DNA from: Myxococcota bacterium
GTDB taxonomy: Bacteria; Myxococcota_A; UBA796; CAJQPC01
Assembly (NCBI GenBank): GCA_036012755.1
Contig: DASCPX010000070.1
Span: 96,001-160,000, forward strand
Length of the DNA: 64,000 nt
Reading direction: 5' to 3'
The translations under genes were made by a program, and so were the position numbers. Shown in pieces: positions 1-64,000 of this stretch (the first letter of the stretch is position 1; every line of letters begins with the position of its first letter). The notes beneath the pieces are model-generated. The model saw only the letters and a list, made by a program, of their open reading frames with translations, was not told the DNA's origin and ran no database searches.

Positions 1-215
1 TCGCTCACGTCGAAGTCGAAGTAGACCTTGTTGAAGTTGTCGACGATGGTCTGCACGTGCTGCGGGATTGTCGACGCGTCCTCGCTGCCGGAGCCGTCCG
101 TACCGTCCGCCGTGCCGTCCGTGAGCTCGGGCGGGACCTCTGTGACCTCGCCCTTGTTGCGCTTGCAGGTCGCGGCCATGGTCAGTGTCAGGAACAAGAG
201 CGTGGTGATGCGCAT
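1..215 (-). CDS. Pal/OmpA-family peptidoglycan-associated lipoprotein, 5' part (runs off the window)
   Basis: Not in the ORF track. Manual translation from ATG at 215: MRITTLLFLTLTMAATCKRNK...NFNKVYFDFDVS. Lipoprotein-type Cys, VYFDFD motif typical of Pal/OmpA-C, and an AGGAGG RBS at 225-230. Confidence 0.7.
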   Translation of the reverse strand, partial: MRITTLLFLTLTMAATCKRNKGEVTEVPPELTDGTADGTDGSGSEDASTIPQHVQTIVDNFNKVYFDFDVS

Positions 216-302
216 GCTGGGATGCCTCCTATTCAGGATCCTATCGTGATCTTCAAGAGTTCGCACCGATCTTGGGCGTGATGGAATAGCCTCGCACTTG
301 TC

Positions 303-1292
303 ATGTCGACACCGCCTCTCCATCACTGGTCGGAACTGGCCGGACTGCCATGGCGGCCGCTGTCCGGCGGCTTGATCAACAACACCTGGGTCGTCGGGGT
401 TCCTCCTGTCGCGGTCGTGCAGGAGCTCAACCCGATCTTCCCGCCCCGCGTGAACGAGGACATAGAGGCCGTCACCGCTCACGTCGCCTCGCGGGGCATG
501 TGCACGCCGCGGCTGCTCACAACGGTCGGAGGCGAGCTCTGCTCGGGTCGGTGGCGGGCCCTGAGCTTCGTGCCCGGGCAGACCTTCGACAAGCTCTCCG
601 AGCCGCGCGTGGCGGCCGCTGCCGGCGCCCTGGTCGCCCGCTGGCACCGGGCCACCAGCGACCTCGAGCACGACTTCGCCTTCTCTCGGCCCCTGGCCCA
701 TCACACGCCTCACCACATGACCGTGCTGGAGAGCGCCCTGGACGAGCATCGGACACACCGGCTCAGGGGTGACGTCGCCGGGCTCGCAGAGGGCATCCTG
801 GGGGGCTGGCGGAGCTGGCAGGGCGACCTCGACGAGCCGACCCGCGTGGCCCACGGGGACCTCAAGGTCAGCAACCTGCGCTTCGACGAGGAGGGCGGCG
901 GCGTCTGCCTGCTCGACCTGGACACGATGGGGCAGCTGCCGCTGTCGGTGGAGCTAGGGGACGCCTGGCGCAGCTGGTGCAACCCCGCCGCAGAGGACGT
1001 CCTGGACGCCCAGTTCTCCCTCCCGCTCTTCGAGGCCAGCGCCAGGGCCTACCTCGACGTCCACCCACTCTCCGCCGAGCAGCGCGAGCGCCTCCCCGCC
1101 GGCATCGAGCGCATCTGCCTGGAGCTCGCCGCCCGCTTCGCCGCCGACGCCTTGAACGAGACCTACTTCGGCTGGAGCGCCGAGGTCGCCCCCACCAGGG
1201 GCGAGCACAACCTCCTCCGTGCCCGAGGTCAGCTCAGCCTTGCCCGCTCGGTCCGCCGCGAGCGCGCCTCGATCGACTCGCTCATCGCCTGA
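303..1292 (+). CDS. Aminoglycoside-phosphotransferase/choline-kinase-like phosphotransferase
   Basis: GGLINNTW N-lobe, HGDLKVSN catalytic loop, LLDLDT metal-binding motif. Confidence 0.85.
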   Translation: MSTPPLHHWSELAGLPWRPLSGGLINNTWVVGVPPVAVVQELNPIFPPRVNEDIEAVTAHVASRGMCTPRLLTTVGGELCSGRWRALSFVPGQTFDKLSEPRVAAAAGALVARWHRATSDLEHDFAFSRPLAHHTPHHMTVLESALDEHRTHRLRGDVAGLAEGILGGWRSWQGDLDEPTRVAHGDLKVSNLRFDEEGGGVCLLDLDTMGQLPLSVELGDAWRSWCNPAAEDVLDAQFSLPLFEASARAYLDVHPLSAEQRERLPAGIERICLELAARFAADALNETYFGWSAEVAPTRGEHNLLRARGQLSLARSVRRERASIDSLIA

Positions 1293-2199
1293 GCAGGGCG
1301 ACGACCTTGCCGAGCACCCCGCCCTCGAGGGCCGTGTGGGCCTCGGACAGGTCCTCGAAGACCCCTCCGACGTGAGCCCTCAACCGTCCCGCCCGGACCT
1401 CCTCCCACATGGCCTGGAGGTCCTCGCGGGTCCCCATCGTCGAGCCGATGAGCTCCTGCTGCTTGAAGAAGAGCACGCGCAGATCGATCTCCACCGTCGC
1501 GCCGGTGGTGGCGCCGCAGGTCACGAGCCGTCCTCTCCAGTCCAGGGCGCGCAGGCTGCGTGGCCAGGTCGCGGCGCCGACGTGCTCGATCACCACGTCG
1601 CTCCTCGGGAAGCGCTCGGCGTCGGAGTCGAGGACCGTGTCGGCGCCGAGCTCGAGGCAGAGCTCGCGCTTGGCCGGGCTCCGGGCCGTCGCCACCACGT
1701 GGCACCCGGCGTTGTGAGCGATCTGGACGGCGAAGTGCCCGACGCCGCTGGTCCCCCCGATGACGAGGACTCGCTCACCCTGCTGGATCCTGGCCTTTCG
1801 CAGCATCTGCCAGGCCGTGAGCGCTGACAGGGCGATGGGCGCCGCGTCCACGGTCGAGAGCCCCTCGGGGATGGGCAGCAGGCTCTCCTCGGGCACTGAA
1901 ACGAGCTCGCGGTACCAGCCGTCGATGGACTCCCCGCGGATGTGGCCGTCGAGGGTCTGGGGGGCCAGGGCGACCCGCTGACCGGTGTCGACGACGACCC
2001 CGGCTGCGTCCGAGCCGGGTACCAGCGGCAGGGGGAAGCGATGGCCCGGGACCCCTCGGCGGACCCAGAGATCCAGGTGGTTGAGACCCACCGCCTCGAC
2101 GCGCACGAGCACTTCGCCCTCGGCCGGATCCGGGGCCTTCACCTGCTCCTCGATCAGGGCCTCGGTGCCCCCGTGTTCGTGGACGCGGATCTGACGCAT
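1282..2199 (-). CDS. Zinc-binding alcohol dehydrogenase/quinone oxidoreductase (MDR family)
   Basis: Likely start MRQIRVHEHGG at 2199 (GGAG upstream); GLNHLDLW, PGSDAAG, GGTSGVG NAD(P)-binding motif, C-terminal GKVV. Confidence 0.9.
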   Translation of the reverse strand: MRQIRVHEHGGTEALIEEQVKAPDPAEGEVLVRVEAVGLNHLDLWVRRGVPGHRFPLPLVPGSDAAGVVVDTGQRVALAPQTLDGHIRGESIDGWYRELVSVPEESLLPIPEGLSTVDAAPIALSALTAWQMLRKARIQQGERVLVIGGTSGVGHFAVQIAHNAGCHVVATARSPAKRELCLELGADTVLDSDAERFPRSDVVIEHVGAATWPRSLRALDWRGRLVTCGATTGATVEIDLRVLFFKQQELIGSTMGTREDLQAMWEEVRAGRLRAHVGGVFEDLSEAHTALEGGVLGKVVALLRR

Positions 2200-2228
2200 A
2201 GGGGGTCTCCAGGGTGTACAAACCGCGC

Positions 2229-3138
2229 GTGTTGCTCCTATCCCTCGCGCTGGCCTCGCCCCACACGGAGCAGCTCGTCGTCCCGCCTCGCGTGGGGGAG
2301 CGCGTGCCCCCCGGGCCGCCGCCCGAGGTCTGGGTCTACGGCTACTGGGCGTTCTGGGCCGGGGATCTGGAGGACATCGACTGGTCCCGGCTCCACACCC
2401 TCTATCGACTGGCGCGGCGCCTACGACTACGACGAGCTGGCTTTCGCCTCCGACGGTCTGTTCATCATGGGCTACGGCTACCACTCGTCGGGGTCCAACC
2501 CGGGGCCGCTGTCTCCTCTCCACGGCGGGGACCCCTGGTCGCGCTACAGCCTCGAGTGGACCGTCGAGGACTACATCAAGTGGGGCTGTCCTCCGGACAA
2601 GATCATCGTCGGTCTCCCGCTGTATGGCCGCGAGTGGCCCACCACGGACAACTCCGTCCCTGGCACCGCCACCGCGGACAGCAGCTCGGTGACCTTCTCG
2701 AAGGCCTGGACCTACGCCGAGAGCAACGAGACCTTCTACGACACGGTCACCGACACGCCCTACATGTTCCGCAGCTCCACCTCGCAGCTCTGGTACGACG
2801 ACACCGACAGCATCGGGGTCAAGATCGCCTGGGCGGTGGAGACGGAGCTCCTCGGCGTCGGCTTCTGGGCCCTGAACTACGATGGCGGCGATCCGGACTT
2901 CTGGCAGATGGTGTCTGACCAGACGACCTCTGATGAGCCGGTCGACACGGGCTCGCTGGATTCCGGCACCGACTCGGCCTCCGACTCGGACGCGCGCCCC
3001 GGGCGAGGCTCGTCCTGGGGGGACGAGGACACCCCGCGCGCCTGCGGCTGCGACGGCAGCGGTGGTCTCGGCGCGGCCTGGGTCCTGACACTGATCCTCG
3101 TGTCCCGGTCCAGGCGCAGGGCTCCTGACGACAGTTAG
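2229..3138 (+). pseudogene. GH18-family glycoside hydrolase with MYXO-CTERM-like tail, disrupted by an internal deletion/frameshift near 2395
   Basis: One frame gives signal peptide + VYGYWAFW..IDWSRLH; another frame gives IDWRGAYDYDELA..FIMGY..DKIIVGLPLYGREW..WYDD..GVGFWAL + CGC-TM-RRR. The DxxDxDxE catalytic region is in neither piece. Confidence 0.7.
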
Positions 3139-3199
3139 TGATTCCGACCCCTTGGCCAGATGGCACAATGCTTGCTGCAGGGCTGTGACGGAGGCCTGA

Positions 3200-3991
3200 A
3201 TGTCCGTCTTGTTGTTCCTCTCGCCTGCACACGCCGACGCCGACGCCATGGAGCCGGAGTGCAGTCTCGTCACCGTCACCGACACACTTCCCGGCCCAGA
3301 GGCCGTGGGTGTGCCCCTCGATGTGTCCCCGGCCGCTCTCTTCTGGGGTGACTGCGACGGTCCAGACCAGTGGACCCTCGAGATCACAGAGGACGGCGAG
3401 GTCGTTGCCAGCGACGTCTTCGACTTCGACTGGTCCGGGCGCCCCCAGCAGATGCGCCTCCACCTGGACGTCGAGCTCGCCCCCGACACCGACTACGAGC
3501 TCCGCGTCGTCCCCGGCGAGGGTGGCTACTCCGAGCCCGCGACCGTCGGCTTCACCACGGGCACAGAGCTCTCCGGTGGCCTCAGCGGCGACCCGCTCAT
3601 CACAGAGGCCGAGGCCTGGTTCTACGACTTCGACACCTCCGTCGAGGTCGGTGGGTCGTTCACGGTCTCCCCTGCCATCGACGCCGATGGGCTCTCACTG
3701 CTCCACTTCGTCGACGAGGACGGCGAGATCCTCCAGACCCGCGTTGTCGGTGATGGAGAGGTCGAGTTCACCGCCCAGACCACCTGGGCGACCTCTGCAC
3801 CCACAGAGGACATCTGCTACTCCGTCTTCCAGGAGGACGCCGCGGGGCTGGCCTCGGCGGTGGAGACGGTCTGCGTCGGCGCCGACGAGCGCTTCGTCGA
3901 GGAAGACAGGCGCGGCTGCTCCACCGGTGGCCTCGCCCCCACGGCGCTCTTCGGTCTCATCGGTCTCCTCGGACTGCGGAGGCGGCGATGA
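3200..3991 (+). CDS. Secreted Ig-like protein with MYXO-CTERM-like sorting tail (paralogue 1 of 4)
   Basis: Short signal peptide, acidic beta-rich body, ends GCSTGGLAPTALFGLIGLLGLRRRR; GGAGG RBS. Confidence 0.8.
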   Translation: MSVLLFLSPAHADADAMEPECSLVTVTDTLPGPEAVGVPLDVSPAALFWGDCDGPDQWTLEITEDGEVVASDVFDFDWSGRPQQMRLHLDVELAPDTDYELRVVPGEGGYSEPATVGFTTGTELSGGLSGDPLITEAEAWFYDFDTSVEVGGSFTVSPAIDADGLSLLHFVDEDGEILQTRVVGDGEVEFTAQTTWATSAPTEDICYSVFQEDAAGLASAVETVCVGADERFVEEDRRGCSTGGLAPTALFGLIGLLGLRRRR

Positions 3992-4710
3992 CGCTCGCGC
4001 TCATCGCGGTGGCCTCCGCGGACATGGAGATCCAGATCTGCGAGGGCCCCCGGGTCATCGCCAGCATCCCCCGGCACGGGGACGTCGAGGTCCCCGTCGA
4101 CCTCGCCCCCGTGCTGGTCTTCGACTACTGCGACGCCAGCCAGACCGCCACGGTCCGTCTCTACGAGGATGACCTGATGGTGCTGGAGGAGGACATCTCG
4201 GAGGACGGTCTCACGACCATCTTCGAGCTGGACTGGGAGCAGTCGGCGGGCAGCAGCTACCACGTCCGCGTGACCCCCAGCGACGGCGGCGAAGAGGTCA
4301 TCATCGACTGGCTCGTCGGTGAGGAGCTGCTCGTCGAGAGCGACATCGGTCCGACGATCAGCAGCGTCGACGAAGACAGAAGCGGCAGGATCGGCACGCT
4401 CTACGCCTACGTGGACCCGGGCCCCCAGCCGAACGAGCTGCCAGCCATCTTCGAACTCCGCGACGACGACGGCGAGGTGCTCGACCGCACCTGGCGGTGG
4501 GACGCCGGCTCCTCGGTCACCCTCTGGGGCGCCTTCTCCGGCGAGCAGCGCTTCGACGCCTGCGTGACCGCCTTCCAGCGCAGCCCCGACGGCGCCTGGC
4601 TCGAGGGGGACACCCACTGCGAGTCGAAGGTCGGCTGCTCCACCGCCGGTGGTGTCGCCTCTCTCTTCGCGGTCCTGCTCAGCCTGCTCGGACTCAGGAG
4701 GCGCAAGTGA
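3988..4710 (+). CDS. Secreted MYXO-CTERM-like protein (paralogue 2)
   Basis: ATGA overlap with the previous gene; VPVDLAP motif; ends GCSTAGG-TM-RRRK. Confidence 0.8.
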   Translation: MTLALIAVASADMEIQICEGPRVIASIPRHGDVEVPVDLAPVLVFDYCDASQTATVRLYEDDLMVLEEDISEDGLTTIFELDWEQSAGSSYHVRVTPSDGGEEVIIDWLVGEELLVESDIGPTISSVDEDRSGRIGTLYAYVDPGPQPNELPAIFELRDDDGEVLDRTWRWDAGSSVTLWGAFSGEQRFDACVTAFQRSPDGAWLEGDTHCESKVGCSTAGGVASLFAVLLSLLGLRRRK

Positions 4711-5456
4711 TCCACCTCCTGATGCTCTCGTCTGCCCACCCCTACGTCGCCGGTGACATGGCTCCGGCGTGCACCTTCGACCGCGTCACGGCGACCCTGC
4801 CTGCTGCGGAGGAGCTCGACGTCGCCACGGACATCGTGCCGACCTTCTTCCTCTCCGACTGCGGTGCTGTGAGCTCTACGGGCACTGCCAGCGTCTACGT
4901 CGACGACGAGCTCGTTCACGAGCAGTCCGTCGAGGACATCGGCGGCGTCTACAGCTTCATCGAGGTCGACGTCCTCCTCGAGCCGGACACGGACTACGAG
5001 ATCTGGCTCGCACCCGACGGTGGAGGCGAGGACACGCTGCTGAGCTTCAGCACGGGGTCGCGCTCCGCCGAACTCGGCGCCGGCGCCCCGGTCGTGGATG
5101 ACGGTGTCGACTGGGAGTGGTACCGCAAGTCCAAGGTGGCGAGCTTCTTCCTGGAGTTCGACGCAGCGGTCGATCCGGAGGGTGTCAGCTACGTCGAGGC
5201 CATCGGACCCGACGACGAGATCTGGGGCACGGTGCTCGTGCTCGGCGAGGGCCCCCACTACCTCAGCGGTGATGTCGCCCAGGAGTCCCGGCCACGGGAT
5301 GTCTGCTTGACCCTGTCCCACCGCCAGGCCGATGGGTCCTTCGTCGAGGGAGACACCGTCTGCGAGGATGGCCGGGTCGGCTGTTCGACTGGGGCCCTTG
5401 GTGCGGCGCTGATGCCGGCGCTGTTCGGCCTCCTGATGCTGCGGAGGCGTAGATGA
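4707..5456 (+). CDS. Secreted MYXO-CTERM-like protein (paralogue 3)
   Basis: GTGA overlap start at 4707 (MIHLLMLSSAHP); ends GCSTGALG-TM-RRRR. Confidence 0.8.
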   Translation: MIHLLMLSSAHPYVAGDMAPACTFDRVTATLPAAEELDVATDIVPTFFLSDCGAVSSTGTASVYVDDELVHEQSVEDIGGVYSFIEVDVLLEPDTDYEIWLAPDGGGEDTLLSFSTGSRSAELGAGAPVVDDGVDWEWYRKSKVASFFLEFDAAVDPEGVSYVEAIGPDDEIWGTVLVLGEGPHYLSGDVAQESRPRDVCLTLSHRQADGSFVEGDTVCEDGRVGCSTGALGAALMPALFGLLMLRRRR

Positions 5457-6196
5457 TCTGGATGAGCCTGGCGCTGGCGGACCCTGCCGCGGACACCGGG
5501 ATCGGCTGCTCCTCGGACTCGCTGTATGCCACGAGCCCGCACAACGACTCCAGCGACGTGCCCGTCGATCTGCTGCCGACCATCTTCTTCTCCGACTGTC
5601 CGGGTGTCGGCGCCAGCGGCCTCGTAGAGGTCCATGTCGACGACGAGCTGGTCCACACAGAGGTCGTCGCTCACGACGGCGAGGGCGACTATTCCTGGGT
5701 GGCCCTCGGCCTGGAGCTGGAGGCGGAGACGTCCTACGTGCTGGTCTACACCCCGGAGGATGGCGGCCAGGAGACGCAGATCGGCTGGACCACCGGGACG
5801 CGCTCGGCGAGCCTGCTGTCCCGCGCACCGGAGCACGAAGAGCCCGTCGAGTGGGGCTGGAACCGCGGCACGGAGAGCGGCAACGTGGTCGTCCACGCCG
5901 ACGCCGCCGGCAGCTCGGAGGGGCCGACCTTCATCGAGGCTCGGGACTCGGAGGGAGAGCTCTGGGGCAACGCGGCACTCGCTGGCAGCCACAACGGCAC
6001 GCTCTACGCCCGAGCCGCCGGCGAGCGTCCAGCGGACGTCTGCCTGACCTTGTGGCAGCGGGACGTCGAGGGGAGCTGGCTCGAGGGCGGCACGGACTGC
6101 CTCGACGGCAAGGCCGGCGGTTGCTCCACCGGGGGCCTCGCCGCAGGACTGCTTCCGGCTATCCTGGGGCTGATCGGGCTCCGGAGACGCAGATGA
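5453..6196 (+). CDS. Secreted MYXO-CTERM-like protein (paralogue 4)
   Basis: ATGA overlap; VPVDLLPTIFFSDC; ends GGCSTGG-TM-RRRR. Confidence 0.8.
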   Translation: MIWMSLALADPAADTGIGCSSDSLYATSPHNDSSDVPVDLLPTIFFSDCPGVGASGLVEVHVDDELVHTEVVAHDGEGDYSWVALGLELEAETSYVLVYTPEDGGQETQIGWTTGTRSASLLSRAPEHEEPVEWGWNRGTESGNVVVHADAAGSSEGPTFIEARDSEGELWGNAALAGSHNGTLYARAAGERPADVCLTLWQRDVEGSWLEGGTDCLDGKAGGCSTGGLAAGLLPAILGLIGLRRRR

Positions 6197-8130
6197 TCCT
6201 GCTCGGGCTGCTCGGCTGTCCGGAGCCCGAACCCATCGAGGGCTGGGATGACGGCCCATGCCTGGAGGCGGCCGAGGAGCTCGGCAAGCTGCCCTGCGTG
6301 CACAACGTGCCCGACCTCGATCACTGGGTGGAGATCACGGTCTCCGCGCAGGCGGTGGACCAGACCCGGGCGACCAAGTGGATGATCCCGGCCGACCAGG
6401 ACGGGATCCCGCCCCTGGTGCTGAACTCGAACGAGTACGAGCTCCACTCCGACATGCTCGCGGAGGCCTTCGCCGACCGCTACCCGGGGCTTCAGCACGC
6501 GGACTACGTGCGCATGGTGCTGGACGACCCGCCTCGGTACTACTCGGGGAACCTGGCCCACTACATCCAGCCCGGCGGCGCTCGCGTCTTCGGCTTCACC
6601 GTCTGGGACGACCCGGCGGACGACTCCACCACCATCACCCTGGACGAGGCCCAGCTGGTCTACCAGGAGCTCCTGGAGATGGTGTCGCTGCGACCGCTGT
6701 TGTTCGTGCCGTCCTCTTCGAACCAGCGGACCGCCGTCGAGGGATGGGGCGACGCCATCCCGGTGCGCTCGGTCGATGGCGTCACCTACGAGCCCTACAC
6801 CCGCGGCTGGGGCTACGGCACGCTCACCCTGGTGGACCTGGAGGACCTCGAGGATGCCGAGTACGGCTTCCAGGACATCCTCGTGCTCGACGAGGCCCCC
6901 CTCGACATAGAGCGCGTCGTCAGCGGTGTCGTCACCGGGACTCGCCAGGCGGAGCTCTCCCACCTCAACGTGCGATCCGCCGCTCGTGGCACCCCGAACT
7001 GCTACCTCGCCGGCGCCCAGGACCAGCTCCGGGCCTGGGAGGGCCAGCTCGTCCAGTTCTGCTGTGGGGCCGACGGCATCGAGATCCGCACGGCGACCCA
7101 GGACGAAGCAGAGGCGTGGTGGGAGTCCATTCGCCCCGAGCCCGTCGAGATCGTGGAGCCGGACTTCTCGGTCGAGGACCTCGTCGGGCTCCTCGACCTC
7201 CCGACCTCCTCGGCGACCGAGCGCGAAGCTGGCGTCGCCGCATACGGCAGCAAGGGCACGAACCTGGCCACGCTCTACCAGCGCATCGACGCCGAACTCC
7301 AGCTGGAGGGTCTCCTGGTTCCGATGTCTGCCTACCAGGCACACCTGGACGACAACGGCATCGGGATCGGAGGTGACCTCGAAGATCTGCGGGCAGCGAT
7401 CGAGCAGGCGCCGAAGGACCCCGAGCTCGTCCTGGATCTCTACGACGCGATCTTGGAGGTCTACGGCGACGACACGACCATGGTGCGGTTCCGGTCATCG
7501 TCGAACGCAGAGGACGCCGTCGGTTTCTCTGGCGCGGGCCTCTACGACTCGGAGAGCGTCTGCGCCGCGGACAGCTTCGACGGCGACGACCTCGGCCCAT
7601 CCCTCTGTGATCCGGATCAGGATGAGGAGAGGACCATCGAAGCTGGCCTCGGGAGTGTCTGGGCCAGCCTCTGGACCGAGCGGGCAGTCGAGGAGCGCGC
7701 CTGGTACGGCATCGACGACGACGACGTCGCCATGGCCATCCTCGTGAACACTCGCAGCGAGGATGAGCAGGCCAACATCGTCGCGTTCACGGGAATCCCC
7801 GGATACTCGAGTGATGACCGGTACATGGTCGAGTCCCAGATCGGTGAGCTCGACGTCGTCTCGAACCGCTCTGGCACCTGGCCCGAGCGAGTGCTGCTGC
7901 AGCTCGATGGGGGCGAGGTCGTGGACATCGACCGGGTGTCAGCCTCCACCGAGGTCGATGTCGTCCTGGAAGACGCCGCGCTCGAGGAGCTGGGGTCGAA
8001 CCTCTGGGACATCGAGCAGATCTTCCCGGTCGATGGCTCGGCCGAAGGCAGGGTGCTGCTCGACACGGAGTGGAAGGTGCTCGCGGATGGGCAGCTGGTC
8101 GTGAAGCAGGTGCGGCCCTTCCTGGACTGA
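6193..8130 (+). CDS. Lipoprotein with PEP-synthase/PPDK-type ATP-grasp domain and phospho-His swivel-like motif
   Basis: Start MILLGLLGC at an ATGA overlap; LSHLNVRSAARGTP (His swivel-like); YGSKG, RFRSSSNAEDAVGFSGAGLY, VWASLW, DTEWK..KQVRP (PPDK_N). Confidence 0.8.
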   Translation: MILLGLLGCPEPEPIEGWDDGPCLEAAEELGKLPCVHNVPDLDHWVEITVSAQAVDQTRATKWMIPADQDGIPPLVLNSNEYELHSDMLAEAFADRYPGLQHADYVRMVLDDPPRYYSGNLAHYIQPGGARVFGFTVWDDPADDSTTITLDEAQLVYQELLEMVSLRPLLFVPSSSNQRTAVEGWGDAIPVRSVDGVTYEPYTRGWGYGTLTLVDLEDLEDAEYGFQDILVLDEAPLDIERVVSGVVTGTRQAELSHLNVRSAARGTPNCYLAGAQDQLRAWEGQLVQFCCGADGIEIRTATQDEAEAWWESIRPEPVEIVEPDFSVEDLVGLLDLPTSSATEREAGVAAYGSKGTNLATLYQRIDAELQLEGLLVPMSAYQAHLDDNGIGIGGDLEDLRAAIEQAPKDPELVLDLYDAILEVYGDDTTMVRFRSSSNAEDAVGFSGAGLYDSESVCAADSFDGDDLGPSLCDPDQDEERTIEAGLGSVWASLWTERAVEERAWYGIDDDDVAMAILVNTRSEDEQANIVAFTGIPGYSSDDRYMVESQIGELDVVSNRSGTWPERVLLQLDGGEVVDIDRVSASTEVDVVLEDAALEELGSNLWDIEQIFPVDGSAEGRVLLDTEWKVLADGQLVVKQVRPFLD

Positions 8131-8239
8131 GTCCCACACCCCATCGAGGCGAATTCGCAGCTTCGATGCCGATCCCTCCGGATTGCGCGCTGGCGAGGAA
8201 CGTGCGAAAACGCGCCTGGAAATCCACCCGGAGCCCAAC

Positions 8240-8614
8240 ATGCGCCTTGCCGCCGCCCTCTTCCTCGTCCCGCTCGTTGCTTGCGGGACCGCCGAGACCC
8301 CTCCCGAGCCGCCTGCGCCGACAGTTGAGCCAGCCCCGCCAGCGGAGGAGGCCCAGCCTGCGGAGGCAGCCGAGCCCGCCGAAGCAGAAGCGGCGGCAAG
8401 CTACTCCTGCGCGATGCACCCCGAGGTGACCTCTGCCGAGGCAGGGGCGTGCTCGGAGTGCGGAATGGACCTCGTCGCGGTCGAGCCCGCCGAAGAGGCT
8501 GAGGGAGAGGCTGAGGGAGAGGCCGAGCCCGCCGAGGAGGCTGCCGAGGAGGCTGCCGAGGAGGCTGCCGAGGAGGCTGCCGAGGAGCCCGCAGCAGAGC
8601 CCGAAGGGACCTGA
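8240..8614 (+). CDS. Lipoprotein with a single heavy-metal-binding domain (HMBD) in acidic linkers
   Basis: Lipobox LVAC; YSCAMHPEV..GACSECGMDLV resembles YxCPMHP..GxCPxCGM; AEEA repeats. Confidence 0.8.
   Translation: MRLAAALFLVPLVACGTAETPPEPPAPTVEPAPPAEEAQPAEAAEPAEAEAAASYSCAMHPEVTSAEAGACSECGMDLVAVEPAEEAEGEAEGEAEPAEEAAEEAAEEAAEEAAEEPAAEPEGT
8531..8590 (+). repeat. Tandem 12-bp coding repeat GCCGAGGAGGCT (AEEA)n
   Basis: About five consecutive copies visible inside the HMBD lipoprotein gene. Confidence 0.85.
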
Positions 8615-8681
8615 GAGCTGTAGTCCGCGCCTTCGCCGGCACCCGAGCAGATCGGGTGCGCGGCGGAGCTGACTCTGCTGG

Positions 8682-9017
8682 TCAGCCCGTCACGGACAGG
8701 GCCATGAGCCGCACCTGGGCCATGCGGGCCTCCTGGACCCAAGCCGGTGTGAGCGCCCGTCCTTCCCAGCGCTCGAGCACCTGGGCGAGGCGTGTGATGA
8801 CCCCGATGCGAAGCTCCTGCACGGGACCACGCTCCAAGACGGGACTGCCCACCTGCCAGAGCTTGTAGCGCCCCGGGTCCTCTGTCGGGCGGGGGTCGAT
8901 GAGCCAGCGCGTACCCTCGTCGGGGAGGATCTCGATGATGCGACCATCGGCGATGGAGTGGCCGACATGCCCAAGGTCCTTGGCAGCCACCGCGTCCAGG
9001 GCGGTGCTCAGACTCAC
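8682..9017 (-). CDS. Hypothetical protein, third gene of the DUF4157 toxin operon
   Basis: GTG start at 9017 overlaps the TGA of the upstream gene; about 111 aa. Confidence 0.55.
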   Translation of the reverse strand: MSLSTALDAVAAKDLGHVGHSIADGRIIEILPDEGTRWLIDPRPTEDPGRYKLWQVGSPVLERGPVQELRIGVITRLAQVLERWEGRALTPAWVQEARMAQVRLMALSVTG

Positions 9018-9739
9018 GCCACGACCTCGTGGGCGATCGTGAGCATGCCACTGAGATCGTTCACGTTGGTGGCGTCGCGCTGGCCGATGGCGGCGCGCAC
9101 GCTGCCCTCGAGAGCCTCGCTCTCGGCGCCCTCCGCGAAGTCCAGCACCCACTTGCCACCGGCGACGTAGACATAGCCGAGCACTCCCGAGCTGCCCGAG
9201 AAGCGCAGGTGGGGCCTGGGCCGCTCGGACACAAGCTGGCTCTCTTGGACCTCCAGCTGCAGGGGTGTGAGCAGGCTGCCGGGCAGCGGCTCCTGGATCT
9301 CGTATCGAACGCGACTGAGCTGCTGGAGGACGCGGTATGCGCGCAGCGGCGGTCGCTGTTTGTCGAAGGGCTGCACCCTCTGGTCCAGGAACTGCTCTGC
9401 CTCGTGCAGGCAGAGCTTGCGCCCTCTCTCCGGCAGGGACGCCAGCACCGCCATCGCCTTCTTCTCTGCGTCGGCTGCGCTCATGGCCCGGCGCACGGGC
9501 ACCGGTCCGAGGTCCCAGGCTCGACCCGCCTTGCGGTAGTGGTCCTGGAGCGCCACGAGAGCCCGCATCCGGACCTCGCTGATGTGCATCGCGTCGCCAT
9601 GCTTGAACAAGAAGGGTGCGTCATCGTTCAGCATCCCGACCATGGCGTCCCGGTCTTTTTTGAGCCGTCGGATGCCCTCGAGGCGCCAGTCCACGGCGTC
9701 GGCCTCGAGGAGCTTGTAGTCGTCTGGCATGTCACTCAT
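9014..9739 (-). CDS. Hypothetical cytoplasmic protein (candidate immunity protein)
   Basis: 241 aa, overlaps the toxin stop codon, no signal peptide; role inferred from position only. Confidence 0.6.
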   Translation of the reverse strand: MSDMPDDYKLLEADAVDWRLEGIRRLKKDRDAMVGMLNDDAPFLFKHGDAMHISEVRMRALVALQDHYRKAGRAWDLGPVPVRRAMSAADAEKKAMAVLASLPERGRKLCLHEAEQFLDQRVQPFDKQRPPLRAYRVLQQLSRVRYEIQEPLPGSLLTPLQLEVQESQLVSERPRPHLRFSGSSGVLGYVYVAGGKWVLDFAEGAESEALEGSVRAAIGQRDATNVNDLSGMLTIAHEVVA

Positions 9740-12700
9740 TCATGTGCTCCAGCGCGTCCATCGCGCTCACGTCGCGACCCTCGAGCGCGGCGGACTCGTA
9801 GGCTCGCTCGGAGGCCTGGAAGCTGCGCTCGAGCTCGGTGAGGCCGTCACGGGTCGCCGAGCGCGTGCTCTGGGACAGCGTCGGGGTGCTCCCGGAGGTG
9901 GCCTCCAGCGGGATGAGCTCGAAGTTGTCGTGCCCGAGGATCTCCTTGAGCCGGGCGTGGAGGTCCTGCATGTTCTCCATCGGAGCGTAGGCCCGGACGA
10001 GCCGCTGGCGCAGATCGATCGGGTCGTAGACGCTGCCTTCGCCACCCAGCATGCCGTCGGAGCTGACGCCCGGACGGCCCCGGTGATTCAGGCCCTGGCC
10101 GTCGAACTCGAACAACACCGGGTAGTTGTCGAGCTGTCCCGGGCCGCCGAGGCGCCGCGGGCTACCCTCTGGCAGCGCCAGCCTGATGTCCATCTCCGAG
10201 CGCAGCTTGCCGAGCTGGGACTGGAACTGGTCGATGTCGCGGCCGAACATCTGGCCCATGGGCCCGCCCATCTCGTTGTTGGGGATGCTGCCCCAGTTGT
10301 CCACGATGTTCTGGAGCCGGCGAATCTCGTCGTCGAGCTCGTCGAAGGTGTAGAGCTTGACGTTGTAGTGGGTGCTCGAACCGCCAGCGTCGGCGTATGC
10401 GAGCGCGGTCCCGAAGCCGGACTCGCCGCTGCCGACCGAGACGAAGTCCTTGCGGCCGGCCCGGCCGCTGAAAGCATCACCTTCTCCCGTTGCCTGTGTG
10501 ACGTTGCTCTGGTGAAGGTCCTCTGCCGAGAGGATTCGCCCTTGCGTCTCGTCGAGTCCGTCCAGCATGTCGCTGTTGGAACCGTGGTACATGGTCTGGT
10601 CGAAGTCGCCTTGGCTGGCCAGCTGTGCGACCCGCCGGGTGTAGTCGTCCATCGACTGGGGAATGAAGCCGTGGGCGTCGGTCAACGCCGCGCGAATCCG
10701 TGCGAGATCGTCTGCACCGACCTTTGCACCCAGATCGTCGAAGATCCGTGCGGCATCGTCCATCCTGTTCGCCCCTAGCGCGGCGTCGGCGCTACCGATG
10801 GCCTGGACGACGTCCATCGACATCTCCTCCAGGTCGGCCCGGACGAGTCCGTGGCGTGCCAGGTCATCCATCAGGCCCGGAATACGCCTGGCCTCGACGA
10901 ACGCGGACAGTGCCTCTGCGGGTCCACCGACGATGCCGCCGGTGGCCGCGCCGATGCCACCGCCACGAAGGACGGCGACGCCGAAGCTGCAGACGACTTC
11001 CCACACAGACTGTCGCCAGATCTGGGCGTCGGCAGCAGTCATCACGATCTCTCCGACCACACCGCTGAGGAAGCCCTCGATCGTCCCGCGCAGAGCGCCG
11101 CCTGCGAAGTTCCGGCCGGCGTAGCGCGCGGCCGCGCCGGTGGTCTCCAGCGCACCGGCGGCCATCTGGCCTGCGAGTCCGGTCCGGCTGAGTCCGACGA
11201 AGTTCGAGAAGCGCGCAGCCAGCCCGGCGCTCAGGACGGCGGTCGCACCGTCAGCGAAGCCGGTGGCTGCGTCGACGGCGCCTTCGGAGCTGATCGCGTC
11301 GTAGTGGTCTCCGGCCATGAGCTCGGAGGTGGCGACCTTCGCGGCGGCACCGGCGACGCCACCGGCGAGGGCTGCTGCGCCCCACTGGGACAGGAGGGAG
11401 CCGACTGCTGGCCCTGCGCCGCCGCCTGTGAGCACAGTGACCAGGATGCCGACCGCGATGGCGGCGACCATGCCCGCGATGTTGCGGATCATGTCGACTG
11501 TCTGGACGTGCTCCCGGTAGCGCTTGGCGAAGTTGGCATCCAGGGCTGCCAGCACTGCCAGCTCGTCGGCGGTGATCGCGCCGTCCTCCATCGCCTGGTT
11601 GTAGGCGGCGTCGAGCTGGACGGAGGCCTGGTCGCGGGTCTCGTCGGCGTCCGTGAGGCCGTCGGCCAGGGTGAAGGTCAGGAGTCCGGAGCCCAGGGCC
11701 ATCTTGTCCTGCATGCGGTGGTGGAGGATGCCCGCGGCCATCAGCCGCCCCTCCTCGGTCTTGAGCTCCTCGCGGGAGGGCAGTCCGATGAGCTGGTCCA
11801 TGGCCTGCTGCAGGTCGTCGTCCCCGAGCTCGGAGTCCATGCGCGCAAACAGCGCCTGGAACTCGCGCAGGCAGCGCTGCTGCTCCGGATCGGCTGGGGA
11901 GACCCCCTCTGACTGGAGCCAGTAGCCCATGCGATAGGTGGCTCTCTCCTCCGGGCTCAAGAGCGCGAAGGTCTGGGCGATCATCTCGTCTTCTGTGCCG
12001 TCCCAGCTCCCGCCGAAGGCCCAGTCCAGGGCGCGGTCGGTGGGGATGCGGCCGGTCTCGGCGCAGGTCCGGAGCATGTCGCGCTCCTCGGACGTCAGCC
12101 ACCCGCTGCCCATCAGCGTGCGCCAGATGGCTGGCCGCTCGCGGGTCATGCGGCCCCGGTCGTCAGATGACATGTTGCCGACGATGCGGAAGAGGCCCTC
12201 CTCGTCGGTGTCCATGCCGTAGTAGGCGTCCGAGAGGCGCTGCAGGTTGATGTCGTACTGCGTGCCCTGGGCGAAGGTCTCGGCCTCTGACTGCTCCGAA
12301 GTGTTGAGGTGGGTCAGGGCCTGCTGGACCTCCGCGTCGTTCCACAGCTGGTCGCGCAGGGTCTGGTCGCCGGCGCTGAGCCGATCGAAGGCATCGTTGA
12401 TCGAGGCCTCGTCGTCGTTCCAGAAGCCGATCGCGTCGAGGATCTGCTGCTTCGCGAGCTCGAACTGGGAGACGCCGATCTGCGAGCTGAAGGCCTGGAA
12501 CTCGTCCCCGCTGACGTCGCCGTGGAGGTCGCCGAGGAAGCCGCCCGAGACGTCGCCGTCCTCGTCACGCTCGACGGTCAGGAGGTTCGACTGGATGCCG
12601 CCGAGCTCTGAGAGGCGCTGCTCCAGCGCTGCGCGGTCCTCCTCCGACAGAGGCTGGCCGTTGGGGCCGACGTTGGTTCGCAGCAGGGCCTGGATCGTGC

Positions 12701-13958
12701 GCTCCTCGTTCGCCGAGCGCTGGGCGTGCTCGATGGTCTCGGCGACCTCTTCGTCTTCCGTTCCCCAGCCCTCCGTGGCGAGCTTCATGCGCTCTTCGAG
12801 GGCATCTGCCTCCGAGCCGAGGCACATGCGGCGAACGCTGGAGCGCTCGCTGTGGTTCATGAAGTCGAACAGGCCCGGGTTCTCGTTCCAGATGCGCCGG
12901 CGATCGCCGACGTTGAGATCGAGCAGCACGCTGTAGACGGCCTGCTCGTCGTCGTTGAACCAGTTGTTCGCGTTCTGGATGCGCTCGAGCACGACCGGGT
13001 AGAGGTTGTCCGGCTGCATGATCTTCCGAGCCTGGTAGTACTCGGTATCGTTCAGGTATTCCTGGAGGAGGCGACGCACTCGGCTGCTGTTGGCGGCCGC
13101 TGCCAGCTGGGAGCTGCTGGCGCTCCGGAGCACGTCGAGCATGCCCTCTTCGTCGCCGCTGTCCCACAGCCAGCCGGGGTCGACGTTGCTGCGCAGCCGG
13201 TCGTAGATCGACAGCTGCCGCCACAGGATCGACAGGGCCTCGCGGTACTGGCTCGAGTTGCAGTACTCGCGGAAGTCGCTCTCGAGGTTGTGGCCGGTGA
13301 TCTGGCTGTACTGGGCGCGGATCTCCTGCAGCATCAGCGTGGACTGTCCGCGGATCTGACGCAGGGCTTTTTTCTCGTCCTCCGTCCAGTGATCCAGGAG
13401 GGCGTCCTTGATCTCGTAGGCCCGGCGCCGAGCCTCCTGCCAGGTGTCGGCAGGGTCCAGCTGGACCTCGGCCGAGGGAGCCTGCTGCACCTCGATGCCT
13501 CCACCGCCGGCGGCGTCGCCTGCCTGCCGGGACTCGTGCTCGGCGGCGTCGTTGACCGAGGACTGGGTGCCCGGGGTCCCGGGCCCGAACTCGTGCTCCT
13601 GGACGAGGTGCGTGACCTCTCGGATCACCTGGGCCTTGTCGGGGTTGGTGTCCGCAAAGACCAGGACCGTGCCGCTGGCTGCAGCGCTGGCGCCGCGCCG
13701 ATCCATCTCCGCGTCCTGGCCGAGGTAGACCTGGACGTCGGACAGATCGATGCCAAAGAGGGCTTCCAGCTCCTCTCTGAAGGGCAGCGGGCTGGGTCCT
13801 CCTAGGACCCGGTCCTTCAGGGAGGACCCACCGCCGTCTCGCAGTCGCTCGGTCGCGAAGTGGTTGCCACGTGCGGCCTGGTTGCCGGGACCTTCGCCTG
13901 CACCGGTCCCGTGCTCAGCAGACCCCGACCTCGGGGACTGCTCACGTCGCTTTGCCAC
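9732..13958 (-). CDS. DUF4157 (eCIS-core) + annexin-like repeats + hydrophobic region + C-terminal ART-like domain; putative polymorphic toxin
   Basis: PLPFREELEALFGIDLSDVQVY..ASAAASG..REVTHLVQ (DUF4157-like); repeated GxxTDE/DDE annexin-like motifs; Gly/Ala-rich TM block; YHGS..VSVG..ALAYA..YPVLFE..GE..V tail; GGAG RBS before the GTG. Confidence 0.75.
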   Translation of the reverse strand: MAKRREQSPRSGSAEHGTGAGEGPGNQAARGNHFATERLRDGGGSSLKDRVLGGPSPLPFREELEALFGIDLSDVQVYLGQDAEMDRRGASAAASGTVLVFADTNPDKAQVIREVTHLVQEHEFGPGTPGTQSSVNDAAEHESRQAGDAAGGGGIEVQQAPSAEVQLDPADTWQEARRRAYEIKDALLDHWTEDEKKALRQIRGQSTLMLQEIRAQYSQITGHNLESDFREYCNSSQYREALSILWRQLSIYDRLRSNVDPGWLWDSGDEEGMLDVLRSASSSQLAAAANSSRVRRLLQEYLNDTEYYQARKIMQPDNLYPVVLERIQNANNWFNDDEQAVYSVLLDLNVGDRRRIWNENPGLFDFMNHSERSSVRRMCLGSEADALEERMKLATEGWGTEDEEVAETIEHAQRSANEERTIQALLRTNVGPNGQPLSEEDRAALEQRLSELGGIQSNLLTVERDEDGDVSGGFLGDLHGDVSGDEFQAFSSQIGVSQFELAKQQILDAIGFWNDDEASINDAFDRLSAGDQTLRDQLWNDAEVQQALTHLNTSEQSEAETFAQGTQYDINLQRLSDAYYGMDTDEEGLFRIVGNMSSDDRGRMTRERPAIWRTLMGSGWLTSEERDMLRTCAETGRIPTDRALDWAFGGSWDGTEDEMIAQTFALLSPEERATYRMGYWLQSEGVSPADPEQQRCLREFQALFARMDSELGDDDLQQAMDQLIGLPSREELKTEEGRLMAAGILHHRMQDKMALGSGLLTFTLADGLTDADETRDQASVQLDAAYNQAMEDGAITADELAVLAALDANFAKRYREHVQTVDMIRNIAGMVAAIAVGILVTVLTGGGAGPAVGSLLSQWGAAALAGGVAGAAAKVATSELMAGDHYDAISSEGAVDAATGFADGATAVLSAGLAARFSNFVGLSRTGLAGQMAAGALETTGAAARYAGRNFAGGALRGTIEGFLSGVVGEIVMTAADAQIWRQSVWEVVCSFGVAVLRGGGIGAATGGIVGGPAEALSAFVEARRIPGLMDDLARHGLVRADLEEMSMDVVQAIGSADAALGANRMDDAARIFDDLGAKVGADDLARIRAALTDAHGFIPQSMDDYTRRVAQLASQGDFDQTMYHGSNSDMLDGLDETQGRILSAEDLHQSNVTQATGEGDAFSGRAGRKDFVSVGSGESGFGTALAYADAGGSSTHYNVKLYTFDELDDEIRRLQNIVDNWGSIPNNEMGGPMGQMFGRDIDQFQSQLGKLRSEMDIRLALPEGSPRRLGGPGQLDNYPVLFEFDGQGLNHRGRPGVSSDGMLGGEGSVYDPIDLRQRLVRAYAPMENMQDLHARLKEILGHDNFELIPLEATSGSTPTLSQSTRSATRDGLTELERSFQASERAYESAALEGRDVSAMDALEHMNE

Positions 13959-14227
13959 GTGTTCTCCTGGTGCATGACGGAAATGTACCAGCCCGAGCGT
14001 GATCTCGCCCGCCGATCTGAGCTTGGATCAGGGAGGGGCCGCGGGTTGGGATTCCCGCGACCCCAGAACGGTCCGTGCTCGAACCGCAGCGCCGGAACGC
14101 TTATGTCCTGAACTGCTGCATCTGGTGTGGCAACCGGGCGTCGGCCGGGGTTCAGAGGAGGGGGAGGAGAGTGGCCTCGGGGGCCTGCGTCGACGAGGGG
14201 AGTGCGCGAGGGCGGTGTCGCACGCAG

Positions 14228-14276
14228 GCACAACATATTGGGGGTCGAATCGGGTGGTCAACCCAAGACCTTGGGG
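14228..14276. promoter_or_regulatory. Tandem NrdR-box-like operators
   Basis: GCACAACATATTGGGG (14228-14243) and ACCCAAGACCTTGGGG (14261-14276), 33 bp apart, resemble the NrdR consensus acaCwAtATaTwGtgt. Confidence 0.45.
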
Positions 14277-14381
14277 TCTGGCTGAAAGCGGTGGGGGAGG
14301 GCGCTCGCGGCGATCGGTACCCGATCGTCGAGACGATCACCCCCGCTCGTTCCGGGCCGTCGGGACGCTAAGCTGTCGCCC

Positions 14382-16112
14382 GTGGTCCTCTTGTTGCTGG
14401 CTTGCGAGCCCTCGCCCTGCGGGGTCGATCTGGACGGAGACGGCTACGCATCCGCTGCGAGCTGTCCGGCTGGGGACGACTGCGACGACCTCGATCCGAA
14501 GGTGCACCCATCGGCCTCCGAGATCTGCAACGGCCTCGACGACGACTGCGACGGCTGGACCGACGATGTGGTCGTGGACTTCGACGGCGACGGCTACTAC
14601 GCCTCCGGCTGTCCAGGCGGGAACGACTGCGACGACCTCGATCCGGAGGTCCATCCGGGCGCCACAGAGGTCTGCAACGGCGTCGACGACGACTGCGACT
14701 GGCGGACCGACGACGTCGACCGGGACAAGGACGGCCACTACCCCATCGAGTGTGGCGGTGGTGACTGTGACGACATGGACCCGACGCGCTCGCCGGATGC
14801 CACGGAGGAGTGCTTCGACGGCATCGACAACGACTGCGACAACTCCACCGACGACGAGGATCACGACGGGGACGGCTACTACTCCGACGACTGCGGCGGC
14901 GACGACTGCGACGACGACGACGACGAGATCCATCCCGGCGCCATCGAGCTCTGTGATGGGATCGACGCCGACTGCGACGGCGAGGTGGGCGACGTCGACG
15001 ACGACGGGGACGGCTACGGCGCGGAGTGGTGTGGCGGGACCGACTGCGACGACGACGACGCCAGCGTGAACCCCGGCGCCATCGACGACTGCGAAAACGG
15101 CGTCGACGACAACTGCGATGGCTACGTCGACGTTCGGGACACCGACGACGACAGCGACCAGCACCTCGACTGCGGGGGGCTGGACTGCGACGACCTCGAC
15201 CCGACCGTCTCGGGCAAGTTCGACGAGGTCTGCGGGGACGGGGTCGACAACGACTGCAACGGCACCGCCGACGACGCCGACCTCGACCGCGACGGCGTGC
15301 TCGACGAGGCCTGCGGTGGCGGGGACTGCGACGATCTGGACGAGCAGGTCCACGAGGGGCTTCGCGAGGTCTGCGACGGTGTCGACCGGAACTGCGACGG
15401 CTCGACCTCTGATGATCGGGACGGGGACGGGCAGAGCTGTTCCAGCGACTGCAACGACGGCATGCCGTTGATCTACAGCGGCCGCTCCGAGACCTGTGAC
15501 GGCATGGACAACGACTGTGACGGCTCGATCGACGAGGGTGTCGGCACCTGCGCGCCCTCTCTTCCCGGGGGCATGGACTTCGCCAACGGCGCCTCGGGCT
15601 GGGACCTGGACGGCTCCACCTGGGTCGTCGCCGACGAAGCGGTCGTGGGGACCGGCACCGGCAGCGATCAGTGGCGGGTGGCGGCGTACACGACGGAGTT
15701 CCTCAGCCCGCCCTTCGTCTACGAGGTCGACGTGACCCGCATCGGCGGTACGGGCACGGGGGACATCGGCATCTACCTCTCCAGGAACGGCGGCAACGCC
15801 GACGGCTACTACCTCACCATCAACCACGACAGTACGAAGGTCGAGTACGACATCGGGCGGCTGCTCAGCGGCAGCCCCTCCTCGACAACCGGCGAGGTCC
15901 ACACCCCGGTCATCATGCCGGGCAACGACCTACCCAACCGGCTCCGCATCGAGCACGACGGCAGCGAGCTGAAGTTCTACATCTCGGACCAGAAGATCCG
16001 GGGCTTCTCGGTCTCCAGCGACCTGGAGAAGGGCTACCCGGCCCTGATCTTCGAGGACCGCTCGGACGACTCGGTGAAGGTGGCCTTCGACAACGTCTAC
16101 GTGGAGAACTGA
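14382..16112 (+). CDS. Lipoprotein with about 10 MopE-type (putative metal-binding) Asp/Cys repeats and a C-terminal lectin-like beta-sandwich
   Basis: MVLLLLAC; repeated DxDGDGY..DCDD.DP.VHPGA.E.C.G.D.DCDG; tail ending VAFDNVYV resembles DUF1080/ConA-like domains. Confidence 0.85.
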   Translation: MVLLLLACEPSPCGVDLDGDGYASAASCPAGDDCDDLDPKVHPSASEICNGLDDDCDGWTDDVVVDFDGDGYYASGCPGGNDCDDLDPEVHPGATEVCNGVDDDCDWRTDDVDRDKDGHYPIECGGGDCDDMDPTRSPDATEECFDGIDNDCDNSTDDEDHDGDGYYSDDCGGDDCDDDDDEIHPGAIELCDGIDADCDGEVGDVDDDGDGYGAEWCGGTDCDDDDASVNPGAIDDCENGVDDNCDGYVDVRDTDDDSDQHLDCGGLDCDDLDPTVSGKFDEVCGDGVDNDCNGTADDADLDRDGVLDEACGGGDCDDLDEQVHEGLREVCDGVDRNCDGSTSDDRDGDGQSCSSDCNDGMPLIYSGRSETCDGMDNDCDGSIDEGVGTCAPSLPGGMDFANGASGWDLDGSTWVVADEAVVGTGTGSDQWRVAAYTTEFLSPPFVYEVDVTRIGGTGTGDIGIYLSRNGGNADGYYLTINHDSTKVEYDIGRLLSGSPSSTTGEVHTPVIMPGNDLPNRLRIEHDGSELKFYISDQKIRGFSVSSDLEKGYPALIFEDRSDDSVKVAFDNVYVEN

Positions 16113-16870
16113 GGCTTCCAGGTGTAGTCCTGGAACCCGCAGACCCGGCGGAACCCCAGGCCTGCGAGGATCGGGGCCGAGGTGTCCTCGAGCGCGACCA
16201 CAGAGGCCTCCTCCACGTCTCGTGCGCGCAACAGCGCGAGGCGGTAGTCGACCATCGCCCGGTAGACGCCGCGGCCGCGGGCGTCGGGACGGACCCCGCC
16301 ACCCATGAGGTAGCCGCTGCCCGGGGCCAGCAGCACGTGCGAGCTGCCGACATCGTCTCCGTCGATCGAGGCGATGACGTAGATCATCCAGCCGCTTCTG
16401 ATGTAGCGGACCATGTCCGAGGCGATGCTGGCCATGAAGTCGTCCGGCAGTGACCAGGCGGCGCCGCAGACCTTGGCGAAGCGCTCGGCGTCCTCTGCGC
16501 CGACCGTGGAGACCTTCACGTCCCCTGGCACCCCCTCGAGGGGCTCGGTGGCGCGGAGCATGCCCGCGGTGGCCCAGGAGCGCTGGAAGCCGGCGGCCAG
16601 GAGCAGCTCGCCCAGCTCGGCGGGCCGGCAGCTCGGCGTGACCGTCCAGCGGATGTCCGCCCCGGTCTCGCGATGGTGCTCTTGTGTGGCTCGGATGCGG
16701 AGCTCGCAGGCCCTGGGATCGAGCCGGCATCGCCGCACGGAGTTGTGGTTGCCGAAGAGGCTCGAGGGCGTCCGGTTCTCGAACCAGTCGGGCGTATCGA
16801 AGACCACGGTGTCCGGCCGCCGCCACGCGCTCGCGATGTAGGCGGCGACGACGACCTCGACGTCCGTCAA
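16097..16870 (-). CDS. GNAT-family N-acetyltransferase
   Basis: TTG start overlapping the upstream TGA; GGGVRPDARGRGVYRAMV (motif A), SAPILAGLGF (motif B). Confidence 0.8.
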   Translation of the reverse strand: MTDVEVVVAAYIASAWRRPDTVVFDTPDWFENRTPSSLFGNHNSVRRCRLDPRACELRIRATQEHHRETGADIRWTVTPSCRPAELGELLLAAGFQRSWATAGMLRATEPLEGVPGDVKVSTVGAEDAERFAKVCGAAWSLPDDFMASIASDMVRYIRSGWMIYVIASIDGDDVGSSHVLLAPGSGYLMGGGVRPDARGRGVYRAMVDYRLALLRARDVEEASVVALEDTSAPILAGLGFRRVCGFQDYTWKPQFST

Positions 16871-18132
16871 GGCACGACGCAGGGTCCGAACTCGCCCTCC
16901 AGTGCGGGACCGAGCTCGTCTTCGAGGATCACGTCGACCTCGAAGGGAAAGGACAGCGAGATCCCCCAGTCGTCCTGGACCAGGGACAGGGTGCGAAAGG
17001 TCTGGGCTGTGTGGCCGGCGTCGAAGGCGCCGCTCTGGCCGGTGGGCTCCCAGTCTGGCCAGTCGACCTCGAAGAGCTGGCCGGCGCGGGTGCACTCGGT
17101 GATGTCCGGGTTCTCGCAGCCGCTGTCGACGACGAAGAGCCGGTCCCCCTCTGGAGCCAGCTCGATCTCCCGGACGAAGCCGAAGCCCTCGAGCCCCTCT
17201 GGCAGGATGCCGTCGCCAAGGTAGATCGGGCCGTCCAGGTCGAACTCGGCGACGCCCACGGAGCCGTGGAAGCCCTCGTAGGACTCGCTGGCGCCCAGGC
17301 TGTGGGCGTAGACGAGGAAGCGCTCGCCCCCGACCTCCATGATCTTGCCGTGGTGGACCGCTGCGATGAAGCCCTCTGGCGGGTAGGACCAGGCGTGCTG
17401 TGGGTCGCTGGGATCTGTGACGTCCCACAGCACGATGCGGCCGGTGTTGCGCGAGGCGACGTCGGGGAAGTCTCCGCTCTTGAAGGTGGTGAGCAGCCAG
17501 GTGCGGCCGTCCTCTTCGAAGAGCTCGACGTTGTTCGCGTAGAGGAAGCCGTCCCACGCGGGGTGCTCGTCGTCGAGCACGGCGTAGACCTGCGGCGGGT
17601 CGCCCGGGAGCAGCCAGACCACCCGGGAGCTCAGGGTGTCGGCGAGGACGAGGTAGCGCCCGTCGGGGCTCGGCGTCGTCACGTGGGTCATGTTCAGGTG
17701 GCAGTCCCCGCTCCACCCGTCGCTGTCGATGCAGGCGCCGTCCCGGTAGCCCGGGAGGTGCTCGTCGTAGGCCAGGGTCTCGATCTCCCAGATCGTCGAC
17801 GGCGGGTGACCCGGTTCGAAGGCGGTGACGTAGCCGGGCAGGCCGCTCTCGATGTCCGTGTCGCGCCGGGCCCAGGTCAGCCTCAGCGACTCGAGACCGT
17901 CCTCGAAGGCGTAGTCGACGCCGAAGGGCAGGCACTCTGCGATCTTGCTGCTCTTGGCCGGGCGGCAGAGCTCCGGGGCGAGCTCGAACATGCACTGGGT
18001 GCCGCGCACGACGTACTCGTTGCGGTCGATCAAGGTGAGCTGCGAGCGCCCGGTCTCTACCAACAAGAGCGCGTCGCCGGAGGGGGGCTCCGGGTCGGGT
18101 CTGCAAGAGAGGCCGGTGAGGATGAGCAGCAT
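16867..18132 (-). CDS. Hypothetical lipoprotein, probable beta-propeller
   Basis: Start MLLILTGLSC at 18132 (TGATG overlap); short beta-strand repeats such as SPDGRYLVLAD and EGDRLFVVD. Confidence 0.65.
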   Translation of the reverse strand: MLLILTGLSCRPDPEPPSGDALLLVETGRSQLTLIDRNEYVVRGTQCMFELAPELCRPAKSSKIAECLPFGVDYAFEDGLESLRLTWARRDTDIESGLPGYVTAFEPGHPPSTIWEIETLAYDEHLPGYRDGACIDSDGWSGDCHLNMTHVTTPSPDGRYLVLADTLSSRVVWLLPGDPPQVYAVLDDEHPAWDGFLYANNVELFEEDGRTWLLTTFKSGDFPDVASRNTGRIVLWDVTDPSDPQHAWSYPPEGFIAAVHHGKIMEVGGERFLVYAHSLGASESYEGFHGSVGVAEFDLDGPIYLGDGILPEGLEGFGFVREIELAPEGDRLFVVDSGCENPDITECTRAGQLFEVDWPDWEPTGQSGAFDAGHTAQTFRTLSLVQDDWGISLSFPFEVDVILEDELGPALEGEFGPCVVP

Positions 18133-19961
18133 CAAGGGTCGTCGAACTCGGAGGGGAGGGCCCACTCGGTCGTGCCGTCGAGCACGAAGCGGGCGTGGAC
18201 ATCGAAGAGCCAGGCTTGGAGCCTCGCCCCTCCACAGTCACCCGACCAGAGCCGGCCGTCCACGGTGCACCCTTCTGTGTAGTCCCAGGCGCCGAGATCC
18301 GGAAGGTGGAAGGTCCAGGTTCCGTCCTCGGCGGCCAGCGCGCGGTGCAGCAGCAGGTCCAGCACGATGATGTCCTCGTCGTCGAGGATCTGACCGCCGC
18401 CGCGGCCCAGCTGCTGGCACTCCCGCAGGAAGAGGTTCGCGCAGCCGCCCTGGGAGAAGGCCGGGATGTTGTCGCCGGCGTGCAGCGAGGCCTGTCCCTC
18501 GGTCCACGGGGCAGTGAGCTCATCGAGGCGCTGTGGCCACTGGTCCTTGCTGCGCGGGTCGGTGTGGTGGGCGATCTCCGGCAGGACCGACATGCCGAAG
18601 AAGACGAAGCGCAGCGGGAGGTCGGTCTCCGCGAGGGCGTCGGACCAGGACAGGCCGAGGTCCTCGACCGGCGACAGACCGCTCACCCAGGTCGGCTCGC
18701 TGAGCTCGCGGATCGCCTCTGCCTCGGAGAGGAGGAAGTCCGCAGCGCAGGCCTCGTCGTCGCACTCCTCCGGCTCCTCGTGAAAGAGCACGCCGACCTC
18801 TGTCCTCTCGTCATTCCAGACGGGCTCGAAGGCCTCGCGCACCCCGCAGCTCTGGGCGCGCCGAGACAGGTGCGGCGTGATGCCCAGGGCCACGCTGGCG
18901 GGGAGGTCGTCCAGCAGGCAGCGGTTCTCGGCAGCGGTCTCGACCAGGCGGGTGACGGTCTCGCAGTCCTCGTTCTCGGCCGGGCTGCGGGGCTGCTCGG
19001 CGAAGGCGGCGATCGCGATCTGCAGGCCACCGAGGCGCGTCTCGTCGAAGTGGACGGCGACCGCTGTGTCCTGCAACAGGGCGATCTCAGGGCCGCGGAG
19101 GTCGAGGTCCACGGCGGCGCCCGGGTAGAGCTCGCCGTCGAGCCAGATGCCGTCGGGGGTGGTGAGCGCGACGTGGTCGCCGTCGGCGGCGACCGGGCCC
19201 AGGGCGCTCAGGGACGTGGTGCTCCCCGTGGCGATCTCGTAGAGGCCGACGGTCGTGGTCGCGAAGCCGGGGGCAAGCCCCAGGACATCGAGCTCGACGA
19301 GGCCCTCTGGGCTCCACAGGCCCTCGGCGACGTGGACGACACCGTCCTCGACGGCCAGGGCGGTCGAGGGCAGCGCGTGCACCTCCAGCTCGGCGCCGTC
19401 GAGGGCCCGGATCTCGAGTGAGTCCCCGGCGATCCAGAGCTGGTCTTCGTAGACATCGATCATCCCCGGGGCGACCTCGGCGATGTGCTCGGGGCGGAGG
19501 TGGTCCCAGGGGTTGTCGAGGCGGGGATTGGCGTCGGCGCGCCAGAGGCCACCGTCTGTCGTCACCACGAAGACCTCGCCATCACCGACGGCAAGGTCGA
19601 CGGGCTCGGAGTCGAAGACCCAGGCCCCCCGGCGCAGGTAGACCTCGCCCTCGGCGCAGCGGCCCTGGCGTCCCTCTGTCTCGAACTGGGGCCAGTCCTC
19701 CGTGTCGAGGCAGGCTGGGGCAGCGCTCTGGTGCCAGCGGCTGTCGAAGACGTGGACGCGATCCCCGTCCAGCACCAGGGCGAGAGGGTGTGTCTCGAGG
19801 AGCTCGATGCGGCTCGGCGCGATGGGATCCTCGATGGGGGCCTCGAGCAAGGCACGGAAGGGCTCTCGCTCGATGGGGGCGAGCTCGGCCCAGGGCTCCG
19901 GCACGACCGGATCGGAGTCCGGCGTGGCGGCGGGTCGACAGGCCAGCGACAAGAGCAGCAA
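18132..19961 (-). CDS. Hypothetical lipoprotein (N-terminal beta-propeller-like, C-terminal alpha/beta domain)
   Basis: MLLLSLAC; 609-aa ORF with codon usage like its neighbours. Confidence 0.65.
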   Translation of the reverse strand: MLLLSLACRPAATPDSDPVVPEPWAELAPIEREPFRALLEAPIEDPIAPSRIELLETHPLALVLDGDRVHVFDSRWHQSAAPACLDTEDWPQFETEGRQGRCAEGEVYLRRGAWVFDSEPVDLAVGDGEVFVVTTDGGLWRADANPRLDNPWDHLRPEHIAEVAPGMIDVYEDQLWIAGDSLEIRALDGAELEVHALPSTALAVEDGVVHVAEGLWSPEGLVELDVLGLAPGFATTTVGLYEIATGSTTSLSALGPVAADGDHVALTTPDGIWLDGELYPGAAVDLDLRGPEIALLQDTAVAVHFDETRLGGLQIAIAAFAEQPRSPAENEDCETVTRLVETAAENRCLLDDLPASVALGITPHLSRRAQSCGVREAFEPVWNDERTEVGVLFHEEPEECDDEACAADFLLSEAEAIRELSEPTWVSGLSPVEDLGLSWSDALAETDLPLRFVFFGMSVLPEIAHHTDPRSKDQWPQRLDELTAPWTEGQASLHAGDNIPAFSQGGCANLFLRECQQLGRGGGQILDDEDIIVLDLLLHRALAAEDGTWTFHLPDLGAWDYTEGCTVDGRLWSGDCGGARLQAWLFDVHARFVLDGTTEWALPSEFDDP

Positions 19962-19978
19962 GGCCTCAGTCTAGCCGC

Positions 19979-22003
19979 TCAGACCTGGAGCAGCCCGATG
20001 CGCCTCAGGTCCGGCCAGAAGGCCTCGGCAGATGCGGGGCAGGTAGCCACGGCCTCATTGACCGACAGCGGTTCGGTCCCTGGCCTGGCGGCCTCGAGGA
20101 CCTCGGTGAGCCAGTCGAGCACGTCCGCCTCAGCGCTGATCAGCGTCCTGCCCCAGCGTCCGTGAAGGGCCAGGGCGCCGTCCTCGTCGAGGGGCTCGCC
20201 GCCGATCCAGACGAGCTGACTCCCGCCCTCGGACCGGGGCACGTGGAGGGCGCGGTGGATGCGGTCGGGGGCCTCGGTCGTGCCTGGCAGGGGGTGCTCC
20301 AGATCCTCACCCTTCATCCAGCGGCCCAGCCAGCGCGGCAAGAGCGCATCGAAGCGGTCGTGGTCACCGCCGGCTGGGTCCAAGTGGTCTATATCGTTGG
20401 CAGCAAAGGCCGCCGGCTGGTCCTGGATCTCGACACCGTAGCGAGCCGGATCCTGGAAGATCGGCGCGTGTCGCGTCAGGACGAAGCGGTGCCAGAATGC
20501 CGAGTCCAGTGCGCCCTCGTTGAACAATTGCCGAACGATCTCCGCACTATCCAGCGTCTCCTGGTCGCTCTGGGACGGGAAGCCGTACATGAGGTAGGCG
20601 TGCACCATGACGCCGGCGTAGCGGAAGTTGCGAGCGGCGCGGGCCACCTGCTCTACGGTGACGCCCTTGTCCATGAGTTCGAGGATGCGCGTGTTGGCCG
20701 CCTCGAGACCTCCCGTCACGGCCACGAGCCCGCTGGCGGCTAGCAACCTGCAGAGATCGTAGGAGAATGCCGTCTCGAACCTGATGTTGCCCCACCAGGT
20801 CGCTTGCACGCCACGGCCCAGCAACTCCAGGGCGAGGGCCTTCATGCCGCGGGGCGGCGCGGCCTCGTCGACGAAGTGGAAGCCCCGCCGGCCGCTCTGG
20901 ACGATGCGCTCCTCCATCGCGTCCACGAGGCGCTCGGTGGAGGCTGCCTGGTAGCGGTTGATGTAGTCGAGCTCGACGTCGCAGAAGGTGCAGCGGCGCC
21001 AGTAGCAGCCGTGGGCGAGCGTGATCTTGCTCCAGCGCCCGTCCGCCCAGAGGCGGTGGGCCGGATTGAGCCTGTCGATAAGGTCCAGGTACCTGAGATC
21101 GTCGAGCTCTCCATACCAGCCGGCGCAGGTCATCGAGGACGAGGGCTGCTCCATCCGGAGCACTCCAGCGGCTGTCCGGGTGCGATGCCGGTCGTCCTCG
21201 CCGGTCTCGCGGTGTTTGATCAGGGCGAGCAGGGGCTCCTCGCCGTCGTCGTAGGTGAGGGCGTCGACGCAGTGCCAGAGCCGAGGCTCGTCGACCTCGC
21301 GCAGCTCGGTGTTGATGTAGCCGCCGCCCATCCAGACCTCGGCGCCGCGCGCCCGCAGTCGCCGACCGAGGCGCAGTGCCCCGTACAGGCTCCCGGGGAA
21401 GGGCACGCTCAGGCCGACGACCTCGGTGTCGATCGTGTCGGCGAGCTCATCCAGCAGCTCGTCCACCACGCTGGTCATCTCCAGGCGGCTCCACAGGTCG
21501 TCGAAGCTGGCCGGACCGACGGCGAGATGGTGCTGGTAGCGCGCGAGGCCGAAGCCATCGTCGACACAGGTCGTGACGAGGTCGGCGAGGTCTTCGAGAT
21601 AGAGCGTCGCCATGTGGCGGGCGGCGTCTTGGCCCGACATGCGCCCGAAGTGACTGAGATCGTTGTTGTCCAGCCTGGGTCCACCGGGAAGAGCGCCGGA
21701 GAGGATGCGGGGACCAAAGCTGCGGTCGAGGCCTTGGAGGAAGCGAACGAGCGGCTCGACGACCTCCAGGTGCTGCTCGCGCATGGACAGGGCGCGCCAG
21801 GCAGGCTCGGGGAGGTCCTCTGGCAGTGCCTCGAAGATCCTCGTGAGCCCCTCGCGAGAGAAGAGCCGCAGCGCGAGCTCCAGCCCGAGATCCCGCTGGA
21901 CGCAGGCGACGCCGTGGTCCCGCAGAAAGGCCGCGAGGTAGGCGGTCGAGGGATAGGGCGTGTTGAGCTGGGACAGCGGCGGCAGGACGAGGGTGAGGGT
22001 CAC
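19979..22003 (-). CDS. B12-binding-domain radical SAM enzyme
   Basis: GTG start at 22003 (GTGA overlap); PPLSQLNTPYPSTAYL; CYWRRCTFC (CxxxCxxC); FHFVDEAAPP; HAYLMYGFP. Confidence 0.9.
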   Translation of the reverse strand: MTLTLVLPPLSQLNTPYPSTAYLAAFLRDHGVACVQRDLGLELALRLFSREGLTRIFEALPEDLPEPAWRALSMREQHLEVVEPLVRFLQGLDRSFGPRILSGALPGGPRLDNNDLSHFGRMSGQDAARHMATLYLEDLADLVTTCVDDGFGLARYQHHLAVGPASFDDLWSRLEMTSVVDELLDELADTIDTEVVGLSVPFPGSLYGALRLGRRLRARGAEVWMGGGYINTELREVDEPRLWHCVDALTYDDGEEPLLALIKHRETGEDDRHRTRTAAGVLRMEQPSSSMTCAGWYGELDDLRYLDLIDRLNPAHRLWADGRWSKITLAHGCYWRRCTFCDVELDYINRYQAASTERLVDAMEERIVQSGRRGFHFVDEAAPPRGMKALALELLGRGVQATWWGNIRFETAFSYDLCRLLAASGLVAVTGGLEAANTRILELMDKGVTVEQVARAARNFRYAGVMVHAYLMYGFPSQSDQETLDSAEIVRQLFNEGALDSAFWHRFVLTRHAPIFQDPARYGVEIQDQPAAFAANDIDHLDPAGGDHDRFDALLPRWLGRWMKGEDLEHPLPGTTEAPDRIHRALHVPRSEGGSQLVWIGGEPLDEDGALALHGRWGRTLISAEADVLDWLTEVLEAARPGTEPLSVNEAVATCPASAEAFWPDLRRIGLLQV

Positions 22004-22650
22004 CGCAGGCCCTCTCGCAGGGTGCGCGCCGTCATGCCGCCCAGGTAGCGCAGGGCGCCGCGGTCGTGCATGGAGGCCCCGCCCGAGCGCGGTCGCATGT
22101 TCACGGGGACCTCTCGGATGAGCAGGTCGTTGCGCCTCGCGAGCACGAAGATGTTGGCGTCGGCGTAGTCCTCTGGGAAGCACTCGGCGAAGACCCCGAC
22201 CGCTCTGGGGCTCAGGGCCTGGAAGCCGCTGGTGACGTCCCGGATGCGCTGGCCGATCAAGGCCATCGTGAGCCAGGACAGCCCCTCGATGGCGACCCGA
22301 CGGCGCAGCGACATCCGGTAGCCCGAGGGCTCGAGGAAGCGGGAGCCGATGACCAGGTCGGCCTCTCGGAGACCCTCGCGCAACAGCGGGATGGCCTCTG
22401 CCGGGTGCTGTCCGTCTGCGTCGAGCTGCACTACCGCTGATCCCTGGAGGTGGCGATAGCCGGCCTTGAGCGCCTGGGCGTACCCGGCATCGGACTCCAT
22501 GACCTCTGCGCCGGCGGCTCGGGCCTGCTCGGCCGTGTCGTCGATGCAGCCGTTGACGACGACGAGGACGCCCTCGACGTGTGCGCTCGCAGCCCGGACG
22601 ACCTCGCCGACGCGGGGACCCTCGTTTCGCGCCGGGATGAGCGCGAACAC
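22000..22650 (-). CDS. Glycosyltransferase family 2 (DPM1-like)
   Basis: LIPARNE, QLDADGQH (DxD), VIGSRF, RDVTSGF. Confidence 0.9.
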   Translation of the reverse strand: MFALIPARNEGPRVGEVVRAASAHVEGVLVVVNGCIDDTAEQARAAGAEVMESDAGYAQALKAGYRHLQGSAVVQLDADGQHPAEAIPLLREGLREADLVIGSRFLEPSGYRMSLRRRVAIEGLSWLTMALIGQRIRDVTSGFQALSPRAVGVFAECFPEDYADANIFVLARRNDLLIREVPVNMRPRSGGASMHDRGALRYLGGMTARTLREGLR

Positions 22651-23559
22651 CTACAGGAGCCAGTGACGGCCGCGACCCTCTGGGGCTTCGAGCACGTCGC
22701 CGGAGGCGTCGAGCCATCGGGCTCGGTTCTCTCCGACGATGCGGAAGCGCCGTCGCCAGATGAGGGTGCCGCCGTCTCGGATCTCGAGCTCCAGCCTCAC
22801 CTGCTCTGCAGGGGGTTGCACGGCGGTGTCGCGGGCGCGGCTGAACACGCCGACCGCCATGGTCCCGGGCTCCTGCGCCAGGCGGATGGCGAGGTCGCCA
22901 GCGGCGTGCTCGTCGCAGTCGCGAGGCAAGAGCCGGACCTCGAGCTTGTTCTCCTGGAGCCGCACGACGCTGGGGGGCACGAAGCCATGGCTGACGAAGA
23001 AGGACTCCATGAGGTGCCCGGCCATGCGGGCGACGTCCTGTTCGGTGGCTCCCTCGGGGACGTCCTGAACAGCGGCGGGCGCGATGGTCTCGTCAGAGTC
23101 GCGGAGGAAGCGGATCCGGGCGTTGCGGGGCTTGGGGAAGAGCGGATGGAGCAGGTCGTGGCCTGGCTCGAGGCCGGCGTGGCGGGTCCAGCCGCCGAGC
23201 CAGACGAGATCGTCGGCCCCGATGAAGGGACGGACAGCGGCTTCCCAGGAGCCATCGGGGAAGGTGCGCAGCACGAAGACGTGGCGGAGCACTCCCATGC
23301 CAGAGGCCAGCACGGCCTCGCCGCAGGTGAAGACCCAGGCGATGTCGTCGCGCTCGAGCAGCGTGGTGCCAGCCAGCGCGCACTCCTCTGGATCGAGGTC
23401 CGGACGCGAGACGGCGAGCCGCTCCCGCCCTGTCCCGGCGATGACGGTCCAGGACAGACCCTGGTTGCTCTCGGCGTTGGCCTCCGCCTCTCGCGTCATC
23501 CAATCCATGGGGTCGCCCTCGGGCAACGGGAAGCGCGTCAGAGGTAGCACGAGGTCCAC
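22651..23559 (-). CDS. Hypothetical protein
   Basis: C-terminal part of a long ORF; GTG start at 23559 preceded by TACGAT-N6. Confidence 0.6.
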   Translation of the reverse strand: MDLVLPLTRFPLPEGDPMDWMTREAEANAESNQGLSWTVIAGTGRERLAVSRPDLDPEECALAGTTLLERDDIAWVFTCGEAVLASGMGVLRHVFVLRTFPDGSWEAAVRPFIGADDLVWLGGWTRHAGLEPGHDLLHPLFPKPRNARIRFLRDSDETIAPAAVQDVPEGATEQDVARMAGHLMESFFVSHGFVPPSVVRLQENKLEVRLLPRDCDEHAAGDLAIRLAQEPGTMAVGVFSRARDTAVQPPAEQVRLELEIRDGGTLIWRRRFRIVGENRARWLDASGDVLEAPEGRGRHWLL

Positions 23560-23721
23560 GGCTCGATCGTAGCAGGCCGGGCCCGAGGGCAGGATCGCGG
23601 GGGGCGCGTGTTGGCGGTCGGGAGTGGCTACCGTCAACCCGGGGGCGCTACGTGGAGGTCCCCCTTGGGCCCCTGACACGGAGCCCTGGGACGTCGACGC
23701 CGCCTTCGAGGAGCTCTTGTC

Positions 23722-24516
23722 ATGGCCTACCACCGCGACCGCGACATCACTAGCGAGATCCCCGGCTTTCGGCGAATGCTGGCGCACGTGACCCCCTCCC
23801 GGGTCCACGCGCAGGTCACCTATGTCCAGACCCTCGATGTCACCCGCACCCTGGCTTGGATGCGTGAGCGTGACGAGCCGGTGACGCTGCTCCATGTCTT
23901 CACCGCAGCGGCGGCCCGGCTGTTCCACGGACGACCCCGGCTGAACCGCTACGTCACGGGCACGCGGTTCTTCCAACGGGACGGCGTGAGGGTCAGCCTG
24001 TCCGCGAAGAAGTCGATGAAGGACGGCGCGCCACTGGTGGTGATCCCACTGGAGCTGCCGGCGGACGCCGACCCGGTGATGGTGGGCGCCCTGCTCCGGG
24101 AGCGCCTCGACCCGCCTCGTCGCGGCGAGGTCATGCGGCAGGAGAAGGAGAACGCCCTGCTGCTGAAGATCCCGGGCTTCCTGATGGGCCCGCTCCTGGC
24201 GCTGGCGATGTGGCTCGACCGTCGCCACTGGCTGCCCAAGGCGCTGGTCGATCCAGATCCGTTGTTCTGCTCCCTGTTCATCGCGAACCTCGGCTCTGTC
24301 GGCCTGGAGGTCGCGCACCACCACCTCTTCGAGTGGGGAAACTGCCCCTTCTTCGCCGTCATCGGCCGCATCCACGAAGAGGACGGTCGGGCCGAGGTCC
24401 AGGTCGGTTGGACCTTCGACGAGCGGGTCGAGGACGGCATGGCCTGCGCCTTGGCGATGAAGGACCTCCAGGCGCTCGTCGAGGATCCAGCGGGCTTCGC
24501 GGTGGTCTCCGCGTAG
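23722..24516 (+). CDS. Stand-alone 2-oxoacid dehydrogenase E2/CAT-like acyltransferase domain, with His replaced by Glu
   Basis: PRLNRYV, FIANLGSVG, TFDERVEDG in place of DHRxxDG; no lipoyl domain; GAGGAG RBS. Confidence 0.8.
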   Translation: MAYHRDRDITSEIPGFRRMLAHVTPSRVHAQVTYVQTLDVTRTLAWMRERDEPVTLLHVFTAAAARLFHGRPRLNRYVTGTRFFQRDGVRVSLSAKKSMKDGAPLVVIPLELPADADPVMVGALLRERLDPPRRGEVMRQEKENALLLKIPGFLMGPLLALAMWLDRRHWLPKALVDPDPLFCSLFIANLGSVGLEVAHHHLFEWGNCPFFAVIGRIHEEDGRAEVQVGWTFDERVEDGMACALAMKDLQALVEDPAGFAVVSA

Positions 24517-24525
24517 AGTGCCTCG

Positions 24526-25797
24526 ATGAGGATCGGACTCGTGGTCTCCGGCGCCCAGTGCCGGCGGCGCCAGTGGCTGGAGGTCAACAGTCCCGTCGAG
24601 GGTCGGAACCTGCGCGCCTCTACGACGAACAGCCGGCGCCTGCGCGAGGCCATCCGGGGCAGCGTGTCCGGGCGCTTCGACGAGGTCTTCGAGGCGGAGG
24701 GCATCCGTGTCCGCGCCGACTTGCTGGAGGAGCTCGATGGAGGGCTCGGGCTGCGCAGGTTCCGGGCGGCGACGCGGCGGCGGCCCTGGCATGTCGATGA
24801 GCTCGCGCTGCAGGTCCACGTCCTGCGTGCCTGCGGCCTCCGGGTGGTCAGCGCCCAGCTCTGGCGCCTGAACCGGCGGTATCGGCGAGGGTCGGAGCTG
24901 GACGTCATGGCCGCGCTGAAGCGCCTCGAGGTGATCGACCAGGTCGACGCCCGGCTCGAGGCGTGGATCGAGCGCCTGCCCGAGCTGGCCGTGCTGCCTG
25001 CAGAGGAGCCGGAGATCGAGGCGGGTCCGCACTGTACGCGGCCCCGACAGTGTCCCTTCCGGGAGCGCTGCGGGTGGGTCCCGCGTGCCCTCGAGCCGAG
25101 CCCCTTGACCGAACGCATCGATCGAGCGCGGGTGACCGGGGCTCCGGTGGTGGACGCCTCGTTGGCAGAGGACCTCCGAGCCGAGGGGACCGTGCACGCG
25201 CTGGACTTCGAGGCCTGGGCGCCGGCCCTGCCGGCCTTTCCAGGGACCGCACCCTTCGAGTCCGTGGTGGTCCAGTGGTCGCTCCACACGAGGAACGCCT
25301 CGGGGCTGGTACACCGGGAGGGGTTCATGGAGCCGCACTCGGACGGGCGCCGGGCGCTGGTGGAGGCGCTGTTCGACGCCCTCGAAGAGCCAGGTCCGAT
25401 CTATGTCTTCTCCGAGTTCGAGGGGCGAGCCCTGGGTCGGATGCGGGAGATGATGTCGGCGCACGCCGAGCGGCTGGAGGCGATCCGTGCCCGCCTCGTG
25501 GACCTGCTGCCGCTGCTACGCGAGAAGTACGTGCACCCCGACTTCGACGGAGCCTTCGGGCTCAAGCGTGTCCTCCCGGTGCTCGTTCCGGGTGAGGGCT
25601 ACGAAGACCTCGACCTCGATGACGGCGGCGAGGCGGCGTTGGCCTACGGGGAGCTGGCGGACCCGTCGACGACGGGGCCGAGGCGCCAGCAGATCAGGGA
25701 GATGCTGTCGGCCTATTGCGCGCGGGACTCGTGGGCGCTGTTGCGCATCAGGGAGGCGCTGCTGGCGAAGCTGGGAGTAGGATTCGAGCCATGTTGA
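24526..25797 (+). CDS. DUF2779-domain protein (RNase H-like/nuclease-related)
   Basis: QC.R..WL, C..P..CPF...C, LDFE, PF..VVVQWSLH, DLL, FGLKRVLP, YCARD. Confidence 0.8.
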   Translation: MRIGLVVSGAQCRRRQWLEVNSPVEGRNLRASTTNSRRLREAIRGSVSGRFDEVFEAEGIRVRADLLEELDGGLGLRRFRAATRRRPWHVDELALQVHVLRACGLRVVSAQLWRLNRRYRRGSELDVMAALKRLEVIDQVDARLEAWIERLPELAVLPAEEPEIEAGPHCTRPRQCPFRERCGWVPRALEPSPLTERIDRARVTGAPVVDASLAEDLRAEGTVHALDFEAWAPALPAFPGTAPFESVVVQWSLHTRNASGLVHREGFMEPHSDGRRALVEALFDALEEPGPIYVFSEFEGRALGRMREMMSAHAERLEAIRARLVDLLPLLREKYVHPDFDGAFGLKRVLPVLVPGEGYEDLDLDDGGEAALAYGELADPSTTGPRRQQIREMLSAYCARDSWALLRIREALLAKLGVGFEPC

Positions 25798-26783
25798 CCC
25801 GAAGATGCCTGCTCGGTGGGGCCGCGGCGCTTGTCCTCGCGTGCAACCGAGACCCTGGTAACAACAACGATATCGACGAGTTGGCCAGCGAGCCGCTGGA
25901 CGTTGACGCCTACGCCAGTGCCTTGGAGGAGGCGCTGGCTGGCACGGGACACGAGGACGCCGTGGCCCCGGGCTGCGCTGCCTTCGAGGACATCCGGGTC
26001 CTGTTGGCCGAGCACGCGCCCATCAGCGCCGCTGTCTTGTCCCGGACCTTCAACGAGCTGGCCGTTCCGATGGCCCAGGGGCTTGCCGCCTGCCGGGACC
26101 AGACGGATCCGACCACCATCCGAGAGGCCCTGGCCGCCGGCATGGACGCAGCGGCCTTCGCCGAGATCGCCGGGCTCTGGGGGCGCATGAACGAAGAGCT
26201 GGAGGGGCTCGGCGTGCAAGGCGCCGCGGACGAGGATCGCCTGGACGAGGTCCGCTCCTACTTCACCGACATGCCCCGGGCCCTGGCCCAGGCGAGCATC
26301 GATCTCGAGGACATGCAGCCGGGGCTGGAAGACAGCCCGGTGACCCTCGGGACCCTCTCCCAGCTGCACGACTTCATCGCCCACATCGGTCGGGACGACC
26401 TCGACGAGGCCCTCGACGACGGCGCGGTGCTGGCGAACCTCTCGACGCTCTACTTCGGAATCGCGGAGGGCAAGGCTGTCGCGCTGCCGCCTCCGTTGGA
26501 CTGCGAGTCCGAGTGGGAGGAGATCAAGTACTGGCTCACGGTCATCGCGTTCATCATCGCGGTGTTGGCCATCGCTGCAGCTGTCGCGGCCCTGTTGGGC
26601 GGGCCCGCGGGGCTGTTCGTCGTCGCCTTGCTCGGCGCGGTCTTCTCAGAGGGCTCGGCGATGATGATCGCCACCCTGTTGGCCTTCATCTTCGTCGGGC
26701 TCACCATCGCGAAGTCCAGCGGTGAGACGGTCGTCACCAAGCCGGTCGACTGTGTCTGCCAGGCCATGACGGGGGCGGAGTGA
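25791..26783 (+). CDS. Tat-type lipoprotein with C-terminal hydrophobic helices
   Basis: MLTRRCLLGGAAALVLAC (twin-Arg + lipobox); acidic helical body; about 55-aa hydrophobic block near the C-terminus. Confidence 0.7.
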   Translation: MLTRRCLLGGAAALVLACNRDPGNNNDIDELASEPLDVDAYASALEEALAGTGHEDAVAPGCAAFEDIRVLLAEHAPISAAVLSRTFNELAVPMAQGLAACRDQTDPTTIREALAAGMDAAAFAEIAGLWGRMNEELEGLGVQGAADEDRLDEVRSYFTDMPRALAQASIDLEDMQPGLEDSPVTLGTLSQLHDFIAHIGRDDLDEALDDGAVLANLSTLYFGIAEGKAVALPPPLDCESEWEEIKYWLTVIAFIIAVLAIAAAVAALLGGPAGLFVVALLGAVFSEGSAMMIATLLAFIFVGLTIAKSSGETVVTKPVDCVCQAMTGAE

Positions 26784-28243
26784 TGCTGGTTCTGACCCTG
26801 ATCGGCTGCATGTTCGAGGTCGTCGACTGGCTGGGAAACGCGGCCAGTCGCGGCTACGAGAGCCTGGAGTTCGTAGCGCTCGACATGGACTGTGCTGCCG
26901 ACGTCTACACGCTCGATGCCTACCTCCAAGGCGAGACCCCCTCGACCGTGACGGCGGAGATCTACACGGACGAGACCGGCTCCACCGTAGACCGGAAGGT
27001 GGCGCTCTCGGCGGACTACGAAAACGGCGGCGCTGGCATCCACCGCTTCTACGCGGAGGACATCGAGCTCCCCTGCACCTCCTCCCGCCTGGTGGTGATC
27101 TCGGCGACCAACATGTGCGAGGAGCTCTCGGAGCAGGTCACCTGGGAAGCAGCGGAAATAGGCGACATCGTTCCGGATGTAGGTCCGTCAGACGGTGGAC
27201 AACAGGTGCTGGTCGGGCTTCGAGAGGGGAGCTACGACTGGTCGTCTGTGGAGCTCTACTTCGGACAGGGCTCCTCGACGTGGGCGGCCGCATCCGACGT
27301 CCAGATAGGGACCGACTGCTCGGATCTCGAGACCGACGCCTGCATCACGGCGACCTCCCCCGACTACGGCTCGGCGGAGACCGTCTCGCTGCGCCTCGTT
27401 GACGCCAACGGCAACGAGACCCTGTCGCAGGACGCCTACACCTTCCACAGTCCCAACCGCGACATGCCCACCGGACTGGGCCGAGCGATGATGATCGCCT
27501 TCGACCCGACCTGGTTCTACCTGGGCAGCCCCTACGGCAGCATCGGCGAGTCCTACGAGTACCTGCAGGTCGATCTGCTGATGCACGAACCCATCGACGG
27601 GCCCTACCACATGTGGGACGCGGCGCCCGCCGTCGGCGAGTGCTCCTGGGGCGAGTCCATGTGGACCACCTTGGATGTCGGCACCTATGTCGAGCTCCAC
27701 GGGGACGTCGCCGACGCGACGCTTCCCAACGTCGGAGGTGGGGTCTACTACTACCTGGACTCCAACAGCGGACACGAACTGTACGCCGGCGAGGCGGTCG
27801 ACCTGGAGATCCCCGATGGTGTGGAGAGCTATCCAGCACAGACCATACCCGACGCTTTCGTCTTCCCGGAGCTGCTGAGATCCACCTCCTTTGGGGATCC
27901 CTCAGAGGACGAGTTCGGCGTCCAGATCGTTCCGCGCGGGGACGACATCGTGCTGAGTTGGACCCCGGGCGAGGACATGGACGGTCTCACCTACACCCTG
28001 TCCGCGGTCCAAGACTACACGACGCTCTCGACGACGACCTGCACGGTCGACCCTGACGCGGGTGTCCTCGTCGTTCCGTGGACGGACCTCGTCGAGAGCG
28101 GCGACACCGGCTCGGTCGATGGCATCCTCGTGGACATGGAGTTCTGGAAGGACAACCTCGCGGTGGTGCCGCATGACGGCTCGACCTTCTGGGCTCGCTC
28201 CACCATCTGGCTCGAGAGCTACGTCGCGGTGGTGGAGCCGTGA
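26780..28243 (+). CDS. Hypothetical acidic lipoprotein (IPT/TIG-like segment)
   Basis: MMLVLTLIGC; IVPDVGPSDGGQQV..YFG..ITATSP..DAYTF resembles IPT/TIG. Confidence 0.7.
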   Translation: MMLVLTLIGCMFEVVDWLGNAASRGYESLEFVALDMDCAADVYTLDAYLQGETPSTVTAEIYTDETGSTVDRKVALSADYENGGAGIHRFYAEDIELPCTSSRLVVISATNMCEELSEQVTWEAAEIGDIVPDVGPSDGGQQVLVGLREGSYDWSSVELYFGQGSSTWAAASDVQIGTDCSDLETDACITATSPDYGSAETVSLRLVDANGNETLSQDAYTFHSPNRDMPTGLGRAMMIAFDPTWFYLGSPYGSIGESYEYLQVDLLMHEPIDGPYHMWDAAPAVGECSWGESMWTTLDVGTYVELHGDVADATLPNVGGGVYYYLDSNSGHELYAGEAVDLEIPDGVESYPAQTIPDAFVFPELLRSTSFGDPSEDEFGVQIVPRGDDIVLSWTPGEDMDGLTYTLSAVQDYTTLSTTTCTVDPDAGVLVVPWTDLVESGDTGSVDGILVDMEFWKDNLAVVPHDGSTFWARSTIWLESYVAVVEP

Positions 28244-28638
28244 TCGTGCTGCTGGCCTGCGTGGGCACACCGGACTCGGGGGGGAGCGCCGCCCCGGACG
28301 ACAGCACCGCAGAGGGGCTCGATGTCGCAGGTGACTGGCTCGACGTCGACTCGGGCCTGTACGTGATCAAGAACGAGACCTGGCGCTACCAGGCCTTCGA
28401 AGACACCTGGAGCGACGACGAAATCATGAGCTATGACAACGCGTTGGGGTACGTCATCGCCCAGAATGATCCCGACCACGAGCCGAACGCCGCGCTCTTC
28501 AGTCGCTACGACTTCAAGGCCGTCGATGGCTTCTGGAACTACTGCCACTCGACCGACGAGGCCCAGAGCGCAGAGGTCGCGGAGGCGGCCTCGGCTCCCG
28601 CGGACTGTGCCTGGATCGAGCTGATCCCCTCGATCTGA
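28240..28638 (+). CDS. Small hypothetical lipoprotein
   Basis: GTGA overlap; MIVLLAC. Confidence 0.7.
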   Translation: MIVLLACVGTPDSGGSAAPDDSTAEGLDVAGDWLDVDSGLYVIKNETWRYQAFEDTWSDDEIMSYDNALGYVIAQNDPDHEPNAALFSRYDFKAVDGFWNYCHSTDEAQSAEVAEAASAPADCAWIELIPSI

Positions 28639-28639
28639 T

Positions 28640-29194
28640 CTAGAGGAAGGCCACGAACAGCGCCGTGAGCGCCGCCTGGAAGGCCGCTGCGAGGAGGAAG
28701 GCCTTCGTACGCGAGCGCACGAATGACCCCAGCATCAGGCCGATCATCGTGCTCTCGACGATGTTGATGAAGGTGAGGGTCACCAGCCCCGCGAGGCCCA
28801 TGTCCGCAAACGGCATCAGGGCGGGGATGAGGTTGTGGAGGATGGCCCAGGTCCCGAGGCTTCCGATGGTGGCGGCGATGAAGGGGTCCGCTGGGATGTT
28901 GCCCTCGCCGCGGGGGATGAGGACCTTCGGCTTCAGCCGCCCGATGGTGACCACGCAGGCACCGGCGAGGACGCCGTAGGCTATGCCCCCGGCCCAGAAG
29001 CCGTCGAGCAGGCCAGGGAAGAGGCCGAGGAGCTCCGCCCCGAAGGGCAGCACGGCGTAGGCGGTGAGGAAGGAGAGCCCCAGCCAGGCGGCGGTCGCCT
29101 TCTGGAGCTGCCGCGGCTTGGGCACCAGGTAGTGGCGCTCGATGATGGCAGCGTCGGGGATCCCTCGCTGGAAGACGACTGGGGTGTTGGCCAT
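28640..29194 (-). CDS. Hypothetical membrane protein
   Basis: About five hydrophobic segments. Confidence 0.7.
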   Translation of the reverse strand: MANTPVVFQRGIPDAAIIERHYLVPKPRQLQKATAAWLGLSFLTAYAVLPFGAELLGLFPGLLDGFWAGGIAYGVLAGACVVTIGRLKPKVLIPRGEGNIPADPFIAATIGSLGTWAILHNLIPALMPFADMGLAGLVTLTFINIVESTMIGLMLGSFVRSRTKAFLLAAAFQAALTALFVAFL

Positions 29195-29260
29195 GGCAGT
29201 TCCGACAGCTGTCGCGCGTGCGCGTTCCGAGCACGGTACGCGCGGCGCCTGCCGGATCTT

Positions 29261-29809
29261 TCACTCTCGGCTGCGCTGCTTCCTCTTTCGCTTCTTCTTG
29301 AAGCTCCAGGTGAAGGTGAAGCGGGCGACCTCGACGCCGTCGGGGTTCGTCCCGATGGTCTCGGCGGTGCACTCGACGGACTCCCCGGTAGCCAACGCAG
29401 TTGCCACGGCCTGGGCCATCTCTGCGCCGGCCCTGCACGTGAAGGTCGTGAGATCGGTAGCCTTCTTCACGAACTGGCCCTCCATGCGGACGATCAGGAT
29501 GGAGATCGGCTCGGGGGCTGCCTCGACCACGCTCAGGCCGAGGGCGCCGGTGGACATCTCGGCGGCCATCGACAGGGCGGCGAAGTAGGTCGAGCGAAAG
29601 GGGTTCGTTGTCAGCCAGCGGTAGGGCACGCTGACGGCGCAGTGGTCCGCGTCGAAGCTGCGGATCCGCAGCCCCGCGATGAGCGCCAGGGGCAGCTTGG
29701 CCAGCATGTACGCGGACAGCAGGGCCGGGCTGAGCATCTTGTCGCGGAGCGCCTGGACCTCTGCGCTGTCGGTGTCGAAGCGCGGTTCGTCTCGCTCGGG
29801 GTTGGTCAC
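29261..29809 (-). CDS. DUF4442/hot-dog-fold thioesterase-like protein
   Basis: GTG start at 29809; KLPLALIAGLRI, NPFRSTYFAALSMAAEMSTG, FTWSFK. Confidence 0.8.
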   Translation of the reverse strand: MTNPERDEPRFDTDSAEVQALRDKMLSPALLSAYMLAKLPLALIAGLRIRSFDADHCAVSVPYRWLTTNPFRSTYFAALSMAAEMSTGALGLSVVEAAPEPISILIVRMEGQFVKKATDLTTFTCRAGAEMAQAVATALATGESVECTAETIGTNPDGVEVARFTFTWSFKKKRKRKQRSRE

Positions 29810-30630
29810 CAAGGGGCCTCCGGGAGGACGAGCTCGCGCTCGCAACGCCTGGTGGCGTTTGCCCAGGCGATCTCGTCGTCGGTGTAGGGCGTCGGAGAGG
29901 TCTGTATCTCGAAGAGGATGTACTGCTCGACGGCGACGCGGACGGCGTCCCCGTAGGGGTTGTCCGTGCGGCTGATCCAGTAGTCGAGGATCGCGCGGCG
30001 GCGCTCTTCGGGGGTCTCGTAGGGAGGCACGTCGTGCCAGGCGTCGGTGCCCTCGTACCAGATGCCGTCGAGCCAGTCTGGCAGGTCCTCGTAGACCTTC
30101 TTTGCGAGCTCGCGTCCGGCGACCGCGTCCCCGTAGTCGGCGACGAGCCCCCCGGCTGCGCCGGCGACTCGCTCCTTGTCCTGCTCGATGAGCTGGGGAC
30201 GCACGGTCCACGAGCCGAGGCTGACGCAGGCGAGGGGGTTCACGAGGCAGGGGGTCCACTCGACGACCGGGACCCCTTCCCACCACGCGCCTCGGATGGT
30301 CCTCGGCTTCTGGATGTGGGGGTTGCGCTTCCGGATGTACATCCAGCCGTCATCGTGGATGACCACCGTGTTTCGCCAGCCCGTGTCGTGGTGGTAGAAG
30401 ACGCGGTCGCCCTTTCGCCTGGCCGAGTAGCCCATCGCGATGAGCTCTTTGGCGATGGCGTTCCGGGCCTCCGCCACCGCGGCGTCGTCGCTGACCAGGA
30501 TCTGGAGTTCGGGCACGTTGAAGGCGAGGCCGTCGTAGACGACCTCGTCGCCCATCCGTGTCTCTTCGGCGTCGAGGTCGGCGGCCTCCGGGAGCTCCCC
30601 TGCGAGCGCGATGGTCAGACAGAGCCACAC
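29806..30630 (-). CDS. Hypothetical secreted protein
   Basis: MWLCLTIALA signal peptide; 274-aa ORF. Confidence 0.65.
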   Translation of the reverse strand: MWLCLTIALAGELPEAADLDAEETRMGDEVVYDGLAFNVPELQILVSDDAAVAEARNAIAKELIAMGYSARRKGDRVFYHHDTGWRNTVVIHDDGWMYIRKRNPHIQKPRTIRGAWWEGVPVVEWTPCLVNPLACVSLGSWTVRPQLIEQDKERVAGAAGGLVADYGDAVAGRELAKKVYEDLPDWLDGIWYEGTDAWHDVPPYETPEERRRAILDYWISRTDNPYGDAVRVAVEQYILFEIQTSPTPYTDDEIAWANATRRCERELVLPEAPW

Positions 30631-30731
30631 GCCATCAAGCTAACGCGAGCGATTCCGAAGGACTGTGAAGACCTCGAAGGACCAGGCGGCGCCTGCGTCA
30701 GCTCCCGTGAACCCCAGGCACTGGAGCCACC

Positions 30732-30986
30732 ATGTTCAGCACCCTCGTTGTCCTCTCCGCTCTCTCCATGACCGCCGACGCCCACAACCCGCCGCAGCTC
30801 TCGAGGGACTGCTTGGAGGACGTTCGCGACCGTCGCGAGGACCGCCTCGACCGGGCAGAGGACATCCGCGACGCCCGGACCTTCACCGGCCCCGCGGACC
30901 TGCGCGAAGACCGCCTCGATCGGCTGGAGGACATCCGCGACCTGAAGGAGGACCGCCGCGACCGGTTGACCGGCCGCTGCAGCTAG
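30732..30986 (+). CDS. Small secreted protein with (R/L)EDRxDR charged repeats
   Basis: GGAG RBS; signal peptide; two Cys flank a duplicated REDRLDRxEDIRD. Confidence 0.65.
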   Translation: MFSTLVVLSALSMTADAHNPPQLSRDCLEDVRDRREDRLDRAEDIRDARTFTGPADLREDRLDRLEDIRDLKEDRRDRLTGRCS

Positions 30987-31018
30987 AGTCGTGGTGGGTC
31001 GGCAGGCCGACCTCGTGG

Positions 31019-32755
31019 TCACGGGCCCACGACCACCACCCTGTCCGGCCAGGACCACACCATCGCGTCCCCGATCTGCTTCACCGTCACCGGGGCGCCC
31101 GAGGCGTGGATCAACCGCAGGTGGCAGCACCGACACAGGGTGATCTGCCGCTCCGGGTCGTCATCGCTCCCCTTGGAGCGCCACCAGACGTGGTGCGCCT
31201 CCACCGTCGAGGACCGGCGTCCGCACTCGGGGTTCTGGCAGGTGTAGCGGTCGCGCTCCTTGACCTGTCCCGAGACCCCCTTTCCGCGAGGCTCCGGCAC
31301 CGTGTCCAGGAACCACCGAGCCGCCTCCACGAGGTCCGGGTCCACAGGCAGGTAGTGGGGGGTCTTGCGCCCTCGAGCAGCGACGCGGCCCAGATCCCCG
31401 AAGGCGATCCTGGTGACACGACCGCCGGTTTCTGTCGCGCTGGGGGCACCGCCGGTTTCTGTCGCCTCGCCACCGCCGCCGGAGAGGCCGCCGGTTTCTG
31501 TCGCGCTGGTGGCACCGCCGGTTTCTGTCGCCTCGGGGACAGCGCTGCTCGGAGGCCCGCCGTGCTCCGCCGGCTCCGCTGTCTTCGCGAGCGCCGGTGC
31601 CGCACTGAGCCGGCGCCGACACTCCGCCAGCACCCGCCGGCTTCCCCGCTCGATGACGTGGTCGCCCACCTCTGCCAGCATGCGGGCTCCCAGACAGCGG
31701 CAGACCCCGATCCAGTCCCGAGCCTCGCGACCGCTCTGGGCGATGCCACCCACGAAGCAGGCCCGGTCCAGATCCAGGCCCTCGGCGACCGCGGCTCGGA
31801 TCTCGGGGTGCATGTCGAAGGTCTGACCCAGCTTGCGGTAGCGCTCCAGGCTCCGCTGGCTCACCCCGACGACCTGGGTGGCGAAGGCGTCGAGGGTGTC
31901 GAAGCCCATGTCGAAGTGGAGTCCCTGTCGGACCACCGTCTCGGCCAGCTGCCCCAGGGCCGCGACGCGGCCATCCCGAACGGCCACCAGGGCGTCGAGG
32001 AGCTCGAGGGCGTGCCAGGGATCTCGCGGCTCTGTCCACGGGCCCAGCAGGGACGTGGCCGGATCCGGGGTCTCGCACCACGAGGGGCTGAACTCGAGCC
32101 TGGGCCGCGGCACTCGGGCGTCTGCCCGTATCTGCTCGGCGCTCCGCCCCTGTCTCCAGCAGGCCAGGATGTAGCGGTCGACCTCTCTCGATGGAAGGTG
32201 CGCGCCCAAGTACAGCCGCGCCCTCCGCCGGGCCTGCTGGATGTCGGCCACGTCCTGCCCGAAGACGAAGACCCGGAAGCCGTCGTCTTCGCCGCCGCGA
32301 TCGATGCCGGTGGGGCAGCGTCGAGAGACCAGCCCCGCCCGAGCCCTGGACAGCCACTCGAGCTGGTCGACTACCTCGACCCTGCCCGGGGCCAACAGCG
32401 CGATCGAGAGGGGGATCAGGCCGCTGGAGGCCGCCTCCTTCACCAGCTCCAGCGGGCTCCCCACCAGCCGCAGCAGGTCTCGGAGCTGGCTCGTGCGCCA
32501 GGGGACCCGCTCCTTGCAGAAGGCGGTGAAGCTGGAGTAGCCGAGCCTCGCGACGTCGTTGGCCCTGATCCAGCCGATGAGACGGGCCAGCCGAAGGTCG
32601 ATGGCGGCGCCCTCTGTGGCCAGCTGCTCGACGGTCCCTCGCAGCTCCGCTAGCCGATCAGCTCGAGGGTGGAGCGGCCACGGCCCCAGCAGCGCGGCGA
32701 TCACGGGGGATCGCAGCGCGGCAGGAGTGACGGTGGGGTCTTCTGGCGAGAGCAC
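31019..32755 (-). CDS. HNH endonuclease with long helical N-terminus (DUF222-like architecture); start uncertain
   Basis: RDRYTCQNPEC..EAHHVWWRSKG..NxITLC-type segment (QITLCRCCH)..IH; two GxxSF/TL helical units upstream. Confidence 0.8.
   Translation of the reverse strand: MLSPEDPTVTPAALRSPVIAALLGPWPLHPRADRLAELRGTVEQLATEGAAIDLRLARLIGWIRANDVARLGYSSFTAFCKERVPWRTSQLRDLLRLVGSPLELVKEAASSGLIPLSIALLAPGRVEVVDQLEWLSRARAGLVSRRCPTGIDRGGEDDGFRVFVFGQDVADIQQARRRARLYLGAHLPSREVDRYILACWRQGRSAEQIRADARVPRPRLEFSPSWCETPDPATSLLGPWTEPRDPWHALELLDALVAVRDGRVAALGQLAETVVRQGLHFDMGFDTLDAFATQVVGVSQRSLERYRKLGQTFDMHPEIRAAVAEGLDLDRACFVGGIAQSGREARDWIGVCRCLGARMLAEVGDHVIERGSRRVLAECRRRLSAAPALAKTAEPAEHGGPPSSAVPEATETGGATSATETGGLSGGGGEATETGGAPSATETGGRVTRIAFGDLGRVAARGRKTPHYLPVDPDLVEAARWFLDTVPEPRGKGVSGQVKERDRYTCQNPECGRRSSTVEAHHVWWRSKGSDDDPERQITLCRCCHLRLIHASGAPVTVKQIGDAMVWSWPDRVVVVGP
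31422..31531 (+). repeat. Four copies of CCGCCGGTTTCTGTCGC (coding ATETGG on the minus strand)
   Basis: Copies start at 31422, 31449, 31488 and 31515 (spacings 27/39/27). Confidence 0.9.
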
Positions 32756-32884
32756 CAGTGCATGTATCGAGGGGGTAGGCCAGAAACTGTCCGGCCCGCG
32801 AGGCGTGGAGCGAAAGCGGCGAAGGGGCTTTCCGCCGGCGCTTCGCCCGCCCGTCGCGCGGTGGGCGGCTGTTAGGCTCCACCA

Positions 32885-34771
32885 GTGCGCCTCGCTGTCG
32901 CCGCTTCGCTGACCCTCCTGCTGTCCGCGTGCATCACGGCCCCGGCCGGCTACCAGGCGCTCGTGCGCGACGTCGTCGACACGGACGGTGACGGCTACGC
33001 CGAGGAAGGCCTCGAGGAGCGGGGCGCGGAGCTCGGGCTGGAGCCCGGGGACTGTGACGACGAGGATCCCGACGTCAACCCTGGCGCCGACGAGGTGCTC
33101 TACGACGGCGTCGACGACGACTGCGACGCTTTCACCAGCGACAGCGACGGCGACGGTGACGGCTTCGACGCCATCGAGGTCGACGGTGACGACTGCGACG
33201 ACACCGATCCGAGCGTCAATCCGGCCGCTGATGAGAGCTGGTACGACGGCGTCGATCAGGACTGCACCGGCGGCAGCGACTACGACGCCGACGGAGACGG
33301 AGAGGACCACATCGACCACGGCGGGGCGGACTGCGACGATGACGACCCGGAGGTCACCGGGGCCTTCACCTTCTACGAGGACCTCGACGGCGACGGATAC
33401 GGCACCACCGAGATCCTCGCCTGCGCGCAACCCGCGGACAGCGCCCAGCTCGACGGGGACTGCGACGACTCGACCTCCGAGCGCGCCCCGGACCTCGACG
33501 AGGAGTGCGACGACGGGCTCGACAACGACTGCGACGACACGACGACCTGCCGGTGGGACGGAGATGTGTTGCTCGACCACGGCGTGCGGCTCAGCGGGGA
33601 CGCCGGGTCTGGGTTCGGGAATGGCGTCGCCCCATTGGGGGATGTCGACGGCGACGGTGTGGCCGACTTCATCCTCGGGGCGCCGAACGAGGGTCACGGC
33701 TGCGCGCACATCTACCGGGGGGGCACGCGCGCACCGACTTCACCTTGGCGCTCCATTTGCGATGAGGGGAGCGAATACGAGTTCGCCTATTCAGTAGGCG
33801 GCGGGCGGGATGCCGACCTGGACGGGGCGAACGAGTATCTGGTGGGGGAGAGTAGCGGCGCCGTCTACCTCTACGATGGGGCATCCGGTACCGAAGTGGC
33901 CGTGTTCGGCTCGGTTCAAATGGGCAGGCCAAGCTTGATCCAGTCTCTGTCGGGGGCTCCTTACCCAGACCTCCTGACGGGCGACTCGTTTGGGATGGAC
34001 GTGGGCGGCCACGTGTACCTGTTTCAGGGCATGGAGGGCGGTTGGTCTGGGAGCTACACCGAGAGCGATGCTATCGCCGTGATGCGAGACGAAGAGGCTG
34101 GACTCTTCGCCGCCACCTTCGGGACGGCTGACCTGAGCGGTGACGGGCTGCCCGATGTCGCGGTTGGCGACCCGGACGCAGATGCCGGGGGCTTCGATGC
34201 CGGGGCGGTGTTCGTCTTCGAGGGGCCCGTGGAGTCCACGCTTGGGCCCGCCGATGCTTCCACCAGCTTGCTCGGTGAGGACGCTGGAGACAAGGCGGGA
34301 AGTGGCATCTGTGCGGGAGATCTCGATGGCGATGGAGCTGCCGACCTGGTTGTGACTGGACTCGGTGCCAGTGCCGGCACGACCTGGGTTCTGATGAGCG
34401 CCGACCAGCCTGATGAGCTGGCGGATGCAGGACTCCGTGTCGAGGCGTCCTCAGCAGACGAGGGAGTTGGGTACGGCTGCGCTGTCGGCGACTTCGACGG
34501 CGACGGGGCCGCTGATCTCGCGCTGGGCACGCCGGCCAACGGTGCGGGTGGTAGCTACGCCGGAGGCCTCCTCGTGGTCTGGGGGCCCGCGTCGGGGACC
34601 GCACTCCCCGGAACCACGCTCGCTGGGGACACACCGGGGGAGCTTGCGGGCTTCCGCGCCGCAAACCTGGGGGATTTCGACGGCGACGGCACGGATGACC
34701 TGCTGCTCACCGCGACGGCGAGCTCTGAGGCGGACGGCGCGGTGTATCTCATCTTCGGGCGGGGTTTGTAG
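32885..34771 (+). CDS. Lipoprotein with MopE-type repeats and an FG-GAP/integrin-alpha beta-propeller
   Basis: LLLSAC lipobox; DCDD..PGA.E..YDG.D repeats; GDxDGDGxxD..GAP and GAVY repeats. Confidence 0.85.
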   Translation: MRLAVAASLTLLLSACITAPAGYQALVRDVVDTDGDGYAEEGLEERGAELGLEPGDCDDEDPDVNPGADEVLYDGVDDDCDAFTSDSDGDGDGFDAIEVDGDDCDDTDPSVNPAADESWYDGVDQDCTGGSDYDADGDGEDHIDHGGADCDDDDPEVTGAFTFYEDLDGDGYGTTEILACAQPADSAQLDGDCDDSTSERAPDLDEECDDGLDNDCDDTTTCRWDGDVLLDHGVRLSGDAGSGFGNGVAPLGDVDGDGVADFILGAPNEGHGCAHIYRGGTRAPTSPWRSICDEGSEYEFAYSVGGGRDADLDGANEYLVGESSGAVYLYDGASGTEVAVFGSVQMGRPSLIQSLSGAPYPDLLTGDSFGMDVGGHVYLFQGMEGGWSGSYTESDAIAVMRDEEAGLFAATFGTADLSGDGLPDVAVGDPDADAGGFDAGAVFVFEGPVESTLGPADASTSLLGEDAGDKAGSGICAGDLDGDGAADLVVTGLGASAGTTWVLMSADQPDELADAGLRVEASSADEGVGYGCAVGDFDGDGAADLALGTPANGAGGSYAGGLLVVWGPASGTALPGTTLAGDTPGELAGFRAANLGDFDGDGTDDLLLTATASSEADGAVYLIFGRGL

Positions 34772-34795
34772 GGACCATCCGGCCCGGCGCGGCAG

Positions 34796-35656
34796 CTATC
34801 TCACAGAGGTGTAGACCAACAGACGCGCCGGCTTGGCGTCCTCGCCGAAGTCGACGCAGACGAGGTCCGGGTGGAGGTAGTCCTCGAAGTCCCAGCCGCT
34901 CCGAAGCGCGGATAGGTGTGCATTCGCGGCGAGTCCGAGGTCGAGGCGGATCTGGTCCACGCCCTGCCAGGCCAGGCTGGCTGTCTCGGGCCGGTGGGAC
35001 TCGGGCATCCACATGAGCTTGTCACCGCCTCGGCCTCCAGCGGTGACCCGGCGACCCCAGAGATAGCGCCGGTTCTCGAAGAAGGGATTCCAAGGCAGGC
35101 GGTCTCGCCAGTCCACGAGGACCTCGGGCACCTGCCGAAAGTCACCCGGGCGATCCTCGGCCATCCAGTAGTCCTTGGCCGCAACGATGGCGTCGTCGCG
35201 GATGTCCAGGCAGACCGCGACCGGTCGCCAGCCTTCTGGCCGAGGGGGTGGCTGGTGGCCAGCCAGCGCGAAGACCGCGTCGATCAGCTCGGCATCATCG
35301 AGCTCCTCGAAGTACAGCCCGATCCGGTCGAGGCGGCCGTTGCGGTACTTGAAGGAGGCGGTCGTCTGGACAGCGCCGGGAGGGGACAGGGCCAGAAAGG
35401 CTGCTGTGACTCGTAGACCGAGAGTCTCTAGACGCTCACGAAAAGCGCTGGGCTCACCCTTGTCATTGAGCGACCAGCGCACCTCGCTGTCGCCGCAGGC
35501 GAAGGAGACGTCGAACTTGAAGCGCCGGGCCTCGCGGCTGGCCACATCCCAGTCGATGAAGCTGGTGTCGGGTACCGAGGCGAGGACGCGCTCGATGGCT
35601 TCGCGCGGGACCGGGTGCTCGGGGCGGTGGTCGGGTCCCCGAGAGCTGGAGGCCAT
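34796..35656 (-). CDS. Hypothetical protein, ABBA (PT-barrel) prenyltransferase-like
   Basis: 286 aa with five beta-hairpins separated by helices, ending in K/R-x-Y/W strands (RIGLYFE, AKDYW, DKLMW, RLLVY). Fold inferred by eye. Confidence 0.5.
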   Translation of the reverse strand: MASSSRGPDHRPEHPVPREAIERVLASVPDTSFIDWDVASREARRFKFDVSFACGDSEVRWSLNDKGEPSAFRERLETLGLRVTAAFLALSPPGAVQTTASFKYRNGRLDRIGLYFEELDDAELIDAVFALAGHQPPPRPEGWRPVAVCLDIRDDAIVAAKDYWMAEDRPGDFRQVPEVLVDWRDRLPWNPFFENRRYLWGRRVTAGGRGGDKLMWMPESHRPETASLAWQGVDQIRLDLGLAANAHLSALRSGWDFEDYLHPDLVCVDFGEDAKPARLLVYTSVR

Positions 35657-35708
35657 TGGTCCTCGGCGCGTGGTCTTCCCGACGATAGCGCGGCGGTAGG
35701 CTCCGACA

Positions 35709-37346
35709 ATGGCGAAGCCCCCTCACCACCTCGGACCAGCGGTCCCGGTCGGAAGCCATGCTGGGGTCCAGGTCTTCAGGGTGGAGACAGGCTTCGTCAA
35801 GTGCTTCGACGAGCCATCCCGCTGCCGGCGGGAGCTCGCGGTCCTTCGCGACCCGCCGCCCTGCGTCGTGCCGGATCTCCTCGAGGCAGGCGACGACTGG
35901 CTCATGACCGCCGATGTCAGGGCCGGACGCGACCCGCGGGTGCGGCGGGTGGAGGCCCTCGTCGAGGCGGCTCGGGTCCTCGCCCGGGTCCACGGCCACC
36001 GGGTGTCGGGCAGCCTCCCTGCCGCGGAGCACATGCGCAACCTGGACGCGCGGGTTCACAGCGCCGGTGTGCAGGGTGTCTTCTCGGGGTTCATCGGCGT
36101 CGGGGACGCCTTCTGTCATCACGATCTGCACGCCTCGAACTGGATCATGGAAGGGGGGCGACCCGTCGGGTTGCTGGACTGGGCCAGCTCGGGACACGGC
36201 GACCCCGAAGAGGATCTCGCCCGCCTGCTGCGCGGCTCGTCGTCCGATGTCGAAGTCGCCGTGATCGCCGCCTGGGAGAGAGAGGGGCAGCGCGCTCTGG
36301 ACCGTCGGAGGCTGCGGGCCTACGCGGCGCTGTTGGCTAGCGAGGAAGGAGGGGTCGCCCCAGCCCTCGAGGGTGCTCCCTTCCACGGTCAGCGCAGGAC
36401 CGTCCGTTGCGTGGACAAGGAGGAGCACCCCGCCCTGCGCTGGCTCCCGATCTCGGCACCGGCGATCGAGGTCGCGCTGGAGAGGGAAGGTCTCCGCGAC
36501 GCCCAGGTGGTCTCCAGCTTCGCCGCTCACGCCTGCAACGACGTGCTCCGCATTCGCTGGCAGGACCGGGACCTGATCCTGAAGGTCTACAACAAGCCAG
36601 TCGAGACCTGGCTCTTCGAGCTCGAACGAGGGCTCGCCAAGGTACTGGAGCAGACGGCTGCCTGTGTCCCGGCACCGCTCGCGCTCCCAAGTGGCGGACA
36701 CCTCCTACGCATCGGCCCGCGCCTCGCCGCGGTCTACCCGGACTGTGGGGACGAGCGTCCCGACCTCTCCGCGGCTTGCTTGAGGCGTCTGGCCATGGCC
36801 CAGGCCGCCTTCGTCTCCGCCGAGTCGATGAGCGTGCCACTTGCGGGCCTGCCTGATCCGGCGGTGGACCGATGGACCGGTGGTGGGCTGTCCGAAGACA
36901 CTCGCGGGCGCCTGGCGGCCATCCTGGAGCGCACTCGGGAAGCCTCCGTGGGTCTACCTGTCTCGACGATCCATGGCTCCTTCCATCGGGATCACACGAG
37001 CCTGATGGCGGACGGGCGAGTCGCCATCTTCGACCTGGAGAAGGCTCGGCGCGGCCCGAGGATCGTCGACGTCGTGAACACGGCCTACCACCTGGGCTAC
37101 CGCAACAACGACGAGCGCCTCGAACCACGCCTGATGGTCTTCTACCTCTGCGAGGTCCATCGTCACCTGCGGCTCGGTGCCGAGGAGATCGAGCGGATCC
37201 CGAACCTGCTGTTGCGTGCCTTCGTTCTGGACCTGGCGGCTGTCGGGGCCTCGCCGGCGCACCTGTCTTCACACCTGCGGCTCACCTTCGAGTTCGAGGC
37301 CAACGTGCACAACATCGCGAGATCGCTCGACCGCTACCTCGACTGA
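35709..37346 (+). CDS. Tandem APH/choline-kinase-like phosphotransferase (second domain degenerate)
   Basis: Domain 1: HHDLHASN, LLDW. Domain 2: ILKVY, HGSFHRDH, IFDLE. Confidence 0.8.
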   Translation: MAKPPHHLGPAVPVGSHAGVQVFRVETGFVKCFDEPSRCRRELAVLRDPPPCVVPDLLEAGDDWLMTADVRAGRDPRVRRVEALVEAARVLARVHGHRVSGSLPAAEHMRNLDARVHSAGVQGVFSGFIGVGDAFCHHDLHASNWIMEGGRPVGLLDWASSGHGDPEEDLARLLRGSSSDVEVAVIAAWEREGQRALDRRRLRAYAALLASEEGGVAPALEGAPFHGQRRTVRCVDKEEHPALRWLPISAPAIEVALEREGLRDAQVVSSFAAHACNDVLRIRWQDRDLILKVYNKPVETWLFELERGLAKVLEQTAACVPAPLALPSGGHLLRIGPRLAAVYPDCGDERPDLSAACLRRLAMAQAAFVSAESMSVPLAGLPDPAVDRWTGGGLSEDTRGRLAAILERTREASVGLPVSTIHGSFHRDHTSLMADGRVAIFDLEKARRGPRIVDVVNTAYHLGYRNNDERLEPRLMVFYLCEVHRHLRLGAEEIERIPNLLLRAFVLDLAAVGASPAHLSSHLRLTFEFEANVHNIARSLDRYLD

Positions 37347-37351
37347 GTCGC

Positions 37352-38671
37352 TCAGGTCCCAGAGAACTGCACCCCATCGAAGACCAGGGTCGGCACGCGG
37401 TAGCTCGAGTGCTTCCACACGTCGCTGGCGGGCTCGACGAAGCGGGAGATGAGGTCGATGAGGTTTCCCGTCACGTTCATCTCGCTGAGGTTCTGGGCCC
37501 ACTCGCCGTGGCGGTAGAGCTGGCCCCGGATGCCGAAGCTGAAGTCCCCGCTGGCGGGGTTCGAGTTGCCGCCGAGGAAGCTCGTGACTCGGATGCACTC
37601 GGGGTAGCTCGCGGCGATCTCCCGCCAGGAGCGTGGGCCGGGGGCGATGACCACGTTCCCGGCTCGCCCGGTCGTCGGCTCCACGCCGAGCTTGCGGGAG
37701 TGGTAGAGGCCGACGTACCAGGTGTTCAACACACCCTCTGTGAAGATGGGACGCGCGCGGGCGACGAAGCCGTCTCCGTCGAAGGGCTTCGAGCCGAGGC
37801 CACGCGGGATGGTCGGATCGTCGAGGACCGAAAAGGCGCTGGAGCCGAGCTTGTCTCCGAGCTTGTCGTGCATGCAGCTGCGGCCGTGATGAAGGGAGGT
37901 GCCAGAGAGCGGGCTCAACAGGGCGCCGAGGAGCCGGGGGGCGACCCGGGCGTCCAGCAGCATCGGGCAGACCGTGGAGGCGCAAGCAGAGGTGTCCCGG
38001 ACGGCCGCGGCGCGGGTCCAGAGGTCCTCTGCCACCGCGCTCATGGTCGGCAGGTCGTCGAGGTGGGCGGCGTTGATGAAGCTGTAGGCCTCTGGCAGCT
38101 TTCCGCTCGGCTCCTTCAGCGTCACCATGCCGCCGAAGCCGAAGTGGGTGCGCTCGGAGTGACCCTCGAAGCCGTTGCTGAAGGCGCAGTCGGAGCGATT
38201 CCGCATGTCCCACAAGAAAGCCGTGGCGGAGACCAGGTCGTCGCCGGCGCCTGCGAGCACGGCCTCCTCCAGCCGGGCGATGCCCCCTCGCCGGATCACG
38301 CTGTCTCGCCCGTCGAAGCTGGTCTCGTCAGCGGCGTCCAGGGAGGCGACGTCCAGGCTGCCCATGCGCTCCCGCGCGGCCATCGCCCGGTCGGGATCGG
38401 GCTCCAGGTAGCGGGTCCCGTCGACCGCCCGCTGGAGGAAGGCCTCGACAGCCTCGGGCCGCAGATCAGAGGTGCTGTGAGAGGAGAAGCGCTCGTCGAC
38501 CAGGAGGCTCACGGAGAGACCGAGGGTGCTGGCCTCGTGGACCCGCTCGAGCTTGCCGGCGCGACGCTCCAGCTCGACCTCGCTGCCCGAACGCACGTAG
38601 GCCTTGACCTCGTCGGCGCCCAGTCTCCGGGCGGTCTCGACCGCGTTGTTGGCCGTCTCGATCGGTGTCAT
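37352..38671 (-). CDS. pmbA: TldE/PmbA family protein
   Basis: PFDGDG, GVLNTWY, GGNSNPASGDFSFG; no HExxxH; coupled to tldD. Confidence 0.85.
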   Translation of the reverse strand: MTPIETANNAVETARRLGADEVKAYVRSGSEVELERRAGKLERVHEASTLGLSVSLLVDERFSSHSTSDLRPEAVEAFLQRAVDGTRYLEPDPDRAMAARERMGSLDVASLDAADETSFDGRDSVIRRGGIARLEEAVLAGAGDDLVSATAFLWDMRNRSDCAFSNGFEGHSERTHFGFGGMVTLKEPSGKLPEAYSFINAAHLDDLPTMSAVAEDLWTRAAAVRDTSACASTVCPMLLDARVAPRLLGALLSPLSGTSLHHGRSCMHDKLGDKLGSSAFSVLDDPTIPRGLGSKPFDGDGFVARARPIFTEGVLNTWYVGLYHSRKLGVEPTTGRAGNVVIAPGPRSWREIAASYPECIRVTSFLGGNSNPASGDFSFGIRGQLYRHGEWAQNLSEMNVTGNLIDLISRFVEPASDVWKHSSYRVPTLVFDGVQFSGT

Positions 38672-40119
38672 CCCTCACCCCCGACGGTCAGCGAGCCCAC
38701 CCGGACCGTGGGCTGGCCCTGGCTCACGGGCACGCCCTGGCCGTCCTTTCCGCAGGTCCAGCCGCCCTCGTCGAGCAGCAGGTCGCCGCCGACCATGTCC
38801 ACCTGTTCCAGCGCCGCGGGGCCGTTGCCGATGATGTTCACGTCCTTGATCGGTCGCGTCAGCTTGCCGTCCTCGATGAGCCAGCCGGTCTTCATGTAGA
38901 AGGTGAAGTCGCCCGCTCCGATCTGGACCGCGCCGTTCTGGAAGGAGGTGCAGTAGATGCCTCGCTTCGTGTTGGCGATGATCTCCTCGGGGGAGTGGGG
39001 ACCAGGCTCCATGTAGGTCGCCCGCATGCGCGGGATCGGGTGGTGGCGGAAGCTCTCCCGCCGGCCGGATCCGGTGGGCTGCACCCCGTAGTGGGCGGCG
39101 CTGATCTCGTCGTGCATGTAGCCGCGCAGGACACCCTCCTCGATGAGCACGGTGCGCTCGGCGAGGTTGCCCTCGTCGTCCACGTTGATGGCGCCCCTGC
39201 TGCCCTCGACCGTGCCGTCGTCGACGACCGTGACGAAGTCGGGAGCGACCTTCTTGTTCAGGCGAGAGGCATAGATGCTGATGCCCTTGCGGTTGAAATC
39301 AGCCTCCAGCCCGTGTCCGATGGCCTCGTGGAGCAGGATGCCGCTGGCTCCGGCGGCGAGGACGACTGGCATCTCCCCAGCCGGGGGCTTGCCCGCGTCC
39401 AGGAGGAAGGTGGTCCGCTCGACGGCCCTTCGAACCATGCGATCCTGCCGCTCCAGGTCGTCGAAGTACTCGAGCCCGGCGCGAGCGGCGAGGTTGTAGC
39501 TGTTGCTCTCCAGGCGGCCGCCCTCGGCCTCTGCGGAGCAGACGACCATGGCCCGGCACATGGGCTGGTAGTCCTCTGCCAGGCGTCCGTCCGGGCGCAC
39601 GATCAGCAGGACCCTCTCTCCGTCGACGAGGTGGGTCTGGACCTTCTGGATGCGTTCGTCGAGGGCGAAGGCCTGCTCCTCCCAGCGACGCACCATCGGC
39701 ACGCGCAGGTCCATGCCGACGGCCTCCCAGCGCCTCTGGACCGGGTAGTAGGAGGGCAGGTCCAACAGCGCGAGGTCCACGGTCTCCCTCGAGCCACCAC
39801 CGGCAGCGATGGCCGAGGCGGTCTTCGCAGCAGAGAGCATCGAAGCCAGGCCGAGGTTCTCCGTGTAGGCGTAGCCCACGGCCTCGCCGAAGCGGGCGCG
39901 CACTCCGAGGCCGAGGTCCACGTGGGTCGAGGCCTTGTTGACGGAGCCGTCCGACAGGGAGACCGAGGTGACCACGCTGTGCTCGAAGAAGAGGTCGCAG
40001 TCCGTGGCCCCTCCCGAGAGGGCGGCGGCGAGGACGTTGTCGAGGACCTCTCGGCTGATGCCGAAGCGCTCGAAGTAGCGTCCACGAGGAGCCCCGTGGA
40101 CCGTGATGGGCTGACTCAT
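38668..40119 (-). CDS. tldD: TldD metalloprotease
   Basis: LLHEAIGHGLEADFNRKG, DDEG, GSGRRES, PRMRATY, CGKDGQ.VPV..GQPT. Confidence 0.92.
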   Translation of the reverse strand: MSQPITVHGAPRGRYFERFGISREVLDNVLAAALSGGATDCDLFFEHSVVTSVSLSDGSVNKASTHVDLGLGVRARFGEAVGYAYTENLGLASMLSAAKTASAIAAGGGSRETVDLALLDLPSYYPVQRRWEAVGMDLRVPMVRRWEEQAFALDERIQKVQTHLVDGERVLLIVRPDGRLAEDYQPMCRAMVVCSAEAEGGRLESNSYNLAARAGLEYFDDLERQDRMVRRAVERTTFLLDAGKPPAGEMPVVLAAGASGILLHEAIGHGLEADFNRKGISIYASRLNKKVAPDFVTVVDDGTVEGSRGAINVDDEGNLAERTVLIEEGVLRGYMHDEISAAHYGVQPTGSGRRESFRHHPIPRMRATYMEPGPHSPEEIIANTKRGIYCTSFQNGAVQIGAGDFTFYMKTGWLIEDGKLTRPIKDVNIIGNGPAALEQVDMVGGDLLLDEGGWTCGKDGQGVPVSQGQPTVRVGSLTVGGEG

Positions 40120-40128
40120 GGGGTGGGC

Positions 40129-40977
40129 TTAACTCCAGACCGCCAGCTCCAGGGCGGTGGCGCTGATGTTCAGGCAGACGTGAGCCACGATGGCGCTCTC
40201 GACGCCGCTTCGGCGTGCCAGCCAGCCGAAGAAGAGGCCGATGAGGAAGATCTGGAGGATCTTCATCCCGGGGGCGGTCGTGTTCGGCGCGTGGAGGATG
40301 GCCCAGAACACCGAGGTCAGGACGATGGCGACCCAGCCGGCTCTCTCGGTGCCGCCGAACCACTTCTCGAGCCAGCGCTGGACCACGCCACGGAAGAGCA
40401 GCTCCTCGCCGACCGCCGCGGCGCAGACCGCCGGCAGCACCACCCCCCACTGGAACCAGCCGGCGTCGCGGTCGAGGTCGGGTGTGAGATCCATGGCGAA
40501 GTCGAGGAGCGAGCCGATCTCTATGCCGAGGAGGTGGAAGGCCAGGGTGCTCAGGATGCCGAAGAGCAAGCCGGCGCCTGCCCCGATGAGCCATCCCGAG
40601 GTGGCGTCCGGCAGCCCGTAGAGCTTCGGGAAGGGGTGGCTCGGCCCCCCTGCTCGAAGCGCCACCGGCACCATGATCCCGTACAGCCCGAGGGTGATGA
40701 GCGCGCCGGTGACCACCCCGGTCAGCGCGGCCGCCGGGTTGTCCTGGTTCGGCAGGAAGGGGATCAGCTCGCTGATGTCCGTGTACAGCGCCCCGACCAC
40801 CCGGTTCGGGAGGTCGAGCAGCACCATCCCCCCGGCGATGACGAGGCCCTTCTTGAAGTTCGCCGTGGTGTGGGTCCAGGACCGCGCGGCGGCGATGAAG
40901 ACAGCCAGCATGGCGCCGCCCTGCAGCGCGGCCCCGAAGAAGGTCAGGAGCAGGACGGGGATCGAGACGTTGTCCAT
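40129..40977 (-). CDS. CPBP (Abi/CAAX-like) intramembrane metalloprotease
   Basis: Multiple TM segments; GEELLFRG, FWAILH, AIVAHVCLN motifs. Confidence 0.88.
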   Translation of the reverse strand: MDNVSIPVLLLTFFGAALQGGAMLAVFIAAARSWTHTTANFKKGLVIAGGMVLLDLPNRVVGALYTDISELIPFLPNQDNPAAALTGVVTGALITLGLYGIMVPVALRAGGPSHPFPKLYGLPDATSGWLIGAGAGLLFGILSTLAFHLLGIEIGSLLDFAMDLTPDLDRDAGWFQWGVVLPAVCAAAVGEELLFRGVVQRWLEKWFGGTERAGWVAIVLTSVFWAILHAPNTTAPGMKILQIFLIGLFFGWLARRSGVESAIVAHVCLNISATALELAVWS

Positions 40978-40999
40978 CGCGCGCAGGTTAGCGGAGGGC

Positions 41000-41545
41000 A
41001 TGGCGTGGATTCGGACCGTTGGCGACGACGAGGCCCTCGGCAGCCTCGCCAAGCACTACCGAGGCGCGCTCAGGCGCGCCGGGCGGGTCTTCGGGATCGT
41101 GCGGCTCCACAGCCTGGACCCCCGGCTGCTCGGGGCCTCGATGCGGCTCTACCACGCCACGACCACCGACGAGGACCTCCCCCTGACCCGCGCGCAGCGA
41201 GAGCTGATCGCGGTCGTGACGTCGAAGGCCAACGACTGCTTCTACTGAACGGAGGCGCACGGAGAGGATCTCCGTGGTGCTGGCTTCCCGGACTCCCTCG
41301 TCGATCACATCGTGCGCGACTGGAAGAGCGCCGAACTCTCCAGCGTGGATCGGGCTCTGTGCGAGTACGCCGAGAAGCTGACGCTGTCACCCTCCGAGAT
41401 GAAGCGCGCGGACGTCGACGCCCTGAGGGCAGTCGGGCTGACCGACGAGCAGATCCTCAACGCCGCCGCCACCTGCAGCTACTTCAACTTCATCAACCGG
41501 ATGGCGGACGGGCTCGGGGTGGATCTGGAGCCCGAGATGAGGTGA
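41000..41545 (+). CDS. AhpD/carboxymuconolactone-decarboxylase-family peroxidase-related selenoprotein (Sec at TGA 41246-41248)
   Basis: RELIAVVTSKANDCFY-TGA-TEAHGEDLR continues in frame into ..YAEKLT..GLTDEQI..YFNFINRMADGLG. The TGA sits at the second Cys of CxxC-xxxH. Confidence 0.85.
41254..41281 (+). other. Bacterial SECIS-like hairpin
   Basis: CACGGAGA (41258-65) pairs perfectly with TCTCCGTG (41269-76); GGA loop starts 17 nt after the UGA; the stem extends with GGCG/TGCT and one bulge. Confidence 0.7.
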
Positions 41546-43025
41546 GCTGCCGCCCGCAGAGGGTGGCCAGGGCCAGGATGCTGGTCTGGGGGTTCACGCC
41601 GGTGTTGCTCGGGAACACACTGGAGTCCGCCACGTAGAGACCCTCGATGTGGTGGTGGCGGAAGTCCGGGCGCACCACCGAGGTGGCCGGATCGCTGCCC
41701 ATGCGGCAGGTGCCGAAGAGGTGGGTGACGGCCATGGAGTAGTGCGTGCCGAGCAGGGGGCCGTCGTCTTCGAAGGCGCGCATCTGCTCTGCCCCGGTGA
41801 CCACCGACGGCATGCCGAAGACCCCGGGCTCGACCTGCTCCGCGCCTGCCGCGAAGAGCAGCTCTCCGAGGACCCGCACCCCCCGACGCACCTTGAACAG
41901 GTCCCCACGACCCAGGTCGAAGCGAACCACCGGACGGCCCCGGCGCAGGACGACCCGGCCCTCGCTCTCGGCGCGGACCGCGCAGCCCCAGTGGGCTGCC
42001 TCGTGCATCCGCTCCAGCTCACGGGCGAAGTCGACGCCGAAGCCTCTCAGGCGAGCGGCGAGGATGGTCAGGTCGTAGCCAAGGGCCTCGAACTTCAGGC
42101 CCTCTCCCCTCAGCCCGGTGACCTCGTGGCCCTGGGTCGCGCCGGTCCACATGCGCACGGGCTCGCCGAAGCGTCCGGCGACGGCCACACCCGGATGACA
42201 CTGGAAGTGCCGGCCCACGGGGCCCTGCCGGATGCCCGAGGCCAGGAGCAGGGCAGGGGACTGCACCGCGCTGGCGGCGAGCACGACCGCGTGGGTGGCC
42301 CGCACCGAGACCCGGGCTCCTCCTTCGGCGCGTCCCGTGACACCGACGGCGCGACCTTGGGCTGTCTCGATCCGCTCCACGCGCACGCTGGCGGCGACGC
42401 GCGCCCCTCGCTCGCAGGCCTCTGGTAGCCAGGTTCGCTCCAGGCTCTGCTTGGCGCCGACGGGGCAGCCCTGCAAGCAGCGCCCAAGGCCCTCGCAGTC
42501 CCGCACGTTTCGGCGAATGGGTCGGTGAGCCAGCCCCAGCGCCTCCGCGCCACGGGCGAGCAGGGTGTTGTTGCGCCCGGCCACGGCCGGATCCGTCGGC
42601 GTGATGTGGAGGCCGGCTTCGACCTCGTCCGTGGCGGCCTCGATCCACTCCCAGGGCAGGGCCTCGGCCAGCGCCGGATCTTCGCGACGCCAGCCGTCGA
42701 AGACGTCCTCTGGGAGCCGCCAGCTGATGGCCCCGTTGACGACGGAGGTACCTCCGACGGCTCTGCCCTGGAGCAGCGCCATGGCCGGCTTCCCCCGCGT
42801 CACGCCGACGCCCATGTCCCGGTACAGGCTGCTCATGGCTCCGAAGCTGTCGCTCGAGGTCTCCGCCGGCTGCGGCATCGGGCCCTCCTCCAGCACCAGC
42901 ACGTCGGCCCCCGCTGACGCCGCCGCTCGGGCCACCGCTGCACCGGCCGGACCGCTGCCGATGATCACGACCTCGGCCTCCAGGCGCTCGTCGCCGCGCC
43001 AGCCTCGGCCGTCCAGCAGCTTCAC
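41493..43025 (-). CDS. GMC-family flavin oxidoreductase
   Basis: GTG start at 43025; IIGSGPAG, GRAVGGTSVVNG, C.G.G.C..GCP..AKQS, HLFGTCRMG, VNPQTSI. Confidence 0.9.
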   Translation of the reverse strand: MKLLDGRGWRGDERLEAEVVIIGSGPAGAAVARAAASAGADVLVLEEGPMPQPAETSSDSFGAMSSLYRDMGVGVTRGKPAMALLQGRAVGGTSVVNGAISWRLPEDVFDGWRREDPALAEALPWEWIEAATDEVEAGLHITPTDPAVAGRNNTLLARGAEALGLAHRPIRRNVRDCEGLGRCLQGCPVGAKQSLERTWLPEACERGARVAASVRVERIETAQGRAVGVTGRAEGGARVSVRATHAVVLAASAVQSPALLLASGIRQGPVGRHFQCHPGVAVAGRFGEPVRMWTGATQGHEVTGLRGEGLKFEALGYDLTILAARLRGFGVDFARELERMHEAAHWGCAVRAESEGRVVLRRGRPVVRFDLGRGDLFKVRRGVRVLGELLFAAGAEQVEPGVFGMPSVVTGAEQMRAFEDDGPLLGTHYSMAVTHLFGTCRMGSDPATSVVRPDFRHHHIEGLYVADSSVFPSNTGVNPQTSILALATLCGRQLTSSRAPDPPRARPPSG

Positions 43026-43390
43026 CGAGCCTCCGCGGCCCGTCGGACGTCCGGTCGTTGGAAGTGGGCGAAGCAGAGGACCAGCTTCAGGACCAGCGCC
43101 ACCTGCCTCAGGGGGTACAGCGCCGAGTCCCCGAGAGCCTGCACCAGCTCCGCGCGCTGCGGTGGACTGAGCGAGCCCAGGCAGCGCCCCCGAGCGAGCG
43201 CCGAGGCCCAGACCACCCAGACCGCAGCTCGCAGACCCCAGCGCAACAGCGGCGGCGCGTGAGACTCGAGCTCTGGCCAGAAGAGCTCGACCGCGGCTGG
43301 CTCGAAGCCCGGCTGGCCTGGCAGCGGCGGGAGCATCGCGCTCAGGATCTGGTCGCGGGCCCGGCGCTCGGGCGAGGTCCAGGTCTTCAA
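43022..43390 (-). CDS. Small partner protein of the GMC oxidoreductase
   Basis: Coupled between the GntR and GMC genes; helical, resembles gluconate-2-dehydrogenase subunit-3-like partners. Confidence 0.6.
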   Translation of the reverse strand: MKTWTSPERRARDQILSAMLPPLPGQPGFEPAAVELFWPELESHAPPLLRWGLRAAVWVVWASALARGRCLGSLSPPQRAELVQALGDSALYPLRQVALVLKLVLCFAHFQRPDVRRAAEAR

Positions 43391-44073
43391 GCGAGGCGGG
43401 CCAGCGTGAGGGCGTCCAGCGCCTCGAGGGTGGTCGACACGACCCCGCGGGCCTGCTCCGGATCACCGGCTCGAAGCAGCGCCACCACCGCCGGGTAGCT
43501 GGCCGCGACGGCCGCGCGGTCGGTGTGCATCGCGGCCGCCAGCTCGGGGTGGACGGCGTAGGTGCGCATGACCGTGTTGAAGAGCAGGACCAGGGCCGGG
43601 TTTCCGGCGGCGCGGACCACGCGCTGGGAGAAGGCGATGTCGCGGGCGGCGAAGGCCTCTGCGTCGAGTTCGGCGGCGCCGACCTCGGCCTGCTGGGCGC
43701 GGGCCATGACCTCGAGGTCCTCGATGTCACCGTCGGAGGCTCGCTCGCAGGCCCGGGCCACGGCCTCTGCGGCGACACAGCGGCGCAGCTCGAGGAAACC
43801 CGCAGCCAGGGCACGATCGGGCTGCGCGAGCAGGTGCGGCAGCAGGTCGAAGCCGCCCGTCTCACGCCAGCTCCGGACCCTGTAGCCCGAGCCCTGGCGA
43901 GCGCTCAGCAGGCCAGCAGCGCAGAGCTGCGCCAGCGCCGCTCGCAAGGTCGGGCGACTGACGCCCATCGACTCCGCCAACCGCCGCTCTGCGGGCAGCA
44001 CGCTCCCTACGGTCCACTCGCCCGCGATGACCCGGCGGGTCAACGCCTCTGCCGCTTGCTCGGTCCTCGTCAT
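43387..44073 (-). CDS. GntR/FadR-family transcriptional regulator
   Basis: LPAERRLAESMGVSRPTLRAAL wHTH; FCD-like C-terminal domain. Confidence 0.92.
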   Translation of the reverse strand: MTRTEQAAEALTRRVIAGEWTVGSVLPAERRLAESMGVSRPTLRAALAQLCAAGLLSARQGSGYRVRSWRETGGFDLLPHLLAQPDRALAAGFLELRRCVAAEAVARACERASDGDIEDLEVMARAQQAEVGAAELDAEAFAARDIAFSQRVVRAAGNPALVLLFNTVMRTYAVHPELAAAMHTDRAAVAASYPAVVALLRAGDPEQARGVVSTTLEALDALTLARLA

Positions 44074-44081
44074 CTTCCTCG

Positions 44082-44109
44082 ATTGGTCGAGCCAATTGGT
44101 TTGACCAAT
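44082..44109. promoter_or_regulatory. Tandem FadR/PdhR-type operator palindromes
   Basis: ATTGGTCGAGCCAAT (44082-96) and ATTGGTTTGACCAAT (44095-109) immediately upstream of the GntR start; match TGGTnnnACCA. Confidence 0.75.
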
Positions 44110-44138
44110 ATCCCGAGGCCCGACGCTACGTCAAGCGA

Positions 44139-44765
44139 TCAGATGGGCGCGATGAGCTGAGGCCCGGTGGCCCGGACGTTGCCGATGGTCTTGGCGACCC
44201 GGTGACGCTCGACCGTGCTCGCCTCCGGAGGACGCAGCATCCTGGCGAGGTTCTTCTCGTCGAGGTCGGAGAGCCAGCGCAAGGGTTCATCGAGCAACAG
44301 CGGCATGCGATCGTGGATGTCCTCGAGGTCCGGGCTCGCCGGCACCGTGATGATGCTGAAGCTGCCGTTGTCGCTGAGACCGGCGAAGGCGAACATCGCA
44401 CCTCCGCGGTGGAGGTACCAGGGCTGCTTTCCGCCCTTCGGACCTGTCCACTCGTACCATCCGTTGGCCACGACCAGGCACCGTCCGGAGTGAATCCCGG
44501 TACGGAACAGCGGCCTCTTGAGGACCGTCTCGGCGCGGGCGTTGACGAACCGGGACGCCATGTGCGGAGCCTCGAACTCGGCCCACTTGGGCAACAGGCC
44601 GAACTGGTAGGACTTCAACTCGTTGGCTGTCGCCCCCTGGAGGACGATGGGGGCCATGTCGGTCGGGCAGACGTTGTAGTTGGCCTGCACGGCGGTATCG
44701 CTGGCGAGACCGAAGGCCTCGATCAGCTCCTCAGGCCTGCAGTAGATTGCGTAACGGGCGCACAT
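44139..44765 (-). CDS. SOS response-associated peptidase (SRAP/HMCES family)
   Basis: N-terminal MCARY, YNVCPT, NARAET, RCLV.ANGWYEW, IHDRMP. Confidence 0.92.
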   Translation of the reverse strand: MCARYAIYCRPEELIEAFGLASDTAVQANYNVCPTDMAPIVLQGATANELKSYQFGLLPKWAEFEAPHMASRFVNARAETVLKRPLFRTGIHSGRCLVVANGWYEWTGPKGGKQPWYLHRGGAMFAFAGLSDNGSFSIITVPASPDLEDIHDRMPLLLDEPLRWLSDLDEKNLARMLRPPEASTVERHRVAKTIGNVRATGPQLIAPI

Positions 44766-44776
44766 CGTTCACGTTT

Positions 44777-45601
44777 CTATGGACAGGGGTTGAACTCGGG
44801 GCCGAGGTCCCAAGTCTTGATGATGGTCGACAGGCCTTCGTGCGTACCGCAGACATCGTCCGCGAGCGACTCCGCGTCCTCCCAGTCGTCGACGTACTCG
44901 GCGACGAAGGCGGCCTTGTCTGCGGAGGTGAAGACCGCGAGCCGGTCGCACTCGTCGTACTCGTGGCAGGACTCGTCGAGGTGCCAGTCGAAGTAGTCGA
45001 CGAGCTCCTCGAGCTGGTCGAGGTCGTTCTTCAGCGCCACCGACAGTCCGCGCTCGTGAGCCTCGTTCGCTATCCACTGGTTGAAGTCGAGCTGCTCGGT
45101 CTCGTTGAGGCCGAGGCCGTTGTCGTTGGCGTAGCCGTCCACGTTGTCGGGCTCGACGCCGTCGCAGCCGCGCTCGAAGGCGAGGTCCAGGCGCGCCTCG
45201 AGGATGTCGCGCACCCGGTCGTCGCGGACGTCGACCCACCTCTCGCCCTCCCACTCGTCGAGGGGGTCGCCCAGCACCGCCGAGGGATAGTCCCCGGCGT
45301 CCTCGCGCCAGTCCTCGTAGGTGCCGGCGGAGAAGTAGCAGATCAGGGTGCTCTCCTCCGTGACCTCTTCGATGACATCGTCGCTCGCGTCGAAGAGGTC
45401 GAGGTTGTACATCTCGACGTCCAGCGAGGTGTCGATCTCGCCCTGGAGCTGCCACTGCCAGGTCGTGCCGACGGCGGGTTCCCAGACCTCGGCGTCGACG
45501 GGGTCCGTGCGGGTGAACCCGACGCACGCGCCGTCCATGTAGATCGTGCCGATGGGGCAGTCGGGGGTCCTGTTGCAGGCCATCGATAGGAGGAGGAGCA
45601 T
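44777..45601 (-). CDS. Endo-alpha-1,4-polygalactosaminidase (GH114) lipoprotein
   Basis: MLLLLSMAC; WQWQL, ICYFSAGTYEDWR, GCDGVEPDNVD, LKNDLDQ, ESCHEYDEC. Confidence 0.88.
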   Translation of the reverse strand: MLLLLSMACNRTPDCPIGTIYMDGACVGFTRTDPVDAEVWEPAVGTTWQWQLQGEIDTSLDVEMYNLDLFDASDDVIEEVTEESTLICYFSAGTYEDWREDAGDYPSAVLGDPLDEWEGERWVDVRDDRVRDILEARLDLAFERGCDGVEPDNVDGYANDNGLGLNETEQLDFNQWIANEAHERGLSVALKNDLDQLEELVDYFDWHLDESCHEYDECDRLAVFTSADKAAFVAEYVDDWEDAESLADDVCGTHEGLSTIIKTWDLGPEFNPCP

Positions 45602-46437
45602 CAGACCTCGTGGCTCGCGGACTCTGCAGATGGGCCGATGTCGATCGAGCCCTCGTGGGTCGAGGCGGCGGCGGAGCAGACCTGCTCCAGCTCGTCGTCG
45701 CTCCGAGCAGGGTCGTAGTGGAAGAACAGGAGCCGCTTGGCGGCCACGGTCTCTGCGTAGCGAACCGCCAGCTCGGCCGTGCAGTGTCCCCACCCCGCGC
45801 GGCTCGCGTACTCCTCGCCGGTGTACTGGGCGTCGTGGACCAGGAGGTCGGCGCCCTCTGCGATGGAGAAGCCAGAGAGCCACTCTTCTCTTGGGAGCCC
45901 GTTCCGGCAACCGAGCTGGGGCTCATGGTCGGGCATGTAGGCCAGCGTGCGCCCGCCGCATTGGATCCGGTAGCCGACGGTGGGGCCGGGGTGGGTGACG
46001 AGGTGGCCGCTGAGGCGGAAAGCGCCGATGTCCCAGCCGTCCCGGGTCACGTCGTGGCAGCTGACCAGCGACGGGACCTCGCGAATGCGGACGGGGAACA
46101 GCGGCGGCGAGAGGTAGCGATTGAGGCGCTTTCGCAGCGTCCGCGTGGTGCTCGGTGGACCCCAGATGTGGACCTGGACGTCGGGGGTGTAGAGAGGGGT
46201 GAAGAAGCCCAGCCCCTGGATGTGATCCATGTGGAGGTGGGTGAGCAGGACGTCGACGCGCTTCGTGCCGGGGGGGATGGCCTCTCCGGCTGCGCGGATG
46301 CCGCTCCCGGCGTCCAGGATGAGGACCTGGCCCTCGTCGTTCTGGACCATGACGCAGGACGTGTTTCCACCGTAGCGGGTCGTCTCTGGACCCGGCGAGG
46401 GGAGGCTGCCCCTGGTTCCGTAGAAGGTGAGTCGCAC
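45601..46437 (-). CDS. Metallo-beta-lactamase-fold hydrolase (RNase Z/phosphodiesterase-like)
   Basis: GTRGS, YGGNTSC, DAGSG, THLHMDHIQG, HDAQY, GWGH, FHYDP. Confidence 0.9.
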   Translation of the reverse strand: MRLTFYGTRGSLPSPGPETTRYGGNTSCVMVQNDEGQVLILDAGSGIRAAGEAIPPGTKRVDVLLTHLHMDHIQGLGFFTPLYTPDVQVHIWGPPSTTRTLRKRLNRYLSPPLFPVRIREVPSLVSCHDVTRDGWDIGAFRLSGHLVTHPGPTVGYRIQCGGRTLAYMPDHEPQLGCRNGLPREEWLSGFSIAEGADLLVHDAQYTGEEYASRAGWGHCTAELAVRYAETVAAKRLLFFHYDPARSDDELEQVCSAAASTHEGSIDIGPSAESASHEV

Positions 46438-46824
46438 TCAGCCCGCCGTCTCGAGCAGCACGAGGACGCCGGCCTGCCCCTGGGACAGTCCGCGAATCGG
46501 GAACGAGGTCAGGGTGACGACCCGACGCTGGCCGTCCATGCCGCGGAGGCTCAACGTGTGCTGGGTGGCGTGCTCGGAGGCCAGCGCTCGGGCGAGCGGG
46601 CTGTCCTCCCAGCCGACGACCTTTCCGTCCGCCCCTTCCACTCGGAAGGCGGCGTGCCACTCCTCCGGTGCCATCGAACCCGACTCGCTGAAGGACCGTC
46701 CGACGACCAGCGCGGCAGCCTGGTTGAAGTAGACGAGCGCGCCGCAGTCATCGAAGAGCAGCGTGGGTGTCGTCAACAGGGCGCTCCACTGGCGCGCCAT
46801 CACCAGTTCGATCGGTCGACCCAA
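46438..46824 (-). CDS. Stand-alone PAS-domain protein
   Basis: LFDDCGALVYFNQAA; AAGGAG RBS; directly upstream of the MBL hydrolase. Confidence 0.75.
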   Translation of the reverse strand: MGRPIELVMARQWSALLTTPTLLFDDCGALVYFNQAAALVVGRSFSESGSMAPEEWHAAFRVEGADGKVVGWEDSPLARALASEHATQHTLSLRGMDGQRRVVTLTSFPIRGLSQGQAGVLVLLETAG

Positions 46825-46886
46825 GGCTCGCTCCTTCCGGGCGGCATCGTAGCACCGGGATAGAGGCGCACCTCGGAGGTGTGTCG

Positions 46887-47144
46887 ATGATGCTGATGGT
46901 GACCTGGGAACCGGGAAAGGAGAGCGAAGACTTCGTCAACGAGCTGAAGTCGTTGGGGAACTGGTCCAATCGCGTCCCTGGCGCCTGGATCCTCGACACG
47001 CCGCTGGCCCCGCAGAAGGTGCGGGATCTGCTGGGCACCAAGATGCCCGGAGAGCGGCTGTTCGTCGCTCGGATCACGCAGAACTGGGCGGGCAGGAACA
47101 TGGGGACGCAGTTCCCCGAGTGGATGAAGCGCCGCCAGTTCTGA
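46887..47144 (+). CDS. Small ferredoxin-like-fold protein (Cas2/VapD-like pattern)
   Basis: GGAGG RBS; MLMVTW..LKSLGNW..WILDT..VRDLL..RLFVARI..W. Confidence 0.55.
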   Translation: MMLMVTWEPGKESEDFVNELKSLGNWSNRVPGAWILDTPLAPQKVRDLLGTKMPGERLFVARITQNWAGRNMGTQFPEWMKRRQF

Positions 47145-47153
47145 GAGTCGGCC

Positions 47154-47624
47154 TCAGTTCAGCCACTCCCAGGCGCCGAGGTTTTCGTAGTCGAGGACCC
47201 GCCGCCCGGAGATGCCCGTCGACAGCGGGTGCCACCACAGGACGTGCTCCTCGCCGGATTTCCAGCAGAGGTAGACCTCGCGTCCGTTGCGCATCGCCGG
47301 GAAGTCCAGCAGCGGCTCCTCGATGCCCTTCACCTCGACACCTTCGGCGTGGATGTGCTCGACGACGCGGGCGATCTCCGCGCGGAGCTCCTCCACCTGC
47401 CCCATGAGCTCCTCCGGGTCGACCCGAGGCTCCGGCGCCCGAAGGGTCTGGACGAGCTGCCTCACCTGGCCGTAGCAGCCGCTCGCGTACTCGATGAGCT
47501 CGCGCAGACGGGGCAGAGCGGCGTTGGCCTCGGCGGGCGTGAAGTAGCGGACTCGGGGCGGGCGCTCGGTCTCCACGCTCCAGAGCCTATCGCGGTCAGC
47601 GTCTACCGGTGGCGAAGGCGTCAC
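47154..47624 (-). CDS. DUF2203 family protein
   Basis: FTPAEANAALP, GVEVKG..LLDFP..GREVYLCWK.GE..WWH..G..GR. Confidence 0.85.
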   Translation of the reverse strand: MTPSPPVDADRDRLWSVETERPPRVRYFTPAEANAALPRLRELIEYASGCYGQVRQLVQTLRAPEPRVDPEELMGQVEELRAEIARVVEHIHAEGVEVKGIEEPLLDFPAMRNGREVYLCWKSGEEHVLWWHPLSTGISGRRVLDYENLGAWEWLN

Positions 47625-47674
47625 GTAGAGGGCAGTCTTGGCGTAGGGTTCAGTGATCGTCTGTGGGACTACTC

Positions 47675-49567
47675 ATGCTTCTTCTCTCCCTCGCGTGCAT
47701 CCAGTACGATTTCAACAAGGACGGCGACGTCACTCCGGGCTTCGAGCACGACTCCTCGGAGCCCTGCCCGCCGGGCGTCGACTGCTCAGAGGACAGCGAG
47801 GTCCCCGACGACTCGGACTCGCAGGTGGAGCTGGACTACTGCGATGACAAGTACTTCGAGGCTGGTGAGCTCTCTCCGGTCGACGAGTGCTACAACGAGC
47901 CCACGACCGGCACGTGGAACCCGGTCATCGAGTGGACCTCCTCGGCGCCGAGCGGGGTCTACACGACCCCCGTCATCGGCAACCTCACGGACGACAACGG
48001 CGACGGCAAGATCGACGAGGACGACATCCCCGACGTCGTGGTGGGCAACACCTCGGGTGTGTACTGGGCTCTGGAGGGGGACTCTGGCGCGACCATCTGG
48101 TCAGCCGGCAGCCTCGGAAGCGAGCCCATGACCGCGGCCATCGGCGACGTCGACGGCGACGGCAACCCCGACGTCGTAGGTGCTGGCTCCGGCGGAATCC
48201 AGGCCTTCAACGGCGAGGACGGGAGCTCGCTGTGGCTGGTCAGCGCCTACTCCGGTGGCAGCAGCCCGCAGTGCGGCGCGGTCGGGCTCCACGACCTCGA
48301 CGGCGACGGGGATGTCGAGGTCATCATCGGCAACGCGATCTACGACGGGTCCACCGGGAGCCTCAACGCCCAGGGCAGCTACGGCGCTGGTGCGGGACAT
48401 GCGTGGGCGGCGCCCATGGGTGTGGCCGCGGACATCGACGCCGACGGTGACCTCGAGGTCGTGGTGGGCAACGCCATCTACGACGAAAACGGCAACGCCG
48501 AGTGGTACAACGGCCTCTCCGATGGCTTCGTCGCGGTCGGTCAGTTCGACTCGGACCCATACGGCGAGATCGTCGTCTCCCACACGGGCTCGCTGCGGCT
48601 CCAGGATGACGACGGCACCGAGATCTGGACCCTGAGCGGCCTGACCGGGAGCACCATCGGTCCGCCGACGGTCGCGGACTTCGACGGTGACGGCGACCCC
48701 GAGATCGGCGTGGCCGGTAACGGCGTCTACATCGTCGTCGACAAGGACGGCAACGAGCTCTGGCAGAACACGGTGCAGGACTACTCCAGCGGCTTCACCG
48801 GCTCCTCGGTCTTCGACTTCGAGGGTGACGGCGCCGCAGAGGTCGTCTACGCCGACGAGGTGGCCGTCTGGGTCTACGACGGGGCCACCGGGGCGGTGAA
48901 GCTCAAGGAGACCCAGCACTCCAGCGCCACCTGCAGCGAGTACCCGGCGGTCGCCGATGTCGACAACGACGGCAACGCCGAGATCATCTACAGCTCCAGC
49001 CCCTACGGCTCACCGAGCTACTCCGGCGTCACGGTCATCGGCGACGACGACGACAGCTGGCAGCGGGGCCGCCCGGTCTGGAACCAGCACGGCTACTTCA
49101 TCACCAACGTCGACGACGACTCGACGATCCCGAAGACCCAGGACACGAACTGGCTCACCTACAACAACTTCCGGTCCGGTGACATCCTCGCCGGCACCGG
49201 CGGCGTGATGCCCGACCTCGTGGTGAAGCTCGACCACGTCTGCGACACCGAGTGCGACCGCGGCACGCTCTGGGTCTGGGGCCGGGTCGGCAACCAGGGC
49301 CACGAGGACGTGGTGGACCCCTTCGAGGTCGTGCTCTCGGTCATCACCCCCGACGGCGAGAAGCAGATCGCCAGCCAGACCGTGACCAGCGGCCTCGCCT
49401 CCGGTGAGCTCAAGGACAGCATCGTCTTCGAGGTCGGCGGACTCGAGGGCTGGACGATCTACGACGTGCGCCTGGAGGTGGACGGAGGGAACGCCGACGA
49501 GGGCGACATCCGCGAGTGCAACGAAGACAACGACGAGGACAGCTGGGGCACCAGCGTCTGCCTGTAG
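47675..49567 (+). CDS. FG-GAP repeat lipoprotein with C-terminal CARDB-like domain
   Basis: MLLLSLAC; DxDGDGxxE repeats; SSVFDFEGDG.AEVVYADE, WNQHGY; PDL..VGNQG..ECNEDN. Confidence 0.85.
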   Translation: MLLLSLACIQYDFNKDGDVTPGFEHDSSEPCPPGVDCSEDSEVPDDSDSQVELDYCDDKYFEAGELSPVDECYNEPTTGTWNPVIEWTSSAPSGVYTTPVIGNLTDDNGDGKIDEDDIPDVVVGNTSGVYWALEGDSGATIWSAGSLGSEPMTAAIGDVDGDGNPDVVGAGSGGIQAFNGEDGSSLWLVSAYSGGSSPQCGAVGLHDLDGDGDVEVIIGNAIYDGSTGSLNAQGSYGAGAGHAWAAPMGVAADIDADGDLEVVVGNAIYDENGNAEWYNGLSDGFVAVGQFDSDPYGEIVVSHTGSLRLQDDDGTEIWTLSGLTGSTIGPPTVADFDGDGDPEIGVAGNGVYIVVDKDGNELWQNTVQDYSSGFTGSSVFDFEGDGAAEVVYADEVAVWVYDGATGAVKLKETQHSSATCSEYPAVADVDNDGNAEIIYSSSPYGSPSYSGVTVIGDDDDSWQRGRPVWNQHGYFITNVDDDSTIPKTQDTNWLTYNNFRSGDILAGTGGVMPDLVVKLDHVCDTECDRGTLWVWGRVGNQGHEDVVDPFEVVLSVITPDGEKQIASQTVTSGLASGELKDSIVFEVGGLEGWTIYDVRLEVDGGNADEGDIRECNEDNDEDSWGTSVCL

Positions 49568-49577
49568 GCAACGCCGC

Positions 49578-50027
49578 CTACAGCTCCCCGAGCTCCCCTC
49601 CGGCCGAGGCCCAGGCGCCGAGGCCGCCCTCCAGCGAGGTGGCGTTGATCAGGCCCTTCTGTCGCAACAGGGTCGCGGCCTCCAGGCTGCGCGCCCCGGT
49701 GGCGCAGTAGCAGACGATCTCGTCTGCGTCCTTCAGCTCCTCCCACCGCGTCCTCAGCTGGGAGAGCTCGATGTGCAGCGCTCCCGGAAGGACGCCGCTG
49801 GCGACCTCCGCCGAGGTGCGCACGTCCACGATGACGATGTGCTCGCCGACTTCGAGGCGTTCCCTGAGCTCCTGTGCTCCGCACTCGATGTTCGCGAGGT
49901 TCGAGTAGTCCTCATCGGAAGCTTCCCTTCGGGGCTCGCGGGGCGGTCGCGGGGGCCGCTTCGGGCCGGAGTCGTCCAGGCCGAGGGCGCGCCTGGCGAT
50001 GCTCTTGAGCGTGCTGCGAATGCCCAT
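49578..50027 (-). CDS. Rhodanese-domain protein
   Basis: VDVRT..E..GVLPGALHI, YCATGARS, LEGGLGAW. Confidence 0.88.
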   Translation of the reverse strand: MGIRSTLKSIARRALGLDDSGPKRPPRPPREPRREASDEDYSNLANIECGAQELRERLEVGEHIVIVDVRTSAEVASGVLPGALHIELSQLRTRWEELKDADEIVCYCATGARSLEAATLLRQKGLINATSLEGGLGAWASAGGELGEL

Positions 50028-50050
50028 CTCCGAGACCTCCGAGCCGACCT

Positions 50051-52162
50051 CTACCACGAACCCCAGTCCGTGGGTTCTGGACTGCGGAGGAAGAGGAGGT
50101 GGCGCTCTCCGGTGAGCCGTCCGTGGGAGATGATTGCGCTCTGCAGCGGCTCGCCGTCCAGCAGCACAGCCGCTGTGTAGTCCCCCTCGCCGTGTGCCTC
50201 GATCGTCAAGGCGCCTCCTGGCCGATCGATGACCGCGACCTCGAACCGCGGGGTGGTCAGGACGTAGTCGTCCGTGCCGTTGAGGGGGTAGAGGCCAAGG
50301 GTCGCGAAGCAGTACCAGGCAGACAGCGTGCCCCCGTCGTCGTTGCCGTCGAGCCCCCCCGGACCGGCGGAGTAGCGGGTCTCGAGGATCCACTTCACCC
50401 AGCGCTGGGTCTGACTCGGGTCTCCCAGGGCGGCGAAGAGGAAGGCGTAGTGCAGGTCGGGCTCGTTCCCGTGCCAGTAGTAGGGGTCCGGCGCGAAGGT
50501 GTCCTCCTCGTCGGCGGAGAGCTCGAAGATCTCGGACAGCCGCGCCCGCAGCTCCGCGGGGCCACCGTAGAGCTCCGCGAGACCCTCGACGTCGTGGGGT
50601 GCCAGGAAGGCGTACTGGTAGGGGTTGCCCTCGACGTAGGGGTCGGGCCAGCCCTCCATCTCCATCTCGACCCAGCTGCCGTCGGAGTTCCGCCCCTGCA
50701 TCCAGCCGGTCTCGGGGTTGAAGACGTTCTGGTAGCTAGCAGAGCGGGAAAACAGCATGCGGGCTTCGTCTGCGCGACCCAGCTCCGCCGCCCACATCGC
50801 GAGGCCGGCGTCGTCGATGGCGTACTCCTGGGTCTTGGAGACTCCCCCGTGCTCCAGGTCGTGGGGGATCCAGCCGTGGTCGAGGTAGTACTCGCCCCGG
50901 GAGCGCTCGGCCTCCGGGTCGGTCGCGGTGGTCCAGGCGACCTCGAAGGCCTCCTCCGCGGGCCAGTCGGTGACTCCCTTGCGCATGGACTCGCCGAGCA
51001 CGATGTCCGCGCTGTGGCCGACCATGGACCCGGACTCGATGACCCCGGCGGGCCAGCGGGGGATGAAGCCGCGCTTTGCGCCCATGTCCGCCAGGCTGTG
51101 GGCGTGGTCCGCGGCCAGCTCTGGCCAGGCCAGGATGACCCAGGGGTGCAGCGTCCGGTACGTGTCCCACAGGCTGAAGTCCGTGTAGTAGGTCCAGCCA
51201 TCGGCTTCGTGGACCTCCAGGTCGAGCCCCCGATAGCGTCCGTCGATGTCGGTGAAGAGTGTCGGCATCATGCGCGTGTGCATGAGCGCGGAGGAGAACA
51301 GCACCTGCTCCTCTTCCGTGCCGCCGGCGATCCGCACGTTGCCGAGGGCCTCGTCCCAGGAACGCCACGCCTGCTCGACGGTCGCCGCGAAGTCCCAGCT
51401 CGGGAGCTCGACCTCGAGGTTGTTCCGCGCCCCGTCGAGGTCCACCGCCGAGAGCCCGACTTGCAGCTCGACGTCCGCGTCGAAGCGGAAGGCTGCCTTG
51501 TCACCCTCTGCGACGACCTCTGCCGCGGGGACAGAGAACCGTCCCACCGTGAACAGGGGCAGGTGGTCGTCCTCGTTCGAGGTCACGTTGCCCCGGAACT
51601 CGATCTCTCCCGAAAAACCAGCGGCGTCGGCCTCGATGCTCGCGACGTGCTCGCTGATGTCGCTGGCGGACCCGGCGCTGAGATCGACGATGAGCCAGCG
51701 CTCCTCGTCGTGCCACTGGTAGCGGTGGTGCGCCGCGCGGGGAGTCGCCGTGAGCTCGACGAGCCCCTCCGGGATCTCCACCCTGTAGAAGCCTGGCCAG
51801 GCCTCTTCGTCCTCGTGGGACAGGGGCGCGCGGAGGTCGTTGGCGTCGAAGCTCGAGGAGTCGGACATCACCACGCGCACCGCGCCGCCGTCGCTGACGC
51901 CGATGCCCGGGAGCCGGTAGTGGGAGAAGCCCTCGAGGTGGGTGTCGGGGAAGTTGTAGCCGGCGCTGTGGTTGAAGGAGGGGCGCGCGCCGTCGACGCT
52001 GGTGTCGGGGCCGACCTTGACGAGACCGTCTGGCGCGCTCGCCGCCGGGCTCAGGCCGCCGTAGCCGAAGCCGAGCCCGCCGGTTCCGATGAAGACGTTG
52101 GCATGCTCGGCCAGGTCGACCGGTTGCCAGGGGTCTGGGGTGCAGGCGAGGAGGAGGAACAT
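50051..52162 (-). CDS. GH92 alpha-1,2-mannosidase family lipoprotein
   Basis: MFLLLAC; NVFIGTGG, FSLWDTYRTLHP, YVEGN..QY, YWHGNEPD, GNDDGGTLSAW. Confidence 0.92.
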   Translation of the reverse strand: MFLLLACTPDPWQPVDLAEHANVFIGTGGLGFGYGGLSPAASAPDGLVKVGPDTSVDGARPSFNHSAGYNFPDTHLEGFSHYRLPGIGVSDGGAVRVVMSDSSSFDANDLRAPLSHEDEEAWPGFYRVEIPEGLVELTATPRAAHHRYQWHDEERWLIVDLSAGSASDISEHVASIEADAAGFSGEIEFRGNVTSNEDDHLPLFTVGRFSVPAAEVVAEGDKAAFRFDADVELQVGLSAVDLDGARNNLEVELPSWDFAATVEQAWRSWDEALGNVRIAGGTEEEQVLFSSALMHTRMMPTLFTDIDGRYRGLDLEVHEADGWTYYTDFSLWDTYRTLHPWVILAWPELAADHAHSLADMGAKRGFIPRWPAGVIESGSMVGHSADIVLGESMRKGVTDWPAEEAFEVAWTTATDPEAERSRGEYYLDHGWIPHDLEHGGVSKTQEYAIDDAGLAMWAAELGRADEARMLFSRSASYQNVFNPETGWMQGRNSDGSWVEMEMEGWPDPYVEGNPYQYAFLAPHDVEGLAELYGGPAELRARLSEIFELSADEEDTFAPDPYYWHGNEPDLHYAFLFAALGDPSQTQRWVKWILETRYSAGPGGLDGNDDGGTLSAWYCFATLGLYPLNGTDDYVLTTPRFEVAVIDRPGGALTIEAHGEGDYTAAVLLDGEPLQSAIISHGRLTGERHLLFLRSPEPTDWGSW

Positions 52163-52188
52163 CGAGGGCTGAGACAATAGGGCTCCGC

Positions 52189-53769
52189 ATGGACCGGCGC
52201 ACCCGCCAGATCTCCGCAGTCGTCACCGCGCTGGCCGTGGCCTGGGCCGTCTGGCGGGCTCGAGCGGAGACCTGGGTCTGTGACGACGCCTTCATCTCCT
52301 TCCGCTACGCGCGCAACCTCGTCGAGGGGCACGGGCTCGTCTTCAACGCAGGCGAGCGTCTCGAGGGCTACACGAACTTCCTGTGGACCCTGCTGATCGC
52401 CGGAGGCCTGGCGCTGGATCTCGACCCTGTCGCGGTCGCCGCGGCGCTCGGCATCGCCGCCTATGCCGTGCTCGTCGGCCTGCTCGGCTTCCGTCGGCTC
52501 GAGACGGGCTGGCCGCTGGCTGCGCTGGCCTGTGCGCTCCACCTCCACCTCCAACGCTTCGCGACCGGGGGCCTGGAGACCATGCTGTTCACGCTGCTGG
52601 TGACGGCGACGGTGCTGCAGGCCGCTAGGGCCGAGACACGCCGGGCCTGGCTCGTGGTCGGCCTCCTCGGCGCCCTGGCGACCCTCACTCGCCCGGAGGG
52701 GGCCGCGGTGCTGCTCCTCTGCGCTCTGTCCGGGCGCCGCAAGGGCGGCTGGGCGCTGGCGGTCGGCGCCGCGATCGGGATCCCCTATGTCGCCTGGAAG
52801 CTGTGGTGGTTCGGCGAGCTCCTCCCGAACACCTGGTACGCCAAGGGTGGCAGCGACTGGGCTCAAGGGCTCCTCCACCTTCGCCTCTACACCCAGGCCT
52901 ATTGGCCGGTGATGGTCGGCATGCTCGCGGCCTGCGTCTTGGCCTGGAGGACCCGGGGTCGCCTGCCCCTGCTCATCACCGCAGTCTGCGGCGTGCTCAT
53001 CCTCCACTTCGCGAGGGTCGGCGACTTCATGTTCGCGCGCTTCTGCCTGCCCTTTACGCCCCTGCTGCTCGTCGCCCTCGAAGAGGCCCTTCCGAGGAAG
53101 TACGGCGCCCTGTGGACCGCGCTCGTGGGGGCGGCGATCGTGATGTCCCCCTACCCGGGACAGCTGCGAGCGAGGCCAGGAGATCCTGGCGGTGTCTCGG
53201 GCATCCTCGAAGAGAAGGACTGGTACCCGCCCGAGTGGGTGGCCGAGGCCCAGCGGCAAGGGTCGATCATCGCCGAGAAGGCAGGGGGCATCGACCTCCA
53301 CGCGGCCTACTACGGGACCCAGGCGATGCTCGTCTACCACGGGCGCGTCCGAGCGCTGGAGGCCCACGTGGGGCTCACCGACTTCGAGGTCGCGAGGCTT
53401 CCGATCCCAGAGGACGCCCGGACCGGACACGGCCAGAAGACCACTCCGGAGTACCTGCGGGGCCGCGGCGTGGACGTCGTCTTCGACTACCGGCTGTCCC
53501 AGGAGGCCAACCGCTTCGAGACCATCGACTTCGGCGAGGGGGTCACGGGCAAGCTGTCGTGCTGGCGGGGAGAGGTGCTGCGTCCCCTGTCCGAGCGCGG
53601 GGTGGTCGTCTTCGACGTGCCCGGCTTCCTCGACGGCTACATCGCCGCGATGTCCGACTTCGAGGACTCCAAGGTGGAGGCGGACTTCGCCTGGATGGAG
53701 GGCTTCTACTTCGACCACAACGACGACCAGCCTCGCCGCCGCGCCTTCCTGGAGCGCCTGGGCCGTTGA
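52189..53769 (+). CDS. GT-C-fold membrane glycosyltransferase (AftB-like)
   Basis: CDDAFISFRYARNL, ERLEGYTNFLW, GLET, TRPEG, PNTWYAK, GLTD..GH.K; many TM segments. Confidence 0.8.
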   Translation: MDRRTRQISAVVTALAVAWAVWRARAETWVCDDAFISFRYARNLVEGHGLVFNAGERLEGYTNFLWTLLIAGGLALDLDPVAVAAALGIAAYAVLVGLLGFRRLETGWPLAALACALHLHLQRFATGGLETMLFTLLVTATVLQAARAETRRAWLVVGLLGALATLTRPEGAAVLLLCALSGRRKGGWALAVGAAIGIPYVAWKLWWFGELLPNTWYAKGGSDWAQGLLHLRLYTQAYWPVMVGMLAACVLAWRTRGRLPLLITAVCGVLILHFARVGDFMFARFCLPFTPLLLVALEEALPRKYGALWTALVGAAIVMSPYPGQLRARPGDPGGVSGILEEKDWYPPEWVAEAQRQGSIIAEKAGGIDLHAAYYGTQAMLVYHGRVRALEAHVGLTDFEVARLPIPEDARTGHGQKTTPEYLRGRGVDVVFDYRLSQEANRFETIDFGEGVTGKLSCWRGEVLRPLSERGVVVFDVPGFLDGYIAAMSDFEDSKVEADFAWMEGFYFDHNDDQPRRRAFLERLGR

Positions 53770-53771
53770 GG

Positions 53772-54035
53772 TTGAAGGTGGCCGTCTGGGAGGTCCTTGG
53801 GACAGCGCGACTGCGCCAGCTGCTGATGGGCGGGCTGGCGCCGGTGCAGATCCTGGAGCGTCTCCCGCCGGAAACGGTGGCCGCGTTGTCGATCGAAGAC
53901 AACCCCACGCTGGCTCGACGCGAGGCCCTGGAGGCCATCGTCCTCGCGCTCGACGAGCTCGTGGGTGAGGGCCGCGTCAGGCGCGGGCGCCGGCGCCTGA
54001 AGAGCTCGATCGTGGATGTCTACTGCAGGCGCTGA
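53772..54035 (+). CDS. Small hypothetical protein
   Basis: TTG start just after the GT-C stop; 87 aa, helical. Confidence 0.4.
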   Translation: MKVAVWEVLGTARLRQLLMGGLAPVQILERLPPETVAALSIEDNPTLARREALEAIVLALDELVGEGRVRRGRRRLKSSIVDVYCRR

Positions 54036-54553
54036 TCGACCCATTCCTCCAGCCTCGGCCCGATCACGGCCATGCCCTCGGCGACGAGGGCGCTCCAGGG
54101 ATCGTCGGAGCGGGGCTGGCGCCGGACGAGCTCCAGGCTGGCGAACTCGTAGAGCCGAAGGTGGCGGAAGAGCAGGGCGTTGTGAGGGAGGCCGAAGGCG
54201 TCGGGGATGCCGTCGGCGTCGACCTTCAGGCCGTCGAGACGGTAGACGGTGTCGCCGATGCGGGTGGTGTGGTCGATGTCGGTGGCCCAGGCCTCCCAGA
54301 GCACGATCTCGGCGTCGAGCTCGGGCAGCCATCGGCGCAGGGCGGCCTCCTTGGCGTCGAAGGTGAAGGCGGGTGCGGCGAAGTTGTGCACGCACCAGGC
54401 GGTGGTGCCGTCGAGGTCCATGAGCTCCACGCCCTGGCCGTCGCGCACGACCTGCACCGCAGGAGACGGGTTCCAGACCCGCACGCCACACTCGGCCAGC
54501 ACCAGGCCGGCGAGCAGGCCGAGCGACAGCTTCGCGAGGCGCCCGAGCTTCAC
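54020..54553 (-). pseudogene. SGNH/GDSL-hydrolase-like remnant
   Basis: TM anchor LAECGVR and block II/III-like VHNFAAPAF..IVLWEAWATD are present, but the GDS and DxxH blocks are absent. Confidence 0.45.
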
Positions 54554-55398
54554 GCCCCGATGATGCGCGATGCGCCCTCGCCGAAGGTGCCTGCAGGGTC
54601 TCCCAGGATCTCCGCGAGTCGGCCCATCATCCGGCCCGCGCGGGTGCCGTCGATGAGGCGGTGATCGAAGACGAGCACTATCGGCAGGACGGGACGCACG
54701 GTGGGTACACCGTCGACCGGGACGACCTCGTCGACGACGCCGCTGATACCCCAGACCGTGCCCACGTGGAGGAGTCGCTCGGGGGGACTGAGGCTGGCGC
54801 CTCGGAACCAGATGCCGGGGACGCCGCGGTAGGTGGAGCCGACGTTGCTCACCGCGGCGGTGACCGGGACGCGCTTCCACACGAGCTTCGCCAGCAGTGG
54901 GCTGTGGGCGCTGCGACCCATGAGGCTCCACACGCGGTGGGCCACGGCGTCGGGCATGGCCTCGACGAACCTGGTGATCCGCTCGTTCGTGGAGTCGACG
55001 AGGTGCCCCTCGCGCTCGCTCCTGGCCTGCTTCGTCGTGTGCTCGGCGAGCTCTCGCAGGCTCATCGAGTCGACGTCGTGGACGGCGATCGTCGAGACCG
55101 CCATGCGCTCCTGGCCGGCGTGACCCACCAGGTTCACGGGCATGGCGAGGCCGACACTGGGCGCCTGGTAGATGTGGCGGCCGACGATGCGGCAGTTCGC
55201 CTCTGGATGCTCGTAAAGCACCCGGCCGATGGCCGCGCAGACCAGCGCGTTGATGCCGACCCCCTCGAGACCCTCGAGGTACTGCCGCGCCGCCAGGAAG
55301 TCGATGGCGGCGTTGCCGCTGACGTAGGCGCCCGAGGCGGGCTCGGAGAACCACCACAGCATGAAGCGCCGCAGCGCGCTCAGGCGCAGCTTCTGCAA
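54550..55398 (-). CDS. Stand-alone E2/CAT-like acyltransferase domain (His intact); start uncertain
   Basis: HPEANCRI, AVSNVGS, FDHRLIDG. Confidence 0.8.
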   Translation of the reverse strand: MQKLRLSALRRFMLWWFSEPASGAYVSGNAAIDFLAARQYLEGLEGVGINALVCAAIGRVLYEHPEANCRIVGRHIYQAPSVGLAMPVNLVGHAGQERMAVSTIAVHDVDSMSLRELAEHTTKQARSEREGHLVDSTNERITRFVEAMPDAVAHRVWSLMGRSAHSPLLAKLVWKRVPVTAAVSNVGSTYRGVPGIWFRGASLSPPERLLHVGTVWGISGVVDEVVPVDGVPTVRPVLPIVLVFDHRLIDGTRAGRMMGRLAEILGDPAGTFGEGASRIIGA

Positions 55399-55406
55399 GA
55401 GCTTCC

Positions 55407-55979
55407 CTAGAGGAAGGCGATGACGGCGAGGCCGGTGCCGACCCCGATGACCGTGCCCACGGTTGCGCCGACGAGGCTGTAGACGACTCGGCGGCGCTGG
55501 ACGCCCCGGCGGTAGCCCTCGATGTAGCCCTGCTGGTACTCGCTGCCGTAGCCCTGCCAGGGACCGGCGGGAACGCCAGGCACGACCACGGCCTCGATCG
55601 CGGGCACCGCTACGCAGCCGCAGGGGCCGATGAGGCAGCCCGCGCCAAAGCCGGCGAGGCCATGCAGGGCGTAGTCCTTGGCGAGCTTGGAGTCGGCCTG
55701 TCCGGCCTCGAAGCCATGGTGGTAGCCGAGCACGGGGTTGTCGGGCGGGGGCTCCTCTTCGATGACCTCCTCCTCGATGACCTCCTCGTCGAAGACTTCG
55801 TCGATGACCTCTTCTTCGCCTGGGTCCGCGTCCTCCCAGCCGTCCTCTTCGACCGCCGGCTCTTCGGACTCTTCGCCCCCGGCGGGGGTCTCCTCGGTAG
55901 TAGGGATCTCTTCGATCGCGGGGGTGTCCTCGTCGGCGAAGACCGGGGACGAGCCGAAGCAGAGCAGCAGTCCGAGCAA
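55407..55979 (-). CDS. Hypothetical exported/membrane protein with an acidic low-complexity region
   Basis: Signal peptide, EEEVI repeats, YxxGYxxGY motif, C-terminal TM. Confidence 0.65.
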   Translation of the reverse strand: MLGLLLCFGSSPVFADEDTPAIEEIPTTEETPAGGEESEEPAVEEDGWEDADPGEEEVIDEVFDEEVIEEEVIEEEPPPDNPVLGYHHGFEAGQADSKLAKDYALHGLAGFGAGCLIGPCGCVAVPAIEAVVVPGVPAGPWQGYGSEYQQGYIEGYRRGVQRRRVVYSLVGATVGTVIGVGTGLAVIAFL

Positions 55980-56086
55980 ACATCACCTCTCTCGATCAAG
56001 GTAGCTGTAGCCTGCGGCAGCTTGAAACAAAACCCGCATCCCAAGCAAATACGGGCCGGTTAGGCCAAGCCTGACCGGAGCTCTCC

Positions 56087-56650
56087 ATGATCGTCTTGTT
56101 CGCCCTGTCCTGCGCCTCACCGGCGCCGGTCGACTGCCCCGAGTGTCCCGCCTGTGCGGAGGCAGAGGCCACGCCACCCTCGACTGGAGCGCTCGAGCCC
56201 TGGCATCAGGAGCTCTTGCAGCCCTCGATCGACGATCTGAACGAGGGGGTGCGGCCTTGGGACGAGCAGGGCCTCGGGGTTTGCATGGGGGACCGCGAGT
56301 GCGACGCCTTCGTCGGCCTCGACGCCGGCGAGCTCACCGTGGGCGACCACATCGTCAAGGCCGAGCTGGCGGTGCCCCAGCTGGGAGAGGGCTGGCAGGT
56401 ACGGTTCGAGGTGGCCTGCACCGTCACGCTCCCGACCGGGAGCACCAAGCCCGTCGAGCACGACAAGGTCTACGACGTCACCTACACCGGTCCCAAGCGC
56501 GGCTACCGCCTGATGCCGCTCTGGCGCATCCAGTCCCCGCACCCGCAGGGCGCGCGCGACTGCGAGTACCGGCTCACCCCCCTGCGCCCCGACGGCTCCG
56601 CCGGTGACGCACTGACGGGAACCTACAAGACCCCAATGCCGGAGGCCTGA
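56087..56650 (+). CDS. Hypothetical lipoprotein
   Basis: MIVLFALSC; CPECPAC; GGAG RBS. Confidence 0.7.
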   Translation: MIVLFALSCASPAPVDCPECPACAEAEATPPSTGALEPWHQELLQPSIDDLNEGVRPWDEQGLGVCMGDRECDAFVGLDAGELTVGDHIVKAELAVPQLGEGWQVRFEVACTVTLPTGSTKPVEHDKVYDVTYTGPKRGYRLMPLWRIQSPHPQGARDCEYRLTPLRPDGSAGDALTGTYKTPMPEA

Positions 56651-57909
56651 TGAGCTGGCCAGCCTGGATCGAAGAGCTGAAGATTCGCTACCTCGCAGAC
56701 GAGAGCAACGTGTTCCTCCTCCACGGGGACGCCGTGCTCAGCGGCCGCTGGGCGGTCCCGGGCGAGATCGTCGACTGCGCCGATCTCGTTCGGCGCTTCC
56801 TCGAGCCCAGCCGCGACATCGTGGGGGTCTTCGACCCGGACCCCTCCGACGGCAAGGCCCCGCCGGACGTTCGTCGCTCGGCGATGGACTTCCGCGGGGT
56901 CGAGGACATCGGCCAGTTCCGCCGGCTCGTCGAGGTGCGCTTCACCCTGGATGGTGTGCGCGCCCGCAAGCGCATGGACACCCCGGAGGGAGCCCTCGGC
57001 CTGGTCTGGATCGCCCTGACTACCCGCGGCAAGGACCAGGGCTACATCGTGAAGAAGACCGACAAAGTCCTGAACTCGCGGCGCAAGAACCCACCCCCCT
57101 TCGACCACGGCGCGCCTCCGCTCGTGGAGTGGCCGGGCCACGCCGGCTTCGAGGGCACGAACAACGTCGTCGTGCTGCTGGCCGCGGACCTCTCCACGGT
57201 GCGGAGTGACCTCGTAGAGGCCTGCGCGAAGATCGAGGTGACGCCACACCACGCCCAGCTGGCAGAGGCCGAGTTCGCCCCGGTTGGGGACGAGCAGGCC
57301 GCGGCGACCGCTGAGATCGAAGACGCGCTCAGCCTCAAGCGGGCCCCGAAGCCGCCGCCGATGGAGGAAGCCGAGGCGGAGCTCGACAGGGCTCTAGCGG
57401 GAGAAGACGAGCTGTCGATGCGTCGAGAAGAGGAGGATCCGCCTGCCGCCGAGCCGGTCACGGAGCCGCTCCCGGACATCGTCGATCTGCTCCCGACGGA
57501 GCCCCTGCCCGAGGTCGCGCTGCCACCGCCCACTACTGCGGAGGAGATCGACCTGCCCGAGCGGGTCGACCAGGCCTTGCGAGCCACGATCCTGCGTCAC
57601 CCGGAGGGGGACTGGCCCCAGAACCTGCCGGGTCGCGAGGCGGTCGCGCTGGTGGTTCACGAGGTCGCACCAGAGCGCTGCGGTTTGCTCTCGATGGAGG
57701 TCGTGGACGAGCAGGTCGTGGCCGTTGGAGAGGGCGCCGAGTGGTTTTCGGACTGGTACAAGAAGGACATCGCCCTCGACGCCGCCTGCGGCATGGCGCT
57801 CGGCGCGCTCGAGGTCCCGGAGGGGGGCTTCACGGCCGAGAACCTGCCGGAGCTGGAGCGTCCGGCGATCAACGCTCTGGCGAGGCGGATCGGCAAGCTG
57901 CTGGGGTAG
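56650..57909 (+). CDS. Hypothetical protein resembling the non-catalytic N-terminal part of AAA ATPases
   Basis: PAWIEELKIRYL..VFLLHG N-terminus; no Walker A/B found. Confidence 0.55.
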   Translation: MSWPAWIEELKIRYLADESNVFLLHGDAVLSGRWAVPGEIVDCADLVRRFLEPSRDIVGVFDPDPSDGKAPPDVRRSAMDFRGVEDIGQFRRLVEVRFTLDGVRARKRMDTPEGALGLVWIALTTRGKDQGYIVKKTDKVLNSRRKNPPPFDHGAPPLVEWPGHAGFEGTNNVVVLLAADLSTVRSDLVEACAKIEVTPHHAQLAEAEFAPVGDEQAAATAEIEDALSLKRAPKPPPMEEAEAELDRALAGEDELSMRREEEDPPAAEPVTEPLPDIVDLLPTEPLPEVALPPPTTAEEIDLPERVDQALRATILRHPEGDWPQNLPGREAVALVVHEVAPERCGLLSMEVVDEQVVAVGEGAEWFSDWYKKDIALDAACGMALGALEVPEGGFTAENLPELERPAINALARRIGKLLG

Positions 57910-57918
57910 GCTCCGCCA

Positions 57919-59607
57919 GTGACCGACCTGACCCCGCTGTCCGGTAGACGCTACGAACTGCGCGGGCTGCTCGGTGTCGGCGGCATGGCGACGGTGTACT
58001 CGGGCTGGGACACGATGCTGCACGTCGAGCGTGCCATCAAGGTCCTGAACCCGAACCTCAACAAGAGCGCCACGATCCAGCAGCGGTTCTTGACCGAAGC
58101 GCGGACCATGGCGCGGCTGCAACACCCCCACATCGTTCAGGTCGTGGACGTCGGTGTAGACGGCGCCCGGACCTTCATGGTGATGGAGCTGCTCGAGGGG
58201 GGCTCGCTCCACGACCAGCTCCAGCGCAACGGGCCCCAGCCACCGCATGCTGCTGGCGCTGTCGCGTTGGCCATGCTCGACGCGCTGTCGGTCGCCCACG
58301 CGGCGGGCATCATCCACCGGGACATCAAGCCGCAGAACATCCTGCTCGCCCGGGACGGCAAGCCGAAGCTCGCTGACTTCGGCATCGCCCACCTCACCGA
58401 CGCGACGCGGCAGCTGACCAAGACCGGCGCGGTGATGGGGACCATCGGCTTCATGGCCCCCGAGCAGCGCATCTCCGCTCGAAAGGTCGACGGCCGGGCC
58501 GACCTCTACGCGGTCGGGACCACGCTCTACGCGAACCTGACCAGCCAGATGCCCATCGAGCTCTACGCCTCGGCCTTCGACGACGAGCTGATGCTGGGGA
58601 TCCCCCAGGCGCTCGTGCCCATCATCCAGACCGCGACTCGCTACCAGCCAGCGGAGCGCTACCTCGACGCGGCCGAGATGTCCCTGGCGCTGCGCCTCGC
58701 GCTGCAGAAGATCCCGCTGGAGGCCCCCGCCATGCTGCCGTCTCCGCCGACCTCGGGGGCGACGATGTGCGTCGACGACCTCGACGACGGCGACGATCTC
58801 GACGATCTCGACGACCCGGCGCCTGGAAGCGGTGCGGCGCTGCATGCCTCCAGCGCGGCGGAGCCGGTGGCGCTGCCGGTCGAGGCGATGGCGGACCCGC
58901 TCGGGCCCCCACTGTGGACTGGCGGCACCACGGCGGACCCCGTGCGGCCTCCTGGTGGCACGCTGGATCTCAGCGCCGGGATCGACGAGGACCCGCCTCG
59001 GCGATCGCGCGCTCCGCTGTTCCTCGGCGTGGTGGCCCTGCTCATCGGTGTCGGCGTGGCTGCGCTCGCCGCTGGGCTCTACGCCTCGTCGGTCCGCTCG
59101 GAGCCCGAGACGGTGGTGGCGGAGGTAACGCCCGGCTCGGAGGCGGAGACAGAGGCCGCGTCCAAGCCTGTGCCAGAGACGTCTGCGAAGTCGCCGACTG
59201 CCTCGAAGACGACCTCTTCCAGGACCACGACCCCCGCGCCCCCGCCAGTCGAGGAGATCGCCGACGCGGAGCCCGTGTCGAGCGCCCCGGTGAGCGCGAA
59301 CAGCCTCGACGGCATCTGGGAGGGCACCTGCGGCGGTCGTGGCCTGACGCTGGATCTGAACTTCATGGAGGGCAACATCGTGGGGGGCTCGAGCTCGCTC
59401 TACCTCGCTGGCGTCGAGATGAACGTGCCGGTCTCGGGTACCTACCGTCTCGACGGCGAGGGCAACGGGCGCATCGCCCTGACCGGAAAACGCCGCATCT
59501 CGGGGACCGTCACCCTCAAGGGCGACATCACCTCCGCCAAGAGCATGAGCGGGACCATGCTGGTCGGCCAGAGCGCGCGCGGAGGCTGGACAGCGGAGCA
59601 GCGCTGA
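57919..59607 (+). CDS. Membrane Ser/Thr protein kinase (Hanks type)
   Basis: GVGGMATVY, AIKVL, HRDIKPQN, DFG, APE; TM segment and a small extracellular domain. Confidence 0.95.
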   Translation: MTDLTPLSGRRYELRGLLGVGGMATVYSGWDTMLHVERAIKVLNPNLNKSATIQQRFLTEARTMARLQHPHIVQVVDVGVDGARTFMVMELLEGGSLHDQLQRNGPQPPHAAGAVALAMLDALSVAHAAGIIHRDIKPQNILLARDGKPKLADFGIAHLTDATRQLTKTGAVMGTIGFMAPEQRISARKVDGRADLYAVGTTLYANLTSQMPIELYASAFDDELMLGIPQALVPIIQTATRYQPAERYLDAAEMSLALRLALQKIPLEAPAMLPSPPTSGATMCVDDLDDGDDLDDLDDPAPGSGAALHASSAAEPVALPVEAMADPLGPPLWTGGTTADPVRPPGGTLDLSAGIDEDPPRRSRAPLFLGVVALLIGVGVAALAAGLYASSVRSEPETVVAEVTPGSEAETEAASKPVPETSAKSPTASKTTSSRTTTPAPPPVEEIADAEPVSSAPVSANSLDGIWEGTCGGRGLTLDLNFMEGNIVGGSSSLYLAGVEMNVPVSGTYRLDGEGNGRIALTGKRRISGTVTLKGDITSAKSMSGTMLVGQSARGGWTAEQR

Positions 59608-59619
59608 AGCGGGTACAGG

Positions 59620-61011
59620 GTGTCGGTGCTGTTGCTCGCCACCGTCGCCTGCCAGCGGACCGAGGGCACCCTCGGCATGCACTGGAGCGTCGATCCCAGC
59701 GAGGCGGTGACCGGCAAGTTCGTCGACGTCGAGCTCGAGGCGCCCGGCACGGTGGTGCTGACCTGCACCTCCCGCGACGATCCCCGAGATGTCCACGTCG
59801 TGCGCAGCGAGACCGCTCGAGAGAACCACTCGACCGGGGTCTTCGGCCTCTTGTCGTCCTCGACCTACGACTGCGTGCTCGAGGCGGATGCGGACGCGGG
59901 ACTCTGGGCTCGTGGCGAGTTCCGCACCTCCACCGGGCGCCTGCCGCGGGGCCTGGAGGAGGGCTTCGTAGAGGGAGATACCGCGGCGATGACAGGGGCT
60001 TGGACGCTGTTCAATCCCTTCGAGAATGGCAAGGCCACAGACGACCAGTGGCTGGTCGTGATCGATCCGGAAGGCGAGGTGCGCTGGTACACAGAGGTAG
60101 AGAACCAGCTCGGCAGTGTCGACGCCTCCGTCATCGACGGCGACATCCTCTATGGGGGTGGCTACGACGACCCGGGCAGCCCGCGCATCGTGACCTTGGG
60201 CCACGAGGTGCTCTACCGCGGGGACCAGCCCCTGACAGGCGGGACCTACCACCACGACGTGGAGATGACGCCCTCGGGACTCGTCGCCGGGCTCATCACG
60301 CGCGAGGGTGATGGCTACCTCGGCTTCGGGGTGGAGATCCGCGACCCGGACGACGACGGGGCGCTCGTCTGGGCCTGGGAGAGCGACGACTCGGTCTCCG
60401 ACGGCGACCTGCCCGCCCCCCGGGGCGACCTCTACCACGCCAACGCCCTGGAGATCGTGGAGGAGGACGGCGTTCCCCGCTGGGCCTACATCAACGTGCG
60501 CAACCTGGGGCGCTACATCCGCGTCGACATCGAAGAGAGCGTCATCGACTGGCAGATCACCTCGTCGGTGTGGAGCATGACGGGCGACTGGTGGTTCCTC
60601 TCCCACGAGCCGAAGCTGGAGGGTGACCGCCTGCTGGTCTACGACAACGGCGAGCGCCAGCCAAGCGCGCACTCGCGGATCGTCGAGTACGAACTCGACT
60701 TCGAGAACGAGACCGGCGAGCTCATCTGGGAGTGGACGGAGGATGCCTGGCGGGAGCCCGCCTGGGGTGGCGTCGACCGCCTGGAGGGCGGCAACGTCCT
60801 TGTGGCCATCGGACACTGCGAGGGTGCCAGCTGCGACGAGGTCCACCCCGAGAGCCGCTCGCGTATCCTGGAGGTCGACCCGGACACGGACGAGGTCGTC
60901 TGGGCCTACCGCTACACGGACGAGGACGTGGGGCTCTACCGGGCCGAGCGCATCGACGGCTGCGATCTCTTCGCCAACGCGCGCTTCTGTCCTCAACTGC
61001 TCGAGGACTGA
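59620..61011 (+). CDS. Aryl-sulfate sulfotransferase (ASST)-like lipoprotein
   Basis: VIDPEGEVRWY, YHHD, DLYHANAL, SHEP, YDNG..SRIVEY, YRAERI. Confidence 0.8.
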   Translation: MSVLLLATVACQRTEGTLGMHWSVDPSEAVTGKFVDVELEAPGTVVLTCTSRDDPRDVHVVRSETARENHSTGVFGLLSSSTYDCVLEADADAGLWARGEFRTSTGRLPRGLEEGFVEGDTAAMTGAWTLFNPFENGKATDDQWLVVIDPEGEVRWYTEVENQLGSVDASVIDGDILYGGGYDDPGSPRIVTLGHEVLYRGDQPLTGGTYHHDVEMTPSGLVAGLITREGDGYLGFGVEIRDPDDDGALVWAWESDDSVSDGDLPAPRGDLYHANALEIVEEDGVPRWAYINVRNLGRYIRVDIEESVIDWQITSSVWSMTGDWWFLSHEPKLEGDRLLVYDNGERQPSAHSRIVEYELDFENETGELIWEWTEDAWREPAWGGVDRLEGGNVLVAIGHCEGASCDEVHPESRSRILEVDPDTDEVVWAYRYTDEDVGLYRAERIDGCDLFANARFCPQLLED

Positions 61012-61049
61012 TCCGAGGGGTCATGGCGTAGGGGGCCCAATCCGATCGC

Positions 61050-62218
61050 GTGGGCGTGAACGTCACCTCCGCGTGGAAGATCTCTGCTGTCGCGGCGACG
61101 GGCTCGTCCTCGACGTCCACCAAGGCGAGGACGGCCAAGGCGAGCCGGCGCTCGGACCTGGTGCTCTTTCACCAGGGCACCTCGGCCCTGCGCAAGTCCC
61201 TGGCGAGAATACGCACCGATCTCGAGGGGATGCGGGGCTCGTCACGGACGTGGAGTACACGACCCTGACCTCCAGCGAGGAGCTGAACACCACGCCGACG
61301 TCCTACGACGGCATCTCGCCGAGCTTCTCCGGATCCTCGACCAGCAGCCCGACGGTCCTCGGCGAGTACGACGGACGCTATGGCGATGACACGCTCATCT
61401 TCAAGGTCCGGCGAAACCGGACGGTCGGCGGCAACAAGACCATCCGGATCAACGTCTACACCGCCTCCAACGGCAACAAGGTCGACACGCTGAAGTGGGC
61501 GGCCTGGGCCCCGGCAGGGACGACCGACACGGAGAAGAGCGGGCTGACGGTCTCGCTCAGCGCCGGCCAGGTGAAGAAGAATGACACCTTCACGGTGGAC
61601 GTCTTCTCCAGCGTCGGGACCGACGTCGACGAGCCCGAGCAGTTCGACGACCCGTCGTCCTGGGTCGAGAGCGCGATCAGCGACGGCTCCTTCGACGTCG
61701 ACGGCACCAGCATCGCCGTCTACGCCACCGACACGCTGCAGGACGTGGTGGACCGCATCAACTCGACGGTGAGCCACGTCTCGGTCTCCCTCGCCAACGA
61801 CCAGCTGATCTTCACTCGGGCCACGGCGGATTCCGAGGACATCGTGCTGGACAACGACGACAGCGGCGTCCTCGCCGCCATGAAGCTCGACTCGGCGGTG
61901 GCGGACCTCGGCTACGAGGGCACCGGGACCGACGAGTCACTGATCCAGGACATCGAGGACCTGGACTCGGTCAGCAATGGCACGCTGTCGATCAACGGCA
62001 CCGACATCTCCATCGACATCAGCACCATGAGCCTCGCCGACATGGTCGACGCTATCAACGACGATGTCCCGGGGGTGAAGGCCAGCCTGGATGTGGACGC
62101 AGGGGAGATCACCCTGCGCAGCCACGGCAACGTGCGGGACATCCAGATCGAGGACGACACCGGGCTCCTCTCCGCCTTCGGCATCGAGGACGGCACCACC
62201 CGCGGTGGCTACGGGTAG
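61050..62218 (+). pseudogene. FliD/flagellin-hook-IN-motif protein, frameshifted near 61240 and apparently truncated
   Basis: N-terminal frame ends at 61268. The other frame has two Flagellin_IN-like units (GSFDVDG..DTLQDVVDRINS; GTLSING..SLADMVDAINDDVPGVKAS) and no FliD_C helices before the stop. Confidence 0.55.
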
Positions 62219-62220
62219 TG

Positions 62221-63966
62221 CTAGTGCTGCATCACGTCTTCGCCAACGAGATCCGTGAAGCTGTTGCCAGATTGAGTCAACGAGGCGGTCTCGCCCAATT
62301 CGATGCCGTGACCGGCGCTGTTGCGGAAGACCGAGTCCTCGACCGTCACCGCAGCGCTCCGGGCAAAGAGCAGCGACTCTGCACAACATCCCCAAGTAGG
62401 CGCATTGTAGCTGGCCCCACCGTACTCGAAGATGACCGACCGGAAGGTAGCCTCCGTGGTCGCTCCATAGATGCCGACGGCTTCCCAGTCGCCAGCCGCG
62501 GGGCTCTCTCTTGACGAGGTGAAGGTGATCGGGGCAACGCTCCCGTCGGCGATCAGGGCCCCCTGTTCCTCGGCGCCAATCTCCAAGGCTGTGTCCTCGC
62601 CCATCTTCAAGGTCACCCCTGCGGCAATGGTGAGCGTTGGCGCGGCGCTGCCCTTCACCTGGACCCTTCCGTCCAGGCGATAAGGGGCGCCGAGAGCAGA
62701 CCAGGTCGCATCCGATGAGACGATCCCGCCCGCGACGGCAACAACATCATCCGAGTCGAAGGTGTTGGGGCTCGAGAGCGTACCGATCGCCTCTGGCGTG
62801 CCGGCCACTGCCGCGCCAGAGAGCTCGGTGAAGACGTTGTCGTGAAAGGCAGTTGCCGACCCGTCCTCATGGAAACGCACCCCATCGACACCATTGCTGA
62901 AGCTGCTGTTCGTGATCGCGACGTCGCCGTCGCGCACCAGCAGCGATGTCTCCGCACAGCAGCCGGAGTTCGGAACATTGAAGCTCTGGCCGGCATACTC
63001 AACATGGACATACTCGAACGTTGCAGCGATCGCATCGAGATTGACCAGCAGGCCTTGCCAGTCGCCTGGGCCCTGCACGGCCTTCGCAGAGCTGAACAGG
63101 ATCGGCGCCTCCGCAGTACCCACCACCATCAGGCTTCCCTGCGCCTCGTCGCCTACAGAAAGATAGGCATCCTCGGCAAAGTACATCGAAACCCCGGGGG
63201 CAATCGTCAGCGTTGGGGCACTATCGTCCTGGACCTGCACGCTCTCGAGCACCTCGTAGGGGGCGCCGAGATTGTTCCAGGTCGCATCCGATGAGACGAT
63301 CCCGCCCGCGACGGCAACAACATCATCCGAGTCGAAGGTGTTGGGGCCGGTCAGCGTGCCGACCTGAGACGCTTCGATCTGCACCGGCCACTCGGAGTGC
63401 CCGGAGAAGCTGTTGTCACTGAAGGCAACTGCACTCCCCCCATTCTTGAACAGCACCCCACTCACGTTGTCTGCGAAGATTGTGTTGCGCAGGGTGACCG
63501 CTGAGTTGTTGACGAGCAGCGCTGCCTCGGTGCAGCAGCCGTAGTCCGGCACGTTGAAGCTGGCTCCACCGTACTCGATGATGGCGTGCTCTATGGTCGC
63601 TGAGTTCGCACCCGAATGGATGACGATCGCCTTCCAGTCACCAGCGGCTGGTACGGCGGCGCTGGAAGTGAAGAGAATTGGCTCGTCCGCGGTTCCCACA
63701 GCGCTCAGGCTCCCATGCTCATCTTCAGCACCGATCACCAGCGAGCCATCCTCCCCGAACTCAACCGTAACTCCAGGGGCGATGGTAAGGGTAGCTGCTG
63801 CACTGACATTGAACTCCGACATCACCTGGTATGGCGCGACCGTACAGTCCCAAAGGGTGTCCTGGGAGACCCCCTCCTCGACGAGAATCGACCCGCCCAG
63901 TTCGCATTGGTCGTCAACTGGATCGGAGCTTGCGCCACACCCGAGGAGGGCGAAACATGTGAGCAC
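62221..63966 (-). CDS. Lipoprotein with three right-handed beta-helix/pectin-lyase-like repeats
   Basis: LLGC lipobox; three units of TLTI.PGV..GSL...GT...PILF.S...GDW..I.Y.G..CC.E; visibly more A/T-ending codons than the rest of the window. Confidence 0.8.
   Translation of the reverse strand: MLTCFALLGCGASSDPVDDQCELGGSILVEEGVSQDTLWDCTVAPYQVMSEFNVSAAATLTIAPGVTVEFGEDGSLVIGAEDEHGSLSAVGTADEPILFTSSAAVPAAGDWKAIVIHSGANSATIEHAIIEYGGASFNVPDYGCCTEAALLVNNSAVTLRNTIFADNVSGVLFKNGGSAVAFSDNSFSGHSEWPVQIEASQVGTLTGPNTFDSDDVVAVAGGIVSSDATWNNLGAPYEVLESVQVQDDSAPTLTIAPGVSMYFAEDAYLSVGDEAQGSLMVVGTAEAPILFSSAKAVQGPGDWQGLLVNLDAIAATFEYVHVEYAGQSFNVPNSGCCAETSLLVRDGDVAITNSSFSNGVDGVRFHEDGSATAFHDNVFTELSGAAVAGTPEAIGTLSSPNTFDSDDVVAVAGGIVSSDATWSALGAPYRLDGRVQVKGSAAPTLTIAAGVTLKMGEDTALEIGAEEQGALIADGSVAPITFTSSRESPAAGDWEAVGIYGATTEATFRSVIFEYGGASYNAPTWGCCAESLLFARSAAVTVEDSVFRNSAGHGIELGETASLTQSGNSFTDLVGEDVMQH
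62701..63347 (+). repeat. Exact 71-bp direct repeat (62701-62771 and 63277-63347)
   Basis: CCAGGTCGCATCCGATGAGACGATCCCGCCCGCGACGGCAACAACATCATCCGAGTCGAAGGTGTTGGGGC occurs twice, 576 bp apart, in frame. Confidence 0.9.
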
Positions 63967-64000
63967 CGTGAGGCACGTCTCGAGTACAGGATACCGATAT

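Follow-up and report, generated by a model that had tools for sequence, protein, structure and literature searches.

A polymorphic toxin gene with a candidate ADP-ribosyltransferase-fold C-terminus and a putative cognate immunity gene in a marine Myxococcota bacterium

The window (the whole stretch of DNA analysed, 64,000 nucleotides from a marine Myxococcota bacterium) encodes on its reverse strand what sequence comparison identifies as a polymorphic toxin with a constant scaffold and an interchangeable tip. The best explanation of the locus is a three-gene toxin/immunity/accessory unit, formed by the toxin gene, a 241-aa gene and a 111-aa gene, whose toxin is an orphan cargo of the genome's own extracellular contractile injection system (eCIS). 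We consider it probable, the substrate left aside, that the protein is a polymorphic toxin of the eCIS type, that its warhead is an active NAD-using enzyme of the ADP-ribosyltransferase (ART) fold, and that it has a cognate immunity protein. The C-terminal domain (CT) represents an unnamed ART family without a Pfam, NCBIfam or PADLOC name, and this warhead is the new part. A preliminary description had spoken of a new effector architecture, which we rejected, because the layout of DUF4157, annexin and C-terminal toxin is already in print (Zhang 2012, PMC3482391; Kodavali 2014, PMC3894181).

The toxin gene is a single ORF (GTG to TGA, GC3 of 0.88) without internal stop and encodes, from the N- to the C-terminus, a disordered leader, DUF4157, seven annexin-like repeats, a Gly/Ala hydrophobic block and CT (about 310 aa). 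An assembly artefact was excluded; positions 8558-10880 are covered by a separately assembled contig with one difference, and the layout is common to the relatives. The features (positions in the window) are as follows; the two overlapping downstream genes were missing from the preliminary description.

9732..13958, (-): whole toxin gene P0001 (1408 aa); 22 relatives found
13794..13958, (-): polar low-complexity leader, aa 1-55; 75% disorder-promoting residues, analogy to AlgoCIS cargo leaders
13590..13793, (-): DUF4157 / eCIS_core, aa 56-123, with degenerate zinc motif RExxH; PF13699, E 1.3e-6
11799..13433, (-): array of seven annexin-like repeats (about aa 176-720), repeat 4 being followed by an insert; profile match to PDB annexin A5, spacing, repeat comparison
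11493..11798, (-): segment joining the repeats to the hydrophobic block, aa 721-822; common to the scaffold family (alignment A3, BLAST coverage)
10899..11492, (-): Gly/Ala-rich hydrophobic block, aa 823-1020; hydropathy, matched in 22/22 relatives
11424-11480, (-): strong TM-like helix, aa 827-845; hydropathy
10662..10898, (-): linker, aa 1021-1099; swap point, from alignment ends
9732..10661, (-): predicted C-terminal ART-fold domain, aa 1100-1408; 92 clusters, conservation, model, DarT match
9014..9739, (-): candidate cognate immunity gene P0114 (241 aa); 8-bp overlap with the toxin end, 38 homologues, CT linkage
8682..9017, (-): third gene (111 aa); 4-bp overlap with the 241-aa gene, unnamed family tracking the annexin-TM scaffold

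Scaffold, leader and exchange of the tip

Nine of the 22 scaffold relatives (own cluster counted) carry the same CT, and 13 carry other C-termini in 10 sequence groups, in agreement with the earlier proposal of a polymorphic toxin with a varying C-terminus. Similarity to the relatives with other C-termini mostly stops near aa 1096-1100. Pfam assigned EndoU, CdiA RNase A, RelA/SpoT, Ntox24 and Ntox1 to the other tips (three below the curated cut-off), and R-S-E ART tips were found on a 48-50% identical scaffold in two genomes of the same family. The variation is between genomes: a search for paralogues with other C-termini had been recommended, and the toxin's genome (G000) contains no paralogue of the scaffold, CT, the 241-aa gene or the 111-aa gene. 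The CT family (92 clusters) is spread over Myxococcota, Actinobacteria and others (named cultured carriers: Nocardioides marinquilinus, Cystobacter fuscus and Corallococcus sp. CA054B), its distant members being about 30-35% identical, and gave no match in plasmid and phage collections. Of 73 near-full matches, 60 have CT at their C-terminus, DUF4157 was present on 18 of the 45 with a long N-terminal part, and fusion to Zeta toxin, Ntox3 or OTU was seen in 6 of 55 scanned; by these sequence associations CT is a mobile module.

In the Pfam scan PF13699 matched aa 56-123 with 28.9 bits (cut-off 22), and the REVTH motif stands at aa 113 (13608-13622), as the preliminary description had read it (a DUF4157-like N-terminus with REVTH for HExxH); the intact HExxH metallopeptidase motif is absent from the toxin's DUF4157, which reads RExxH. 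Among the 22 scaffold relatives (own cluster counted) the zinc motif is RExxH in 5, HExxH in 11 and absent in 6, some of which may be truncated; since RExxH is present in five, it is a lineage trait and not an assembly error. According to the AlgoCIS preprint (bioRxiv 10.64898/2026.05.27.728243), loading works without DUF4157 and the disordered leader is the tag. DUF4157 as the loading tag, as originally suggested, was thus dropped, and as it is dispensable in one eCIS, the toxin's tag is more likely to be the leader; by analogy, aa 1-55 are a candidate eCIS loading sequence. The scan of this leader found no hydrophobic signal-peptide-like stretch.

All of the roughly seven annexin-like repeats described earlier were recovered, with motifs at aa 190, 266, 334, 397, 513, 581 and 653 (spacing 76/68/63/116/68/72). 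On the toxin alone Pfam Annexin scored 18.3 and 22.1 bits, under the cut-off of 25; with a 17-sequence family profile, 37 of 39 PDB matches were annexins (annexin A5, E 3.8e-7 over repeats 6-7). Comparison of repeat with repeat by hhalign, in motif-anchored windows without shuffle control, gave E<=0.01 in 18/21 pairs and a probability >80% in 3/21. These comparisons support the repeats as annexin-related in sequence. With the GxGTD type II Ca2+ motif as defined for bacterial annexins (Kodavali 2014, PMC3894181), GxGT is found in repeat 4 only, repeats 6 and 7 have near variants, and the others are degenerate. The long Gly/Ala hydrophobic block was likewise found as proposed, at aa 823-1020, where Gly+Ala amounts to 41% (22% overall) and charged residues to 11% (25% overall). 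Hydropathy revealed one strong 19-residue window (aa 827-845, Kyte-Doolittle 2.34) and four others of 1.2-1.5, suggesting a candidate membrane-inserting translocation region.

Fold and residues of the C-terminal domain

The CT motifs stand at aa 1124 (YHGS), 1173 (VSVG), 1185 (ALAYA), 1279 (YPVLFE) and 1305 (GGEG), and the residues of interest are His1125 (10584-10586), TGEG 1157-1160, Ser1174, Tyr1188 and Glu1307 (10038-10040). Folding from the single sequence gave a pLDDT of 38; with the 64-row alignment, which was needed, it was 96.6. The resulting model is that of an ART core fold with a helical insert of about 70 residues (~aa 1200-1270) and a long C-terminal helix. In a structure search against 48,161 chains, the best four were DarT1/DarT (Z 9.2-10.2, rmsd 3.2-3.6 A, 146-155 residues; best match, Z 10.2, rmsd 3.3-3.4 A, 150-153 aligned residues), followed by Tpt1, Arr and TreX, and the 11 best chains were DarT, Tpt1, Arr, TreX, CC0527 and PltA entries. 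Among the matches listed, protein-modifying ARTs scored Z 4-5.6 (PARP16, 5.0; PARP-1, 4.3), and neither diphtheria toxin, cholix, exotoxin A, OspC/CopC nor any NADase structure was in the best 50 of the 48,161 chains. Foldseek of CT against the PDB gave nothing at E<=0.001 (DarT, E 0.47), and PDB sequence searches with the whole toxin and with alignment A1 gave nothing meaningful.

Over 76 CT members, His1125 is conserved in 71, Glu1307 in 74 and Glu1159, near-invariant, in 75, and the middle position of the triad is Ser in 56 (and in the toxin itself), Tyr in 11 and Phe in 6. The His, the middle residue and the Glu are each on a predicted strand of the model, and Glu1255 and Arg1259 are conserved in the helical insert. 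No Arg was found conserved between strands one and two of the 76 members; Lys1170 is present in 63. A DarT1-like H-S-E triad is suggested, in which His1125 and Glu1307 would be the catalytic equivalents, the mapping being based on a weak DarT alignment and on strand positions and not on residue-level superposition. Of the C-terminal ART put forward previously, the fold, the helical insert and the conserved His and Glu stand, but the nearest fold among the matches listed is DarT; the comparison with diphtheria toxin/PARP was corrected accordingly. The middle position, placed by strand order, is mostly Ser and not Tyr, and the PARP structures listed score Z 4-5 versus 9-10 for DarT.

As far as the model indicates, the likeness to DarT is structural only. 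Identity is 10-14%; PF14487 was found at E<=1 in 0/26 CT members, and was absent from the toxin's genome; and hhalign against a 23-sequence DarT alignment (local and global) gave a probability of 0.7% with E 0.082, which is not significant, the unrelated control giving E 0.11. CT was rejected as a DarT family member, as neither a PF14487 match nor an adjacent DarG macrodomain/NADAR was found. With a median of -3.6 charges per 100 aa (the toxin's own, -8.8; DarT, -0.5), its core is acidic, which together with the apparent lack of a conserved Arg at the DarT position argues against a DNA substrate. Scanned against Pfam, NCBIfam and PADLOC, 26 members of the CT family yielded no family found in more than one of them, and the Atlas feature search reached HYD1 and PARP clusters at 0.86-0.87 only, which is lead level.

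Delivery, immunity and substrate

The toxin gene is on contig C70 (337 kb) and is neither in nor beside an eCIS operon; the eCIS genes, whose search had been recommended, are present elsewhere, on C87 (two tubes, two sheaths, Pvc16, CIS tube-LysM, an AAA ATPase and a DUF4157 gene) and C119 (GPD hub, gp25 and baseplate J). T6SS VipB was not found in the genome, which is 96% complete. Of known eCIS toxins, 88% are within ten genes of an eCIS cluster. Scaffold- or CT-positive genomes had tubes in 27 of 28 cases, but scaffold-negative genomes had them in 17 of 20 as well, so that co-occurrence is not discriminating. The eCIS structural genes are common throughout the class of the toxin-bearing organism.

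The 241-aa gene is directly 3' of CT in 8/8 loci with full CT and flanking DNA (window counted), and follows other C-termini in 0/12 loci with at least 1.3 kb downstream. In L025, CT and a 241-aa homologue are retained on a scaffold that is only 26-34% identical, and in L006 both partners are extended, the toxin carrying an additional domain at its end and the immunity homologue one at its front. The loci linking CT and the 241-aa gene are related, not independent. From this gene order the 241-aa gene is probably the cognate immunity gene, a candidate from an unnamed family (38 homologues), and its tight coupling to CT points to bacterial targets. The family occurs without CT upstream in 3 of 11 genomes (a weak relic only in one, a contig edge in one). 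Macrodomain and NADAR had no Pfam match in either downstream protein and, for the 241-aa family, none in the PDB; Atlas and PDB searches with the 241-aa protein gave nothing usable, and complex prediction with CT gave no verdict (score 0.00). The 111-aa protein is a candidate chaperone or second immunity protein.

In the scheme we favour, the eCIS AAA ATPase would recognise the disordered leader and feed the unfolded chain into the tube, with DUF4157 as a non-catalytic accessory. After injection the annexin repeats would dock on the membrane and the hydrophobic block would insert, passing CT over the remaining membrane (the inner membrane in a Gram-negative target). There CT would hold NAD+ via His1125, cleave it via Glu1307 and transfer ADP-ribose, and the 241-aa protein would neutralise CT in the producer and its kin.

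The toxin may, with low probability, not be eCIS cargo but self-delivering or surface-anchored (by lysis, vesicles or the TM helix), the annexin array binding membranes and the tip translocating unaided. The degenerate DUF4157 motif (absent in 6/22 relatives, some maybe truncated), the lack of linkage to an eCIS cluster, the complete binding-plus-translocation anatomy, the large size and the uninformative co-occurrence fit such a protein; however, proven AlgoCIS cargo proteins, one of them 1,228 aa long, are likewise built with a disordered leader before DUF4157, the leader has no signal-peptide-like hydrophobic stretch, and HExxH is intact in 11/22 relatives. Improbable to a similar degree is that the true immunity gene is the 111-aa gene, the 241-aa gene being either a chaperone specific to CT or a passenger without relation to it. 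In six loci where the toxin has a different C-terminus (R-S-E ART-like in three), the next gene belongs to the 111-aa family, and the CT-less occurrences of the 241-aa family point the same way, but antibacterial toxin systems often include orphan immunity genes, L024 and L025 keep CT and the 241-aa homologue without the 111-aa gene, and L006 has paired domain additions.

For eCIS-delivered CT with the 241-aa protein as its immunity, our single best guess at the acceptor, tentatively held, is a nucleic acid, as in DarT; a protein acceptor is doubtful, plain NAD hydrolysis more doubtful still, and another or no activity very improbable. A warhead that ADP-ribosylates a protein in the manner of diphtheria toxin/PARP, perhaps inside eukaryotic grazers or prey whose anionic lipids the annexin repeats bind, would suit the acidic catalytic core (a basic target) and the protein-modifying ARTs at Z 4-5.6 among the matches listed, and sister scaffolds bear R-S-E ARTs, most of which act on proteins. 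Annexin is also among the eukaryote-like eCIS domains and is taken as a sign of eukaryotic targets (Geller 2021). We nevertheless regard this as unlikely, as PARP16 and PARP-1 are far under the DarT Z of 10.2, the coupled immunity candidate argues for bacterial targets, and the scaffold's further warheads are nucleases of a typically antibacterial kind, one of them followed by Imm49. Somewhat less likely is an NAD(P)+ glycohydrolase delivered in the same way, draining the cofactor pool without a macromolecule acceptor. ART-fold toxins can be pure NADases, as described for Tne5 (PMC13285283), the acidic core without an evident catalytic Arg fits a lack of polyanionic substrate, Glu1159 (75/76) and Lys1170 (63/76) could serve hydrolysis, and some CT relatives are fused to Zeta toxin, which is also metabolite-poisoning; but the best 50 of the 48,161 chains contain no NADase, the canonical Glu, dispensable in Tne5, is near-invariant in CT, and the conserved insert (Glu1255, Arg1259) points to a surface that binds a macromolecule. 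The more far-reaching form of the nucleic-acid reading, in which CT is a secreted DarT-clade offshoot, a DNA-modifying eCIS weapon between bacteria with a new non-hydrolase immunity protein and an annexin/TM scaffold that carries enzymes over the target's inner membrane with its own small chaperone, is speculative and rather unlikely; literature searches found no DarT-clade DNA-modifying eCIS effector with such immunity and scaffold.

Comparison with known systems

The layout was first published in 2012, in accounts that, in the parts available, give predictions only; to these the locus brings an ART family and an immunity family, both unnamed, and a small protein linked to the scaffold. With it, three questions become open to experiment: what role bacterial annexins play, how eCIS cargo gets past the final membrane when the target is a bacterium, and whether DNA modification of the DarT type serves offence too. 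The PVC/eCIS polymorphic toxins (Haliangium Ntox3, ALF-metallopeptidase toxins) share with this toxin the order of PVC-metallopeptidase (DUF4157), annexin and toxin, the variable C-terminus and, in some, TM regions, and annexin as an aid to breaching the target membrane was already suggested for them (Zhang 2012, PMC3482391; Kodavali 2014, PMC3894181). In the available parts of these papers, however, one to five annexin repeats are reported (seven here), an ART-fold tip of the CT kind is not among the families described, and many PVC toxins have no immunity candidate, whereas one is coupled here; the zinc motif of our toxin is degenerate. The AlgoCIS cargo Cgo1/Cgo2 are alike in having a disordered leader, DUF4157 and a variable C-terminal region, and Cgo2 (1,228 aa) is near the toxin's 1408 aa in size; unlike them, the toxin gene lies far from its genome's eCIS genes, and annexin, TM and ART parts are not described for Cgo1/Cgo2 in the available part of the preprint.

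As for the warhead, Tox-ART-PARP, HYD1, HYD2 and HYE1 (Zhang 2012) and Tne5 (PMC13285283) are also His-type/ART-fold polymorphic-toxin warheads, and Tox-ART-PARP and HYD2 were found with PVC-metallopeptidase; the 26 CT members, unlike them, had no Pfam match at E<=1 to Tox-ART-PARP, HYD1, HYD2 or HYE1. PT6 of Nachmias et al., which is fused to DUF4157 and harms E. coli from the periplasm only, is unlikely to be identical with the CT family. DarT1/DarT2 (PF14487; PDB 8baq, 7yk3, 7omv) remain the best structural match to CT, with His on the first strand, GxLxS 15 residues on, Glu on a late strand and, in DarT1, Ser instead of Tyr at the middle position. In contrast to DarT, CT bears the helical insert and the long C-terminal helix, has an acidic core and, by strand order, no conserved Arg where DarT has the catalytic one (R52 in DarT1, R51 in DarT2), and its neighbour matches no DarG-type macrodomain or NADAR family; DarT is a cytoplasmic toxin of toxin-antitoxin systems, whereas CT rides on a secreted scaffold.

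The toxin unit and its exchangeable C-terminus

The toxin gene is a single stop-free frame of 1408 codons (GC3 0.88), present as a single copy on contig C70 of the Myxococcota genome G000 (6.73 Mb, 68% GC, 96% complete). A DUF4157-like N-terminus, annexin-like repeats, a Gly/Ala hydrophobic block and an ART-like C-terminal domain were all found where the preliminary description had placed them; the paralogue search suggested there gave no second copy in G000. The unit and its neighbours in the window are as follows, the two smaller ORFs of the unit being absent from the preliminary description.

9732-13958 (-): toxin gene
9014-9739: 241-aa ORF, candidate immunity gene, overlapping the toxin end by 8 bp
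8682-9017: 111-aa ORF, third gene, overlapping the 241-aa ORF by 4 bp
1942-3138: GH18 hydrolase
5851-8130: PPDK_N protein
14382-16112: MopE-repeat protein
19979-22717: radical SAM protein
24526-25797: DUF2779

The flanking genes look unrelated to the unit. Close relatives (P0007, 59% identical, and P0122) are labelled Myxococcota by source, and the sequencing runs that contain most of the stretch come from marine metagenomes. Since a single contig of one run, X6 (which carries no flag as a possible source but shares a study with some flagged runs), spans window 8558-10880 with one difference, no assembly join brought the C-terminal end of the toxin and the two downstream genes together. X6 also has an 18-base in-frame insertion at window 13876, inside the disordered leader, and the cluster member P0153 has 1414 aa. 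Length change is tolerated in the leader.

In the whole-protein search, the 8000 best candidates were scored and included 22 relatives of similar length. Among these candidates, the repeats and the hydrophobic block were matched in 22/22 relatives, CT (the C-terminal domain, aa 1100-1408) was common to nine, and the tails of the other 13 formed 10 groups, with similarity mostly stopping near aa 1096-1100. Pfam labelled five alternative tips among the 13: EndoU (P0017) and Ntox24 (P0023) above the cut-off, and CdiA RNase A (P0019), RelA/SpoT (P0022) and Ntox1 (P0015) below it. The scaffold (the toxin N-terminal of CT) was matched at E<=1e-10 in 28 of the 182 genomes of the class; 16 scaffold regions were examined, of which two carried CT and 14 something else, namely R-S-E ART tips (L057 and L058, above the cut-off; L061, below), calpain-like protease tips (L070 and L071, with a weakly related scaffold) and otherwise unnamed tips. 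With other tips in 13/22 relatives and likewise in 14/16 class regions, the toxin is a polymorphic toxin with a variable C-terminus, as had been proposed. Three of the unnamed domains (L060:4200-5162, L065:3603-4562 and L067:3256-4215) gave zero Pfam matches at E<=0.1, and those of L060 and L065 appear by eye to be related.

Fold and putative chemistry of the tip

The last 309 residues represent a family of 92 clusters (50% identity), whose domain lies no more than 80 residues from the C-terminus in 60 of 73 near-full matches. A DUF4157-like domain was found in 18/45 CT proteins having more than 250 residues N-terminal of CT. The Pfam scan of 55 of the 92 clusters gave eCIS_core in 17, Zeta toxin in 4, annexin in 2, and Ntox3 and OTU in 1 each, with zero matches to Rhs, PAAR or haemagglutinin; no family name for the domain was found in Pfam, NCBIfam or PADLOC (26 members scanned). 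Six multi-warhead proteins (P0068, P0071, P0074, P0076, P0027 and P0058) combine CT with Zeta toxin (four proteins), Ntox3, or OTU plus Stv.

The CT model, built from a 64-row alignment (pLDDT 96.6, pTM 0.92), was searched against 48,161 chains. The best four were DarT1 and DarT (Z 10.2, 10.2, 9.6 and 9.2; rmsd 3.2-3.6 A over 146-155 residues), followed by tRNA 2'-phosphotransferases (7.0 and 6.9), Arr (6.1) and TreX (6.1); Z below 8 may reflect a common arrangement only, whereas the DarT rows exceed 8 and span the core. A repeat again gave DarT at Z 10.2, and Foldseek also ranked DarT first, but at E 0.47. The ART fold of the preliminary description therefore stands, whereas the diphtheria toxin/PARP resemblance proposed there is less well borne out, PARP16 (Z 5.0) and PARP-1 (Z 4.3) ranking well below DarT among the chains listed.

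Over 76 full-length members, conservation was highest at Glu1159 and Tyr1188 (75 each), Glu1307 (74) and Glu1352 (73), followed by His1125, Gly1140, Glu1255 and Arg1259 (71 each), Ser1129 (70), Lys1170 (63) and Ser1174 (Ser 56, Tyr 11, Phe 6). His1125, Ser1174 and Glu1307 lie on predicted strands. Profile alignment with 23 DarT sequences matched His1125 to the His of DarT and Glu1307 to its Glu, but with a probability of 0.7% (E 0.082, against 0.11 for an unrelated control) it was not significant, so that the catalytic triad of CT is a putative one. DarT1 has Ser at the H-Y-E Tyr position and requires R52, D54, M71, N104 and E152 (PMC11543638), and CT likewise has Ser at the putative middle triad position. 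CT shows no conserved Arg in the loop that would correspond to the one with R52 in DarT1, and its core is more acidic than that of DarT (a median of -3.6 charges per 100 aa, against -0.5 for DarT; -8.8 in the toxin itself); both observations were counted against a DNA substrate. The tip is thus an ART-superfamily domain that resembles DarT yet does not qualify as a DarT member. Because Tne5 is a pure NADase (PMC13285283), the fold leaves the reaction unfixed: a nucleic acid is tentatively a possible substrate, a protein is somewhat doubtful, and NAD hydrolysis is unlikely.

The two downstream genes

The 241-aa protein has 38 homologues labelled Myxococcota, Oligoflexia, Roseiflexaceae, Planctomycetes and Actinobacteria, and nothing usable in Pfam, PDB or Atlas searches. 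With identical loci counted once, its gene lies directly 3' of full CT in 8/8 loci with flanking DNA (the window, L005, L006, L023, L024, L025, L056 and L059; L011, at a contig edge, was left out), and follows the toxin in none of the 12 loci where the scaffold bears another tip and the DNA continues for 1.3 kb or more beyond it (L062 and L068, lacking downstream room, were left out). At L025, the same pair occurs with a scaffold only 26-34% identical. The linked loci are kin and not independent events. The gene is present in 11 of the 182 genomes; upstream of it are full CT in 5, a CT fragment in 1, a weak relic (E 0.0015) in 1, no CT in 3 and a contig edge in 1. L006 looks like a double toxin matched by a double immunity: a Pfam-negative 108-aa domain is added after CT (2852-3178) and about 120 N-terminal residues are added to the 241-aa homologue (3175-4380), as one would predict for a toxin and an immunity protein that are extended in parallel.

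The 111-aa family is the third gene in 5/7 other CT loci (missing from L024 and L025) and directly follows the toxin in 6/12 loci where the scaffold bears another tip; the distribution of the family follows the annexin-TM scaffold. Its product is a candidate chaperone for the hydrophobic block or, alternatively, a broad immunity protein for NAD-using tips. At L113:226-2328, an orphan 241-aa homologue and the third gene occur without a toxin upstream; the upstream genes there are, by eye, what we take to resemble a HigBA-type pair.

Delivery, proposed action and known systems

The eCIS genes whose search had been suggested are present in G000: one end of contig C87 carries two tubes, two sheaths, Pvc16, a CIS tube-LysM gene, an AAA ATPase and a DUF4157 gene, and one end of C119 carries a GPD hub, gp25, baseplate J and Tail_P2_I. 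A search for T6SS VipB in this 96% complete genome found none. Since the eCIS genes reach the contig ends (L020:1-1194 in C87; L021:148-7269 in C119), C87 and C119 may each hold half of a single cluster. The toxin lies on a separate contig, while for known eCIS toxins the share encoded no more than ten genes from the operon is 88% (PMC11297309). Tube genes occur in 27/28 scaffold- or CT-positive genomes vs 17/20 scaffold-negative ones (20 listed of 154), and this co-occurrence therefore adds nothing. There is also a weak YukD-like gene (L021:8167-9075), and an orphan protein of 935 aa that contains two DUF4157 domains (L022:5727-8534, contig C146) is another candidate eCIS cargo of G000.

Layout, tip swapping, fold, conservation and linkage were established computationally; each step of action is inferred. 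The toxin would be loaded by its leader and injected into the target; the annexin array would dock on the membrane, the hydrophobic block insert, the tip act NAD-dependently in the target cytoplasm, and the 241-aa protein protect kin. We consider this mechanism the most likely one; our good confidence is in an eCIS-type polymorphic toxin with an active NAD-using ART-fold tip and a cognate immunity protein, whatever the substrate. That the CT family is a secreted offshoot of the DarT clade, a DNA-modifying eCIS weapon with a new non-hydrolase immunity and a membrane-crossing scaffold with its own chaperone, seems improbable.

The toxin would act as eCIS polymorphic toxins do, and it has most features of that class. 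AlgoCIS loading reportedly needs a disordered leader and an AAA ATPase, and not DUF4157 (bioRxiv 10.64898/2026.05.27.728243); residues 1-55 of the toxin (75% disorder-promoting) fit such a leader. No account of the CT warhead, or of any secreted effector resembling DarT, was found in the literature, searched mainly at the abstract level. A DarT-related ORF28 family is reported from arthropod viruses (PMC9503650), and Nachmias et al. (bioRxiv 10.1101/2021.10.19.465003) report a DUF4157-fused toxin, PT6; Additional File 1 of Zhang 2012 or the Nachmias et al. supplements could hold a family member. The architecture, proposed as new in the preliminary description, is of a known kind, because its parts and layout are already described: DUF4157 is named as a core domain of eCIS and annexin as a domain enriched in eCIS (Geller 2021, PMC8213781), and in those PVC-metallopeptidase toxins that have an annexin domain, this domain is reported always to precede an enzymatic tip and is proposed to help breach the target membrane (Zhang 2012, PMC3482391). 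The same DUF4157-annexin-tip layout is seen in the Haliangium DUF4157-annexin-Ntox3 proteins listed by Kodavali 2014 (PMC3894181), where annexin repeat numbers of at most five and the presence of TM regions are also reported.
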